Source: a virus | Lineage: Duplodnaviria; Caudoviricetes | Direction: 5' to 3' (one strand) | IMG/VR virus record: IMGVR_UViG_3300021255_000109 | Span: 96,001-160,000 of that record | Length of the DNA stretch: 64,000 bases | Made by a program: the position numbers and the translations under genes | Shown here: piece after piece, positions 1 through 64,000 of the stretch | How the letters are laid out: every line of letters begins with the position of its first letter | Position numbering within the stretch: the stretch's first letter is position 1 | Notes under the pieces: generated by a model | Seen by the model: only the letters and a program-made list of their open reading frames with translations | Told to the model about the DNA's origin: nothing | Databases searched by the model: none

Positions 1-39
1 AGCGATTTCGAGTGCCTGTGCGTAAGTCATGTTCTTCAT
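1..39 (-). CDS. Winged-helix DNA-binding protein, paralog 1 (5' part only; runs off the window)
   Basis: Reverse strand reads MKNMTYAQALEIA, nearly identical to the N-termini at 4851 and 7412; RBS and sigma-A promoter (73-101) upstream. Confidence 0.75.
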   Translation of the reverse strand, partial: MKNMTYAQALEIA

Positions 40-548
40 ATTTTTTTTCTCCTTTTCTTTTGTTGTGCCTTTATTATAGCACATCTTATTGAGTTTGTCA
101 AGAGTTTTTTTCTAAATTTTTTTGAGCGACGGTTATTTTTGTTATCCCGGAAAACCGATTACTAAAAACCGGGATAGTAGGACGGTGGTGTCAGCATTTT
201 CGCTTGTCTCCTTTCCTTTTCTGTACCTTTATTATAGCACAGTCGCTTGAGTTTGTCAAGCACTTTTTTTATTTTTTTTGGGAGGTTTTTGTTTTTCCTT
301 CCCTCATCCTTACATTATATATTTTACCAAAAATTTTCCAAAATGTCAAGTGGAACTTTTTGCCGATTTTGAGCGAATTGTGTACACAATTTGTCCGTGT
401 AGTTTTTGGGCAAATTGCACAATAGCAAATTACACAACAAATTGGTTGAAAAATTGTGCAAAGTTACTCTTGACGAAAATACCGGCCGTGCGCTATGGGC
501 CACCATCGCGCACGGCCGGGCCAATTAAAAAAACTGAGCGGGTCACGC

Positions 549-734
549 TCAGTTAAACGCCGGGTGCGAATGCAAAAAAGCCCGCATTTTATTTAGTTTT
601 TCCATCGGGATTTTCCCCGGTGTTGTTTTTAAATACCGGAATTCTTGCGGATACTCTGCGGCAAGGTCGTTCTCAAAATCTGCTGAGAGCCAAAGTGCTT
701 GATACAGTTCCATTAATGCACATACTTTAGTCAT
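549..734 (-). CDS. Hypothetical early protein (61 aa)
   Basis: ORF overlapping the upstream gene, followed by a terminator hairpin at about 531-555. Confidence 0.6.
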   Translation of the reverse strand: MTKVCALMELYQALWLSADFENDLAAEYPQEFRYLKTTPGKIPMEKLNKMRAFLHSHPAFN

Positions 735-978
735 TGTCTAACCCCCTTGAAATTTCATAGAGACCGCACGCCCATTTGGCGAGCGCATAAGCGTGATAAG
801 GCCAACTCATCTTACTGGCGCATTCCATAATCCACGGCACAATCTGGTCAACCGGAAGGAACCAGTCACACAACTGAAAATTAGAAAAGTAAAATACTGA
901 ATCAGGATGTTTGGTTGATGCACCCCATAACTCAAGGATGGTTTCATGGTCGCTTAATCTTGAATATAACTTGTACAT
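727..978 (-). CDS. Hypothetical early protein (83 aa)
   Basis: GAGG RBS and promoter at about 1009-1037. Confidence 0.7.
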   Translation of the reverse strand: MYKLYSRLSDHETILELWGASTKHPDSVFYFSNFQLCDWFLPVDQIVPWIMECASKMSWPYHAYALAKWACGLYEISRGLDND

Positions 979-1004
979 TTTGTTTCCTCTTTCTTTTGCT
1001 GTGA

Positions 1005-1187
1005 TTATATTCTATCACAAAGTGCCGGGTTTGTCAAGAGCTTTTTCAGAAAAATTTTATTTTTTCTTCTTGCTTTTCTCTTGAATCGCGCTTCCCATTC
1101 CTGCCGATTCTTTTTATGTACTACATGCGGGCAATTCAAATCCCATGCTGTATAATCAACAGAAGTCTCTCTCTTAATAGCGTCCAT
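1005..1187 (-). CDS. Hypothetical basic early protein (60 aa)
   Basis: Start moved to MDAIKRE (RBS AGGGGG), downstream of promoter 1216-1244. Confidence 0.6.
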   Translation of the reverse strand: MDAIKRETSVDYTAWDLNCPHVVHKKNRQEWEARFKRKARRKNKIFLKKLLTNPALCDRI

Positions 1188-1221
1188 GTCGTTACCCCCT
1201 TGCTTTGATGATGTAATTATA

Positions 1222-1401
1222 TCACAGGGCCGGAGACTTGTCAAGTCTTTTTACAAAATTTTGTAGCTTGTCTTTTTCATCAGCATACTTGCCGAACATG
1301 CAATATTCTACCATGTCTACTTGATACCACAATTTGCAGTTGGGATATTTTTCTTTCATGTAGTTAAACCATGCTTTTAATTCTTCTTCTGTATACGTCA
1401 T
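1222..1401 (-). CDS. Hypothetical early protein (59 aa, not in ORF track)
   Basis: MTYTEEELKAWF...; GGAGG RBS; promoter 1432-1460. Confidence 0.65.
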   Translation of the reverse strand: MTYTEEELKAWFNYMKEKYPNCKLWYQVDMVEYCMFGKYADEKDKLQNFVKRLDKSPAL

Positions 1402-1468
1402 AGTGTTTTCCTCCTATCTTTTGATGATTTAATTATATCATAGAATGAAAGACTTGTCAAGTGCTTTT

Positions 1469-1654
1469 TTAAACTAATCCAATACAGCTGCCGATAATCA
1501 TAACAATAGGGGTAAGTATAAACATTAAAATAACTCCACGCGCCGGCTTGCCATCATCTAAATCTTTCATAGTCCAGTACATCCCAAAAGGAGTCGCCAT
1601 AAAAAAATCAAAACAAACAACAGCAAAGAAAATAATAGTAAAAAAAGTTTTCAT
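1469..1654 (-). CDS. Small membrane protein (2 hydrophobic segments)
   Basis: Hydrophobic N- and C-terminal stretches; own promoter and RBS. Confidence 0.65.
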   Translation of the reverse strand: MKTFFTIIFFAVVCFDFFMATPFGMYWTMKDLDDGKPARGVILMFILTPIVMIIGSCIGLV

Positions 1655-1707
1655 CTCTTTCCCCTCTCTTTATTGTAATGCTATTATAACACATATCCGT
1701 CGGTTTG

Positions 1708-1929
1708 TCAAGTTCTTTTTAAAAAATCTTCTGCGATATCTAAAAGCTCATTGACTTTGCAAGATGGAATCCAGAAAAAAGCCTGGTCATTTATTGACTT
1801 GCGCCAGCCGAAGAACATGCGCCACAGGGCGGAGCGCCCCTCGCAATAGGCGAACAGAAGAGCTTGCATTTTTATATCACATGTCCAAAGGTACGTATAA
1901 CCGAAGCGTTCTTTACAGTTATAAATCAT
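1708..1929 (-). CDS. Hypothetical early protein (73 aa)
   Basis: GAGGAG RBS; promoter about 1959-1986 with a LexA-type box just upstream. Confidence 0.65.
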   Translation of the reverse strand: MIYNCKERFGYTYLWTCDIKMQALLFAYCEGRSALWRMFFGWRKSINDQAFFWIPSCKVNELLDIAEDFLKRT

Positions 1930-1999
1930 TGTTTTTTCTCCTCTCTTGTGATGATTTAATTATAGCAGATTGTAAGAGATTTGTCAAGCACTTTTTTAT

Positions 2000-2013
2000 C
2001 GAACATTCGTTCG
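2000..2013. promoter_or_regulatory. LexA (Cheo/SOS) box CGAAC-ATTC-GTTCG
   Basis: Perfect arms of the Firmicutes LexA palindrome CGAAC-N4-GTTCG, just upstream of the -35 of an early promoter. Confidence 0.7.
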
Positions 2014-2040
2014 ATTTTGCCCGGGCGAGTTAGAGGAGAC

Positions 2041-2208
2041 TTACTCCTCATCCTCTGTTATGCCGTCAATAATAAATTCATCAAAGCTAAAGGACTTTGT
2101 AGAAACCTGCTTATTCTGCCAAGCTAAAAACTTTTCTTTCGCTTCTCTTGCATTTTTAGCAGTAATAGTACAGGTACCGAGATAATCAATCATAAATTTT
2201 TTAGCCAT
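2041..2208 (-). CDS. Hypothetical early protein (55 aa, not in ORF track)
   Basis: MAKKFMIDYLG...; AGGAGG RBS. Confidence 0.65.
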   Translation of the reverse strand: MAKKFMIDYLGTCTITAKNAREAKEKFLAWQNKQVSTKSFSFDEFIIDGITEDEE

Positions 2209-2219
2209 GTTACACCTCC

Positions 2220-2522
2220 TTAGCAGTCAAAGTCGTAAGCACCCATGTAGGGATTATAGCCGGTCTCATCGAAGTCATAGACATCGCAGTCCTCAGGCTC
2301 CTCGTCCTCATCATCATCCCCAAAGGTGGCATCCCAGCAATCGGGGCAAATACCACTGATAAGCATCTCACGCTCATCAGGAGAAAGATAAGGGAAAGCG
2401 TCCTGCGCATTGGCGCCATCATTCCAGTCCCAAAAATCTGACTCGTTTACAGCAACATCATGCACATGATGGCAGAAGGGGCAAATTGTTTGAATGATAT
2501 ACTCTTTCTTATTTTCTCTCAT
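2220..2522 (-). CDS. Zn-ribbon protein with acidic tail (100 aa)
   Basis: CPFC...CPDC; start at MRENKK with AAGGAG RBS. Confidence 0.7.
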   Translation of the reverse strand: MRENKKEYIIQTICPFCHHVHDVAVNESDFWDWNDGANAQDAFPYLSPDEREMLISGICPDCWDATFGDDDEDEEPEDCDVYDFDETGYNPYMGAYDFDC

Positions 2523-2689
2523 TGTAATTCTCCTTTTCTGTGGCTCTCTCTTGTTCCTTACATTATGTATTATAGCATGGTTACAAGAGTTTGTCAATAA
2601 GTTTTTGAAAAAATTATTTTAAAATTTGAGTTAGCCCGGACTAACTTGCCCGGGCACGGTTAGGGGAGACTAACTGTCTCCCCCTGGGT

Positions 2690-2836
2690 TTACAGATAGG
2701 CAAGGATAGCTTTGCGCGTCGCCCTGACCAAAGTCCGGTACATCCGGTAAGCATGAAACGATTCATCATCTGGACCATTGAAAGATTCTACCATCATTCT
2801 GTAATAATAGTCATACAGTTTCATTAAATCACTCAT
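2690..2836 (-). CDS. Hypothetical protein (48 aa, not in ORF track)
   Basis: MSDLMKLYDYY...; GAGG RBS; hairpin downstream. Confidence 0.55.
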   Translation of the reverse strand: MSDLMKLYDYYYRMMVESFNGPDDESFHAYRMYRTLVRATRKAILAYL

Positions 2837-2862
2837 ATTTTTTACCTCACCTTTTGATTTGA

Positions 2863-3207
2863 TTATTCGAACGGCAGTTCGCCGCAGGTAGCAAAACCAT
2901 TATATCTGGCAACCATGATTTCATCGTCTTTAATTTCCGGGGTGTAATGGTCAAACATTATCAGGCTGGCGCAATCGCCCACGCTCCAATCTTCCACGCC
3001 TTCAAGTTGCCACAGTTCATGGTTACTGTCTACAAAAGTAACCACATCATGAATGGTATCAACCTGATACACATACATTGTTTGCGGGTAATAGTTCGTG
3101 CGATAATGTTTCTTTACCAGTATTCCAGTAGTGAAAAATACTATACAACAGACAACAAACAGGAGACCAAGTACCGGGACGACGATTTCTGATTTTGCTC
3201 TTTTCAT
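2863..3207 (-). CDS. Membrane-anchored hypothetical protein (114 aa)
   Basis: N-terminal hydrophobic helix; RBS and promoter. Confidence 0.7.
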   Translation of the reverse strand: MKRAKSEIVVPVLGLLFVVCCIVFFTTGILVKKHYRTNYYPQTMYVYQVDTIHDVVTFVDSNHELWQLEGVEDWSVGDCASLIMFDHYTPEIKDDEIMVARYNGFATCGELPFE

Positions 3208-3283
3208 TTTTCTGTTCCTTTCTCTCTTCCTTTATCTTACATAAATATTTTACCAAATTTTTTACAAATTGTCAAGTGCTTTT

Positions 3284-3499
3284 TTAAAGTTTTTCGCAAA
3301 AAATACCATCAGTTCGTAAAATGAAATCGTCAAAGTCACCGTGCCTTGCTTCATCATAATACAAGTAAACAACTTCATCATTCCATTGCAACTTATTAAC
3401 TATTTGAGTTAATAAGTTGAAAGCTTTAATAGCTTTTTCTTTTCCCTCTACTGTATAATAAAGATTTTCACCAAACAGGTCTGCCCATAATTTGTACAT
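3284..3499 (-). CDS. Hypothetical early protein (71 aa)
   Basis: AAGGAG RBS and promoter. Confidence 0.65.
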   Translation of the reverse strand: MYKLWADLFGENLYYTVEGKEKAIKAFNLLTQIVNKLQWNDEVVYLYYDEARHGDFDDFILRTDGIFCEKL

Positions 3500-3656
3500 T
3501 ATTTTTACTCCTTTCTTTTGATAAGTCTATTATAATAGATAACAGATGATTTGTCAAGGGTTTTTAAAAAATAATTGTAAATCTTTTCTGCAAATTATCA
3601 TACAATTGGCCCGGGCGGTTAGTCTTAACTAACTGCGGTTAGTTGAGGCGGGGGGA

Positions 3657-4019
3657 TTACTCCCCCTTCCCCTTGCGGTGCTTTATCAGCTTGACCGTGT
3701 AGCTTTCACCCTGAAAAATGAAGTGCATTTCTGCCTCTGTCGTTAGGGGTTCAACGACCGCACCCAGACCTTCAAGCACTACCCGGTAGTCATTGATGAG
3801 ACGCTTTTTAGTTTCATCAACTTTGCGCTCTCGCTTGACATCTGTGCGCTTGCGTGTGCCAGTACCGCTCACAGCTTTTGCGGCTTTCTTCTGCTCAGGG
3901 GACAGCTCAAAGAGCTTTTCCCCTTTATCAATGGCTTCATCTTCCATGATAACCTGAATGGCTTCCTCACGGGTACACTGTAAAGACTTCATCAGCTTTG
4001 CAATTCTTTTTTCATCCAT
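3657..4019 (-). CDS. Hypothetical early protein (120 aa)
   Basis: GAGG RBS; promoter about 4046-4074. Confidence 0.75.
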   Translation of the reverse strand: MDEKRIAKLMKSLQCTREEAIQVIMEDEAIDKGEKLFELSPEQKKAAKAVSGTGTRKRTDVKRERKVDETKKRLINDYRVVLEGLGAVVEPLTTEAEMHFIFQGESYTVKLIKHRKGKGE

Positions 4020-4082
4020 GCTTCTGTACCTCTCTTTCTGTAATTATTATAGCACAGGTCGGCAGGCTTGTCAAGCATTTTT

Positions 4083-4280
4083 TTAATCATTTTCGAGAGT
4101 CGCTAAAACCTCGCCGGTGTCGCTGTCAGTAATAACAGCACAGGTGAAACCATACTCACCCATTGCCCAACGGGCTTTATTTACGCCATTATCTAATGAC
4201 CCAGCGCCGTATTCAATCCGGAACTCATCATCTAAAATAATAGTCATGCGAGTGGTATAATCATAAGTAATTTTCATCAT
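4083..4280 (-). CDS. Hypothetical early protein (65 aa)
   Basis: Start moved to MMKITYDY after an AAGGA RBS. Confidence 0.65.
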   Translation of the reverse strand: MMKITYDYTTRMTIILDDEFRIEYGAGSLDNGVNKARWAMGEYGFTCAVITDSDTGEVLATLEND

Positions 4281-4503
4281 GATTTTTATTCCTTTCTTTT
4301 GGGCTTGTTTGTTTCTTACATTATGAATTATAGCATAGGAGCAGAAAATTGTCAAGCCTTTTTTAAAAATAATTTGTAGAACTATTTGGTGAGTTGTCAG
4401 ACAATTCGCCCGGGCGGCGCTTTAGCGCACTAAAGCGCTAAAGCGGTCGCGCCCTTGAGAGGAGATCGCGGTTTTAAGGGGTCACCGCAAACCCTTGTTC
4501 TGG

Positions 4504-4851
4504 TCAAGCCAGCTTGAAGTAAGCCTTTCTCTTGACCATCTCGCGGACGATGGTTTCATCCTTGAGCATGGGAGTCAGCAGAGCCGACACACGCTGAGAA
4601 GTCGCACCGTTCAGAGCCGGGATAGCTTCTGCGATTTCGGAAATGGTTCTTGCCGTACCATCGGACAGCAGCGCCAGAATGTCGGTACGAATACCGCCGT
4701 TCTCAACCTGAGTTTTGGTAGGCTTGCGGTCGACAGAGTTCTTCTTCTCAATCTGCGCCTTGAGGGCGGTCAGACGCTCGACAGCTTCCGCATTGTCGGT
4801 GATGGAGTTGATAGCGATTTCAAGAGCAGTTGCGTAAGTCATGTTCTTCAT
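4504..4851 (-). CDS. Winged-helix DNA-binding protein, paralog 2 (115 aa)
   Basis: ILALLSDGTARTISEIAE...SQRVSALL...IVREMVKRKAYFKL fits an HTH plus beta-wing; start at MKNMTY. Confidence 0.75.
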   Translation of the reverse strand: MKNMTYATALEIAINSITDNAEAVERLTALKAQIEKKNSVDRKPTKTQVENGGIRTDILALLSDGTARTISEIAEAIPALNGATSQRVSALLTPMLKDETIVREMVKRKAYFKLA

Positions 4852-5052
4852 AATATTTGTTTCCTTTCTTTGTGAAGTGGTTTTCTTTTGTGCTTTTATT
4901 ATAGCACATTCAGAAGCGTTTGTCAAGGGGTTTTTTATTTTTTTATTTCTTTTGAAGCGATTCCATTTCCTCTCGCTCCCCTTGACATTATTAAGTATAG
5001 CACACTTGAAGCATTTTGTCAAGGGCTTTTTAAAACTTTTTTGAAAAAGTTT

Positions 5053-5235
5053 TTACTCAGTCATTGACTCGGTCAGCCCTTCAGCGACGCCTTCAGCGAA
5101 AGCCTGAACAACTTCTTTCTCAGTCAGTCCGAACGCATCACACAGTCCTTCAAAAGTAACCGAACCGTCATTTTCAATACCTAACTGTGCCAGAACTAAA
5201 GCAACAATAACTCTTTTAGCGCTTTCTCTTACCAT
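5053..5235 (-). CDS. Small hypothetical protein, possible HTH (60 aa)
   Basis: TFEGLCDAFGLTEKEV resembles an HTH; start at MVRES. Confidence 0.55.
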   Translation of the reverse strand: MVRESAKRVIVALVLAQLGIENDGSVTFEGLCDAFGLTEKEVVQAFAEGVAEGLTESMTE

Positions 5236-5402
5236 TTTAAGCACCTCTCTCTTTCTTTTGATAAGTCTATTATACAGGGTAAACTGCATTTTGTCAAGCG
5301 TTTTTTGAAAAAATTATTGTTAGACTTTTGCACGAATTATCTGACAATTTGCCCGGGCCCGGTTAGTCAAGACTAACTGCTTAGGTGAAAAGTTGGGGGC
5401 GG

Positions 5403-6107
5403 TTATACCGTCCCCATGATTTCCTTATGTTTCTGCTGTACCCTCATCCAACAGGCGGAATAGGGGCGAGTGTCCATCTTCTTATGCTGCGCAAAACATT
5501 TCAGCAATATTTCCGCTTCGATGGTCACATCCTCAAGCCCTCTGTGTTCTTCGATGAAGTCTACATTTTTAGTAATGTAGCGGTAGCAGCACTCAGCATT
5601 AGTAAGAATGTTGCCCTTTGTAGACACAAAGCCATTAGCAAGAGCAAACTTGATATAAGATGGACGGGAAAGTAAAACCTGGCAAGCCATATTCCAGATA
5701 CAACGGAACTCTGTATTTTCCGGGAAGAAAATGGAATACTTTTTTGTTACGAACTGCTGAACATTGTTCAGTGCGCGCTTGTCAAAGTTCATGTTGTAAG
5801 CGTAAACTGTGGTAGTTTTGAACGCTTCCATATCCGCTAAAATCTGCTTGCGGATAGTGGAGAGTCTGGCAAGTCTGCGCTTTCCGGTTCTCAGGTCGTC
5901 CGCATACTGCGGGAGTTTTTCCGCATAATAAGCGGTATTCATCATGTCCGGTTCATCACAGTAAATCTCAGCGACAACAAACGAACGTGAAGCGAGAACT
6001 TCGCCCTTGCGGTTCATAACCACATAGCCGCAATCATAGGGCAGAGGATAGTTCACAGAACCTGCGGTCTCAGTGTCGATTACAATAAAGTTTTCATTCT
6101 TTCTCAT
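5403..6107 (-). CDS. DEDDh 3'-5' exonuclease (DnaQ-like)
   Basis: ExoI IDTETAG, ExoII AYNMNFD, ExoIII HRGLED. Confidence 0.85.
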   Translation of the reverse strand: MRKNENFIVIDTETAGSVNYPLPYDCGYVVMNRKGEVLASRSFVVAEIYCDEPDMMNTAYYAEKLPQYADDLRTGKRRLARLSTIRKQILADMEAFKTTTVYAYNMNFDKRALNNVQQFVTKKYSIFFPENTEFRCIWNMACQVLLSRPSYIKFALANGFVSTKGNILTNAECCYRYITKNVDFIEEHRGLEDVTIEAEILLKCFAQHKKMDTRPYSACWMRVQQKHKEIMGTV

Positions 6108-6384
6108 TTGCGTTTTCCTCTCTCTCATTTGATGGCTTAATTATACCACCTTTTGGCTTGTTTGTCAAGGGCTTTTTTAAAATTCATTTGAATTTTTTTT
6201 TCAGGACGTTTCTGCTTCGCTCTTGCTTACATTGTCTATTATACTATTAGGGCGGTGTTTTGTCAAGTATTTTTTGTGAAAAGAATTGTTAGACTTTTTT
6301 GTAAATCGTCCGACAATTCGCCCGGGCCGGTTAGTCACAACTAACTGACAGGGCAGAGGGGTTTTCAACTAAAAAAATAGGGGC

Positions 6385-6828
6385 TTATTTCAGCCCCTTT
6401 AAGATTTCAATAATGTTGTTAACATCAAACGCTTTTCCGTTCCATTCTTTTCTATTGCGCTCTTCATCATCAAAGAGAACGTCTGTTTCATTGTGCCGGA
6501 AAGTGTCTTTACAAGTTCCGTATGAAACAATGTTGATTTTGTCGAAGGAAACACTTGCTAAATGAGTTGAAAGCCAAGCAAGTTTTGCAAGGGTCACAGC
6601 CTTGTCATATTCAGCAGTAGAGGTTTTCGACAGCCAAGAAATAATTTCGATTCGAAAACCTTTTCTTTGCAGATTATTCAGGACTCTTGCCAGTGCCTGA
6701 AGGTTTAACAGGGCTTTTGCGTTTGCATAGGGGAACGGGTCGCCGTTCCGCAGATAGTCAAGCCAGTTATCAACGCCGTACAGGTCGGCAATTGTTCCAT
6801 CCATGTCAAAGAAGATTGTAGTAGTCAT
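6385..6828 (-). CDS. HAD-family 5'(3')-deoxyribonucleotidase-like (NT5C)
   Basis: FFDMDGTIADL motif I; K..WL; LFDD motif IV. Confidence 0.8.
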   Translation of the reverse strand: MTTTIFFDMDGTIADLYGVDNWLDYLRNGDPFPYANAKALLNLQALARVLNNLQRKGFRIEIISWLSKTSTAEYDKAVTLAKLAWLSTHLASVSFDKINIVSYGTCKDTFRHNETDVLFDDEERNRKEWNGKAFDVNNIIEILKGLK

Positions 6829-7061
6829 TTCGTTTTCCTCTCTTTCCTTATCTCTGAATACATTATAGCAAATTATTTTTAATTTGTCAACTGTTTTTTT
6901 ACAAAAAATAAAAAAATTTTTGGGAATAATCGGACGGAATCAGGGCGGGAGTTAGGCATGGCTAACTGCGCCCGGGCGAGTTAGTGTCAACTAACTTTCG
7001 TCTGAGGATCTCGGGGCGAACAGTTGTTCTGTTCGCCCCGGAACTGGCAGAGGGAGAAGAG

Positions 7062-7412
7062 TCAAGCGATTTTGAAATACGCCTTTCTCTTGACCATCTC
7101 ACGGGTGATAGTCTCTTCCTTCAGCAGAGGGGTCAGCAGAGCGGACACTCTCTGAGAGGTGGCGTCATGCAGAGCCGGCACGCTCTCGCTGATTTCGGAA
7201 ATGGTGCGAGCAACACCGTCGGAAAGCAGGGCGAGAATCTGCTGGCGGATTTCGCCGTTTTCTACCTGAGTTTTGGTAGGCTTGCGGTCGACAGAGTTCT
7301 TCTTTTCGATGGACGCGCGCAGAGCGGTCAGTCTGTCGACTACTTCGCCCTCAGAACCGGTAAGTGCGTTGATAGCGATGTCAAGAGCCTGAACATAAGT
7401 CATTTTCGTCAT
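7062..7412 (-). CDS. Winged-helix DNA-binding protein, paralog 3 (116 aa)
   Basis: Shares long identical blocks with 4504-4851 (IEKKNSVDRKPTKTQVENG; ATSQRVSALLTP). Confidence 0.75.
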   Translation of the reverse strand: MTKMTYVQALDIAINALTGSEGEVVDRLTALRASIEKKNSVDRKPTKTQVENGEIRQQILALLSDGVARTISEISESVPALHDATSQRVSALLTPLLKEETITREMVKRKAYFKIA

Positions 7413-7720
7413 AATGTATTCCCTTTCTGGTTTGGTGGGTTTTCCTTCCCTTTGATGATTTTATTATAGCACATTTTGAAGTGTTTGTCAAGAGGTTTCT
7501 TTATTTTTTTTACTGACCTCACGGGAGTGCCTTTACAGAGGACTCTTTCCTCTTGACAAGTATAATATAGCACAGATCAGGTAAAAATGCAAGCACTTTT
7601 TGATTGAAATAATGCACAAAATGTTATGGTGGAAATGAATTTTTTTTGTGCAAAGTGCCGAAAGGCCCGGGCAAAATTTTCCTTCACCCTCTGCCCTATC
7701 CGGCAGAGGGTGGCTGGCAT

Positions 7721-7936
7721 TTATTTACTTGTCAAGTTGTAGCGGTCAGCAACCGGGTGGCGCAAACAGATGAACAGGGCTTTTAATGAAAAGCAAATTT
7801 TAACAATATCGACAATTTCCTGTCCTTCGTAGGCAACCAGTGAATGACAGCGCTTTCCCAGATTGCGAGTACCGCAGAGGTACTCATATGAGACCGCTTC
7901 ACTATCAATATCTCGTCTTGTAATTCTATACAGCAT
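7721..7936 (-). CDS. Hypothetical early protein (71 aa)
   Basis: GAGG RBS; terminator hairpin 7685-7714 downstream. Confidence 0.6.
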   Translation of the reverse strand: MLYRITRRDIDSEAVSYEYLCGTRNLGKRCHSLVAYEGQEIVDIVKICFSLKALFICLRHPVADRYNLTSK

Positions 7937-8117
7937 ATATATGTCCTCTCTTTTGTTTTTTCAGACAATGGGGAAGCTTCTGAAGCCCAGATAGTGGTTA
8001 TGCCAAAGCTGCCCGAACCCCTGCTTCGCTTCCTCTCTCTGTCTGTACCTATATTATATCACCGATCTGCGGGCTTGTCAAGCCCTTTTTTATTTTTTTG
8101 GTGGATACTTGCAAGCC

Positions 8118-8579
8118 TTAGTTCAGGCTTGCAAGCAGGGCTTCACTTGCAAAGGTCGCTTTATCGAACTTAATCTGATAAGCGATACCATCAACAGTAA
8201 GGTCGCCGTCCATATCGAAACGAACGTGGTCTTTTGTCCAGTCCTGACCGGCCATTTCAGTCAGCATTTTTTCGAAAATGTCGCCCTTATTGTACTTACT
8301 ATTGCGCACCTGAGTCAGAAAGAAATCTTCGGAGCAGAGCGCGCGGGCATTTTCCATAAGGAGCATTTTCTGTGCTGTGGTCGGATGGAACTTGAGAACC
8401 AGACCGCCGCCATTTTTGGAACTTGCCTTATCCAGTACGGCGATATAAGGCAGGATAGTCTCATCGGCTTCTGCCACATATACAACGTGCTTCAGCACGA
8501 AGCCAAACAGATACTTATGCGCATATGCGCGCGCGGTGTAGTCATTGACGAGTTTCTGAAGCATGATTTCGTTCTTCAT
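8118..8579 (-). CDS. Putative PD-(D/E)xK-fold nuclease (153 aa)
   Basis: KGDIFE...DGDL...YQIK pattern; start at MKNEIM. Confidence 0.5.
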   Translation of the reverse strand: MKNEIMLQKLVNDYTARAYAHKYLFGFVLKHVVYVAEADETILPYIAVLDKASSKNGGGLVLKFHPTTAQKMLLMENARALCSEDFFLTQVRNSKYNKGDIFEKMLTEMAGQDWTKDHVRFDMDGDLTVDGIAYQIKFDKATFASEALLASLN

Positions 8580-8784
8580 AGTAGTATCCCCTCTCTTGTA
8601 GGCTTGTCTTTCTCTCAACCTTACATGAAGGATTATACCACACGGGCAAGCAGAAATCTATTAGCAAAATGTACAAAATTCAACAACTTTTTTATGCACT
8701 TTGTATAGTTCGCTCTTGTGCAATTTGACGGTAAAAAATGCACAAAATCCGTATTCATTTATTATGCAAATTGCACAAGAGGTG

Positions 8785-9162
8785 AATAGTCTGATAATTT
8801 ATTGAATAATCTGACAATTCAGAAAATTCAGACAATTCAATAAATAGTCTGACAATTTAGAAAATTCAGATAATTCTGAATTGTCAGATAATAAATCAAA
8901 TTGTGTATACAATTCAGAATTGTCAGACAATTTGCGGGAATTTTGAAAGCTGTCAGAATTGCGCGACAATTCCAGATTTTTTTCCGAATTGTGTACACAA
9001 TTTGGCGGCCGACCGCCAACGGCGGCCACAATTGGCGAAATTGTCTGAATTGCGCGACAATTTCGCCAATTGTGCGTGAATTGTCTGACAATTCCGGGAA
9101 TTGTCAGACAATTCTGAATTGTCAGACAATTGCGCAAAAAATTGCGAATTGTCTGACAATTC
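8785..9162. repeat. Array of about 16-18 AATTGTC(A/T)GACAATT / AATTGTGTACACAATT palindromes (CodY-box-like)
   Basis: Tandem and overlapping 15-bp palindromes, bounded by a GC-rich hairpin at about 9170-9197. Confidence 0.85.
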
Positions 9163-9393
9163 AGCAGAACCGGCCGCCAGGCCCGGTGGCGGCCGGCCCA
9201 TATGAAAAGCCCTCGGGTCATACCGACCTCAGGGGCAACTTCTCAAAGAGGAACTAGAGCAGGCGCGCTCCGTGATGGTTTAAGTATAGCACATTCAATC
9301 CAAAAAGTCAAGCACTTTTTTATTTTTTTTGTGGGTATCTTGATTTTCTGGAGGTCATTCCTTCCTGACGATTTTATCTTAACATATTTCGGG

Positions 9394-9546
9394 CTATTTG
9401 TCAAGCCCTTTTTTCTTTTTTCTGACTTCTTTTATTTTGTCGATAATTGCAAACAAAATTATCATGACCGGCGGCTCAAAAATAACAAACAGAAGCAGAT
9501 AAACAAACGGATTATTATTTTCAAGTGCGCGTGCTATCGTAAACAT
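9394..9546 (-). CDS. Small membrane protein (50 aa; ends at TAG, with a TAA five codons later)
   Basis: MFTIARALENNNPFVYLLLF...; GAGG RBS. Confidence 0.5.
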   Translation of the reverse strand: MFTIARALENNNPFVYLLLFVIFEPPVMIILFAIIDKIKEVRKKKKGLDK

Positions 9547-9547
9547 C

Positions 9548-9709
9548 TTATTTATCCTCTCTTTCTTTTTCTCTTTCCAGTTTTTCGGATTCAAAATCCT
9601 CTTTACTGTAATATATCAGGGGCTGCCCGGTGCGGTATCTTTCTTCATCTTCTTGGAACATAATTTCCGCAAGTCGTTCAATTTTATTCATTTCTTCCCA
9701 TGCTTTCAT
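9548..9709 (-). CDS. Hypothetical acidic protein (53 aa, not in ORF track)
   Basis: MKAWEEMNKIERLA...; GGGAG RBS; promoter 9740-9768. Confidence 0.6.
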   Translation of the reverse strand: MKAWEEMNKIERLAEIMFQEDEERYRTGQPLIYYSKEDFESEKLEREKEREDK

Positions 9710-9764
9710 TTTGTTATCTCCCTTTCTCTTGATAGTTCTATTTTAACATACTCTCAGAAGCTTG

Positions 9765-9920
9765 TCAAGAGCTTTTTAAAAACTTGTATTTTTCTTTCCG
9801 GGTATAGCTTCCTTTCCCTTTGCGGTTTTGGATCTGTCCGCCTTTCTTCTTAAACTTGAGGTACTCCTGCAATTCCTCAGGAGTCATTTTAAACATCCGC
9901 CTTATTTTTGTATTTTTCAT
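9765..9920 (-). CDS. ArfA-like (alternative ribosome-rescue factor-like) small basic protein (51 aa, not in ORF track)
   Basis: MKNTKIRRMFKMTPEELQEYLKFKKKGGQIQNRKGKGSYTRKEKYKFLKSS contains the ArfA hallmark KGKGSYxRK; AAAGGAG RBS and own promoter 9951-9979. Confidence 0.6.
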   Translation of the reverse strand: MKNTKIRRMFKMTPEELQEYLKFKKKGGQIQNRKGKGSYTRKEKYKFLKSS

Positions 9921-10007
9921 TTGAAAAATCTCCTTTCCTCTGATGATTCTATCTTAGCACACTTTTGATCTGTTGTCAAGTGTTTTTTGATGGAAAGATT
10001 GAGTTTT

Positions 10008-10415
10008 TTATAACTCAATCTTTCCGCCTTTAACCTCAAGCCAAATCGCCTTATATCCGGCCTTCTCCCATTGTTTACAATTAGCTTTCTTATCATCGAC
10101 CAAAATCCCGGCCTCTCTGATATAGTCCACTTTATTGCCATGTCCTACGATTGCAATTATATTTTCAATCGGGATTTCAGGCAACATTTCAGCAAGCCAA
10201 TCAATTCTTGCTTGTTTAGTTATTTCGTTGGCTACTATTGTGTTTATGTAAACCTGTGCGCCGTGCGCTATCAGATTTTTGACTATCTGGACATTTTCCG
10301 TAAACGGCTTCAAATTTCTAATGAAGTTATAGGTTAAGGACTCTGCCCGGTTATCTTTATTGTATACGCTGTGGAAATCTGCGAGAACGCCGTCAACATC
10401 AAAGTAGTAAGTCAT
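10008..10415 (-). CDS. Second HAD-family 5'(3')-deoxyribonucleotidase-like protein
   Basis: YFDVDGVLADF...ILVDD...N...W; start at MTYYF. Confidence 0.8.
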   Translation of the reverse strand: MTYYFDVDGVLADFHSVYNKDNRAESLTYNFIRNLKPFTENVQIVKNLIAHGAQVYINTIVANEITKQARIDWLAEMLPEIPIENIIAIVGHGNKVDYIREAGILVDDKKANCKQWEKAGYKAIWLEVKGGKIEL

Positions 10416-10604
10416 TTTTTTTATCTCCCTTCTCTCATCTGACAAGTATAGTATATCAAACGCCCGGGCATTTGTCAATAGTTTTTTGAAAGAAAATTAA
10501 ATTCGCACAATTTGGCAAAAATTTGCCAATTGTATACACAATTTGAAAAACGGCCGAGGTCAATTGTCTGACAATTGACCCCCTTTCTTTTAATTGCGTG
10601 TCGA

Positions 10605-10802
10605 TTAGTAGAATTCTTCCTGCTCCTGTGCATAATAGAATCTTTCATCACACAGCGCCGGCATCCCGTTCCACAGCTTTTCTGGCTTCTCCTGATTGAT
10701 TCTGTTCGCATCTTGCTGGACTTTTGCCAGCGGCGCATTGCTTATATATGCCAGATAAGTTTCGCCAGTTTCAATTTCCTTATAGCACATCGTTCTAATC
10801 AT
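10605..10802 (-). CDS. Hypothetical early protein (65 aa)
   Basis: Start at MIRTMC after a GGGAG RBS; overlaps the upstream stop. Confidence 0.6.
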   Translation of the reverse strand: MIRTMCYKEIETGETYLAYISNAPLAKVQQDANRINQEKPEKLWNGMPALCDERFYYAQEQEEFY

Positions 10803-10993
10803 TTTAATTGTCTCCCTTCTCTGCAAATTCTTTCTTTGACCGTCCGGCCATTCTCAGCATTGTTTAATACAACATAAGCATGAGTATATTCAGCGCAAGC
10901 CCTATTAAATAGCTTTTCGGCTTCTTCTCTTGTTTCTACCTTGAAGCCATATCTCATGAAATTCACAGTAACATAGAACATTTTTTTGCCCAC
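10799..10993 (-). CDS. Hypothetical early protein
   Basis: AAAGGAG RBS; part of an operon. Confidence 0.6.
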   Translation of the reverse strand: MGKKMFYVTVNFMRYGFKVETREEAEKLFNRACAEYTHAYVVLNNAENGRTVKERICREGRQLK

Positions 10994-11001
10994 TCCTTTC
11001 T

Positions 11002-11265
11002 TTATAATGTGAAATCATCTATCGGCAGCTTCATAATTGTGATACCCTTATCTTCATCTATATAAGAGTATCCGAAGCTCTCTGCATCTCTCTCCTGCAC
11101 TTCACTCAGCACTTTTTCATAGTCAATATAATCATCGGTTTCATTATAGATTGCCTGCACCATGCGTGCCGCTTTTTCCGGAGTGCTTGCCAACCAGATA
11201 CCATCATCATCAAATCCATCATAGCGCACTACCCAAACCATCATCTTCGTATTAGCTTTCTTCAT
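11002..11265 (-). CDS. Hypothetical acidic protein (87 aa)
   Basis: AAGGAG RBS; promoter 11298-11326. Confidence 0.7.
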   Translation of the reverse strand: MKKANTKMMVWVVRYDGFDDDGIWLASTPEKAARMVQAIYNETDDYIDYEKVLSEVQERDAESFGYSYIDEDKGITIMKLPIDDFTL

Positions 11266-11360
11266 TGTTTTTTTCTCCTTTTCTCTGTTGTGCTTTTATT
11301 CTATCATATTTGCCCGGGCTTGTCAAGCCCTTTTTCAATTTTTTTTATAGGTGAGGGGAT

Positions 11361-11564
11361 TTAATCAATCCCCTCGCAGGTAACCTCTACGCAAAGGAAG
11401 ATAAAGGTCAGCTTCCAAAGCATCCGGGTTGTGAGGTCATAAACGAGGATTGCGCTTTCTGCGACTTCCTTGATTTCCAGACCTAACATCATATCCAGAG
11501 CGTCAAGCGCTTCATTCTCAGACATACCGCAGAAGATATCTTCCCAATCAGTTCTTTCAATCAT
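11361..11564 (-). CDS. Hypothetical early protein (67 aa)
   Basis: Start at MIERTDW; GAGGAG RBS; terminator hairpin about 11353-11375. Confidence 0.6.
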   Translation of the reverse strand: MIERTDWEDIFCGMSENEALDALDMMLGLEIKEVAESAILVYDLTTRMLWKLTFIFLCVEVTCEGID

Positions 11565-11658
11565 TTTCTTATCTCCTCTCTTGTATTGTGCCTTCATTAT
11601 AGCACCGATCTGTTGATTTGTCAAGTTTTTTTTAAAAATTTTTTTCGGTCGGGTTTCT

Positions 11659-11778
11659 TCAGCTCTCGCTGAAGAAAACCCTTTTGACTTCTGCGACTTC
11701 TTCCGGCTCTAACAGAGCCTTCAGAATGTCGTCGATAGATGCACCATATCTCAAAGCCTCATTTACACTAAAATCCAT
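11659..11778 (-). CDS. Hypothetical peptide (39 aa)
   Basis: MDFSVNEALRYG...; GAGGAG RBS; promoter. Confidence 0.45.
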   Translation of the reverse strand: MDFSVNEALRYGASIDDILKALLEPEEVAEVKRVFFSES

Positions 11779-11904
11779 TTTCTTATCTCCTCTCTGTTGG
11801 GGCTTCTCTCTTACCCCTTACACCTGTATCTTATCACCTTTGCCCGGGCTTGTCAAGCCCTTTTTCAATTTTTTTAAAAATTTTTTTGGCCGTTTGGGCT
11901 TGCA

Positions 11905-12099
11905 TTAGCAAGCCCTTACGATTTTCTTGAGCGCCACAAGCTTGAGATTCCAGTCGCAAGCCGTGAACACAAGACCGTATTTTGCAGCGTCCTGTCTGAT
12001 TTCGTCGGCGCGTCTTGTGGTTTCGTCGTCGCCAAAATCAAAACCGTTACTGTTCAGTCTGTAGAACTCATTAGCATTTTCAGAAGTAAGAATCATCAT
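11905..12099 (-). CDS. Hypothetical early protein (64 aa)
   Basis: GAGGAG RBS; promoter 12147-12175. Confidence 0.65.
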   Translation of the reverse strand: MMILTSENANEFYRLNSNGFDFGDDETTRRADEIRQDAAKYGLVFTACDWNLKLVALKKIVRAC

Positions 12100-12355
12100 T
12101 TTTTTAATCTCCTCTCTTTTGAGCTTCTCTCTTGCTCTGTGCCTTTATCTTATCACACTTGCCCGGGCTTGTCAAGCACTTTTTCAAATTTTTTTAAAAA
12201 ATTTTTTTGCCCTGTTTTTGGGCTTGCCTGATTGCCTTGCATCATCATAATAACACAAGCCTTTTTTGCTGTCAACAAAAATTTGCTTTTTTGCCTGTCA
12301 AAATATTGTACGGTTTTTGCATGTTTTTTGTGCATTTTTACTAACCTGTTTTTTC

Positions 12356-12457
12356 ACGAAAACGTTTTTGCTCATTTGAGCTTTACGAAAACGTTTTCGT
12401 TGATTTATCACAGCGAAAACGTTTTCGTTGACCATGTTTTTACGAAAACGTTTTCGC
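12356..12457. repeat. 4 x RCGAAAACGTTTTCGY palindrome, period 28-29 bp (LacI-family operator-like)
   Basis: Copies at 12356, 12385 (perfect 16-bp palindrome), 12413 and 12442. Confidence 0.85.
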
Positions 12458-12483
12458 TACAACAGCGAATTGATGAAAGTTGC

Positions 12484-12574
12484 TTGTTAAAATTTTAACA
12501 ATCTTTGCCCTGGAATCCGTCTAAACTTTTAAACGTTTAAGTTTGTAAACAATCGCTTGTTAAATTTTTAACAA
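12484..12574. promoter_or_regulatory. Two Rex-type operators TTGTTAA-N4-TTAACAA
   Basis: Perfect copies at 12484-12501 and 12557-12574; match the clostridial Rex consensus. Confidence 0.7.
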
Positions 12575-12589
12575 TCTCGGACAGAGGGT

Positions 12590-12722
12590 GAACGTATGTT
12601 CGGGCAGAATACCAGTTCGGTTAGTTAGTCTTAACTAACTGCCCGCACATTTGTTCGGTGAATGTATGTTCGGTTAGTTAGTCTGAACTAACCGCACACA
12701 TGTTCGCCCAAACGTTAGTTCG
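12590..12722. promoter_or_regulatory. Six LexA/SOS-box-like sites (GAAC-N4-GTTCG and variants)
   Basis: 12590 GAACGTATGTTC (perfect), 12607, 12645, 12660, 12694, 12710; further copies at 13453 and 13940. Confidence 0.65.
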
Positions 12723-13031
12723 GTTAGTTAGTCTAACCTAAGTTAGTTAGTCGTAACTAACTCACCGCTCCAATCGTCCGATTTATAGTTAGTTTAGATT
12801 AACTGAGTTAGTTAGTCGTAACTAACTCGCCCGTGCAAGAATTATTTTTAAATAATTGCACAATTTGATGAATTGTCTGACAATTTCCTAATTTTTTACC
12901 AATTGTGTACACAATTCGAGCAACGGCCGAGGCCGGTTGTCAGACAATTTAATCAATTGTGTTGCAATTGATTTACTGGATGAACTGGCGCTTTACTAAA
13001 AAAATTTTTTCATTTTTTTTGAAAAAAAGTA

Positions 13032-13060
13032 TTGACAAGACCGTTTTTATCGTTTATAAT
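13032..13060 (+). promoter_or_regulatory. Consensus sigma-A promoter
   Basis: TTGACA(13032)-17-TATAAT(13055) with upstream A-tract. Confidence 0.85.
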
Positions 13061-13093
13061 AGAGCCAAGAAAACAAGAGAGGAGATCAAAAAA

Positions 13094-13393
13094 ATGACAA
13101 GTCAGCACTACACCAACGACAGAGAGAGAAGAGAAGCCTTAATTCAGATGATCGGATACGGAGAGATCATCAAAACCGTGGAAATCGACAGAGGACATAG
13201 AAACGGCCCTGAGATCCACAAGGTCAGCACCACCGGAATCGTAACAATTTATAATAAGCGTTCCGGCGTAATGATAACCAAACTGATTGCCCGCCCGAAC
13301 CAAATTAGAAGATACTTCGAAGGCGGAAACGCTCCGGCTGAACTCTTAAACATTGCAAGAGATCACCAGCGTCTCGGATACAATGAAGCGTGA
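13094..13393 (+). CDS. Hypothetical protein (99 aa) embedded in the operator array
   Basis: GAGGAG RBS; start at MTSQHY; own promoter and terminator. Confidence 0.8.
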   Translation: MTSQHYTNDRERREALIQMIGYGEIIKTVEIDRGHRNGPEIHKVSTTGIVTIYNKRSGVMITKLIARPNQIRRYFEGGNAPAELLNIARDHQRLGYNEA

Positions 13394-13415
13394 AAACGCT
13401 TCATTGTATTTTTTT
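13380..13415 (+). terminator. Intrinsic terminator
   Basis: CAATGAAGCG-TGAAAA-CGCTTCATTG followed by a T-tract. Confidence 0.75.
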
Positions 13416-14280
13416 AGATAAAAGTAGTTAGTTAGTCTTAACTAACCAGCGCACACATCTGTTCGGTTAGTTAGTCTTAACTAACTCTTGTTCGTTTATT
13501 CTTTTAAACAGATTAGTTATAACTAACTGAGTTAGTTAGTCTTAACTAACCTAACTACATTCTTAGGTTTGTAGTTTAGTTAGTTAGTCATAACTAACTC
13601 TTGTGTTAGCTATTCCTAACTTAGTTAGTTTAAACTAACTAAGTTAGTTAGTCATAACTAATTCATTGCTTCTGTAATCTGTTTAGTTAGTTAGTCTTAA
13701 CTAACTCTTTTGGTCTAATCCTTGGTTAGTCCTAACTAACTTGATTAGTTAGTCTTAACTAACTCTCTTGTTTAACGATTAACCTTAGTTAGTTAGTCTT
13801 AACTAACTGTTTTGTTTAACGATTAACCTTAGTTAGTTAGTTGTAACTAACTCATTGCTTCTGTACTTTGTTCAGTGGTTAGTTAGTCGTAACTAACTCT
13901 TTGCTTGTGCGCTCTGTTGGTTAGTTAGCACTAACTAACGACCATTTGTTCGGTTAGTCATGACCAACTACGTCTCGTCTTGGCTACAGTTAGCCATGAC
14001 TAACTACAGTTAGTTAGTCTTAACTAACTCCATGCTCCAATCGTCTAATTTAATAAAAATGGTTAGTTTAGACTAACTCAGTTAGTTAGTCGTAACTAAC
14101 TCCGCTGTTCTGTGTTTAGATAAATAAAAATACTTGAGTTAGTTAGTCGTAACTAACTCAGTTAGTCATGACTAACTCAAACTACTATTTTTGTAGAATA
14201 GCAAGAATTACAAATAACTACAATCTACGTTTTTAGTTATTTAGTCAATTCATCAAATCAACTAAATAACTACAAAATTA

Positions 14281-14605
14281 GATTTGTCTGACAATTCGCA
14301 CAATTGTCAGACAAAACTACAACCTTAGATTTGTCTGACAATTCATTAAATTATCTGACAATTCTGAAAACTCCAATCGTCAGATAATTCACTAAATTGT
14401 CAGAAAATTCAGAAAATTCACGCAATTCAAAAGATTCAGAATTGTCAGACAATTTGGCGAGTTATCTGACAATTCTAATTGTGTAGAATTGTCAGACAAT
14501 TCACTGAATTGTCTGACAATTAATTGTGTACACAATTTAGGCAATTTTCTGACAATTCTACAAGCGTAGAATTGTCAGAAAATTTTCCGAATTGTCTGAC
14601 AATTG
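14281..14605. repeat. About 14 AATTGTC(A/T)GACAATT CodY-box-like palindromes
   Basis: Includes variants AATTTTCTGACAATT and AATTGTCAGAAAATT; closed by a GC hairpin at 14613-14639; a smaller cluster lies at about 12870-12950. Confidence 0.85.
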
Positions 14606-14644
14606 CGAAACTCGGCGCGCCTCGCCCGTGGGCGCGCCGACGCA

Positions 14645-15175
14645 GATGCTTTATTACCTTTGGTGTTCCTTTATATTCTGTCCTTATGTTATAATATGTT
14701 ATATTGTTATGTATGTTATGTTGTGTTATGTGTTTGTTCTTATTATTGTTATGTTTGTGTTCATTGAGTGTTGCTTTATTGCTGTTTATGTGTTTGTGTG
14801 TGTTGTGCCTTTGCTCTCTTTGTGTGTTTGTTGTGTCTCTGTGCTTGTGCTGATGTCCTTGCTGCCTGCATGCGCCCTTCGCGCACTCATTAATTGTGTG
14901 CTCTTGCTGTTATTATACTGTATTATACTGATGATGTCCTACATTCGTTTGATCTATTGTCATACTATTGGTCTATTGCTATTTGTGTCTACTGTATGTT
15001 TGCTAGTGCAATAGTACAACAGTGTGTATGTGTTTATCTCTTGTGCTTATTGTGCTGTGTGAATGTGTCTCTTGTGCGCTTGACCGTATTAGTATACTGC
15101 ATGTGTGATGCTATTATCTTTTCTACTCTTGTATTGTTATTGTGTATGTGTTTGCATTGTTAGTATTTGCTCTTG
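14645..15175. other. Non-coding, strongly T/G-skewed low-complexity tract
   Basis: TGTG/TGTT-rich + strand; overlapping ORFs are C/V/L-rich artefacts without an RBS. Confidence 0.7.
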
Positions 15176-15472
15176 TTTTAATAGACTCTATTAAATAAAA
15201 AGAAATGTATTCAACTAAAATAAGAGTTGAATACATTTCTATATTTATTTCACTTTATTTTGTTGTCAACAACTTTGTTGTATTGCTTTCTTCTATATTT
15301 CTTTTTCTGGGGATTTGTAGACGGTCTGTTGCAGGTACCTCGCGCGATCGCGCCAATAGACGTCTATAGGATTGTCAGATTTTTTCCAGATAGAAAACAA
15401 AAGAAAGCTAAGTGGGGGTGGGTTTTCGGGCAAAAAATTTTTTCGAACATGTGTTTTGATTTGGCCTGGTCA

Positions 15473-15590
15473 CAACTCTTTCAAAATGAATTTTCAATTT
15501 CAAGACACGAGCAACTCTTTCAAAACCAATTTTTAATTTCAAGACACGAACAACTCTTCCTAAATCGTTTTTTAAATTCAAGAAACGAAA
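15473..15590. repeat. 3 x 39-bp tandem direct repeat (CAACTCTT...TTCAAGA(C/A)ACGA)
   Basis: Units start at 15473, 15512 and 15551. Confidence 0.85.
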
Positions 15591-15594
15591 ATAC

Positions 15595-15996
15595 TTACTC
15601 ATCTCCATATAGTTGTCCAGAAATCCTCTTTCCCAAGTCCATACTGGAAACCACATCCCCAGAAGCCCATTTTACAGTTTCCGCATCTATCATATCATTT
15701 TCATCAATCCACTGTTTACATCTTAAAAACTTATACTGGCAATATCCTTCCAGATACTTCCCCAGTGTAAATCCTGCTCTTACTTCTGTGATAACGTCTT
15801 CCGTACTGCATAAATAGCTCTCAGAACCAATATGCTCACCGCTACCACCGCACATACTACACTCAATTTCTTCTCCATTTGCCGCAACTACTTCTCCTGT
15901 TCCATTACAATATTCACATTTCTCTACAACAGCTTTCAACTTTTTCCTATAAAACTTAATTACATCTCCAACATTATACTTCGTCTTAAAAACCAT
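15595..15996 (-). CDS. DnaJ-type CxxCxGxG zinc-finger protein
   Basis: CEYCNGTG...CSMCGGSG. Confidence 0.75.
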   Translation of the reverse strand: MVFKTKYNVGDVIKFYRKKLKAVVEKCEYCNGTGEVVAANGEEIECSMCGGSGEHIGSESYLCSTEDVITEVRAGFTLGKYLEGYCQYKFLRCKQWIDENDMIDAETVKWASGDVVSSMDLGKRISGQLYGDE

Positions 15997-16002
15997 TGCG
16001 CT

Positions 16003-16269
16003 TTACCTATTTTTTCCCAATAAATCTTGTAATTTTTGGGGAATTTCCTCACCAAGCTCCTCCAAAATTTCTTTACATGTCACATATTTTGACATATCTT
16101 CAGTATCTTCTTTAGATACGCAAATATACTTACCGCATGTTCCAAAAACAATTTCATCACCTGTTCCAATACCAAAACGATGTCTTAACCCGGAAGGAAT
16201 TGAAATCCTTCCGAGCGCATCAACTCTGCGCGAAATATTTTCTGGAACAACATCCATACTCACATTCAT
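16003..16269 (-). CDS. AbrB/MazE/SpoVT-family DNA-binding protein
   Basis: RRVDALGRISIP..LRHRFGI..GD.I.F matches the AbrB N-domain. Confidence 0.8.
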   Translation of the reverse strand: MNVSMDVVPENISRRVDALGRISIPSGLRHRFGIGTGDEIVFGTCGKYICVSKEDTEDMSKYVTCKEILEELGEEIPQKLQDLLGKNR

Positions 16270-16273
16270 GCGC

Positions 16274-16609
16274 TTAACCCTCCGGGGTACTCTTTACAGG
16301 CGTTTCCGCAGGAGTACCTTCATCCTCTTTATTACCCGTAGGAGCAGCAACGCAAAAGATATGCCATATATATCCCTCTTCATCCTTCACCGTACCGCAA
16401 TACCCTGCGTTATCCATAACTTCTTCATCACCACCAGTCAGTTCCCAACCAGTACCAATTTTAAAGAAGTCAAGTGCTCTCTTCTCCTGAATCTTATCAT
16501 CAAGAATAACCCACACAACAGGCTCACCATATTGTAGCTTAGCCTGCAAAACCTGTTTAATCGGGCCTTCACAATGCCCAGGAACCTTATATTTCCAAAT
16601 CTTTACCAT
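16274..16609 (-). CDS. Hypothetical protein (111 aa)
   Basis: Complete ORF within the leftward operon. Confidence 0.7.
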   Translation of the reverse strand: MVKIWKYKVPGHCEGPIKQVLQAKLQYGEPVVWVILDDKIQEKRALDFFKIGTGWELTGGDEEVMDNAGYCGTVKDEEGYIWHIFCVAAPTGNKEDEGTPAETPVKSTPEG

Positions 16610-16766
16610 TTTCTTTCTTTTCCTTTTCCTCTTGTTCTTTCTTCAACATCTCCTCATGGTATTTTTCTGCGGCTTCATCTGCTAATGCAGCCGCGTAAAT
16701 CATCGCATATAAGCATACCATAAAAAATGCTACAACAGCTAAAATAAATAGCACTAATAGAATCAT
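16587..16766 (-). CDS. Small membrane protein (59 aa, not in ORF track)
   Basis: MILLVLFILAVVAFF...; AAAGGA RBS; promoter TTGACT-17-TATAAT at about 16797-16825. Confidence 0.6.
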   Translation of the reverse strand: MILLVLFILAVVAFFMVCLYAMIYAAALADEAAEKYHEEMLKKEQEEKEKKENGKDLEI

Positions 16767-16857
16767 TGAAAAATCCTTTCTTTATTTTCTATTTATATTA
16801 TATCATAATTTTTTTTAACAGTCAATTTTTTAGCAATAAAGCTCTCCCAATAGAGAC

Positions 16858-16886
16858 TTGACAGTTAGCAAAAATTTTGGTACAAT
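16858..16886 (+). promoter_or_regulatory. Sigma-A promoter for the rightward cluster (divergent pair)
   Basis: TTGACA-17-TACAAT with extended -10 TG. Confidence 0.7.
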
Positions 16887-16909
16887 TAGATTAATGGAGG
16901 TATTCAAAA

Positions 16910-17989
16910 ATGGTAAAATTAGATTATACTTTAGAATCTCCAGAGGAACGATTAGCATTAGTCGAAAAGATTCTTGAGGAAAACCCCGGACCAAATAATT
17001 CCTATTTAGAAATCTTGGCTGACTATCTGGTTCTTTGTATGGAGAAAAAAGAGAAAAAAGAGCGTAAAATTCTTACAGAGAATCGCATGGCAACAATCAA
17101 CAAAAGAGAAACATCATTTGAAGGGCTAGTTGCTCAATTTGAAAATGGTGAAGATGGCATATATAATTTAATAACAGATAACAAGAAAAATCAAATATTT
17201 TAGCCTAAGATTTCAATAACAAAAAAAGATTTAGAAGAAATTCCTTATTTATTATAGATTAGAGAAGCGATTGCGTTTTGGGAGGAAAAATTAAAGACAG
17301 CCTCAGGACGTAATGCTTTCATCATTAAATCAACAATTATTGATTTGCGGAAAGACCAATATATTGTAAAAGAAGCTTTTCGACAACCAGTAGTATTAAA
17401 AACAATTACTAGGACTCGTTCTTATATTCCTTTTGATGAAAGTATTACATTCGATAAAGATGGCTTTTGCGTGCCGCACGGCGTCTCATTCCTTGACCCA
17501 AATGTTTGTTCTGCGGTTTTGTGTAATTATTCACGTCTAAAAGAGGATTGTTGGGGTAATTTTGAAAAAGATACTTGGTACTTTATGGAAGACTTTGATG
17601 CGCTTTGCGGCAAAGCTCTTGCGGATTACCCTATGTACGAACGCATTGTCTAGCTCAAGATCGACGGTAAACAGAACATCGAGATCCAAGAAACTTTAAT
17701 TGATGAATTTGGAATTAAACATAGTTTAGAATACATTTCTAGCCTTTGGCGCAAAAAAATCCCAAGTCTTATTGCTTCTGCTGCAGAAGATGAGTATCTC
17801 GATTGGTATTATTTAGAAGTAGAAAAAGGTAAATATAAGCGTTGTAGTAGATGCGGTCAAATCAAACTTGCCCATAATAAATATTTTTCAAAGAATAAAA
17901 CATCAAAGGATGGCTTTTACAGTATTTGTAAATGCTGCCGCAATAAGAAAAAAGTCCCAGTTATGATTGCCGTGGACAAAAAAAGCTAA
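16910..17989 (+). CDS. Putative regulator with sigma-region-4-like HTH and C-terminal Zn finger (359 aa, 3 TAG=Gln)
   Basis: Fragments 16910 and 17345 are in frame across TAG; ends CSRC...CKCC then TAA. Confidence 0.7.
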
Positions 17990-18031
17990 TTCTTATCACG
18001 CGTTTTTTGATGTTATATAGGAGGTAATATT

Positions 18032-19255
18032 ATGGCAAAAAATGATAAAGCTTATTACTGCGAAAAATGCGGTAAAACAATGAACGCAGATAATTTTTAT
18101 ACTTCTAATAATCTGGAAAAATACCCTAATGATGGAAAATTAAATCAATGCAAAAAATGTATTACAATGCATGTAGATAATTATCGGCCAGAAACTTACC
18201 TATGGATTTTAAAGGAAATTGATGTTCCATATATTCCAGAAGAATGGAATAAAATTTTGCAATCGTATATTAACGCAAATAGAAAAATGACAGGTTTATC
18301 AGTGCTTGGTAGATACCTTTCAAAGATGAAGTTAGTTCAATTCTGTAATGCGCGCTGGGCTGATACAGAAAAACTACAAGAGTTAGCACAGAAAAAGATT
18401 CGTGAGACTATGAGGCGTCAAGGCTATAGTGAGGCTGACATCGAAGAAACCATTATGAAAGGTACTGTGCCGATTCCTGAGAATGTCTCAGAGCCACCTG
18501 CGCCGACCCTTCCTCCGCCAAATGTTGATGACTATTTTGCGCGAGTCTCTGGTGGTGAGGTCGATGATGACGAGTTCGATGAGGAACTCACGGACGAAGA
18601 CCGCAAATATCTAAGACTGAAATGGGGCAAAGCCTATAAACCTGAAGAGTGGGTGCGCTTGGAGCAATTATATAACGAGATGATGGAATCTTATGATATT
18701 CAGTCTGCTGGACATATCGACATCCTTAAAAAGTGCTGTAAGACATCCCTTAAAGCTGATTAGCTCTTGGATATAGGTGATGTTGAAGGCGCCCAGAAGA
18801 TGGTTCGTATGTATGATATGCTTATGAAAGCTGGTAAGTTCACAGCAGCGCAAAATAAAGGTGAATCTGGTGATGCTGTTGATTCTGTGAGTGAATTATT
18901 TGCATTATGTGAAACAGATGGTTTCATTCCCCGCTTTTACACAGATGGACCGCAAGATAAAGTCGATCGTACTATTCAAGACTTACAGAACTATACAGGT
19001 ACATTAATTAGAGAAGAACTTAACCTTGGCAACTTAATTGAAGGAGCTATAAAACAAATCGAAATTGATAAGCAAAAAGAGGCTCAGCAAGATGCGGATG
19101 CCGCAGATGATGACGATCTTCTTGAGCAAGAGTTATTCGCAGATACCAATACAGAAGTCACAGATGAGGATTTTTCTGAGTTTAATGATTGGGAAGAATC
19201 AGAAGAAGCCGAACAAGATGAGTTATACAAAAAACTTGAAAGTGGTGAATTGTAA
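18032..19255 (+). CDS. Probable terminase small subunit (N-terminal Zn finger; 407 aa, 1 TAG=Gln)
   Basis: CEKC...CKKC; in frame across TAG 18761; TAATG-coupled to terL; function inferred from position. Confidence 0.6.
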
Positions 19256-22090
19256 TGGCACTTGCGGATTTGATGCAGTTAAATAAAAATCGTAAAAAGA
19301 TTGGTATTTCTGAAGAGCGTATTGAAGCTATTAAGCCAATATTGCGCCAATACATTGGCTATTGGCGTGAATATCCAGATATGTTTGTGGATTTCTTACA
19401 AACCGGCAAGGACGGAAAAATACCAGATAATGGTTTACATTTTTATTTTTATCAACGAGTTTTTTTGCGCGTCGCTATGCGTTATAAATATGTATACATG
19501 GTATTCCCCCGTGCATACTCTAAATCATTCTTATCAGTTTTAACATTAATGTGTAGATGTGTATTATACCCACGTTGTAAGCTCTTTGTTACTTCTGGTG
19601 GTAAAGAGTAGGCTGCTGGTATCATTAAAGAAAAAGTTAGTGAGATTTGTACTCTTGTGCCGGCGTTTGAGTGTGAATTGGACAGACGGCGCACAAGAGA
19701 AAGTAAAGATTATTGTATTTATGTATTTAAAAATGGTTCATATTTTGATAATATTGCGGCAAGAGAGACTTCAAGAGGCAAGCGTAGACATGGTGGCTTA
19801 ATCGAGGAGGCCGTTGGTGTAGATGGACAAATCCTTAGTGAAGTTATTATTCCTACTATGAACGTTTCTCGATTGTGCATGGATGGTACAATGCATCCAG
19901 AAGAAACATTGAACAAAAGTTAGATATTCGTTAATTTTTTTGGACAAAAAGTTACAAAATATTATCTTTGTTTTTCATATTATATGAAAGGAGATAATAT
20001 ATTATGTTATATTATATTTATAAAATTGAAAATTTAGTTAATCATAGAAAATATATAGGCTTAACTAATAATATTGCTCGTAGAAAAGCAAGACATTTTA
20101 CTGATTTAAAAAGAAATGTGCATGATAATTCTTTTTTGCAAAAAGAATATAATATTTATGGTAAAGATAATTTTTCTTTTTCAGTTGAATTTCAAGATGA
20201 TGTTACTTTTGAACAAATTGGGGAAAAAGAAAAAGAATTTATAAAAAAATATGATAGCTATAAAAATGGCTATAATCAGAATGAAGGCGGTAATTTTGGT
20301 CCTAGTAATGGAGGGAGCCATTTGACAGAAAGCGATATTTTTAATATTTTATCAGCCATAGAATTTATGTCTAGACCTGGACAAGTATTATCAGACATTT
20401 TTAATGTAAGTAGAACAACAATCAGTAGAATAAAAAGAGGAATTAATCATAATTAGTATAAAATCGAATATGATAATTTGCCATTGGAAGATAGATAGCA
20501 AATTTTTCAAATTTTTTGTAATGCTTATGATTTAACAAATCTAAAAAATTAGAGCAGTAAATTAGTCTCAAAAAGATAGTTATCAAAAGAATAGGTTTAT
20601 TTAATTTTATTAAATGAAGAATTGAATAGACCGATTACTATTGATGATATTACAATAAAAATGAATGTAAATAGTTCAAATACGATTTATTGTATTTTGA
20701 GAGGCGAAACTTATAAAGATTATATTGATGATTATAAAAAGATAACTGAGTCTGAAAAAAATAAATTAGCGACTTTATTGAGAAATCAATATTGTAAAAC
20801 CCCTTGAATTGCGGGAAAACCTAGAACAGGCAATCCGCAGCCAAGCTTTTATTAAATAAATAAAAAGAAGGTTCAACGACTATCCGAAAGGAGTAGGTTA
20901 TAAGCGATTGATAACCGAAGTGGGGGGCATCTAAACGGTTAGGCCGTAGATGATGATATAGTCTACTCTGCATAGGAATATGCAGCAGCGCAAGCGTAAA
21001 AAGTGTAGCGAACTTTTTAGAATATAAAGGAACAACCGCGGGGTGGAAAGGCACATTCGCTTACGATAAATTAATACAGATATTAGTCTGGATGATTACC
21101 GAGCCTGAGAAAGCCTTTGTAATGGGTGGAACCTGGCGTATCCCTGTGTTAGTAAAATTATTGGATAAAAACTTCTTGCAAGATTTGAAGAAAGACGGTA
21201 CCTATAATGATGCTTCTTTTGATCGTGAATATGAAAGTAAGTGGTCTGGTACTATTGAAGATTCTTATTTCAATGGCGAACAATTTGATCGTAATAGAAT
21301 TCTTAAGCAGCCTGAGTATGAATACTCCGGTCGATCAAGCGCAAAGAGTTTTTATGTTATCTCAGTCGATGTTGGTCGCAAAGGTTGTCAATCTGTTGCG
21401 TGCGTTTGGAAGGTAATCCCACAGAGCGTGGGAGCGCATATTAAATCATTGGTAAATATTGATACTCGTTCAGATGAACATTTTGAATCACAAGCAATTT
21501 GGATAAAAGGGTTACATTATAAATATAAAGCTCGCCGCACTGTCATAGATGGTAATGGCGTTGGTCTTGGCTTAGTTGACTATATGGTAAAAACGCAAAT
21601 CAATCCAGATACAGGAGAAACATATCCTGATTTTGGAGTTTATAACGATGATGAATCTTACTATAAAAAATATCGTACCGATAGTTGCGAACAAGATGCT
21701 TTATATATTATCAAGGCTAATGCGCCGATTAACACCGAAGCGCACTCTAATGCTTTAGTTCAATTATCTTCTGGAAAAGTAAAATTGTTAATAGATGAAC
21801 GTGTTGCAAAACAAAAATTATTAGGAACAAGAATGGGTTAGAATATGACCCCTGAGCAAAGGGCAGATTATTTAAAACCATTTACCTTAACTTCCATATT
21901 AAAAGAAGAAATGATGAATTTGCGGGAAGAAAATGAAGGTGTAAACATTATTTTAAAACCTGCAAACAAAAGGATTAAGAAAGATAAATTTTCTGCATTT
22001 GAGTATGGATTATATTATATAAAAGAAGAAGAAGAAAATAAGAAGCGTAAGAAAAAATTTAATGCTAAAGAATGGCGTTTATTTAATTAA
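19255..22090 (+). CDS. terL: Terminase large subunit, join(19255..19931,21031..22090), 578 aa, TAG=Gln
   Basis: Walker A-like PRAYSKS, GGKE(Q)A, Walker B GGLIEE, spliced motif (Q)IFV/TTAG, nuclease motifs VDVGR and KDKFSA. Confidence 0.9.
19932..21030 (+). mobile_element. Group I self-splicing intron in terL
   Basis: Core P AATTGCGGGAA (20807), Q AATCCGCAGC (20832), R GTTCAACGACTA (20871), S ATGATATAGTCT (20953); terminal G; P1 pairing UCGU/UAAUUU with AAAUUAGCGA (20763-72) gives the U.G splice-site pair; removal restores the frame. Confidence 0.9.
20004..20807 (+). CDS. Intron-encoded GIY-YIG homing endonuclease (267 aa, 5 TAG=Gln)
   Basis: YIYKIENLVNHRKYIG..R..H, NGYN motif, HTH-like C-terminal repeats; fragments in frame. 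Confidence 0.85.
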
Positions 22091-22102
22091 GGGAGGTAGA
22101 TT

Positions 22103-22459
22103 ATGCGAGCTTCAAGAGGAGAAATAAAGATCGAAGAAATTTTAATAGAATCTGGATTACATTTTGAAGAAGAATATGCATTTGCGGATTTAAAGAGTAC
22201 AAGAGGTATACCTTTAAGATTTGATTTTGTTGTGTTTGATGATGATGGTGCTATTGATTTTATAATTGAATATCAAGGCAAATAGCACTATGAACCTTCT
22301 GCCAAATTTGGCGGTAAGCGTGGATTTTATCAACAACAATATAATGATACGCAAAAAAGACGCTTTTGCGCTTTGCATGATTTTAAATTAATTGAAATCC
22401 CTTATACAGAAGAAGATTTAATTTCTTATGATTATATAATGAAAAAAGCAGGATATTGA
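22103..22459 (+). CDS. Vsr/DUF559-like PD-(D/E)xK endonuclease (118 aa, 1 TAG=Gln)
   Basis: LRFDF...IEYQGK(Q)HY...D..K..FC....LIEIPY. Confidence 0.8.
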
Positions 22460-22470
22460 GGAGGTATAAT

Positions 22471-24114
22471 ATGCCAGAAAACCAAGATCGTTAGTCTCAA
22501 ATCCGAGATAAAGGTTTTAATATACTCAAAGCTCCTACTTCTGCTACAGAAAGTTATGCTAAATTAAAGATTGGTACAAGATCATTTGATGATGCAGTTC
22601 TTGATTTACATTATTATGACAAGCTTGATCGTCGTGAATTCAGAAGCAAAGAATTCGTTATGACAGCATTAATCAATAATGATGTAGAACTATTGCGTGA
22701 GATATCTCGATTTTATTATAAGACTAATGGTATCTATCAAAAGATTGTGAATTATTTTGCTTCTATGTATAGATATGACTGGTATATGGTACCTGAGATT
22801 TTAAACGATAAAGCAAACAATGATAAAATCGTAGATGAGTTCATGAAAACACTAAATTATTTTGATGCAACTCACATCAAAAAATTGTGTGGTGAATTCG
22901 CATTGAGTGTTATTCGTGATGGTATATATTATTGCTATGCCTACGAAGGTGCGCATAGTATTTTGTTTCAAGAATTGCCTTGGAAATGGTGTCGTTCCAG
23001 ATACAAAATTGCGGGAGTGCCTGCAATAGAATTTGATATGTCGTTTTTCGATACTAAATTTTTAGATGTCGGATATCGTATGCGCGTTTTAGATTTATTC
23101 CCACAAGAGTTTAAAGAGGGATATATCTTATATAAAAAAGGTAAATTACCACCAGATGATATTTTAACAGATGGTGTAAAAGGTAAAGGCCGTTGGTATT
23201 TACTTAAGCCTGGGTGCGCTTTTTAGATTGGCTTATATGGCTTAAATGGTTTACCATTATTTGTAAATGCGATTCCCGCACTTATTGATTTAGATATGAC
23301 CCAAGGTATTGATAGACAAAGACAATTACAACAATTATTAAAGATTATTGTTCAAAAGTTGCCTCTCGATAAGAATGGTGACTTAATCTTTGATATTGAT
23401 GAAGCAAGAGATATTCATAATAACGCAGTTGAGATGTTACGCAATGCTATTGGCGTTGACGTTTTAACTACTTTTGCAGATATTGAAGGCATTGATGTGT
23501 CTGATGCTAATAAGACTGTTACTGATGACTCATTAGGCAATGCTGAGCGCACAGTCTATAACTCAATGGGTACGTCTAAAAACATCTTTAATACAGATGG
23601 AAATTTAGCTCTTGAAAAATCAATTTTAGCAGATGAAGGTTCTTTAAGAGATTTAATTCTTCAGTTTGAAAACTTATTTGATTCTCTTGCGCAGATGCGC
23701 AGTACAAATAAGAAGAAATGGAATTTTAGATTCTATATGTTGCATACAACATAGAATAATTATTAGGCGTTATCAAAATTATATAAAGAGCAAACTCAGA
23801 TAGGTTTCTCTAAGATGTTACCTTAGATTGCTCTTGGTCAGAGTCAAAGTTTTATTCTTAATAGTGTATTATTCGAAAATGAAGTGTTGAACTTGAGTGC
23901 GATTATGATCCCACCGCTTATGTCTTCTACTATGAATATTGAAACTATTCAATAGGTAGGTAGTAAAGGCACAAAAGCAACATCAAATCAACAAACTTAG
24001 GGCAATACAAGTCAAAGTAGCACTTCTGGAACTTAGAATAATGTAGGAAGACCAAGCAAAGAATAGGACCAATTAAGTGAAAAGACTCTAAAGAATAAAG
24101 AAACAGCGAGTTAA
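22471..24114 (+). CDS. Portal protein (547 aa, about 9 TAG=Gln)
   Basis: Follows terL; size; C-terminal GRP...LSEKT; fragments in frame. Confidence 0.75.
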
Positions 24115-24128
24115 AAGGAGATATTTGC

Positions 24129-25460
24129 ATGAACACAAGCATTAAAATGAATACTCCTTGTGAGTTAATCAACGTAACTCCTTTAAACCCACTTATTTCA
24201 CATTGTTAGATTAAAGTTTGTTACGTTGGTGAATAGCCAAATAGAAATAATAGTATTATAACTAAAGAAGTGGCAACTAATATTGCACAATCATTGCCGG
24301 GTAGCCCAATTGTGGGTTATTATAATAAAGACAATGGAGATTTTGAAGAACATACTCGTGTTATTGATATTGATAAAGAGACAAGATCAATTGTTTGGAA
24401 AGATCAAACTAAGCCTTATGGTTTTGTTGATTTAAATGCGCAGGTTTGGTTTTAGGATTATTTAGATGGTGATACAGTTCATACTTATCTTGTAACAGAA
24501 GGTTACTTATGGACTGGGCAATATCCTGAAGCGCAACGTATTATAGATCAAGGCAATAATTAGTCTATGGAATTAGACACAAAGACTTTGCGTGGCTCTT
24601 GGACACAAAGTGATAATAGCAATATGCGCTTTTTTATTATTAATGACGCTATAATTTCAAAATTATGTATTTTAGGAGATGATTTCGAACCTTGTTTTGA
24701 AGGTTCTCAAATCACGAAATTTTCTTTTGAAGATGGATTTAATGAAAGATTATATTCGTTAATGACAGAAGTTAAAAAATTGAAAGGAGGCAACCTTACA
24801 ATGGATGAGAATGTAAAGAATGAGGCAGGTTTACAAGCTACTGAACCTACTCAAGAAGAGAATCCTAATCCAGAGGTTCCTGCTCAGGAGAATGAACCAG
24901 CTGAAAATGAGCCTAAGCCAGAAAATAATGCGGCTGCCCCTGAAGCGACCGCAGAACCTGAACTTATTTCTGAACCAGAACCAGCTGCTGCAGAACCTGA
25001 AGCTGATCCTGAGCCAGAAAATCAGCAAGAAAATGAGGGCGAAGGCGTTCAATTTAGCTTAGCAGATTTTCAAAATCTATAGGAAAGTTATTCTAATCTT
25101 TAGAATGAATTCAATGGACTTCAAACTCAATATAACGAACTAAAGGAGTCTTATGACGCTTTAGTAGAGTTTAAAAATACAAAAGATAGAGAAGATAAGC
25201 AATCTATGATTGATAGTTTCTATATGCTTGGCGAAGAAGATAAGAAAGACGTTCAAGATAATATAGATAAGTATTCTCTTGATGAGATTGAAGCAAAACT
25301 CGCAATTATTTGTGTACATAATAAATTAGATTTATCAGGTAAAACAAATAATGAACCAGAAACTACATTTAGTCTAGAAAATGTAGAAGACGATTCCGAA
25401 AATACTAACATTCCTGCATTAGTCAGTGTTCTTCGGAAAAACAGAAAAAACGAAAATTAA
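24129..25460 (+). CDS. Prohead protease/scaffold protein (443 aa, TAG=Gln)
   Basis: PNRN..I, PIVG, NN(Q)SMEL, LCILG..EPCFE; acidic Pro/Glu linker then coiled coil. Confidence 0.7.
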
Positions 25461-25475
25461 TGGGAGGAAAATTAG

Positions 25476-26183
25476 ATGGCTAAAACACGTTTAGGTAAGG
25501 CTACATTTGTTGAGCGTGGCTATGGTCAAGTTGAACCAAACCATCTTTCTGCTCAAAGAACTGGACAGGTATATGCTCAGTTACCAGCAGCCGCAAATAT
25601 CGACCTTCTTGAAAATGGCCAATTCGTAAAATACAATTATGAAGCTGGTGTTGTTGATTTCCAAGGCGAGGGCGAATGGATGTTAGTCTTCAATGAAGTA
25701 AAGGTCTATCGTCCAGGCGAGTCAGAGTGTGATTTCGCTATGATTAAAGATAATTATGTTGCTCGTATTTATAGTCCTATTGATGGTACTGTTATGGAGC
25801 AGCAAACTCAACCACGTTATTATGGTGGTAAAGATGCCGATGGTAATGATATTCCTAAGGTAGTAACTAAGGCAGATCCATGGGAAATGGATTCTACTGA
25901 TAACCCATTTGCCGCTTTATTTGATTACGGTGGACCAAAGGCTATGCCTACAAATACAAAAATGGTTCCTCGTGTTCTGAAGACAAATGTTGGCGATATT
26001 TTTACTACAAATACAATCATGGCTACTGCTGCTCCTGCTATTGGCGCACATTTCCATGTTGGTGCTGATGGATACTTAACTGCTGGTGATGGCGCTGGCG
26101 GAATCGATCCTACATTCCAAGTAGTAAAGAATTATGACCTTGGTGATCGCCAAAGAGCTGTTAAACTTATGAGAATTAACTAA
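25476..26183 (+). CDS. Head decoration/structural protein (235 aa, no TAG)
   Basis: Lies between scaffold and MCP; highly expressed codon style. Confidence 0.6.
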   Translation: MAKTRLGKATFVERGYGQVEPNHLSAQRTGQVYAQLPAAANIDLLENGQFVKYNYEAGVVDFQGEGEWMLVFNEVKVYRPGESECDFAMIKDNYVARIYSPIDGTVMEQQTQPRYYGGKDADGNDIPKVVTKADPWEMDSTDNPFAALFDYGGPKAMPTNTKMVPRVLKTNVGDIFTTNTIMATAAPAIGAHFHVGADGYLTAGDGAGGIDPTFQVVKNYDLGDRQRAVKLMRIN

Positions 26184-26200
26184 TGAAAGGAGATAGAGCA

Positions 26201-27331
26201 ATGTTATTAAAAATTGAAGATCTTGTAAAGCTTGCGAAGATCGCAGCTCATGCTAATCCCTCTACTCCTGTTGCTTACAGCTTTAATGGAGAGAACTTTA
26301 GCTATAATGAAGTACAGGATACTCTTCGTGCTCAATTTGAAGAGTTAGCTCCTGACTATCGCGGATATAGAGAAAACAAGAATACAATTTTCCGCATTAT
26401 TGAAGAGACTCTTTCTGAAATCGTTCCAGAGAGAATTAAACAAAATTATGAGCAGTTTGCTGAAGTTAAGCACTATGCTCAAGGCGATAAGCCTATTTTC
26501 CGTAGAAAGACAAACATCCACAACCGCAATCGTGGTAAGCAGTTCGTGACAAGAGTCGGTCTGGCTGGTATCTATGAAGTTTGGAAGCTTGGTTCAGCAC
26601 AAGAGAGCTTCGAAGTTCCAACTTCTGCTATTGGTGGTGCTGCTCAGATTGGATTCGAAGAGTTCCTTGACAAGCGTGTTGATTGGGCTGAATTAGTAAA
26701 TATCCTTTATGAGGCAATTGATGATTTAGTATTTGAAGAAATCGGTGCTGCTCTTGGCGAGGGTATTAATCAGCTTCCTGCTGTAAACCGTGTAGTTGCT
26801 AATGATTTTGATGAAGCTACTTTTGATGCTTTATTAAATCAAGCAAAGATGTATGGTAATGTTACTATTTATTGTACAAATGAATTTGCTGTTAAGATGA
26901 TTCCGAAGGAAGCTTGGAGATACACTGAAGCTATGAAGGATGAACTTTACAGAACTGGTCGTTTACAAGGTTATAAGGGCGAAAGAATTGTTGTTCTTCC
27001 TAACGCTTATAAGACTGCTTTTGCACAAGAGAAGGTTATTGATCCTAGCCTTTGCTGGATTATTCCATCTGGCGCAGATCAAAGACCTGTAAAGGTTGCT
27101 TTTGAGGGTGATCTTTATACTAATGAATTTGAGAACTATGACTGGTCTCGTGATATTCATATGTACGAGAAGGTTGGTGTTTCTTGCATGATGGATAATG
27201 CTATTCACGTATACAAAGATACTAGTTTATCTAAGACTGGTGTATTCAACTTAAAGGATAATGTTACTAACCCTGTTGATATCAGAACTCCTGAGGATGG
27301 TGGATCGAACCAGGGAAACCAGTAGCCGTAA
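26201..27331 (+). CDS. Major capsid protein (376 aa in code 15; stops at TAG 27325 in the host code)
   Basis: Position and size; AAAGGAG RBS before MLLK. Confidence 0.8.
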
Positions 27332-27708
27332 CAGCTTCTAAACTTGCTACCGCACCTGATGATGCGAACAAAGCTACATCTCAAGCTAATCAGGACGCTG
27401 TTACAGTAACACAAAATGGTAACACTATTACCATTACCGGTAGCCTTGATGCATTAAATAGTTTTGCTTCTACGAATCCTGCACAAGGCAGTGGTAAGTG
27501 GATTGGTTTAGATTTAAATACTGGACTTGACACAATTGTTGGTGCTACATGGGGAGATTCTTATAAATTGACTCAAGAAGATGTTGATGAAGCAGCTTCT
27601 GTAGGACTAGGTGCTGGTCACATTATTTTCTGGACTAAGGCCGAAGATTTACCAAAGACTATTAAAGTAAACGGTAAGTCTTACACTGTTGAATTTGTTG
27701 AAGGCTAA
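27313..27708 (+). CDS. -1 frameshift extension of the major capsid protein (about 129 aa, beta-rich)
   Basis: Slippery G GGA AAC at 27313-27319 in the MCP frame; the -1 frame is open to TAA 27708 with no ATG or RBS of its own. Confidence 0.75.
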   Translation, partial: GKPVAVTASKLATAPDDANKATSQANQDAVTVTQNGNTITITGSLDALNSFASTNPAQGSGKWIGLDLNTGLDTIVGATWGDSYKLTQEDVDEAASVGLGAGHIIFWTKAEDLPKTIKVNGKSYTVEFVEG

Positions 27709-27741
27709 TTCATAAATTATTAATTTTATATATATTTTGAG

Positions 27742-27782
27742 TAAGGGGAGAATGGGGAAGTTCCCCTTCTCCCCTTATTTTC
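27742..27782 (+). terminator. Intrinsic terminator after the capsid genes
   Basis: TAAGGGGAGAA...TTCTCCCCTTA plus T-tract. Confidence 0.75.
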
Positions 27783-27809
27783 AGTTAAGAGAAAAAGGAG
27801 ATTGAAACA

Positions 27810-28409
27810 ATGGCAACATTAGAAAGATATTTTTTAGTTACAAATAGAAGCGCAAGTAGAGTGCATTATTCTGTGCCTGAGCTTGGAATAAAAAGTCGTG
27901 ATTTCCAGCCAGGAGAAACTAAGAGAATTAGTTATTCAGAGCTTGAAGGTTTAAGCTACTTACCTGGTGGCGTAGAACTTATTAGAGATTATTTACTCGT
28001 AAAAGATGAAAAAGTGCGCGAAGAGTTTATTGGTCATACTGAACCTGAGTATAATATGACTGTAGAAGAAGTTAAGGAATTGATTCTACACGGATCGCAA
28101 GATGAGTGGCTAGATTGCTTAGATTTTGCGCCAGAGGGCGTAATTGATTTAATTAAGGAATTAGCCGTATCACTACCTTTAACAGATACTCGCAAGATGG
28201 ACGCATTTCTGGAGAAGAAGGGTACTAATTTAGCCCGCATGATCCAGGCTAAGAGAGAGGAAGAAGCAGAGCGCGCAGCCGCTAATCAAGAACAACAAAC
28301 AACTCCTCAAAGAAGAGTTAAACCTGCACAAACAACTGAAGCTGTAAATACTGTAAGAAGAACCTCAGGATCAAAATATAAAGTAGTAAATAAAACCGCA
28401 CAAGAGTAA
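27810..28409 (+). CDS. Head-associated hypothetical protein (199 aa)
   Basis: Complete ORF with RBS after the MCP. Confidence 0.75.
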   Translation: MATLERYFLVTNRSASRVHYSVPELGIKSRDFQPGETKRISYSELEGLSYLPGGVELIRDYLLVKDEKVREEFIGHTEPEYNMTVEEVKELILHGSQDEWLDCLDFAPEGVIDLIKELAVSLPLTDTRKMDAFLEKKGTNLARMIQAKREEEAERAAANQEQQTTPQRRVKPAQTTEAVNTVRRTSGSKYKVVNKTAQE

Positions 28410-28431
28410 TATAATCAAAAGGAGGCGTTAT

Positions 28432-29049
28432 ATGGGAACACCATTTAAAGATATTTATAATCGCTTTCTTGGAAAAATTACTGACGATATGTATATGGAA
28501 TTAACTCCAAAAGATACAGTTAAAGATTTACAACGTTTACTTATTAATGCAATACCCGATTTTGAATTTCCAAGAACAGATCTTGGAGATTATGAAATCA
28601 AAGTCACTCGAATGCGCGAAGATGAAGTAACTGAAGATGATTTTATTATTGGTGTTATTTGGAATGAATTGGAAGATCCAGAAATACCAAACATACCAGA
28701 TGTTATTGTTGAGCAATCAACTTTTGCAAATGAATTAACTTCAGAAGAAATAAATATTTTAGCTATTCTTATGATGATAGGGTGGTTGCAGAGACAAGTT
28801 ACATCTATTGAAAATGTTAGAATGAAATATAGTGGTGCTGATTTTAAAATGACTTCTTAGGCTAACCATTTAGCTAAATTGTTATCCTTATTATCTGAAT
28901 GTCATCGTCAATCGCATCATATGCAAAGACTTTATAAAAGAAGAAGACCTAGCACCGAAGAAGATTTAGAGGTTACTAAAAAGACAACTGGACCTTTTGC
29001 TTCTAACTGGGATGTCTTTAAATATGGAGTTTATAATAGTGGTGACTGA
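28432..29049 (+). CDS. Head-tail adaptor/connector (205 aa, 1 TAG=Gln)
   Basis: T.F..IY..FL.KI.D...; TS(Q)ANHL; function inferred from position. Confidence 0.6.
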
Positions 29050-29350
29050 TAATTTCCAAATTACTTATTCTAAAAATTCAATAGATCAGAATGTAACGCG
29101 TTTAACTAACCAGCTTTGGAAATTAATTCCAATGCGTGAGCATCATGAAGATTGGGAAAAACAACTTGATACAGTTAATATTGAAATTGCAGGATTAGGC
29201 ATTATGTTTGCGGCGATCCCGCAATTTCTCTGTTTACGCGCAAAATTAGAAGGTTTAAAAGTATTAAGTGATACTGCTTTTGATTTATATAGAAAAACTG
29301 TATTTGAGTGTATCAGTTTATTACAAGAGGTAAAGAAAAATGTCAGATAA
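29039..29350 (+). CDS. Hypothetical protein (about 103 aa)
   Basis: GTG start after GGAG; ends at TAA. Confidence 0.65.
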   Translation: MVTDNFQITYSKNSIDQNVTRLTNQLWKLIPMREHHEDWEKQLDTVNIEIAGLGIMFAAIPQFLCLRAKLEGLKVLSDTAFDLYRKTVFECISLLQEVKKNVR

Positions 29351-30461
29351 ACCAAAAATGTATAATACTGCTTAGCAGCTTATGTCGGGTCGATTATTTG
29401 GCACTCCTGATGGTGATACGCAAAATGCAGAAGCTGAACAAAAATTTAAGCTACCAACCTTCTCAGTAGAACGGCTTAATGAAATGAACAAAGATTTGCT
29501 ATATCATGGCGGTCCAGGTCAGCAAAGCCGTATGATTCGAGATAAGCGAAGAACATTAAATAGAGCATTATTATATTCATATCAAGGTGCTTTTGTAAAG
29601 AAGATACCCCATGAAGGTGAAGAGTTTATGGAGGATGGTGAGGAAGGCATGTTAATTCGCGCACTCATAAATCCTGATAAACTCAAAATGGATTATGATG
29701 ATAAAATCATATCTGTGGGGTTTGAACATAAATTCAAGCAAGGCGATGTTTTTGAATGGGTTAATACTAAGTCCTACTGGATAGTAAGACTTTAGGATTT
29801 AGATGAATTGGCATATTTTAGGGGTGAAATCCGTAGATGTGATTATACAATCGCATGGAAGGATGGGGAAGGCAACGTTCACAGCACGTATGCTGCAATA
29901 AGAGGACCAGTGGAGACTAAAATTAACTATATTCAGAAGCATTCAATTAGTATAGATACTCCAAATCATTCATTAAATATTTATATGCCTAAGACTAAAT
30001 ATACTTTAGAGTATTTTAAACGTTATGCTAAATTCTATTTATAGGATTTAGAAGATGGCGATACGAATATTTGTTGGAGAGTAGAGGCGACTGATTCCAT
30101 TTCTACTCCTGGTATACTAGAGTTAACTGCAGTTGAATATTACGCTAATGAGTCGGAGGATGACTTAGAGAATGGAATTGCGGGAGGCTTAATTGTCCAA
30201 AATGTTGAGCCAGAAGTAGAAGATACTAAAAATACTATTGTTGGTAATGTATTTATTAAGCCTAAACAAGAAGTAGAGTATTATTTTGATGGACCACTTC
30301 GCGCACATTGGAGTTTTGACAGTAAACTACCTATTAAAGCTATGTTAAATACTGATGATATTCGTAGGATTCGAATACAATGGGTATCTAATTATAGCGG
30401 ATAGTTTGAATTAAAATATGGTGATTATACTAAAACTATTGTAGTAGAATCACTATTTTGA
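29340..30461 (+). CDS. Neck/head-closure protein (373 aa, 4 TAG=Gln)
   Basis: Fragments 29382 and 29808 in frame; function inferred from position. Confidence 0.6.
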
Positions 30462-30477
30462 GTAAAAGGAGTATTAC

Positions 30478-31077
30478 ATGAAGAGATTGGTTTATTAGTA
30501 TCCTCGATCAAGCTTTCTTTCTGTTGATAAAGACATGAACTTAATCATGGAAAAATTGTTTGCTAATTAGAGGTTGAAAAAATTATTATATTATACGACA
30601 AGGGACGCATTAGATCAACCAAATGTATCTGATGAATAGACAATAGAAATGGTTGGTAAAAATATAAAAAATGTACCTAAATTATATGTTGATAATAGTG
30701 TATTAACTTATATAATTGTAAATTTTGATAATTTTACTCCAAATCGTACCAATCCAGAATTTAGAGATAATATTATTGAATTTGATATTATATGTCATTT
30801 TGATTAGTGGACTTTAAAAGACTTTCAATTACGTCCATACAAAATTGCGGCTGAGATTGATTCAATGTTTAATGATTAGAAATTAACAGGCATTGGAGAA
30901 ATTCATTTCTTAGGTGCAAGTCAAATTTTATTAACCGATGAATATGCTGGCTTATGCTTAATGTATGAAGCTATACATGGGGAAGAAGATAAGAAAGACG
31001 CACCAGTTGGTGCAGATGATGGAGATATCATTGAGAATTTCAATGGTGTCTTTAATACTAGACCTTGGTAGAAATAA
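30478..31077 (+). CDS. Tail completion/terminator-like protein (199 aa, 6 TAG=Gln; absent from ORF track)
   Basis: RBS AAAGGAG; open with TAG=Gln; FDIICHFD(Q)W...RPYKIA.EID. Confidence 0.7.
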
Positions 31078-31814
31078 TGGCAGATCATAGATTGGCTTTG
31101 ATGTGCGGAATTGATATACCAATTCCGGAGTGCAGATTGATCGCCCATTAGCCAACATTAAGTGATATAGCATACATTGGAGAAACAGATTTTTTTGTAG
31201 GGATGCAATGTTTATGTATCAGTAAAAGTATGATCGTTTAGGACGAATCTCTTCTAGCAGATACGAATAATTTTTAGATATTTATGACAGTAATGTCTGA
31301 GAAAGAGACAAAAAGTAAGAAAGATGCAACTTTATAGGTATTGCAATTATTATTTCCATCATATAAGATAGTGTTTGCCCCACGTTCGTTAATATTTTCT
31401 TCCAATGGTGAGACATTAACTGTAGATGAAAATAATTTCGATGCCTTACAAGATGTAATGAAAGAAATTTTTTGTTTTAATAATGGTCCAATGGACTAGT
31501 AGGCATTTAACCCTGGCGACGCTAAGTCACGTGAAATTGCGAACAAGATCTTAAGAGGTCGGTAGCGCGTCGCCGCGCAGTAGTATGGTAAAGAAGGATC
31601 TAATGGTAGCGCTTTTAGTAAGTACATTTCTATTCTTACTATTGGTACTCATACTATAGACATTCACTGTGCTACGAAATTAACTATGTTTTAGTTGTAT
31701 GATTTAATTGAAAGGTATTACTTATATGTTAATTGGGATATGGATGTCCGCACTCGATTAGCAGGAGGTAAACCTGAATCTAAACCAGATGATTGGATGA
31801 AAAATATTCATTAA
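31077..31814 (+). CDS. Tail assembly protein (245 aa, 9 TAG=Gln; absent from ORF track)
   Basis: TAATG-coupled; H(Q)PTL, TMF(Q)LYD; fills the gap exactly. Confidence 0.7.
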
Positions 31815-31837
31815 AAATACACAAGGAGGAATAGACC

Positions 31838-32854
31838 ATGAAATTTGGCGTACGCGAAATTTGCGATGTCGTTTTAAAAGCAAAAGCGGCTCAAAGAGTA
31901 GGTAATAAGATTTTTTATAAGAATGAGCCAGTTATCTATTTCGATACTTTAAAGACTTCTAGTTTAGAAGGTGCTGCTACTACTGTATATGCACAAGGTG
32001 GTCGTGGTAACTCTCGTCTTATTGCATGGGAAGGTGAGCGTACTGTTACATTCACTATGGAAGATGCTTTAATTTCCCCTGCTGGATTTGCAATTCTTTC
32101 TGGCGCAGGCTTAATTGATGCAGATAATATTCATGAGCATCATAAGATTAAGCAGCATCAAACAGAGCAGACTGATGCAGTTGTTACTGAGTCTACTGGC
32201 GTTTATGGTGAGAGCGATTACGTTGTTACCGGTGTTGATATTTATCTTCAAGAGAAGCCATTTAATAAAGCTGGAGAAGATTATATTTATGTAATGGCAC
32301 TTAATGATGGTGAAGTTGTTACTGAGCCTTATATTCCTGCAGAGGTTGCAGAAGAGCCAGAAGATGAAGGCGAGTTCGCTGGAATGTATAAGATCTCTTT
32401 AAAGAGTGATGATGATCTTGAGTTCTTCTACAATGGTGCTGTTGTTCTTGTAGACTACTATGTTGAGAGAACCGCAGGAGCACAACAGATTGAAATTACA
32501 CCTGATAAGTTTGGTGGAAATTATTATCTTGAGGCTTCTACATTATTCCGTGATACTAACGGTGTTGATTTACCGGCTGAATTTATCATTCCTAACTGCA
32601 AGATTCAGTCTAACTTTACTTTCACAATGGCTCCATCTGGAGATCCATCAAGCTTTACATTCACAATTGACGCATTCCCTGACTATACAAGATTTGATAA
32701 GACTCATAAGGTTCTTGCCGCTCTTCAAATCATTGATGTAAATCGTGAGGAAGCTCTTATTACTAGACGTCATACTCGTCCAGGTGTGGCTGAAGTTGTA
32801 AAGAATGAAGCTGAGCGTGATAGAACTTGGACAGAATATGAGCCAAATAACTGA
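31838..32854 (+). CDS. Major tail tube protein (338 aa, no TAG)
   Basis: KFG.RE.CDV, LKTSSLE, GG.GN..LI.W, GDPSSFTF motifs; position. Confidence 0.75.
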   Translation: MKFGVREICDVVLKAKAAQRVGNKIFYKNEPVIYFDTLKTSSLEGAATTVYAQGGRGNSRLIAWEGERTVTFTMEDALISPAGFAILSGAGLIDADNIHEHHKIKQHQTEQTDAVVTESTGVYGESDYVVTGVDIYLQEKPFNKAGEDYIYVMALNDGEVVTEPYIPAEVAEEPEDEGEFAGMYKISLKSDDDLEFFYNGAVVLVDYYVERTAGAQQIEITPDKFGGNYYLEASTLFRDTNGVDLPAEFIIPNCKIQSNFTFTMAPSGDPSSFTFTIDAFPDYTRFDKTHKVLAALQIIDVNREEALITRRHTRPGVAEVVKNEAERDRTWTEYEPNN

Positions 32855-32860
32855 TAAAAT

Positions 32861-33226
32861 ATGATTATCCGTACAAGCATGGCAGATCGTGCGGCGACTG
32901 TTCATACGGTCGCTGCACCTAAGTTATCTACAAGGGAACAAAGGCGTCTTGAACACACAAAACATCCGGAAGGAAGATTAAGTCCGATAGTTAAAAAACC
33001 TGTAGAAGAATAGCCTATTATAGAAGAAGCTGAAATACGGGTGGATGATATTATAGAAAATAATGAACCTGCTGAACCAGTGGTTGAAGAACCAGTCATT
33101 GAGAACGCAGAACCTGGAACCGCAGTAATCAGATCAAAAGCTTTAGAAGAAATTAATAATTCATTTAAGGCTACTCCTGATGCAGTTCCTAGAAAGAAAT
33201 ATAAAGTAGTTTCACTTGGTGGGTGA
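32861..33226 (+). CDS. Hypothetical protein (121 aa, 1 TAG=Gln)
   Basis: In frame with fragment 33041; weak RBS. Confidence 0.5.
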
Positions 33227-33235
33227 ATAATTTAA

Positions 33236-33268
33236 GGGGAGATATGGAAACATATCTCCCCATTTTTT
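33236..33268 (+). terminator. Intrinsic terminator
   Basis: GGGGAGATATG-GAAA-CATATCTCCCC plus T-tract. Confidence 0.85.
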
Positions 33269-33290
33269 GCGTTAAAGGAGGGAATCAAAA

Positions 33291-34517
33291 ATGAAAATGC
33301 ATGACCTATATTCTGGATTAATTCGTAGTGATTTAAGAAAAGGTCAAAATGGTGAAAATTTTTGGGGACGTTATAATGAATTAGACAATACATTTATTCC
33401 TGATTCTTCATTACTTCTTCATGTGCAAGTGAATAATTTAGCGACTTTAGAAACTTATAATGAAAATTATGATATTGCTAATAAGTTTCTTTTTGAAGCT
33501 GAATCATTATTATCTTTAGCAGAAAATAATGAAACTTAGTCATTAAATCAAGTATATAGCAGGATTATAAATTTAATGAATAGTGGTATAAAAGAATCAA
33601 AAATAAATCCATATGAACATAAAAATAAAAAATTAACAAAAGATGAACAAACTAAAAAAATAAAAAGTATTTTAGAGGAATTAGAAAACTTATTAAAAGC
33701 AATTAATACTTCCGAGCCTTTATAGGCATAGATGATTGCTACTTTACAAACTAAATTAGAAAATTATAATATAAAAAATAATAATGATAATTATGTTAAA
33801 GAAAAAGCAGATGAAATTGAAATGTTAGCTATGGAATAGTTAAATAAAAAAGAAGGTTTTAGATCAATTGTAACTGGATCTTGGACAGATTCTTTAGGAG
33901 AACAATTAATAGAAGATGCTTTTGTTTTTAATGAAAACGATAATATTCAATTTAAAAATGGTGTATTAAGTTATTATATAAAAAAAGGTAATAATTCAAA
34001 AAAAGAATTACGTAGAACTAATTCTATAAAAGATTTTTTAACATAGCTAGATGAGTTAAATGGAACAAACGTTTCAGTTTCTGTTTCTGATGAACTTTAT
34101 AATGCATTATAGACTGCAGCAGAAGTTGCTGTTTAGGTTAAATCTGGACAAAGACAACCTCTTTTAAATAAAACTGTCAATAGGAATACTATTTCTTTAT
34201 CAAAAGTAGATTTTCAGCCAATATTATTATGGGAATTATTTGAAAAAGATATGAAAGATGGAACAAAATATTTTAAATCAGAAAATGAATAGAAATCTGA
34301 AGATCTTAAAGCTTTAGCAAATTATAGTTTATCTAGAAATATAGCATATACTAATATAATGAAAAATTAGGTGTATTTTACTGAAGAAGGACTTGTTTCA
34401 GCTTCTTAGTGGATGAGAATTAATAAAAAATATTTAGTTTTTAATCCAGATGTTTTAAGTGTTTCTTAGAATTTTCTGATTTGTAATAGGCCTTATTCTT
34501 TTAAATCGGTTACTTGA
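33291..34517 (+). CDS. AT-rich hypothetical protein, possible PD-(D/E)xK (QxK) nuclease fold (408 aa, about 11 TAG=Gln)
   Basis: AGGAGG RBS; single open frame with TAG=Gln; E...LIEDAF...AV(Q)VK. Confidence 0.65.
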
Positions 34518-34542
34518 CAAATTCAAAAATTTTTATTATAAT
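34514..34542 (+). promoter_or_regulatory. Perfect sigma-A promoter inside the tail operon
   Basis: TTGACA-17-TATAAT. Confidence 0.75.
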
Positions 34543-34583
34543 ATTTATAAGAAAGATTGAGTTAAATAAAAAGGAGAAGCAAA

Positions 34584-35108
34584 ATGGCAAAAGTTGGATT
34601 ATCTAAACTTGGTCTTAAAGTAAATACTAATATTATTCATTTTAAATGGAATGACCAAGATATTGAAATAAAAGCATATTTACCTGTTTAGGAGAAATTA
34701 GATTTATGTGCGCGCATTATTAATGAAAGCGTTGATGATCAAAATTTTTATAATCCTGGACGTGTTGCAGTTTATCAAGCGATTGAAATTGTATTAGCAT
34801 ACACAAATATTTCAGTGACAGAAAAGCAGAAAGAAGATCCTTGTAAATTATTTGATTTATTTACTTCAAGTGGCTTAATTAGTGAAATATATAATCGTAT
34901 TAATAGCAATGAGATCGCCGCAATCACCAATATTGTGGAAGGTGCTATTGAAAATATTTATAAGTATAAAAATTCAGCACTTGGTATTATGCAATCTATT
35001 GCTGATAATTATAGCGATTTAGATTTAGATGCTGCTAAAATTCAAGAAAAATTAGCAGATAATAACAATTTAACCCTATTAAAAGAAGTAATGACTAAAT
35101 TGGGCTAA
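34584..35108 (+). CDS. Probable tail assembly chaperone (174 aa, 1 TAG=Gln)
   Basis: Directly upstream of the tape measure gene; YLPV(Q)EK; in frame with 34815. Confidence 0.6.
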
Positions 35109-35155
35109 TTAAAAACATTTATCTAACTTATTTTTTATATAGGTTAGGAGTAATC

Positions 35156-35192
35156 GGGAGTAGAGATTATCTCTACTCCCTTTTATTTTTTA
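35156..35192 (+). terminator. Intrinsic terminator
   Basis: GGGAGTAGAG-ATTAT-CTCTACTCCC plus T-tract. Confidence 0.8.
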
Positions 35193-35234
35193 TTTTGCAA
35201 AATAAAAAATTTTGGAGAGAAAGGAGCAATTATA

Positions 35235-38200
35235 ATGGCAGATAGAAAATTGTCTATTAGTCTTTAGTTTATTTCTGATACTCAAAAAGCAAAGGCTGAA
35301 ATTAAAGATTTACAGAAGTCATTAAATGATCTTTCTTTAGGTAAAAATACAAATAAATCTTTACTTACTTAGGAAATTAAAAGTGCTACAGAGGCTGCAA
35401 CTAAGTTGTAGATTGCATTAAACAGTGCTGTTAATGTTAATACTGGTAAATTAGATTTAAGTAAATTTCAAGAATCTCTTAAAGCAAGTAATATGTCTTT
35501 AGCAGATTATTAGAGAGAATTATTAAATTTAGGTCCAGATGGTGAACGAACATTTAGACAGCTGGCTTAGGCCATTACTGATGCAGAAGTACCATTAAAA
35601 AGAACAAATTCTGTCTTAAAAGAATTTGGAGAGACATTATCTAATACTGTAAAATGGCAAATTTCATCTTCAGCTATTCATGGTTTTATGGGAGCCATTT
35701 AGTCAGCGTATGGATATGCACAAGACTTAAATGAATCTTTAAATAAAATTCAGATTGTTACAGGTCATAATATAGATTATATGAGCCGCTTTGCGGACCA
35801 TGCCAATAAAGCAGCTTAGGCTTTAAGTTCAACTACTTTAGATTATACTGATGCTGCATTGATTTACTATCAATAGGGTTTATCAGATAAGGAAGTGCAA
35901 AAACGTACTGATATTACTTTAAAGATGGCTAATGCCGCAGGCGAAAGTGCGCAAACTATTTCACAACAATTAACGGCGGTATGGAATAACTTCGCAAAAG
36001 GCGGAGAAAATCTTGAGCATTTTGCAGACGTTATGACTAAATTAGGTGCAGAAACTGCATCAAGTACTTCTGAGATTGCTGATGGTCTTGAAAAGTTTGC
36101 TGCTATTGCTGATACTGTTGGTTTATCTTATGAGTATGCGGCTTCTGCTTTAGCTACTGTAACTGCTACAACACGTCAAAGCGCCGATGTAGTTGGTACA
36201 GCTTTTAAAACTTTATTTGCACGTATTCAAGGCTTAAATTTAGGTGAGACTCTTGAAGATGGTGTCGATTTAAATAAATATTCACAAGCTCTTGAAAAAG
36301 TTGGTGTTGACGTTTTAGATGCTAATGGCAAGTTAATTGCCATGGATGATATTCTTGATAGACTAGGTGAGCGTTGGGGAGAACTTACTAATGCTTAGCA
36401 GGTAGCATTGGCAGAGACTGTTGCTGGTACTCGTCAATATTCTCAAGTAATGGCTTTAATGGGCAATTGGGATTTCTTTAAAGAAAATTTGAATCGTGCA
36501 TAGAATTCTGATGGAGCATTACAAGAGCAAGCAGATATTTATGCACAAAGTTGGGAAGCCGCTAAAAAACGTGTATAGGCAGCAGCAGAAGGAATTTATA
36601 AAAGTTTAATTAACGATCAATTCTTTATTGATTTAAATAAAGGATTAGAAAAAGCTTTAAATGGAATTAATTTATTTATTCAGGGAATCGGTGGAGCAAA
36701 AGGTGCAATAACAGCATTATCTGGTGCTGTATTAACTTTATTTGGTGATAAAATAGCTGCCACTTTATCAAGCACCGCTTATAATATTAGTATGACATTT
36801 AAATCAGCACAAGATAGAATGATACAAGTAAAACAAGAAGTTAATCAATTAGTTGATAGTTATTATAGCGATATTGATACTTCTGAAAATGGTAATTTTA
36901 GAATATTTGCAGATGCTATTAAAGCAACTACTGCTGAACAAATGGCATATATTCAAAATGCTGAAAAAATGTCAGAAGCTGAGCGTCATATTAATGAAAA
37001 AATAATTGAACGTCATTAGTTAATGGTATCTAATATTGAATAGTTAACTACAGAATTAGCCGCATTAGAGAAAGCAAGCAATAATTCTGATTAGAGATTT
37101 AATTTTGCAACTCAAAAAGTAACAGATGAAGATATGCTTAATGCTAGTAAGCTTAATGCCAGTGAGCTTAATGAATATTTAGGTCTTTTACGTGAAGAAT
37201 TTAATGAAGTAAATTCGCAAGTTAGTGAATTTGCAACATTATCAGAAGTTGCATCAGCAGGTGCGGATCATTTTAAAGATAAAACAGTTGATGGATCTAA
37301 AGCTTTAGAATATTTAGATTAGTTATTAAAAGATAACGGCATTGATATTAATAGTATGTCAAATTCAGCTTAGAGTGAGTTTAGTAAAATTAAAGATATT
37401 TTTGAGAAAGTTGCTAATGGTGGAAAATCAGTTGGAGATGCATTTACTGAGTTGACAGCAAAAAGTGTTGAACTTGATTCAGAAACTTCAATGTTATCTG
37501 AAAGAATGGGAAGACAAATTGCTGATATGGAAAATTCCGTAACAACTACAATGAAAGATGGAGATGCAAAAACAAGACTATTAAACGCGATTAAACTATT
37601 ATCACAAAGTCATCAAGAATATAATGAAAAATTAAGAGAGATAAAATAGGCTTATGCAAATTTAGCGGCTGGTACTGAAGATCATGCGAAAAAGATGGAA
37701 GCAGTATAGAAGTCTTATGTAAAAGGATCTTAGGCTGTAGTGGCTTTTGGGCGTTCTGTGACCACTGGTATGAGTGCGGTTAATTCTGTTGCATCATTGA
37801 TTAATACTTGGAAAGATGGACAAAAAGATTTAGGAGAGTAGATTGCTGCTACTACTTCTGCTCTTGGAATGTTATTACCAATGGCAGTTACTTTTATTCA
37901 AACTTTAAAAACTATGAGTCCAACTTTACGCGTGATTTCTATTGCATTAACGGCAATTTCAGCGATTGGAACAATAGTTGGTAATATATTTAAAAGTATC
38001 AAAGATAATAGCCCAGAATAGCAATTAGAAAATTTAAAATAGGCAAATGATCAATTAAGTGAAAGTATTGCAAATGTTGATGAAAAGTATAAAAAATTAA
38101 CTGATCATTTTGATAAATATAAATCAATTACTAAAGCTTTGTCAGAATGTCAAAAAGGTAGTGATGAGTGGTATGAAAGTTTAAAAGATGTTAATACAAT

Positions 38201-41200
38201 TACACAAACTTTATTAGATGATTTCCCAGAATTAATGAGATATGGTTTTGAATATAATGAAGAGTTAGGCCGTTATGTTGTTGCTGAATAGTCAATAGAA
38301 TCATTACAGTCTTAGTTACAAGCACAAAAAGATTCATTAGAAATGGCTAAATCAATTAATTTAATAACGCAAGGATCGTTTCAATATGATAAAGACGTAT
38401 AGACGGCTGAATCAAATTATACAAAGAATTTATTAAGTTAGATTAATGAATTATATGGTACGAATAATTTTGCATTAGAAAAATTAAATTCATATATGCA
38501 AGCGGGATGGATGAATAATGAAGATTTAGTATACCTAATTGATCATTTTAATGAATTAGTGCAGTTAGATAATTATGATTTGGCTGATAAATTAACAGAT
38601 ACTTTTGATGGATTAACGTCGGAAACAGCGTCAATACTTGGTGATAGTCTTTTAGAATCTTTTGAAACTAAATTAAAATAGTTTGGACAACAACGTATGA
38701 CTGAAGTCGCCAAGCAAGAATAGGATAATATAGATAATCAATTATCTATTTATGATAAACAAAAAGGCGATTTAGAAGTATTAATAGCAAGAGAACGAAT
38801 GGCATTAGGAGAAGAACTTGGCAAATTAGATACTCAAGAAAAATTAGATAATTATGTTAATAATCATTATGCAGATACACAAGCATTGATAAAACAATCT
38901 AATGCAGCACAAGTAACTAATGAAGAGGCGGCAAATGCTTAGTCAAAAGCTAAAGTATCTTATAATGATGCAGTAAAAGCTTATCAAGATGTTGAAGATA
39001 AACGCAATCGTGATTTTTATTTATTATATTTACAGCGTGCAGCTGATATGATGGCAGGTATGCTAGCAGATAGAGATATTGAAGATAGAAATCAACAATT
39101 TAAAAATGATCGTAATCGAGAGTTAAGAGATCAATTGCTTGAAGTTAATGAATTGAGTAATGATGATGCAATAAAAAATTTAGGATCTGACGTAGCAGTA
39201 GTTGTGTCTTAGATGAAGAATATAGGCGGCGCGTATACTAAATATGTTAATATGTTATCTCCTGAAGCATTAGAGGCAGATCGTTTTTTAATAGAACAAA
39301 ACTATGCTGATGAACTACAAAAATTATAGTAGGATGTTGATATTAAAAAAGAAGAAATGGATGCAGCTAATAATGTTGCAGAAACAGCAAAAAATAATTA
39401 TGAAGAAGCTACAGCCGATACTATTCAATCAAAAACAGAAAAATTAATTAGTTTAACTGCTCAACTGGGAGAAGTATAGAATAAAATAGTAGATTTGGAA
39501 GAAAAACAAGTAAAATTATATACACCACAATAGGCTAGTGCTAAAGGAGTTACAAGCACATACCAAGATGAATTAGCAGTAGCTTAGAATAAATAGATTA
39601 CAACAGGAGCTGCTGCCGTTTCAACAATGGTAAGTATTTTAGACGAAGAACTTGCTACTACTTATGGGAAAAATGAAACATTTTGGTCAAATGCATATTT
39701 AGCCATTCAAGATGATATTCTAGATCTTACTGATAAGACATTGAATGAAATTACTGAAGGCAATGAAGATTTATAGAAAAAAATTGCTGAAAGTTATTTA
39801 TAGACTTTAAATGAAAATTATACTTTTACAGCAGTTAAATCTGATGGTACTATTGCATATAAAGATGAAAAAGGTGATAAGAAAGAACTTGAAGTTGGAG
39901 ATAAAAATTATATAGGATTACAACAATATGCTTTAGCCATGACAAAGTAGTATGATAAAGAAACTGGATTATTTGATGAAGATAAATTTTTAGATTGGTT
40001 AATGCCATCAGCTAAAAAGCAAGCTAATGCTATAGAAACTGCTTTAACAGGACAAATTGAATCAGCTACAAGAGAAAGTCTTGAATATATAATTCGTTTA
40101 AATGAAAGTGGAAATAAATTAACTCAAGCTACTTATAAAGATATTACAGATAGCTATGCGGCGCTTAAAGATTTAAATATTACAGGATTAGAAGAATTAG
40201 ATTATCAAGAAAAAAATAAGTTACAACATATTCGTGGCGATACTTATAAGATAATACATCAAATAAATGATGATATTGTTGATATGTTTGGAGAAAATGT
40301 ATCTGTTGAAGTCTTATCATACTTTTAGGATTTATTTGACTTTACTGATAAGTTACCAGATGATGGTGTACAAAGCGAGAAATTAAGAACATATTTTAAT
40401 TCGATTTTAAGCACACTAAACGAAGAAGAGTAGTTAGATTTTCTTAATACTTTTGCAAATATAGATTGGACTAAAGTTACTTCAGTAGAATAGATGTAGG
40501 AAATGTTATCAGGATTGGGTGTTGATTATGAAAAATTAAATATTGATGTTGCAACTTTTGTAGAAACAATGATGGGATTTAATTATTTACCTACTACATA
40601 TGTTGAATTAAATGATTTATTAACAAACATAGGAAAAACATTAGAAAAAATAGAATAGGGAGATATTATTGATGATGATCAATATGCAAAATTAAAAGAA
40701 TTATTTGGTGATGATGGAGATTTACAAAAATTCTTTTGGAAAACAGCTAATGGTTGGATGCTAACAGGGAATCCTGAAGAACTTGAAGATATGTATATTA
40801 CAGAGGGCATAGAAAAATTATAGAAGATGAGAATTGAGCAAGCAGCTAGCGAATAGATTGTTGTAGATGACAAAGGTAATATAATAAGCGGTGTAAACTC
40901 GGAAGAAGTTAGTAATTATTTACATGATGTATTAGGATGGGATGAAGAAGCTTTAAATAATAGTGAAGCACGAGAAGATGCTGCAAAAAAATTAGTTGAT
41001 GCATCTGAAAATATTAATATTAATATAGAAGACGCAGAACGAGCATTGTTATCTGTTGTTGATTCTTCAGATCGTTTAACTGAAGTATTAGAAATTTTTG
41101 AACATAATGGATACGAATTAAGTAAAGGTACTGATCCAAAGGCTTTTGAAACATTTTTACGTGCGCGAGAAGCATAGAATAAAGCTGGAGAAGGAGCTGG

Positions 41201-44200
41201 AGAAGGATTTGCTGGTACTAATAACACAGATGCTTTTTCATTAGAAGGATAGTCTTATGAAGGACAAAAATCAATTATTTCTAGTTCATATGCTGGTGCA
41301 AAAGATTTACGCACTATTGCTACATTAAATGATATTTTTGCGCAAGAAACATAGTCTAATTTAGAAACTGCACAATCAAAATTTAATCAATATGATTAGG
41401 CTCGTCGTACTGGTGCCCAAATTCCGGCTGAAGAAGCAGAATAGATTTTAGCAGATTATAATAATGCATAGCAATTAGTATTAGATGCTAAAGCTTTAGC
41501 TAAAAAGGCTATGGATGATGCAGTTGAGGCTATAAATAGTACGACTGATTTTGCTTATGCGTTACAACAAGGATTAATAACAAGTGATAATTTTACTGTA
41601 ATTTATGGATAGACAATATCTGAATTGAAAAAATTTGATGAAGTACAAGAGTTAGAAGATATGATTGCAGATGCCGCAGAAAAAAATCCTGAGATTAAAG
41701 CAACTTGGGAATAGACACAGACTAATAGTGTTGCAGCTTATGAAATGATTTTACAAAATACTCAAGACAGTATAAAAACGGTTGAAGATGCTGAAGCATT
41801 TTATAAATACTTTAAAGATAAGGTTGGTGAAGGTAATGGTCTTTTAAATTCTGCAATGCAAAATATATTAAAAAACATTGAAACATCAATCAAAACAGTA
41901 GATGATTATGCTACTTTAAGCGAAGAAATGCTTAGTATGCTGTAGAAAAATGGATTACTTACTTAGGTACAATAGAGAGTAGCAGCAACATTAAAGGATT
42001 TACCTTCATTATTTGAATGGGCGAATGAGAATAACATAGGCTCAGAAGGATTAGATTAGCAATTTTTAGCTCTTGCAGGATCAGCTAAATCTGGTGATGA
42101 AGTTAAAGCATTTAACGGAAAAGTAAGTACAGAAGCTTATAATCAGGGTTTATCTGACTTTGGTACAAAACAAATGGAATCTGCAAAAACTTGGGACGAA
42201 GCATATAAATTAATGAAAGAATATAATGTCGAGTTAAATGAAAAAACTATCCCTGGTTTATTAGAATTAACTACTACTTTATCTGCTTTTGATACTGCGG
42301 CAGAGGTTTTGACAAATGATTTAGGAGAAGATATTACTGCGTCTGAAACTTGGTTTTTAGAATATTCTAATGCATTAACAAAAATAGCAGAACAATATAC
42401 TCATACTTCTTTAGAAACAGAAAATTATAAATAGGCAGTTGACACTTTGGGTGATGCTTAGAAAATATTAGCTGATAAAAATGCTGAGCTAACAGAACAA
42501 TATAGTCGACATATACAAATTAATGGTGAATTAGTAGATCTTGATGAACGTGCTATTAAGAATTCACAAGATTTAAATTCATATATTGATGAACATACAA
42601 AAAAAGAACAAGAGCTAGTAGAAACGTTAAAAGAAAAAATGGAAGTGGCTCAAGCAGAATTACGTGCATCAATTTTAGCAGGTGAAGGAGCTAAAAAATA
42701 TGGTTTAACTGCTGAAGATGTTGAAACACAAGCAAAATTATTGGCAGAACAAAGTAAAAATGTCGCGGAAGGCTTTGAATTAGATATTGAGTCAGCTACA
42801 CGTATGGCTGTTGCAAATCAGCGTTTAAATCGTGGTATTAAAACTTTACATGATAATTGGGAAGAATGGTCTGATATTTTAAATAATACAGATCATGGTA
42901 TGCAAGATTATGCAGAAACTTTAAATGATGCTCGTGATGCTTTAGCAGACATGGTTGGAGCTATTGATGCTGATGCTATTTCATTAGATTTCTTAGATAA
43001 TACAACTGATTCTGGACGTCATCATTTGGAATTAATGGGCTTAGCCGCACAAGGTAATGTAGATGCAATTAATCAACTTGGTATTGCTGTTGGTTATGCC
43101 GCTATCGAAATGCTTGAATTTAGTGATAATACTACTCAAGTCTTTGATGAAGTGTGGTCAAATTGGTCTATGACTGCTGAGGAATTTACTGGTTATAAAG
43201 ATACAGTATTGCAGGGTATTACATAGTTAGAAGAAAGCGTTATTAATGGAACAATGACTGCCGGTATGGCTGTAGATGCTATGGGGTCAGATTGGGTTGA
43301 AGCTTTAAACCAAATGGCTCTTGCTACTGGTATGTCTGTAGAAGAGATGAATGCTTTTTTAAATGAGTTAGGTGTATAGGCAAAAGTAGAAGTACATGGT
43401 GAAAAAACCAAAATGCAAGTACCTACATATGAAGAATATTCTAAATCTGAAATAGTTGAACCAGAAGAATATGGTCGTCATATTATTGGTCGTAATGACG
43501 CTGGTGAACCAGAATGGGCAGATTATTTGAAAAAACCTGCAACCTGGAAAAGAACTACTTGGACAGTGCCTGGACCACCAACAGAAGTAGAAGGATATCA
43601 AGAAGTTGCTTAGATTTCTACTGTTGATAATCCAAAAACGCCATTAGTTACATATACTGGAACAAGTGGTGGAAATGTCGCTGCACCATCTCCGAAATCT
43701 ACTGCTTCTAGTGGAGGAGGCAGATCTTCAACTCCAAAAACACCGAAAGGCTCTTCTCCTAAGTCATCTAAAGGATCAGGTGATAAAAAGAAAGAATAGA
43801 AAGAAAAGAAAGATTTTGAAGATGAGTTAGATCGTTATCATGTAATCCTCGCGCAAATAGATGACCAAAAACGTAAATTAGATGAATTAGGAAAGGCAAA
43901 AGATAGAGCATATGGTAAACAAAAAGTAGATAATATGAATAAAGAAATCAAAGCGCAAAAAGAATTAAATAATAAAACACAACAATATATTGATGAAATT
44001 AAAGATTATTTAAAACTTGATAAAGACGCTATGAGTCCATATGGAGCTATTTTTGATGCTGATGGTAATATAACTAATTACGAAGATATTATGAAGCAAC
44101 AATTAGCTATTTATAATGCTGCTATTGATGCTTATAATGCATCTGCGCAAGAAGAAGCTGATAAAGAACGTCTTGAAGCCGCCGAAAAAGCTTATGAAAC

Positions 44201-47006
44201 ATTTAAAGAAAAATTAAAGCAATATGAAGATACTAATAACTTATTGCAAGAGCAATTAGTAGAATTACAAGATGGCTTAAAACAAGTATATGATGATGTA
44301 ACTGCTAAGAATGAATATATTATAGATTTAAAAATAAATGTTAATGATAATGAATTAGATTTCTTAGATTATTTACAAGATAAGATTGATAATTTTAATG
44401 ATGGCGTTAATGAGGTAAGTGAGAAATTAGCTAATTTAAATGATGAAACTGGTGCGCTTTTGAATAGATCTGATATTCATAACGAAGGCATTTCCAGAAC
44501 TCTTGGTCATTATTTAATTGATCAACTTGGTAAGAATGAAGATGAGGCTGCTGCTTTAATTGAGAAGTTTAAGACAGGAACATTAACTGATGAAGATATG
44601 AATTTATTTGCGGGAATCCCTGAAGCTGAAATGCAAAAAGTTCAAGAATATAAGAAAGATCTTCTTGATGATAATAAGAAGCTCATGGATAATATGCAAG
44701 AAGTTGTAGATACTGTAAATGATTCATTTAAACAAATCAGTGAAGACTTAGATGATGCAATGAAAGATATTGATCGTTCTACTGATGCGCTTGAGCATTA
44801 TGGCAATATGATTGATATAGTTGGTGCGGATTTCCTTGGTGTGACTACGGATATAGCTAATGCACTCGATCAGGCTGAAGTAGATGTTGCGAACGAAAAG
44901 GTTGCGGCAACGAGAGCTAAATTAGATGCATTAAAAGATGATTATGCTGAAGCTGAAAAATTATATCAAGATGCTTTAGACAATAACGATGCAGTTTTGG
45001 CAGAAAAATGGAAAAACGCATTGAAGGAAATGGACGATGAGGTAAATGGTGCAACTCAAGACTTCCATCAGGCTTGGGAAGATGCTTTACGTTCAGCGCA
45101 AGAAGCATTAGAGGCTATGCTTGATCGTGTTAAGAATGATGCTCTTGATGCTATTGCAGGTAATGTTCCATACAGTCAATTAGCAGATTTAATGGATCAA
45201 CAAGAAAAAGTAGATGATAGATTCTTAGATGAATATGAACAAATCTATGAAATGAGTAAGTTAAATCGTGATATTAATAACTCTATTGGAGATGCTGATA
45301 ATATCAAAGCTAAAGAGGCTTTAAGAGATCTTTAGAAAGAAATTAATAAACTTCAAGAAGATGGTAACGAGATGAGCCAATATGATTTAGATAATGCTCG
45401 TAGAAAATATGAATTAAAACTTGCAGAATTAGAGCTTGATAATGCTATGAATATTAAAGATACTGTAAGATTAAGTAAAGATTCTGAAGGCAATTGGTCA
45501 TATATCTATACCGCTGATGAAGAAAAGGTAGCTCAGGCAGAATAGAATTATGAAGATAAACTTTATGCTATGCAAAAAGCTAATGAAGAATATATTAACA
45601 ATATAGAGAACGAATTGGCCGGAGTACATGAAGAAATGCTTAATAAGATTGCTGAGATTCAAGCTGATTTAACTCTTACAGAAGAGCAAAAAGCGCAATT
45701 GATTCAGCAAACTTATGATTTCTATACTGAATAGGCTTCTTATTATACTGGAGAGCTTGGTAAGGCTATTGATAATAATAAAGAATTATATGATATTGAT
45801 TGGACTAATTATTCCGCAAAAACAAGGAAACAAAAGATTGGCGAAGATGATTTAACTGAATATATCGCTGATAATTATGGTTATAGGCTGGGTAATTTGG
45901 ATAATTATATTACGGATTTCAATAATACAATGCTGAGTGATATTACAGGTTTTGACACTCTTGATGGTTTCGAGCAAAATGCGCAGGCGGCTACTGAAAG
46001 TGCGGTTGCAGCTATGAACGCCGCTCATGACTAGTGGGCGGAGAACACAGAGACAACGATGCAGTTAGCTGGCACTTCTGTTGGTACTTTTGCTGAGGAT
46101 ATGATGAATGATGTTGATCAGACTATTGTACCTAAGGCTATAGAAGCTAAAGATGCTGTTGTAGATCTAGCAAATGCATCTGTTGATGAATTTGATAAAC
46201 TTGTAGGTCAAGCGCAAACCTGGCAAGATACTTATAGCACTTTAATGCAAGGTATTATTGATAAAAATGAATTGGTTATCCAGTCTATCAATGGTGTTGA
46301 TGAAGCTATCTCTAAATTAGAGGAATCTGAAGACGAGAATGTTTTAGGCCAAGACACTACTAATAAGATTTCTGAATCTGCTAATGCGGGTGCGGAAGCA
46401 GCTGCTACAGCTGCGGCAGCGGCACAAGCTGGAGCTGATTAGGCGGCAGCAAATGCGGCTCAATGGGCAAGAGTAATGCAGGTTTATAACTTAATTAATA
46501 GTGGTGCTGTTGGTAATCATGATACTGGACGTGTTCAAAATTTATTAAATCGTGGATATAGCCAGCAAGAGTATTCATTAGGACAGCAGTTAATCAATAT
46601 GGTTTATGATGCTGGCCTTGGTGGACGTGGTATGTCCATGGATGCTGCAAAGGCTGCATTAGGATTTGACTCTGGCGGTTATACTGGAGATTGGTCTGGT
46701 GCTAATGGACGTCTTGCTTTATTACATCAGAAAGAAATTGTTCTGAATGAAAGTGATACTGCAAACTTATTAAACGCAGTCGATATGGTGCGTTAGATTG
46801 CTAATTCTATTGACTTAAATGCGAAAGCAACTGAGTTTAATTTAGGTAATTTATCTGCGGCCGTGGGTATGCTGGGTGCGCGTTCTAGTGTAGACTAGAA
46901 TGTAACAATTACCGCAGAATTCCCGAACGTGACCGACCGCAATGAAATTGCTGAAGCCCTTAAAACTTTAGTCAATGAAGCATCTCAATACGCTAATCGC
47001 AAATAA
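35235..47006 (+). CDS. Tail tape measure protein (about 3,923 aa, many TAG=Gln)
   Basis: All 13 + strand track fragments from 35895 to 46476 share one frame; phage TMP domain (TRQSADVVGTAFKTLFARI); C-terminal FDSGGYTG..LH.KE.VLN. Confidence 0.85.
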
Positions 47007-47008
47007 TT

Positions 47009-47042
47009 ATAGGGGGAAACGTAAGTTTCCCCTTATTTTTTA
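47009..47042 (+). terminator. Intrinsic terminator after the tape measure gene
   Basis: GGGGAAAC-GTAA-GTTTCCCC plus T-tract. Confidence 0.8.
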
Positions 47043-47115
47043 TTGGTCAATTTATGATAAAGTAAGTATTCCAGTTTTTAAATTGTATAGATAATGAGAG
47101 AAAGGAGACAGTTAC

Positions 47116-50100
47116 ATGGCAGAAACTAACTATAATGATATTCTGTGTTAGGCTATTGATACAATAGTTCAATAGCGAATTTCTAATCTTACTTTTGATT
47201 AGACTATTATATGTACAATAGTTGATGACACAGATGCAAAAAATGGTCATTATATCGTAACTGATAAATCAGTTCGTTTTGATGCTTATTCCGAAAACAC
47301 AGAATATGTTACAGACGATGATGTCTATGTGACTATTCCCAAAGGTGATTATAATTAGACTAAAGTTATTATTAGTAAATATACAGCTGATAATAATTTA
47401 GATCCTTTAGTTTATATTAAACCTTTGGACTAGATGTTTATTATTACTGACGATTTGGTTCAAAAAGGCCAACCAAATGTCATATCAGCATCTATTTTGG
47501 CTAATGGGCGCAAGGTGTCTGAGAATAGAAAGACAACTACCCCTGGCCGCACAAAAATAATTTGGGAATATTTATTAAACGAGAGTAATAATACTGATAT
47601 TAAGAATAATGCGATCTTTGATACTCTTGGTATTCGCGCAAGTTTTAAATGCGATTTATTATCTACTTATAATGTGCGCCAAGGACATTATGGATTGGCG
47701 ATTACGTTATATTCAGATATGAATCCTGAGTCAGGCACAGGAAGTGTAACTGAGAATACAGTTTTATTTGATTCGGCAGAAATGTTTGGCAATCCGTATT
47801 CTTTTGTTACTTTCTTTGAGCAGCAAAAGATCATTGATATTAGTAAATTAAATAATATTACAAAGATTAGTATTGCATTATATTAGAGTGGAGATTTTCA
47901 GTATACTGAGTCTCTTGAAGCAAAAGATATGAAAGCATTGCCTTCAACATATGTAAACAGTGAAGGCGCAACTGAAGATTTAATGGATAATATCTTTGTT
48001 GGTAATGTTGAGATCTATTTTGGTATGAATATTGCTAACGTTTCAGATAATACGTTTTCTATCTATTGCAGTGATCATTCTACTTTTAGTATGGTAAAAG
48101 AGTAGATTGATGAAAATTATAATGTAAAAACTATTTTTCCTATTTGGTTTAATAAAGAGCCAGATACTAATAAATACATTGGATATTCTGATGGCGTTTA
48201 TAGAACATATGTAGATGCTGACGATCCAAATAGAATAGTTGGTGCTTAGTATTTAGAGGATAATTATCGTGCCAAGAAAGACTATTATGATAAAGGTGCC
48301 AGCTTAAATCAATTAGCATTAGAAGAGTAGGGTATACCTCCGGTTTAGCAAGTTTTATAGATATATGCGTACGCGCAAGACGCTGTAAAATTAATGACTA
48401 AATTGTATAATTTATTAAATAATAATTTAAAAAATATTTGTGATAAATTGTTAAGAGACGTTTCCGCTTATCAAACTGATGAACAAAAAACAAATTCTAA
48501 TACTGCATATTAGATATTATTTAGTAATAATCAAGATTATGCAATACTATTATCAGGATTAAGTGAAATATTGGATGAAAACAATGCTAATGGTTTTATG
48601 ACTACTGTTACTGATATTTTAAAAGAATATGGATAGGTATATTTGGACTTAGCGCAATGGTCAGATTTATCACAACCTTATGGTGAAAATGGCTACATGT
48701 ATAGAATTAACAATGTTTATTCTCTTGCGGCAAGTTAGATTAATGATTTACCTACTTATGTAGATGATTATTTTAGATCAATTCGAGATAATATTCCTAA
48801 TTCAATTGCGGCAATATATGATGCTTGGAATAATATGCAAAAAACAATTTTACAAGATTGCTTAGATGTGGATAATTAGATTAAAAATTTAATTGGTTCA
48901 TGGCAATCAAATCAAGTTGAAGCTCCAAGTATTGGCTATGAATTTAAAGATTTAAATACTTTATTCCAACAAGGCGGAGTATAGAGCTATGCTGAATCAA
49001 AAGAGATATTCGAATAGAAATATCAGAATAGATATTGTATTTATTGGTATAAATATGTTGAGAATTATTATGATGCTAATGAGCGTTATATGCCGAGCGG
49101 ATGGCAACGTTTATTAGGATATGAAAATATAGGATTGCCAAAAGATTGGGAGCCTGGTAATGATGGAAATGATTACTGGGTTGCTAAATCAAATGAACGT
49201 GTAACTGTAAAAATTGGTGATCCAACAGTAGAAACAGAATAGATATAGGCTATTTTAATTTATAACCATGAAGTTTTTAAGAGTAATATTTTAACTTTTA
49301 AAAATGAAGAATAGGTAATTGATGAGAATACGAAAAGTGCGGTTACCGGTCTGTGGATCGCATTGACTGATCAAACCGATGAACAACCTGATACATATTG
49401 TTCTAAGGAAACTTATCAATTATATGGTATGACAAATATGTTAATTAACTCAGCCGAACGGTACCAGCGCCGCAAGCTTCGCGCACGTTTTACTGGGCTA
49501 GATCAAGATGATAATTATTTAAAGAATAATTGTACTATCTATTGGTATATTCCTATTCATAGTACAATGCTTGATTGTAATCGAGATGAGTTAATCCAAG
49601 CAGGCTTTTCTTTTTATGATCCTAATGTTGATACTTTGCCTTCTGCGCCATATGGTAATAATTATGTAGAAGGCTATTATATGGTATATAGATAGATTGC
49701 CGCAGATACAGACGCAAACTTTTTATCATCCACAGAAATTTTTTATTAGATAAAGAATTATTTTATGCCAACCGCAACTAATAATACAATTAGATGTCGA
49801 GTGGTAAAGAATCGTCAATATGTCTATGATTCGGAATAGTTCTTTACTTTTGCTTCTTATGGTAGTAATGGAACAGATTATACTTTGTGTATTTTCCCAA
49901 GTACAAATCAAGCTGCAGTTAAGCAGGATTAGCAACTGCCTTTATCAATTGGAGTCTATGATTACAACAACGACTTTATGGAAAAAGAAAGCCAAAATAT
50001 TTAGCTAAGTATTTTAAATGGTTTTTCATATAACTCAGAAGGTGTTAAAACTGATCAATCTGCTTATTTTATTACTACAGGTCGTGACACAGAAGCATTT

Positions 50101-53100
50101 ATAGGACAAGCATTTAAACCCGGTTATGGTATTTTAAAAGGCACTGCAACTATTACTATTGATAAATTCTCAGATGCAGAAGATTCTGAGCGTGATGAAT
50201 CAATTACTAATAGTTTAGATAGCACAGATGATTCAAATTTAAAATATAAACAAAGAAATCGTACTGTTACTCTTGAATCATATTTTGCGATTCCTTGGGC
50301 TTCTGACGATTATTATATTGAAGGTCCATCATTTGTAATTTATAATTCAATGGGTTCAAGTCCTCAATATTATTCAGATCCTATTAAATTATTTAGTATG
50401 AAAACTAATAAGGAAATAGAGGGAGTAGTATGGAAGACTGAGTATTATACTAATCATAGCTTAAGTAGTGGAGAATCCGATTACAGTAATAAAGTAACTA
50501 CTTTAGTTAGTAATTATCTGCCTAAGATTAAAGAGATTGTAACTGAAGTAGATGGTGCTCAACGCAGAGAGTATAGATTAAGTGTACCAAGCATGTTTCT
50601 TTCTGGGAATGATTACTATTGTTCATTAGTTGCGTTTAACGCACAGAATGAAAGACTCTGGGTGCAACCGATCCACATGTTGTAGAACAGGTTTGACTCA
50701 CCAATGCTGAACGCATGGGACGGAGAGTTGACAATTGACGAAAAAAATGGTACAATTATGTCAGCCATGGTAGGAAGTGGTAAAAAGAATAGTGATAATA
50801 CTTTTTCTGGTGTATTAATGGGTGAAGTTGGTGAAAAGACTTAGCTTGGTAATACAACAGGTGAAGGATTATTTGGTTTTGATCATGGCGAGCAGAGTTT
50901 CGGATTTAAGACAGACGGCACTTCTTTTATAGGTAAAGCAAAACGCGGACGTATTGAATTTAATGGCAATTCTGGTACTATTGCAAGTGCTTCATATAAT
51001 CAAGAGCGAGATGATAATTTGCGCGTTGGTATGAAGATTGATCTTGATGATGGTGAGATTGATATGCGTGGGGCTTATATAGCTGACGCAGTAGATTAGG
51101 CAGATAGCCAAGCTGAAAATATCATAAATGCTCAATATACTCATAATAATGAGCAAGACGGATATGATAATGAAGTACGTTATAATCCTACTGGTAGTAG
51201 AGTAATGATTTCTACTAAGTCACCTTTCTTAGTAATTAAATCACCAAGTGTTTGGTATACTAATGAGAAGAGAGTTACTGTTGACGATTTTGGTAATAAG
51301 CAATTAGAAGTTGATCCAAATACGACATAGCGCAAAGCATATAATGATTTTTGGGATTCTATTGATTATTACAAGAGTGATGAAGCTATTAAAAATTTAT
51401 TAAATAATTATTGGGATATTAATGACAATTAGTATCCGCGCACTAATAATGCAATTAGAACTGCTGACGACATAGAAGATATGGATCAGGGTGTATATGC
51501 ACCTGTCCTTCGTACAATTTAGAGTTCAGCTCTTTTGAATAAAGGATATTCTAATGCTAATATCGATGATCTTGAAATGTTTACATAGCAAAAAGCTATG
51601 TAGAGTCAAGGGTTCATCGGTATTGCAATAGATGGAGATGATCCTGCTATGCAAAAAGGTGATTATTTATATCGTTATACTGAAGCAAGTGAATAGGGAA
51701 AAGATCATTGGAAGTATATTCCATCTTCAGAAGTTACTGAAGCTATGATTAATTCTTCTGGTACAGTTTGTTTGGCTCGATATAATGGACATAAAATTAC
51801 CAATTTGAATAGCTAGTGCGGTTAGAGAATGGTTGATGCTTCCGGATGGGTAAGCCCAAGATCTGGTGGCGCTGACTTGACTTTTAATAATATTAATGAT
51901 ACAATGACATTGATAGAAGCAATAAGAAATAGTAATGAAGATGAAGAATATCTTATTAAGTTAAAATTCTTAAAAGATGAAGATTTCTTACGATTTAGAG
52001 CTATTGCCAATATTGGTGATAATGTTGTTTCTATTACGGGATTTGTACCTCCAGCTGATGCGGATTCAGTAATGTATAAGCAATCAGATGGGCCGATAGA
52101 AAGTGTTTCTTATGAGTTTGGTGTAAAGCCAAGTACAACTTTATTACAAGTTGGAACTTCATCATATTTTATGCAATCTGAAGGCTTTACTGAAGGTAGC
52201 GATCCATATAAACGAGATGCGCAAGGTTTAAGATTTGATTTATCGGCTTAGAAATTAACAGCTTATGGCGGTTTTAAGCTCTTCGCGCAAGATGCAAAGA
52301 CCTTTAACAATATTGAAATTGGTAGTACAGGTACATTCTTACATGTTAAGTATAATATAAATCCAATAGAGGGTGATATTCCTGAATATGTAAGTTTGAT
52401 GAAAGTTACAACAAATGAATTTTTAATTCAATCTAAGGATTGGAGTAAAGCTGAAAAGACTGGTACTCAATTTGATGTTGGAAAAGGTATGTTTACATCA
52501 TATAGCTTTAATTTACATGCGGAAGAGGGTCGAGATAGTTCTAAATACCAAGGTTCGTATGTAAAGTTAAGTTCACGTGGTAATCCATTCTTTTAGATTC
52601 ATTATAAGGAGCATTAGATCCCTGTTGAAGAATTGACACCTGGTGTAGAAGATGTGATTGTATATGATACAGATTTAATGCATATATCTTCAAATAAATT
52701 TATTTTACAGTCAAAGGATTGGCGTTCCCCAAGAACAGCTGCTGATTTAGCTCCTGGTGAAAATTATAATGTTGTTAAAGAATACGCTAAGGGACGTGGA
52801 TTACAGTTTGATATTGCTAATGGTAAGTTAACAGCTTATAATAAATTTAGATTAATCGCATATGATAGTGATATTAGTAATCTTACAGATAATACCGCAG
52901 GTTCATATGTCGAATTATCAAGCACTGGTACTCCATATTTACAAGTATATTATCAACATAATAATGGAGAAGAACCAGACCCAGATGTTAGTCAAATTTT
53001 ATTGCGTATTTCTAAGAGAGATTTTTATTTAAACTCTTAGGATTGGCATTATAATGCATCAGATCCATCACAAGGCTCTGGTATGCATATAGATTTAGCT

Positions 53101-54717
53101 AATGCTAATATTATCGCCTATAAGTTTCATTTATATGCGTTTAATAACACTCAGCGCTATACGGGTTCATATGTAAAATTAAGTAGTGAAGGCACAACAA
53201 ATAATCCATTTTTCCAAGTACATTTTAAAGATGTCGGAGATGGTACTGACCAGAATTTTATTCCTAAAGATTTGAATTTGGTTATGCTTACTTAGAATCA
53301 ATTTCTTATTCAGTCTTAGGATTTTAGATTCTCAGCAACTAATTTAGCAGCGTGCTCAGGCATTCGTATGAATCTTGCGAATGGTCAATTTTTAGGTTAT
53401 AATTTTGGCTTTTCTGCATATGATAACGGTAGCGGTAATAATGGACGTTATATGGGATCACATGTTATTATAAATAGTAGCGGTAGTCCATATATTAGAG
53501 TACATTTTACTGATTATGGAGCAGGCAATAATCCTACGACAACATCTGGTTTAACGCCAATTAGAAATTTAGATATTGTTAATATTACAAAAGATAATTT
53601 TATAATACAATCTCATAATTGGAACACTACAAATGGAACTGGCTTAAAATTTGATTTAACTAATGGTTAGCTTTTAGGTTATAATTTCCAATTATAGGCA
53701 AGGCGCACTAGTAATCCAGCAGGCACTGTTACTATTAGTTCTGCTGATAGCACTTATCCAATTAAAGTAACAAATGGGTCAGATAAAACATTTGCAGTTA
53801 AATGGGATGGTTCATTAGAAGCCAATGCCGCAAGTATCACAGGAGCTATTACTGCTACATCAGGTACTTTTACAAATGTTAATATTCAAAGTGGTACTAT
53901 TGCTGGATGGCGTATTAACGGCAACAGAATCGATGCAAGTAATGGCACAATTTATTTAGACAGTAGTACAGGAACTATAAGTGGTGCAAAAGTTAATGGT
54001 GCTACAATTAGTGGCGGCACTATGAGTATTACTGGTTCTGGAGAAGGATCTGGTAGTTTTGGTGTTTCAAATAGTGGCGTTTTAAGCGCTACTGGAGCTA
54101 ATGTTACTGGAACAATTAATGCGAATCAAGGCACCTTTAATAATGTAGATATACAAAGTGGTACTATTGCAGGATGGTAGATCAATAGCACTACATTAAG
54201 TAAGGGCGATGTAATTTTAAATAGCTCTACTGGACAAATTTCTGGTGCAGCTATTGTTGGTGGTACTATTAGTGGTACAACTGTATCTGCTGAAAGTCTT
54301 AGATTTACTCTTTGGAATGGAGCTACTAGTGAGCTAAAATAGTTCGGTATTTATTCAATACCGAATTTTAAATGGAAAACGACAGTAGGCGGTTCAACTG
54401 TGTTCCGGCCTACAGGTTCAATATCAGTAAGTGTAACTCCTGGATGGAGTGTTATTGCTGGTTATGGTGCTATCGCAGTTAGAGATAGTTTACCAAACGG
54501 TAATGTTATTGGATATATTAATACTCAAGATATTATATCTTCAATTACATTAGGAGCAAGTGGTTCTGCTACTTTTACTGGAGATTAGATTACGTTATCT
54601 ACTACACGTGAGGCTGTTGGTGATAGATGGCAAATAGCTGGTTTAGTATATGTAGGTGATATTTCTGGTGGATCACAAGAAACATCAGTTTTATAGACTC
54701 AAAGCGTATTTGGGTAA
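47116..54717 (+). CDS. Large tail tip/central fibre protein (about 2,533 aa, TAG=Gln)
   Basis: Nine fragments in one frame; internal beta-repeats; G/T/S-rich beta-helical C-terminus. Confidence 0.75.
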
Positions 54718-54742
54718 AAAGTGAAAAAGGAGAATAAAGATT

Positions 54743-55129
54743 ATGATGACAACTTTAACAAATAACGAAATTTATAATTATGCTAATGCTTTAGCGCAAG
54801 AATTTGGACAAGAATCTGAAGTAAAGTTTCCTATTAAGGTAAATTTTTATTTACAGAAGAATCTTCAGGTTTTGATTAGTCTTGCTCAAGATATTGAGAA
54901 GGAAAGATTGGCAATCGCGCAAGAGTTTGGTACATTAAATGAGGAAACTCAGCAGTATGAAATTCCTAACGAGAATATCGCTGCTGCTACAAATAAATTA
55001 AATGATTTATTTAATTTAACTCAGGAAGTACAGATTTATAAAGTTGGTCTTGATGCTTTTAATGATATGGATCTTACTTCTAATCAAATGCAAGCATTAT
55101 TGTTTATGATTAAAGATGAGGAGGAATAA
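54743..55129 (+). CDS. Small helical tail-associated protein, possible fibre chaperone (128 aa)
   Basis: Complete ORF with RBS after the fibre gene. Confidence 0.65.
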   Translation: MMTTLTNNEIYNYANALAQEFGQESEVKFPIKVNFYLQKNLQVLISLAQDIEKERLAIAQEFGTLNEETQQYEIPNENIAAATNKLNDLFNLTQEVQIYKVGLDAFNDMDLTSNQMQALLFMIKDEEE

Positions 55130-55134
55130 TCCAT

Positions 55135-57819
55135 ATGGGGAGCAAATTATACCCTCCCTACATTGATGGAAAAATACCTGCTTTTTGTGGAACGGAATTA
55201 AAAGTTCCGTTCCGCCATAATAGAGCTGTTGCATATGGTTCAAACAGTACCCAAGTTAAAAGTATAGCGTGTAAAATGAAAACTGTCTCCACAAATGAGT
55301 GGGTATGGACTCTAATGGAACCCTACAATGAAGCGGTTCAAATAGATCATACTACTGGTATGTGGACGGCAGTTTTTAATTTAGATAAAAAAATTTATGA
55401 AGATAAAGATGATACATATTTTTCTAAATTAATAGAAGGTGTGTATTATAAAATTCAAATTGCCTATGTAGATTCATTGGGTACTATAGGTTATTTTTCA
55501 GATGTAGGAGTAACTAAATATACCACAGCACCAACTTTAAAAATTGAGAATTTACAAGCTGGAGAAATTAGTGCTGGGTTATATAATTATGTTGGCGTAT
55601 ATAGTCAAGAGAATAAAGATGTATCTGAAAAAGAATACAGTTATTGTTTTACCATATTGAATGAAGATGGAAGCGTCTTTGACACTTCTGGAGTATAGAT
55701 TCATAATGCGGCAACAGATACAGAGCCATATGAATCTTCTGATACATATATTTGTCGAAAAGATTTAATTTCAAATCACAAATATACAATCAATTATGCG
55801 ATTACAACTTTAAATAATTTAACTGCATCGAGCCCAGTATATACTATTATGCGTAAAGACTCTGTACGCCCAAGCGTAAATGCAATTTTACATGCTGAAC
55901 CTAATTTTGATGAAGGATATATTGGATTATAGCTAATAGCTCAAGATGATAAATATTATAGTGGTAATTTTACAATTTCAAGAGCTAGTTCGAAAGATAA
56001 TTTTGAACAGTGGGATGAAATATGTCACTTTACTTTAGAAAGAGAAACGCCATTAAGAGATTTATTTAAAGACTTTACAGTTGAGCAAGGAGTACGATAT
56101 TGTTATTCATTATAGCAATATAATTCAAGAGGATTATATTCAAATAGAATGAAATCTGAGACTGTGACCGCAGACTTTGAAGATATGTTTTTATTTGATG
56201 GATTTCGGCAATTAAAAGTGCGTTTTAATCCTACTGTTGCATCTTTTAAAAATGATGTTTTAGAAAGCAAGACTGATACAATTGGCAGTAAATATCCATT
56301 CATTTTTAGAAATGGAAATGTTAAATATAAGGAATTTCCAATAGGTGGCTTAATTTCTTACTTAATGGATGACCAAGCATTTTTCTTATCTAAAGATAGT
56401 TTAGGCGCTTTAGAATTTGAAGGCACTGATCTAACTTCTGAGAATATTAGAGCTGAACGTGTATTTAAATTAGAGGTCATGGAATGGTTATCAGATGGCT
56501 AGCCAAAGCTATTTAAGTCTCCAACAGAAGGTAATTATATAGTGCGGCTATTAAATTCTTCACTTTCCGCAAATACAGTAACAGGGCGTATGCTTCATTC
56601 ATTTACTGCTACTGCATATGAGATAGCAGAATTAACATTTGATAATTTACTTCGTTATAATTTAATTACTGTTCCAGAATATACTGATACTAATCTACAT
56701 TTTGCTACTGTTCAATTAGCTGGTTATATGGATAATGACAACATGGTTTATTACACTGCTAATTCAGATTTAAAAATTCCTTCTGCTGTATATTTAGGTA
56801 TTTTTGAAGACGTTGAACCTGGCACTTTACTTGAATTAACATTATAGACAGGCCAAGTGCAATAGATTGAAATTGGTGCGACATATATTTATAAAATTAA
56901 TACTTTAGATAATCCTGTTACAAATGTAAAATTAATTTCTACTCCTAATGAGAATGCGCATTTTGATGGTACATTTACATATGGATATTATGAGCAAACA
57001 TTTGCTGATGATTTCAATGAAATTTCTGACTTTGAGCCAGAAGATGAATTATGGCAATTTGTTGGCTATCATGAGGATATTGTGGCAGAAGTAGAAGACT
57101 TAAAGAGATCTATTGGACGCTTTTATTAGATTAAAGTTAATAATAGAGAGATAGCTGAAGTCTTTCATTCTATTGATGCTGAAAAGTTCGATAAGCCTTA
57201 TATTTATGGCGATATTGCCCGTTTAGTTGGCACAGAAATTTTAGCAGAACAGATTGTGGCTAGTAAAGTATATAAGATAGTAGACTATGAATATACAAAT
57301 GAAGCTGGTAGTACCTTTTATGGCTTGTATGTTAATGGTTTTGATTTAATTGAATACCTTGAGCATAGAGAAGCCGATGAAGATCCTAGCCCTTATTGGA
57401 CTGAGTTAGTAGATAAGGGGTGGCATGAACAAGATTGTGATTATTTCTTCTGGATAAATCACCCAGATCAAAATGTTAATTTGGAATCTATTGGTCGTTA
57501 TATATTTAATAATTTAGATACTGTATCTAAGATGAAGTTAGGAAATATGTTGATGGCTGATTGCTATATTTAGCTTGTTGAGATTAAATATTCAGTAGAA
57601 AATAGTGATCCATTAGTAGCGCAAGGTAATACGCTATATATGCAAGCTAAAGAAAATTATGAGCAGATGATTTCTGATGCATCAGTGGTTGACGAACAAA
57701 AACCATATTCTTAGACAGTAGTCACACAGCAAGATATTAATAATGCTTATGAGTTGATGCAGACTCAGCGTATGCAATTAATAGGTTTAATAAAAAATGC
57801 AATTGAGAAGGAGGTATAA
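55135..57819 (+). CDS. Tail/baseplate protein (894 aa, TAG=Gln)
   Basis: Fragments 55135, 56149, 56542 and 57256 in frame; DTIGSKYP..RNG...Y.EF.I.G, E.LSDG(Q)PKLFKSPTEG. Confidence 0.7.
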
Positions 57820-57821
57820 TT

Positions 57822-60800
57822 ATGCTTTATGATTCTGAATTCTTACGAGAATTAGATGAGCAACGAGAAAAGACTGTATATGCTCGTATTATATCTCTTG
57901 ATTTAGAAGAAAATCCTTTACAATAGATTGAAGGTTAGATAACTTCCGGTTCTGTTAATGTTGATGGGAACAGTGCGGTTCGGCGCACATGTTCCCTATC
58001 AATGGTGGCTAAAGATATAAATATTGATGATTACTATTGGGGACTACATACTAAATTTAAATTAGAAATAGGTGTTGAAAATACTGTGTCTAGACCGCAG
58101 CATTTTGAAACATATCCAAATATTATTTGGTTTAAAATGGGAACATATGTAATTACTTCATTTAGCTGTTAGCTGTCAACTAATAGTTATACTATTTCTA
58201 TTCAAGGCAAAGATAAGATGTGCTTATTAAATGGTGATGTTGGTGGCGTAATTAATGCGCGAACTGATTTTGGCACATATGATTATTATGATGCTGAGAC
58301 TGGTATTACGACTAATAGAAAATATCCTATTAAAAAGATTATTTGGGATGCTGTACATGCTTATGCGAATGAGCCATTTCATAATATTATTTTAAATGAT
58401 TTAGATGAATTAGGATTGGAATTGTTAGATTATAAATATGATACTCCAATGTATTTAATTCGTCCAGCGAATACAAATGATGTGTATAGCGTAGCACCAA
58501 CTTTGAATGGTGATATGGAAGTGTTGGTTAATGGCGTAAGTAAGAAAATTTCAGAAGTGAGATTTGAACGTTTAATAGACTACTTAGTTAGTGATAGCTA
58601 CAGTGCAGATAAAATTACTTTGCCGAACTCTGCTAATCCTGAATAGGAATATTTTGTAGCAAAAATAGAGTATGGATAGACGTGCGGTTACCGCACTTGC
58701 GAACTCGTGTATGCAGGCGACCTGATCGCAAATGTTGGTGAAAGTTTAACATCTGTACTAGACAAATTAAAAGCTATGCTCGGTGAATTTGAATATTTCT
58801 ATGATCTTGATGGGAGATTTATTTTTTAGCGTAAAAAATGTTTAGTCAATACAGACTGGTCTCCGTAGAGACGTGGAGAAGATAAACAGCTTTATGTGCA
58901 GAGCTTAGCTGAAGCAAGTAATTCAATTTATACATTTAATGGCAGTATTTTAATTTCATCATTTTCAAATAGTCCTAATTTAAGTAATTTAAAGAATGAT
59001 TTTACTGTATGGGGTGAGCGCACTTCTGTAGGAGGAAATAAGTATCCTATTCATATGCGCTATGCCATAGATAATAAACCATCATTATATGTTGATTATG
59101 ATGGTAATGCGTGGACAACAAAAACAATGCAAGAGATTGCAGATGAGAATGGTTTAAAAACTCGTTATGCAACAATGTATGACTATTAGAGTTTAATGGA
59201 TCAATTTGAAAAAGATCCAAGCTTATATCCACAAGGTTTTGATACAAGTAAAGATAATAAATGGTGGAATATGAAGGATTGGGCTGAGTATTATGCTATT
59301 CTGTTCGGTGAACCACCTGGCAATAAGCATCCTGATGATGAAATGCAATATTACACTAAGTCTTCTAATTATATGCAATCTCATGTGCTTAATCTAATTA
59401 ACGGATTTAGGACTGAATATGGATTACCGGCAGTAATAGACACAGGTAGAGGAACTATATGTTGTGCTATTGGAATTTGCTCTTGGGAAGGACAGACTTC
59501 TGTGGTAGAAATAGCTAGCCATATTGGATGTGTGCATACTTATCAAGAGTGGTTAGATGTGCAATATTATGTAAATGGCACAGATACTACATCGCCTTAT
59601 GATCCTACTTATTAGTTCGCAGATGGATATAGCGTACATACTTTAATAGATTATAGTCATCCATTAGCTGAAAATGAACAAGTGCCACCTGGGTCAAAGC
59701 GCAGAATTGTTACTATTTCTGGCAAAAGATATTTTTATTATCCTAGCACAAGAATTGCTTTAGATGAATATTGGCGAGAATAGAGAGGACTTATTAAAGC
59801 ATTTGTATATGCTTGGGATCCTGAAATTCCGCCTGAGCGAGCAGAAAAATATTTAGAAGAACAGATCAAAAAGATTGAATATGAAGATCCTTTAGCAGGA
59901 AAATATAAGCAAGTAGATTGGCGTGAAATCATTTATCGTATGGCTATTGATTATAGACGTCATAACCATGATGACGATTTTGAGGTAGCGCTAGCGAAGC
60001 GTAATTATCCATTATATCCGAACGGTGTGACTGGGTATGAGCAATATTATATAGACCTGGAAGGATTTTGGCGTTAGTTATATTGTCCAATGTTTGATGA
60101 TGATGAGAAAAAAGGTAATTATGAATTAGAGTTTAAACAATATAATGATATAACTAATAAAAATGATTTGGATAAGATTTATGTAAAAGGTGTATATAAG
60201 CCATTAGCACAAAAGGTTATAGCTGTTATGGAAGGAAGATAGAAGCCTGGAGATATATTAGGATCAAATGACCGATATTATCATAAAGAGAATATTAGGT
60301 ATTTTATTTCTGAAAATAATGGTTTTACTTTTACTGAGTTTACTCCTGCGGATGATACTGAGTGGGTAGAAAAATGTGTTGAAGGTAAAGTATATACACG
60401 TTAGTTAACCGACTTATCTAATACATTTAAGATTCATCATGGATAGATGCAACCATATGGCAATACAATCAACTTCCTTGAAGACGGTCATTATTATTTT
60501 CTTAAAGTAATGAATTTATCTGATCCATAGAATCCAACATATGAGTTGATTAATGTAAATACAAAATTAACTCCAGAACAAAAACTATAGACTTATCATA
60601 GCTTAGTAGAAGATGGAGATAATATGGAATTTACATTAGATCGTCATTTGCGCCTGGCGCAAGCCAGATCTTAGCCATGGGCAGATTTGTATATATATGA
60701 CAACAAAACATATTGTATGGCTGACATCGTGTAGAATTCAAGTCTAAAGAATTTATATTATGATTCATCTGCGCAATAGATCAAGCAATATTTGTTAGAG

Positions 60801-61493
60801 TCACCGACCGCACTTAATAGTAACTTAACTGCGGTATTAAAGAAAAACGTTATTTCTTATTATGTAGCTTATATAGATTTCTATGTTAACCCTCCTGTAT
60901 ATGAGCTTGATTCAGACACAGGAAAATATAACTTAATTGCTGCGAATGATGGCGAAAAAGTCTGGTGGCATAAAGATGTTTTCGATTATCCTGATCTTTT
61001 GAATTTCTGGTTTGACTTTTTGGAAGGTGATGGCACCCTTAGACAGTTCACAACTAAAGCTGTTGGAGATAGGCCGAAAGCTGTTAATGAGACAACAATA
61101 AAATCTATTTACTATAGAGATACTCCAAAGGTAATTTATTCAACTATGAGTAAATACCAATCTGAAGACTATAAGACAGGATATAGTTATTTTATTATAC
61201 CAGATTCTGGTTATGAAAATATGTTTGCGATTTCTCCTCAAGGTATCAGTGCAAAGAATAGGACTGATGAATTGCTTTATCAACATTCTTATTGCACTGA
61301 AAGTGTGAACCTTACAGCGGTTCCTATTTATTATCTTGAGCCGAATAATCGAGTTTATATTTTTGATGAAAAAACAGGAATTAATGGATATTATGTAATA
61401 TCCAAATTATCATATTCATTAGCTTATAATGGTATGATGCAAGTTACGGCGACTAAAGCGCCAGAAAATTCAATTTTGGAGAGAGAGGAGTAA
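57822..61493 (+). CDS. Tail hub/Tal-like protein (1,223 aa, TAG=Gln)
   Basis: IEG(Q)ITSGSVNVDGNSAVRRTCSL N-terminus; FYDLDGRFIF; C-terminal VPIYYLEPN..I...G.Y.I; fragments in frame. Confidence 0.7.
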
Positions 61494-61495
61494 TT

Positions 61496-61846
61496 ATGGC
61501 AAGACTAATAAAATAGTTTAGATATTATGGATATACGCCAGAAAATCAATCTTCTAATTATCCTAATGTCGTAACTTATGCAGCTTTAGCTACTGGGAAT
61601 ATTTTTGCTGAGTATGCTCCTATAATTCAACTTGGTATTCAAAGCGATCCAGATGTAAAGTTTTATGTTAATAATGGATCTACTCCAGTAGCTATTGGTG
61701 CGACTGGTATTTATGAGTTAGATTTAGAAGGATTAGGGAGTATATCTTCAATTCGTTTTGATAGAGATTCTTTAAATTCCATAGACTATGCAAATAAAAG
61801 AAATTCTATCTTAATTGATATAATGTATGAAGGAGGTAGCGCATAA
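61496..61846 (+). CDS. Tail-associated hypothetical protein (116 aa, 1 TAG=Gln; absent from ORF track)
   Basis: GAGGAG RBS; IK(Q)FRYYG, QLGIQ, IGATGIYELDL. Confidence 0.7.
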
Positions 61847-62769
61847 TGGGTTTTTATGGAAATGTGACGTATTATCTAAGTAATGCGTTTCAAAGTTTAG
61901 TTTATCAAAATGCTAATCTATCTGGCGCTACACCTTCTCCTAGTAATCCAGCTACTGAGTATACAGCCACTCCACGCAGTAGAAATGATAGAAGTATTCT
62001 TGCTCAAGGGAATAAATGGATAATATTTGGTGCTAATGCTGAAGCAATAGGGAATAATACTATTAATATTTATCATAAGACTTAGCGTGATGATGTTGAG
62101 CCAATAACTTTGCCTGTTGAGGTAACATCCAGTAGTGAAAACTTACTTACGCCATCTTTTGGTGCGGTTATTACTATTCCTACTATTACTTTTGATAATG
62201 CAGGACATATTACGGCAGGTACTGTTGCAAATGTGCAATTACCAACTCCGGCGGGCGAAGATGATTTAAACAATATTAAAAATCGTATCGCAACATTGGA
62301 AGAGTATTTAACTGGTACTCATGGTGACGATGGTAGCGGTGAAGGTTCTTCATAGGATCCTGTTGCAGATGTTAATACTGAAAATACCTATGGTACAAGA
62401 ATTGGAACCTTAGAAAAAATTACTGAAGAGTGGGAACGTAAAAAGGGCGCTGGTTATGAAAGTGATCCATTAGAAAGATATCGTGAAGAATATGGCATTG
62501 GTACTACTTTGCATGATTTAATGGTATTAATTGGACTTAGAGAAGAATCAACAATTACTGTTAATAGTTAGCAAAAAAAGGTTTATACTCCAAAGCTTAG
62601 CGGTTATAGTAATGATTCATTGCTGGGTAAAACTGATACAGCTATATCATTAGCAAGGGCTCAAAGCGCTAATATTTCTACTAATAGACAAAGTATTCGT
62701 GATATCATAACTTACTTAAATGATTAGTTTGAAGCAAATTTATAGCTTCCTGTACCTATAAATAATTAA
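61846..62769 (+). CDS. Tail fibre-associated protein (307 aa, TAG=Gln)
   Basis: MGFYGN start; FDNAGHIT motif; fragments in frame. Confidence 0.65.
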
Positions 62770-62800
62770 TGGATGGAAAAATAAAGAAAGGAGAACTACA

Positions 62801-63622
62801 ATGGCGCGTGTTATTACTGAATACGGTAATTACGTTAAATTCTTGCGTGGTACTCCAAATGCATATCAACAATTAAGTCCTAAAGATAATGATACATTAT
62901 ATTTTATCAGTGAGACAGACGCTGACCATGGAGTATTATATTTAGGAGAAAAATTAATTAGTGGTGGTATCTCAAGTTCTACTTCACTTGCAGATTTATA
63001 GGACGTATTAATTGGAGCCGGTGTAGAAACTGGCTCTCTTTTATTCTATGATGGTACTTAGTGGGTTGACAAGCCACTAGATGAAATTTTTGAATTAATT
63101 GTTGGTTCAATGGTCGGTGCAACAGCTACTAAGAATGGTAAGACTGGATTAGTGCCGGTTCCATTGGCTGGAATGCAAGATTTATATTTAAAAGGTGATG
63201 GCACATGGAACAATCCATTGGCTTCTATATAGCCTACGGTTAGTCTTCTTATTAGTCAAGTAGGTACTTTAATTGGTAATGATACTAATCAAAGTGTACG
63301 TGACATCGCTTTAGATGAAGTATCAAAAGTAGTTGCAAATGCTCCAGAAGCTTTTGATACTTTAAAAGAAATTGCTGATTATTTAGAAGAACATCCTTCA
63401 TCAGGTGATGTAGCAGGAAGACTTGCCGCACTTGAGTAGGCTGTTCTTACTCCTACTACTGGTTTGCAAGATCGTATGGTAGCAGTAGAAAGTAATATGA
63501 CAAATGTTTCTAATGCTATTTCGACTTTATAGGCAAAAGATAGAACACATGATTAGTAGATCACTAATATTAATCAGACGTTAGAAACATTAAAATGGTA
63601 GTAGATGATTGTTACAAATTAA
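62801..63622 (+). CDS. Fibre protein (273 aa, TAG=Gln)
   Basis: VKFLRGT, DTLYFI..LYLG, GLVPVP, APEAFDTLKEIAD fibre motifs. Confidence 0.7.
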
Positions 63623-63643
63623 TAATGATAGGAGGACTTTAAT

Positions 63644-64000
63644 ATGCCTAATCTAACACCTGGAAAGAATATAGGATTTAAGGTTGGTTTACAGTCTACT
63701 GTTAATGATATTATTTCTGGCGCTGCTGGCGCGCCGATAGTGGTCCCTGGATCATTCTATTTGGCAGAAGATACTCATAGATTATATGTAGGTAATGACG
63801 ACCTGACTTTATCTCCTATAAATGAAGGTATTATATTTATTACAAATCAATCTGATTTGCCGACACTGACAACAAGTAACATTACACAATATGCTGGACA
63901 GCTTTATTATATTACAAGTAGTAATATTTTATGTATGGCCGCAAACACTAATGATCCGACAGGTAATGTGCCACATTGGGTACAAATTAACCCTGATACA
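63644..64000 (+). CDS. Fibre-like protein (partial; runs off the window)
   Basis: GGAGG RBS; GSFYL.EDT.RLYVG motif. Confidence 0.65.
   Translation, partial: MPNLTPGKNIGFKVGLQSTVNDIISGAAGAPIVVPGSFYLAEDTHRLYVGNDDLTLSPINEGIIFITNQSDLPTLTTSNITQYAGQLYYITSSNILCMAANTNDPTGNVPHWVQINPDT

Follow-up and report, generated by a model that had tools for sequence, protein, structure and literature searches.

A phage-borne family of small basic proteins, divergent homologues of the ribosome-rescue factor ArfA

The early region of a large TAG-recoded phage contains a 51-residue gene whose product is a divergent homologue of the ribosome-rescue factor ArfA ("mini-ArfA") and probably acts in an ArfA-like manner; by curated criteria it is not a member of the Pfam family PF03889. 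A probability of roughly 60% is given to the reading in which this early gene is expressed and its product, a stripped-down ArfA, would free stalled ribosomes via a host release factor. ArfA is also named YhdL (Pfam PF03889), and its PDB entries include 5MDV, 5MDW, 5U4I, 5H5U, 5MGP, and 7OJ0.

The gene is in the window, i.e. the whole 64,000-nucleotide stretch analysed here (positions 96,001 to 160,000 of IMG/VR record IMGVR_UViG_3300021255_000109). The record is a complete phage genome of 180,778 bp with direct terminal repeats and 35% GC. It has 33 tRNAs including tRNA-CUA, a tmRNA, a ROOL RNA, and a single copy of the ArfA-like gene. The features of the gene are as follows, in window coordinates.

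9765..9920, minus strand: ArfA-like coding sequence, 51 aa; ATG at 9918-9920, TGA at 9765-9767
9951..9979, minus strand: sigma-A-type promoter of the ArfA-like gene; TTGACA (starts at 9979), 17-nt spacer, TAAGAT (ends at 9951), extended -10 TG
9930..9938, minus strand: ribosome-binding site GGAAAGGAG, read from the sequence; AGGAG core at 9930-9934, 9 nt 5' of the ATG
9771..9875, minus strand: codons 16-50, matched by hhalign to E. coli ArfA 15-50
9849..9881, minus strand: codons 14-24 (PEELQEYLKFK), predicted short α-helix, the likely counterpart of ArfA helix 15-24 at the decoding centre (AF2, block pLDDT about 88; hhalign; PMC8012679)
9783..9821, minus strand: codons 34-46 (KGKGSYTRKEKYK), most conserved block of the family, corresponding to the ArfA loop and basic tail of the mRNA entry channel (family alignment and comparison with ArfA; PMC8012679)
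9740..9768, minus strand: promoter of the next early gene; TTGACA, 17 nt, TAAAAT

The sequence-only reading had reported a basic 51-residue ORF with a KGKGSY-type motif at 9765-9920 on the minus strand, preceded by its own promoter and ribosome-binding site. The coordinates, the length, and the motif all match (NRKGKGSYTRKEKY is residues 32-45 of the peptide), and both TTGACA-17-TAAGAT and the AGGAG core were located. The peptide has 17 Lys and Arg residues against 4 Glu, with a net charge of about +13. In the promoter scan, the promoter was near-consensus and was one in a series of sigma-A promoters along the minus-strand block. The -35 hexamer of the promoter that follows takes in the TGA stop of the gene, and no terminator was found between the ArfA-like gene and the next one. 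The gene belongs to an early block in the standard code, 25 kb from the tRNA array that includes the suppressor tRNA. The adjacent early genes show no functional module: two are NT5C-like nucleotidases and the remainder have no assigned function. The two nucleotidase genes (10008-10478 and 6385-6828, both on the minus strand) are paralogous 5'(3')-deoxyribonucleotidases of the NT5C type, and the former is immediately upstream of the ArfA-like gene. A gene-poor region about 600 bp downstream of the ArfA-like gene (window 8780-9165) is dense in AATTGTCWGACAATT-type palindromes with the variants AATTGTGTAYACAATT and GACAATTTCGCCAATTGTG, and another copy of the palindrome is a terminator-like hairpin at 10556-10582.

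The ORF is a genuine gene under purifying selection. A word-based search gave four close relatives, and an exhaustive search of 1.84 billion representatives with an HMMER profile gave 236 clusters (50% identity) at E≤1e-3, including 55 at E≤1e-10. The members are nearly all 45-60 aa in length, and the consensus MDKRIFKKxxEELQxYLxFRRRGxxVxNKKGKGSYxRKxKH is common to them over the entire length. Codon comparison of 18 distinct copies gave a median dN/dS of 0.24, with values below 0.5 in 33 of the 35 computable pairs. The motif is therefore no chance match, since 236 clusters carry it within similarity across the whole length and nearly all computable pairs show this constraint. In 83 members, Lys34, Gly35, Lys36, Gly37, Ser38, and Arg41 are at least 90% conserved; these are the columns of the channel-binding loop. 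The hallmark loop is altered in divergent subfamilies of close relatives: it is KKGKGMEYDRAKEKEKS in four phages (locus coordinates 1501-1641) and KKSYNRKQKHKK, without KGKG, in one standard-code close relative. Such subfamilies are natural variants for asking which tail residues matter.

The ArfA-like identity proposed by the sequence-only reading holds as homology, as judged from sequence comparison: ArfA was the only protein found in the PDB by the family profile, and hhalign gave a probability of 95%. Of the Pfam families, ArfA matched the window protein best (E 0.0014), at profile positions 29-44 only. The suggested search against Pfam ArfA thus named the expected family, but at 18.5 bits the match is under the curated gathering threshold of 25.5 bits. 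Ten other members checked singly scored 17.6-24.8 bits, all sub-threshold. At E≤0.01, 69 of the 83 members match PF03889, the best with an E value of 5e-8. When the family profile was compared with all PDB sequences, the top six matches were E. coli ArfA chains (E 1.3e-5 to 1e-4) and the next match had an E value of 0.72. The BrfA chains in the PDB were not matched by this profile at E≤10. The Pfam family DUF7230 matched neither the window protein nor the family members, and tblastn with the family found nothing in GenBank phage genomes. Neighbours in the ESM Atlas fall in clusters without names, one of which has 12% PF03889 and Bacillota labels.

The family was also aligned by hhalign with an enterobacterial ArfA alignment built from E. 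coli arfA of NC_000913.3. The match had an E value of 3.5e-8 over 33 columns and paired window residues 16-50 with ArfA 15-50, so that the similarity reaches past the short motif. Residues 34-45 (KGKGSYTRKEKY) are identical to ArfA in the columns Lys34-Ser38, Arg41, Lys42, and Lys44. Tyr stands in for the His of the ArfA KH motif (KY); some enterobacterial ArfAs also have Tyr. The pairing of window 16-31 with ArfA 15-31 contains gaps of three and two residues and has low per-column confidence. The N-terminal 15 residues have no similarity to ArfA 1-14 detectable by hhalign.

A short, very basic protein of this kind might instead be a small lysine-rich early protein with a nucleic-acid-binding or regulatory role away from the ribosome, in which KGKGSY arose by convergence or low-complexity bias. 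Consistent with this, a single-sequence phmmer search of the PDB with the window protein found nothing, ArfA included, NCBIfam gave no match to it, and its residues 12-31 weakly match DUF4224 (E 0.004). Such a protein seems highly improbable, since the profile and profile-profile searches single out ArfA with a wide gap to the next match. The conserved columns include Gly, Ser, and Tyr besides Lys and Arg, which argues against a composition effect, and the DUF4224 match was judged spurious because only 3 of the 83 members have it.

In the ribosome-bound state, 46-48 residues of ArfA are visible (PMC8012679). Residues 15-24 are a short helix located at the decoding centre, Gln27-Glu30 augment the β-sheet of RF2, and the C-terminal loop together with the KH motif fills the empty mRNA entry channel (PMC8012679). 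Residues 1-14 are ordered only once RF2 opens, and the A18T substitution blocks activation of RF2 (PMC8012679). The element order and the size of the phage peptide seem to match this active part of ArfA: an N-terminal tail of 10-15 residues, a helix, a strand, the KGKGS loop, and the K-H/Y tail. The AF2 model has a helix at residues 14-24 and coil elsewhere, with a mean pLDDT of 73.7. A complex prediction of the family with B. subtilis RF2 gave a score of 0.05, which is below the mark and counts neither way.

Only the C-terminal two thirds of the peptide are demonstrably ArfA-like. The column equivalent to ArfA Ala18, where the alignment is uncertain, is occupied by Glu in the window peptide and by Glu, Gln, Leu, Met, Ala, or Gly across the family; a bulky residue at this position recalls ArfA A18T, which is inactive for RF2 activation (PMC8012679). 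The tail also varies among subfamilies: KGKGSYNRQDFKKGE, KKGKGMEYDR, and KKSYNRK without KGKG. These features would suit a peptide whose tail docks in the empty mRNA channel and whose remodelled N-terminal half fails to activate RF2. Its effect might then be to block tmRNA-SmpB, to occupy vacant ribosomes for host shut-off, or to act with RF1 or a phage protein as partner; RF1 and RF2 are both used by ArfT (PMC8012679). A ribosome binder with an outcome of this kind is distinctly unlikely. Conservation of the strand and helix region extends through the whole family, and this region aligned to the part of ArfA that contacts RF2. A place among tRNA genes hints that the peptide aids translation and does not inhibit it, and the phage's own tmRNA argues that rescue is wanted, not blocked.

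From these comparisons we infer ribosome binding, recruitment of RF2, and a benefit to the phage. In the preferred reading, that of an ArfA homologue working through a host release factor, the target would be a 70S ribosome that has stalled on reaching the 3' end of an mRNA cut short or lacking a stop codon. Its vacant mRNA entry channel would take up the invariant KGKGSY loop together with the basic RKxK(H/Y) tail. At the decoding centre would lie the helix (EELQEYLKF) and the short strand that precedes the loop (QIQN in the window peptide, xVxN in the family); these would recruit a class-I release factor of the host, most probably RF2, after which the nascent chain would be hydrolysed and the ribosome returned to the pool. 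The likely benefit would be to regain ribosomes held up on host mRNAs that phage nucleases, or host defences that cut mRNA or tRNA, have degraded or cleaved during infection; ribosomes on messages read through at TAG could be a further source. SmpB and the release-factor domain (PF00472) were both searched for in the genome of the window's phage and neither was found, so the phage seems to encode no RF2 partner of its own. That a Firmicute RF2 would be recruited is not to be taken for granted, because ArfA and BrfA each require RF2 from the same species (PMC8012679).

Synthesis from the strong host-type promoter would be early and constitutive, not limited to saturation of tmRNA, because the gene ends in an ordinary stop codon and contains neither an internal terminator nor a hairpin of the RNase III type. 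A scan of the window found no terminator-like site on the minus strand inside or just 3' of the ORF, and no unusually stable RNA fold was found in or just after it (fold z-score -0.85). The phage gene differs in this respect from bacterial arfA and brfA, and tmRNA-coupled non-stop regulation is therefore absent. For the window copy, such regulation was rejected, because there is a TGA stop, no internal terminator or hairpin, and no stop-less run into a tRNA. Copies in relatives likewise close with normal stop codons, 6-24 nt ahead of the following tRNA, and all copies in the loci inspected had a stop. In several TAG-recoded carriers (locus coordinates about 10001-10129, plus strand), the ArfA-like gene terminates in TAG, and after the code switch its product would be 7-10 residues longer. 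These copies were considered as a possible switch, and this was rejected because read-through would add just 3-10 residues.

The likeness to ArfA would thus extend over ArfA 15-50, including the helix, the RF2-contacting strand, the KGKGSY loop, and the RKxK(H/Y) tail, with the spacing and order of the elements kept within a net difference of one residue. The strong basicity and the family length of 45-60 aa, against the 46-48 ribosome-visible residues, also agree. Unlike ArfA, the phage peptide has no C-terminal hydrophobic extension and its first 15 residues are unrelated; furthermore, its gene is carried by large Firmicutes phages, usually inside tRNA arrays, and not by a proteobacterial chromosome. 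BrfA (YqkK of the B. subtilis group, PDB 6SZS) is comparable in being a small rescue peptide that depends on RF2 and occurs in a Firmicute, and its tail makes a K-H type contact within the mRNA channel (PMC8012679). It is an example of a Firmicute RF2 recruited by a small peptide, but it is translated from non-stop mRNA, whereas the phage gene is not. The phage-encoded ArfA g10 of Citromicrobium phage RXM (PMC8953757) is likewise a short ArfA-related phage gene, whereas the present family is phrog_37108-like and comes from low-GC Firmicutes phages. ArfT of Francisella tularensis, of about 40 aa, is also a minimal release-factor-dependent rescue peptide; it is set apart by its description, in that it can work with either RF1 or RF2 and an independent origin is ascribed to it (PMC8012679).

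The family is phage-borne. The gene was found in 39 IMG/VR loci, mostly on contigs of 50-190 kb with 30-42% GC. Bacteria gave two matches in a set of 185,579 species with one genome apiece (a 2.6-kb MAG contig of Eubacteriales and another, also of 2.6 kb, of Acutalibacteraceae), and 3 of 400 Clostridia-class genomes had a match. It should be noted that the IMG/VR and bacterial-genome scans used a 5-row alignment and reach closer relatives only. The carriers are large phages with portals like those found in phages of Firmicutes. The portal protein of the window's phage has relatives in large siphophages of Firmicutes (Enterococcus EF1 and VRE9, Brevibacillus Sundance, Bacillus PBC2, and Clostridioides phiCD211) and also in human-gut Phass-1. 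The gene is missing from about half of the complete close-relative phages and is therefore dispensable. ArfA is found in Gammaproteobacteria and some Betaproteobacteria only, BrfA in ten Bacillus species, and most Firmicutes have no ArfB (PMC11633108). The presumed hosts, gut Firmicutes, are thus normally without ArfA and ArfB, and the family would bring an ArfA-type factor to hosts that have none.

A same-strand tRNA gene lies within 2 kb of the ArfA-like gene in 19 of 26 distinct sequences from IMG/VR carriers. The closest ones, for tRNA-Glu, tRNA-Val, and tRNA-Leu, are 6-32 nt from the gene, and the extensions of many database members are translated tRNA genes. In the window's phage, the tmRNA (genome 62707-63008, minus strand) is full length, with an RF00023 score of 93 bits and the tag peptide ARYQYQMAA* given by ARAGORN. 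Beside it, within the tRNA array, is the full-length ROOL RNA (RF03087, 341 bits; genome about 63691-64315, minus strand). Co-occurrence of tmRNA with the ArfA-like gene was considered and rejected: among 37 genomes of carriers and relatives, only the window's phage has a tmRNA above the gathering score. A conserved "rescue kit" is therefore absent from these phages.

TAG-to-Gln recoding of the window's phage, which the sequence-only reading had deduced, is confirmed, with three lines of evidence in agreement. First, plus-strand late ORFs of 3950 and 2539 aa (the giant ORFs at 35154-47006 and 47098-54717) are open only when TAG is read through. Second, the portal gene of the window has nine in-frame TAG codons, and TAG in portal genes aligned with Gln of standard-code relatives in 368 of about 650 alignment cells. 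Third, the genome carries a tRNA-CUA (genome 61228-61316, minus strand). Its length of 89 nt is suggestive of a long variable arm, though TAG aligns mainly to Gln.

The sequence-only reading had further proposed that the peptide is an accessory of code switching. In this case it would chiefly clear ribosomes that reach 3' ends after tRNA-CUA reads TAG as Gln, and it would be selectively kept in recoded phages; this is a special case of the ArfA-homologue reading and does not exclude it. The rationale is sound, because suppressor tRNAs are known to yield trans-translation substrates through read-through (Ueda et al. 2002, cited in PMC3985003). The window's phage is itself recoded and has both tRNA-CUA and tmRNA, and an RF2-dependent route would be untouched by loss of termination at TAG. 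Furthermore, among close portal relatives on long contigs, taken together with the window, the gene was found in 12 of 24 recoded phages against 1 of 15 with the standard code (Fisher p 0.006), and a second sample gave 6 of 11 against 0 of 2. The excess weakened to 9 of 13 against 1 of 7 in genomes at least 90% complete (p 0.06) and to 5 of 7 against 1 of 5 in dereplicated lineages (p 0.24).

Other results also speak against the accessory role. On the portal tree, recoding changed at least four times and carriage at least eight times, which leaves only 3-4 independent contrasts, and the sign test was non-significant. Five of 12 near-complete recoded relatives are without the gene. Among carriers with a phrog_2739 portal, in-frame TAG was found in 6 of 23 records and in 5 of 12 dereplicated lineages; the portal genes of the other 7 of 12 are TAG-free, giving at least seven standard-code carrier lineages. 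The location in the early standard-code block, away from the tRNA array, is also not what this role would lead one to expect. A link with recoding is thus possible but not proven, and the gene is clearly not limited to recoded phages. As the chief role of the peptide, service to the altered code seems rather unlikely.

For the ArfA-homologue reading, annotated phage ArfA genes are already known (phage RXM g10, PMC8953757). What would be new is a large sub-threshold branch restricted to big low-GC phages of Firmicutes, the placement of its genes within tRNA arrays, and its loss of non-stop regulation; the excess in TAG-recoded lineages is suggestive but unproven. ArfA-type rescue has been thought to be confined to Gamma- and Betaproteobacteria, with BrfA in a few Bacillus species. 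A phage-only branch in gut Firmicutes phages would show that release-factor-recruiting peptides are mobile and far commoner than surveys of genomes have indicated, and that big phages pair ribosome rescue with tRNA arrays, sustaining translation in infection. In addition, the family would offer short natural variants of a ribosome-docking tail and an RF2-contacting segment for structure-function work. A bolder proposition, which we regard as fairly doubtful, is that an unregulated, phage-specific ArfA branch brings RF2-dependent rescue to hosts without one and is preferentially kept in TAG-recoded lineages, which would be flooded with read-through non-stop complexes. If so, the peptide would be a functional part of the recoding toolkit beside the suppressor tRNA, plus the tmRNA in the window's phage. 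If the trend toward recoded phages holds, it would provide a testable tie between stop-codon reassignment and ribosome rescue.

Two further observations were made on the genomes compared. The record IMGVR_UViG_3300032167_000002, of 402 kb, has two portal genes about 204 kb apart and is probably a concatemer or a mis-assembly, not a 400-kb genome. In the late region of the window, the protein encoded at 16895-17986 (plus strand) matches the phage sigma-factor family phrog_5767 with an E value of 1e-51, and its C-terminal 50 residues show an HNH/endonuclease VII-like match.

Follow-up and report, generated by a model that had tools for sequence, protein, structure and literature searches.

The locus described here raises a simple question: what is the function of a nearly gene-free stretch of phage DNA that is crowded with palindromes? 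The window, by which we mean the whole 64,000-nt stretch of DNA that was analysed, belongs to a 181-kb, TAG-recoded siphovirus of Firmicutes, a large gut phage. Between positions 12,340 and 14,640 it contains about 55–60 palindromic boxes of six kinds (A to F) around a single gene, which encodes 99 aa. This array borders the early, host-takeover region on its inner side. That region spans about 17 kb (about 9–10% of the genome) and encodes two dmp-like (NT5C-type) 5'-deoxyribonucleotidases as well as nucleases; in most early proteins no DNA-binding domain could be detected. A search of Rfam returned no RNA family within 11.5–17.5 kb, and megablast of 5 kb against INPHARED gave no near-identical phage record. 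For the coordinates of the features see Table 1.

The array comprises four A, two B, about six C-like, 29 D, 15 E and two F boxes and starts 65 nt upstream of the outermost leftward early promoter. The original prediction, made from the letters of the DNA, described ordered blocks of different palindromes, about 55 sites in total, with one small gene among them, and the blocks are indeed present in that order. The two B boxes flank a 12-bp palindrome, TTAAACGTTTAA. Six to eight sites resembling GAAC-N4-GTTCG had also been listed; such boxes are present, but both halves are reasonably intact in only two of them, a near-perfect copy at 12589 (TGAACGTATGTTCG) and a copy with two mismatches at 12659. 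The others are about four degenerate CGCAC/GTTCG forms. The D boxes (GTTAG-N6-CTAAC; 24 exact and five with one mismatch) are divided between two blocks. In the second block all but one share a single orientation, with spacings of 19 to 75 bp and 44-bp tandem duplications. At up to two mismatches the E box (AATTGTCWGACAATT) has its 15 sites in 12871–12949 and 14282–14604. In the latter stretch the boxes occur mostly as pairs 20 bp apart in units of ~47 bp, with a perfect overlapping 24-mer at 14395–14418. The two F boxes have the sequence AATTGTGTACACAATT. A part of 1.2 kb, holding D and E boxes, lies behind the terminator of the embedded gene and has no strong predicted promoter. The non-coding stretch that follows the array is not conserved in sequence and has a T-rich analogue in another phage (L014).

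Table 1. Features of the operator array and its surroundings (positions within the window).
Feature	Position	Strand	Remark
Early-promoter modules, [C/D/E box]-GCCCGGGC-[C/D/E box]-UP element-promoter	2000..12175	-	
Second operator array, smaller (10 E and 3 F boxes)	8640..9170		precedes the promoter of gene 8118-8579 (-)
Outermost leftward early promoter, TTGACA-17-TATTAT, TG-extended	12247..12275	-	
A block, 4 predicted LacI-family-type operators ACGAAAACGTTTTCGT	12356..12457		central CG palindrome, spacing 28-29 bp
B block, 2 perfect Rex-type boxes TTGTTAA-N4-TTAACAA	12484..12574		starts at 12484 and 12557
C-like boxes (LexA/Cheo type)	12589..12722		interleaved with the first D boxes
D block 1, 6 predicted DtxR-family-type operators	12620..12826	+	extended 20-mer form
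E and F boxes	12871..12971		60-160 nt upstream of the embedded gene's promoter
Promoter of P0001, perfect sigma-A/sigma-70 consensus, TTGACA-17-TATAAT	13032..13060	+	
P0001, 99 aa	13094..13393	+	only credible gene within the array
Intrinsic terminator closing P0001	13376..13411	+	
D block 2, 23 predicted DtxR-family-type operators	13427..14176	+	mostly full 20-mer
E block, 13 CodY-like boxes + 1 F box	14282..14604		
GC-rich inverted repeat at the closing end of the array	14607..14640		read directly from the sequence
T/G-rich, strand-asymmetric non-coding stretch	14641..15200	+	from the array to the first rightward genes

The core of the D box has 31 matches in the window against 0.03 expected from shuffled sequence, and the E box has 29 against 0.43. 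All 18 near-exact D 20-mers of the genome are inside the array, and the D boxes close to promoters are weaker.

The boxes had been treated as a feature of the array only. This does not hold: D, E, C and F boxes are also found at early promoters, and a second E/F array precedes one of them. Many early sigma-A promoters have the GC box GCCCGGGC, flanked by boxes, some 80–120 nt upstream; such modules are present on 15 of the 37 strong early promoters. Over 674 phage promoters, box centres are most frequent between −80 and −120, and none falls within −60 to 0. Some boxes lie between a terminator and the next promoter. The GC box itself occurs 12 times in the window and 18 times in the genome, and the four copies nearest the array are inside promoter spacers. 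Within the 181 kb, D, E and GCCCGGGC are confined to the arrays and the early promoters. An assignment of GCCCGGGC as a parS or Noc site was rejected, since parS is absent from the genome and the sequence on either side is unlike that of a Noc site. The original prediction had missed the boxes upstream of promoters, which open a cis-regulatory explanation of the array (see below).

To which proteins do the boxes correspond? The exact D 20-mer was found at 25 bacterial loci in Firmicutes genomes. At 14 or more of these, it lies between the −10 element and the ribosome-binding site, in front of ZIP (eight), feoA (three), HMA (two) and Shr-haem (one) genes. These bacterial boxes overlap the transcription start, unlike the promoter-associated boxes of the phage. 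A DtxR-family regulator gene adjoins D-core boxes in two bacterial genomes. One such gene, encoding a 121-aa protein (PF01325 and PF02742), is located directly upstream of feoA-feoA and of two D boxes that flank the feoA promoter. Each of the five D-operator genomes tested has one orthologue of it (5/5, co-occurrence only). These data indicate that D is a predicted operator of a DtxR/MntR-family metal regulator of the host. In the classical 19-bp DtxR/IdeR iron box the half-sites are 1 bp apart. The GTTAG/CTAAC half-sites of D are 6 bp apart, so that D was rejected as a classical box and would be the operator of a different subfamily. The proposed likeness to DtxR/MntR sites has gained a far firmer footing from metal-uptake promoters and regulator linkage, but not from the spacing of the iron box. 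The consensus sequences of XylR, FapR, TnrA, AdcR and Fur were likewise rejected for D and E on spacing. D would then represent a previously unassigned operator of uncultured Firmicutes, with a small DtxR-family regulon (feoA, ZIP, HMA and haem uptake).

The published clostridial Rex consensus is an 18-bp palindrome, TTGTTAA-N4-TTAACAA (PMC4600107). Both B boxes are identical to it, in agreement with the earlier assignment, and this indicates a predicted Rex operator. C was correctly recognized as LexA-like: CGAAC-N4-GTTCG equals the Firmicutes Cheo/LexA box, which indicates a predicted LexA box. With at most one mismatch it occurs 15 times in the genome, 14 of these within the early region, and perfect copies are located in promoter modules. 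For the suggested LacI-family identity of A we found one clear case. In a Clostridia genome (G145) a LacI-family regulator gene has the 14-mer core at +1, and a second copy precedes the gene that follows, although the core is not enriched overall (4 of 151 genomes). This indicates that A is a predicted LacI-family operator, a 14–16-bp palindrome with a central CG. The E box differs from the 15-nt CodY consensus AATTTTCWGAAAATT at two symmetric positions (G5 and C11). CodY sites are built from overlapping 24-mers with a 9-bp offset (PMC10415144), and E forms 19 overlapping 24-mers of this style against 0.02 expected. Exact E was found in 6 of 301 Clostridia genomes, about the chance level, mostly inside genes and with no promoter context. 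E is probably a candidate CodY box, to be called CodY-like only.

A homologue of the matching regulators (DtxR-type, LexA, Rex, LacI-family or CodY) was not found in the phage. The evidence indicates that most array boxes are predicted operators of host repressors which the phage does not encode. The original identification as host operators is largely borne out for D, B, C and A. As far as the sequence can tell, the array has largely been shown to be a promoter-poor, non-coding concentration of consensus-quality predicted host-repressor operators.

Equivalent arrays had been called for in related phages, and dense arrays of D, Rex or DnaA boxes were observed in relatives and in other large phage contigs. 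L119 contains ten Rex boxes with an exact period of 24 bp and L043 about 28 D boxes. Clusters of four DnaA boxes are located beside D arrays in L043 and L065. Relatives carry 5–31 Rex boxes, some of an alternative TTGTGAA type. Other phages repeat the module architecture with different boxes and GC motifs; the GC palindromes vary between phages while D is constant.

Based on these results we propose, with a probability of roughly 0.4, that the array acts in trans as a DNA sink, drawing host repressors off their chromosomal operators from the start of infection. That the DNA itself is the effector, as first suggested, is plausible. Three forms of this idea had been put forward: a decoy sponge, a protein-binding ratchet that pulls in the leading DNA end, and a coat against nucleases. 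The decoy sponge fits best, and the other two both depend on a putative position of the array at the genome end. The DtxR/MntR-type, LexA, Rex, LacI-family and probably CodY regulators would all bind DNA in their "replete, unstressed" forms. Once the early region has entered, they would partition onto the phage DNA, and more strongly so after genome replication. One phage copy has 34 D sites, compared with about 1–7 candidate cores per bacterial genome examined, and titration by a single genome is therefore possible; it could already pull the DtxR-type regulator off feo, ZIP and haem-uptake promoters. The remaining box types would in part lift the repression of the SOS, redox, carbon and amino-acid regulons. 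Weaker copies of the boxes in front of early promoters, which keep clear of the core promoter, would extend the sink without self-repression.

The layout is sink-like in that the best D 20-mers are in the array, 1.2 kb of it lie behind a terminator and core promoters are avoided. The small host D regulon, with 1–7 cores per genome, also favours a sink. The LexA and CodY regulons, however, are large, and the 15–34 sites that each phage copy brings would make a difference only once the genome has replicated; the effect of two Rex sites would be negligible. For E the search turned up no bacterial operator, and its binder could be a protein of the phage. A sponge has no need of fixed modules around GCCCGGGC some 80 to 120 nt upstream of early promoters, and this points to an additional or alternative role in cis. 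No precedent for a phage DNA sponge or a phage-borne operator decoy was found in the literature searched. Still more tentatively, large gut and rumen Firmicutes phages may in general use a non-coding, multi-regulator operator sponge as a takeover effector, assembled from DtxR-type, Rex, LexA, CodY, LacI-type and, in some phages, DnaA arrays. Metal-uptake, SOS, redox and nutrient regulons would then be derepressed without a phage protein, by a set of boxes adapted to the lineage of the host.

Clusters of high-affinity sites that lower the level of free DNA-binding protein are known from E. coli datA (DnaA) and from the Fur titration assay (FURTA), in which multicopy operators derepress a metal regulon. 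As proposed for the array, these clusters do not regulate an adjacent promoter. In contrast, datA is chromosomal and binds one protein and FURTA is a laboratory artefact, whereas the array would serve four or five regulators. Genuine host-regulator operators are also found on phage genes, which thereby respond to the state of the host (DtxR at corynephage tox, LexA boxes in many temperate phages, Spo0A boxes in phi29). Those cases involve one to a few promoter-overlapping sites; here, tens of sites avoid core promoters, and many have no promoter nearby. Many copies of one short site, spread or clustered in a mobile genome, are further known as mycobacteriophage L5 stoperators and as the plasmid iteron or centromere arrays P1 incA and F sopC; some of them act as sinks (incA) or as roadblocks to transcription (stoperators). 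They are bound by the element's own protein, whereas the best-supported binders of the array are host proteins, with no cognate phage gene found.

The iss region of phage T5 comprises 1.2–1.7 kb of untranslated DNA with palindromes, repeats and eight DnaA boxes on the inner side of the pre-early region, and the genes beside it are transcribed away from it (Davison, bioRxiv 10.1101/866236). Similarly, the 2.3-kb array and the adjoining 0.56 kb of non-coding DNA form a kilobase-sized region of palindromes and direct repeats, with sites for host proteins, that borders a takeover block encoding 5'-deoxyribonucleotidases of the NT5C type. In both cases the feature is conserved across relatives while the flanking genes vary. 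Unlike in iss, most boxes here have a named host repressor family as their predicted binder and stand in long homotypic arrays; the phage has three perfect DnaA boxes in 181 kb, none near the array and no cluster; and its host is a Firmicute. A T5-type injection stop would also be expected in a long terminal repeat, about 8% from the leading end, and to go with DNA transfer in two steps. By analogy with T5, the early region might enter first and the protein-coated array might halt or anchor further transfer until early proteins are made. We regard this as quite unlikely. Beyond the palindrome-rich, untranslated character and inner-edge position shared with iss, it can draw on the two nucleotidases and the nucleases of the early region and on the four DnaA boxes beside D arrays in two related contigs. 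The lack of a DnaA-box cluster in the phage itself counts against it, it leaves the boxes at individual promoters unexplained, and the T5 mechanism is itself unproven. The 107-bp end repeat of the record falls inside an ORF and is therefore an assembly overlap. The ratchet mentioned above is the converse of such an injection stop.

Of the remaining explanations, the one in cis deserves most attention, although we consider it unlikely. Holo-repressors bound about 80–120 nt upstream may modulate early sigma-A promoters, so that the boxes would serve as a host-state sensor or enhancer and would match early transcription to a host that is undamaged and replete in metal, energy and nutrients. The array would form the extended control region of the divergent promoters at 12275 (−) and 13032 (+), or would act as a threshold-setting buffer. 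The modules on 15 of 37 strong early promoters, the placement of the box centres and the repetition of the architecture in other phages with different boxes and GC motifs agree with this, as does the ability of B. subtilis MntR, CodY and CcpA to activate from upstream sites (mneP/mneS, ackA). It accounts poorly for 1.2 kb of D and E boxes behind a terminator and distant from strong promoters; the 10–28 back-to-back boxes of L119 and L043 go far beyond the need of one promoter, and over half of the early promoters have no module. Binding by regulators of the phage itself, at least to E, F and GCCCGGGC, is very unlikely in our view. In that case the array might be a timing reservoir for small winged-helix proteins, or for an orphan early protein whose task is to shut down early transcription, and the likeness to host operators would be mimicry. 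Two generic wHTH proteins are encoded by the phage, E and F were not seen as bacterial operators, the four promoters closest to the array have GCCCGGGC in their spacers, and GC palindromes that are phage-specific next to a constant D would be expected for a phage-specific binder. Yet the match of D, B, C and A to bacterial operators is exact, and the early region, with most of its proteins devoid of a detectable DNA-binding domain, and the rest of the phage provided no homologue of the matching regulator families. Least probable of all is a protein–DNA barrier at the early/late boundary, acting on forks, read-through or nucleases, or a part of an origin. Repressor-bound operator arrays stall replisomes in E. 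coli, some boxes here lie between a terminator and the next promoter, DnaA boxes adjoin arrays in relatives, and the cumulative GC-skew minimum and the gene-strand switch are found at ~16–17 kb, immediately to the right of the array. However, the coding strand changes at the same place as the skew, which by itself is therefore no mark of an origin. The nuclease-shield form is weakened by the ability of RecBCD-type enzymes to evict proteins from the DNA. A domain search of the flanking and embedded genes gave no Rep/ParB-type initiator or partition gene. An element-encoded iteron, centromere or origin array was rejected on the same ground and because the repeats match host operators.

If the array does act as a sink for host repressors, it would be a case of protein-free viral reprogramming of several host regulons at once, and "non-coding" kilobases of large phage genomes could be functional effectors. 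Independently of the mechanism, the box content of an array provides a readout of the host regulators, and hence of the host lineage, for metagenomic phages. For T5-iss-like repeat regions, the function of which has been open for decades, the array also suggests a molecular identity that can be tested.

The embedded gene product P0001 has no Pfam or PHROG match and belongs to a family of virus-only hypothetical proteins (viral hypothetical clusters only in the Atlas). Its single-sequence AlphaFold model is poor (pLDDT 47). P0001 was rejected as an array-binding protein because it is not kept beside the arrays of relatives. The 153-aa protein P0002, encoded behind the second E/F array, resembles by eye a PD-(D/E)XK nuclease rather than a regulator.

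The palindromes of the nearly gene-free 2.3-kb array (12,340–14,640) occur as ordered blocks, in the sequence claimed by the original prediction: LacI-type boxes (A), Rex boxes (B, TTGTTAA-N4-TTAACAA), LexA-like boxes (C, CGAAC-N4-GTTCG), D boxes (GTTAG-N6-CTAAC) and CodY-like boxes (E). A sixth type (F) is also present. The window contains 31 D cores and 29 E boxes, where 0.03 and 0.43, respectively, would be expected. For the 1.2 kb to the right of the array gene, which hold the second D block and the E block, no strong promoter was predicted. This part ends with a GC-rich hairpin, beyond which lie 0.56 kb of T/G-rich non-coding DNA.

Features of the array, its surroundings and comparable arrays (window coordinates unless a viral contig is named)
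Feature	Position	Strand	Remarks
NT5C/HAD 5'-deoxyribonucleotidase paralogue	6385–6828	-	early block
Gene	8118–8579	-	product resembles a PD-(D/E)XK nuclease (by eye); relatives in 12 related loci
Second operator array	8640–9170		E boxes n = 10, F boxes n = 3; GC-rich hairpins; upstream of gene 8118–8579
NT5C/HAD 5'-deoxyribonucleotidase paralogue	10008–10478	-	early block
A boxes	12356–12457		n = 4
B boxes	12484 and 12557		n = 2, both perfect
C-like boxes	array		n about 6
D boxes	array		n = 29, same orientation except one; exact core in 24, most as 20-mer GTTAGTTAGTCNTAACTAAC
E and F boxes	array		n = 15 and n = 2
Sole array gene	13094–13393	+	perfect promoter and terminator
T/G-rich non-coding DNA	14641–15200		strongly strand-asymmetric; T-rich low-complexity analogue at L014:7990–8208
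Conserved non-coding block	15414–15553		contains a direct-repeat pair (about 39 bp each); an A6T6 tract lies in front
Sigma-like gene	16910–17986		
Giant TAG-read frame, late genes	35154–47006	+	3,950 codons
Giant TAG-read frame, late genes	47098–54717	+	2,539 codons
Dense D arrays	L043, L026, L032, L023		about 28 (partly 20-bp period), 12, 30 and 18 boxes
DnaA boxes	L043:4850–4915, L065:3640–3700		four perfect boxes directly adjoining D arrays (following the array in L043)
Rex array	L119:920–1150		ten boxes, exact 24-bp period
Rex array	L149:2110–2450		11 boxes in 300 bp
Rex array	L116:7440–7900		

D is a true operator in bacteria and belongs to a small metal regulon. A search for the exact D 20-mer in one genome per species (185,579 prokaryote species) returned 25 matching stretches, of which we estimate about 4–14 to be expected by chance. 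At least 14 of the 25 sit upstream of metal-homeostasis genes, in the interval from the -10 element to the ribosome-binding site; these genes encode a ZIP transporter (eight loci, Pfam confirmed for three), FeoA (three), an HMA-domain protein (two) or a Shr-like haem-binding protein (one). Several remaining matches are phage-like contigs binned into MAGs. Two small Firmicutes genomes carry a pair of D-core boxes flanking a feoA-feoA promoter, immediately downstream of a 121-aa gene with both DtxR-family domains; all five genomes tested contain one orthologue each of this protein. Of 121 genomes sampled from the same class, 35 have the core GTTAGT-N4-ACTAAC, with 1–7 sites each that are often closely paired, at about twice the level of a reversed-pattern control. 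In uncultured Firmicutes the regulon comprises ZIP, feoA-feoA-feoB, HMA and Shr-like haem protein genes and is linked to the 121-aa DtxR-family gene (loci L091:1108–2058, L088, L068, L063, L072, L060, L078 and L074). As judged from these sequences, the cognate regulator is most likely a short DtxR/MntR-family repressor; the metal-gene promoters and the neighbouring gene newly substantiate the earlier reading of D as a metal site of this type. Because the half-site spacing differs from that of the classical DtxR iron box, D was assigned to another DtxR subfamily. No earlier assignment of the motif was found in the literature examined.

B matches, letter for letter, the clostridial Rex consensus given in PMC4600107; other clostridial studies use this consensus too. 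C is the Firmicutes LexA box; a DAP-seq study of C. thermocellum reported the same LexA dyad as in B. subtilis. In one Clostridia genome a LacI-family regulator gene has the A core at +1 of its promoter, and a second copy precedes the adjacent gene; general enrichment of this core was not seen. E departs from the CodY consensus at two symmetrically placed positions. Its copies form overlapping 24-mers, an arrangement characteristic of CodY (PMC10415144), and relatives carry near-consensus CodY forms. Exact E was at chance level and had no promoter context in 301 Clostridia genomes, and we regard E as CodY-like, a putative CodY site. A six-frame search of the whole phage detected no Rex, CodY, DtxR, LexA or LacI DNA-binding domain above threshold and only two generic winged-helix proteins. 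Together with the matches of D, B, C and A, this largely supports the proposal that the boxes are operators of host regulators.

The stretch from -4,150 to 14,610, about 11% of the genome, contains every D core (34), every E box (34, up to two mismatches), every copy of the GC palindrome GCCCGGGC (18) and 14 of the 15 C boxes (negative coordinates denote record DNA left of the window). D, E and GCCCGGGC are restricted to this early region, yet they are present outside the array. The GCCCGGGC copies are located at 2019–12161 and at -4111 to -496. Thirteen have C, D or E boxes as direct neighbours and precede a -35 hexamer by 30–55 nt (in one case by up to about 80 nt); four are found inside the spacers of the array-nearest promoters. 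Near-exact D 20-mers are confined to the array (18 of 18), and D boxes near promoters have variable centres. Relative to 674 distinct strong promoters of the phage loci compared, box centres are most frequent at -80 to -120, with essentially none at -60 to 0. In bacteria, D overlaps the transcription start.

The IMG/VR record is 180,778 bp long, and the window covers its bases 96,001–160,000. Left of 12.3 kb the genes lie on the minus strand in the standard code. Each has a strong Shine-Dalgarno sequence and a promoter of the consensus TTGACA-N17-TATAAT with an A/T-rich UP element. Between -5,000 and 12,400 we counted 37 such promoters, versus 1–3 per 5 kb elsewhere. With its two NT5C-type 5'-deoxyribonucleotidases, DEDDh-type exonucleases and many orphan proteins, this block looks like a host-takeover set. 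Genes right of about 15.2 kb (15200–64000) are on the plus strand, and their frames are open only with TAG as a sense codon. The portal protein is 36% identical to that of phAss-1 and more remotely related to portals of Enterococcus, Bacillus and Clostridium phages. According to PMC10607447, the phages of the phAss-1 group are TAG-recoded and siphovirus-like, have giant tape-measure genes and are predicted to infect Clostridia. The 107-bp "direct terminal repeat" of the record (genome coordinates 1–107 and 180672–180778) sits in a junction-spanning frame of about 186 codons and is therefore an overlap from circular or concatemeric assembly, not a physical end.

Comparable arrays recur in other phages. 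Thirteen contigs encode a relative of the sigma-like gene (51–70% identity) and have a 0.5–0.9-kb non-coding gap within 10 kb upstream of it. In three of them (L010, L014 and L019) this region holds differing mixtures of the same box types, with eight D and six TTGTGAA-type Rex boxes in L014/L035 and TTGTTAA-type Rex boxes plus 11-bp iterons in L010. The exact D 20-mer was found in 30 IMG/VR stretches. D is constant across these phages and the adjacent GC palindrome varies (for example, CTGGCCGGCCAG in L023 and CGCCGGCG in L043/L046). Tandem D boxes occur in at least 120 stretches. A scan of viral contigs for pairs of perfect clostridial Rex boxes within 15–45 bp returned 45 contigs, and 25 of 43 new loci had at least five Rex-like boxes. 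Arrays in other IMG/VR phage contigs hold 10–31 Rex operators. The whole of L123 carries 31, together with nine LexA boxes, in promoter modules of the same design, in which CCAGGCGCC is the counterpart of GCCCGGGC; GC-only palindromes hold the same module position in related phages. These palindromes resemble restriction-type sites.

The make-up and distribution of the boxes, their resemblance to operators of bacteria, the lack of cognate regulators in the phage and the recurrence of such boxes in other phages are shown by the sequences. As to function, we infer, with a probability of roughly 40%, that the array acts in trans as a sink for host repressors. This is favoured because the best site copies are in the array, because much of the array has no promoter to regulate and because the sites avoid positions that would repress the phage. 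In addition, for a DtxR-type regulator, the 34 D sites of one phage copy exceed the 1–7 chromosomal sites several-fold. Each of these regulators binds DNA in the replete, unstressed state and would therefore be available for titration when infection begins. The Fur titration assay demonstrates derepression of a metal regulon by operators in multicopy. Of the original options (decoy sponge, DNA-injection ratchet, nuclease shield), all still hypothetical, the decoy ranks best. No phage element of this kind was found in the literature searched, and we know of none.

The main rival, control of the early promoters in cis by the state of the host, accounts for the promoter modules but leaves the promoter-less arrays unexplained; we consider it doubtful. 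The nearest analogue of the array is the iss region of T5, a repeat- and palindrome-containing untranslated region with host-protein sites. The anatomical parallel is striking, as the array region likewise borders a dmp-containing pre-early block on its inner side, the two NT5C/HAD paralogues corresponding to the pre-early dmp gene of T5. By this analogy the array could serve in DNA transfer, which appears unlikely. Binding by phage proteins, especially to E, F and the GC box, seems quite unlikely, and a barrier or origin role improbable. These readings and the repressor sink are not mutually exclusive.

About eight contigs of 47–55 kb share a single perfect Rex pair (17 bp apart), possibly a Rex-controlled switch. 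The conserved block at 15414–15553 has no match in Rfam; it is 72% identical to L010:8577–8712, is present in L017 too, and could be a packaging site, an origin or a promoter specific to the phage.
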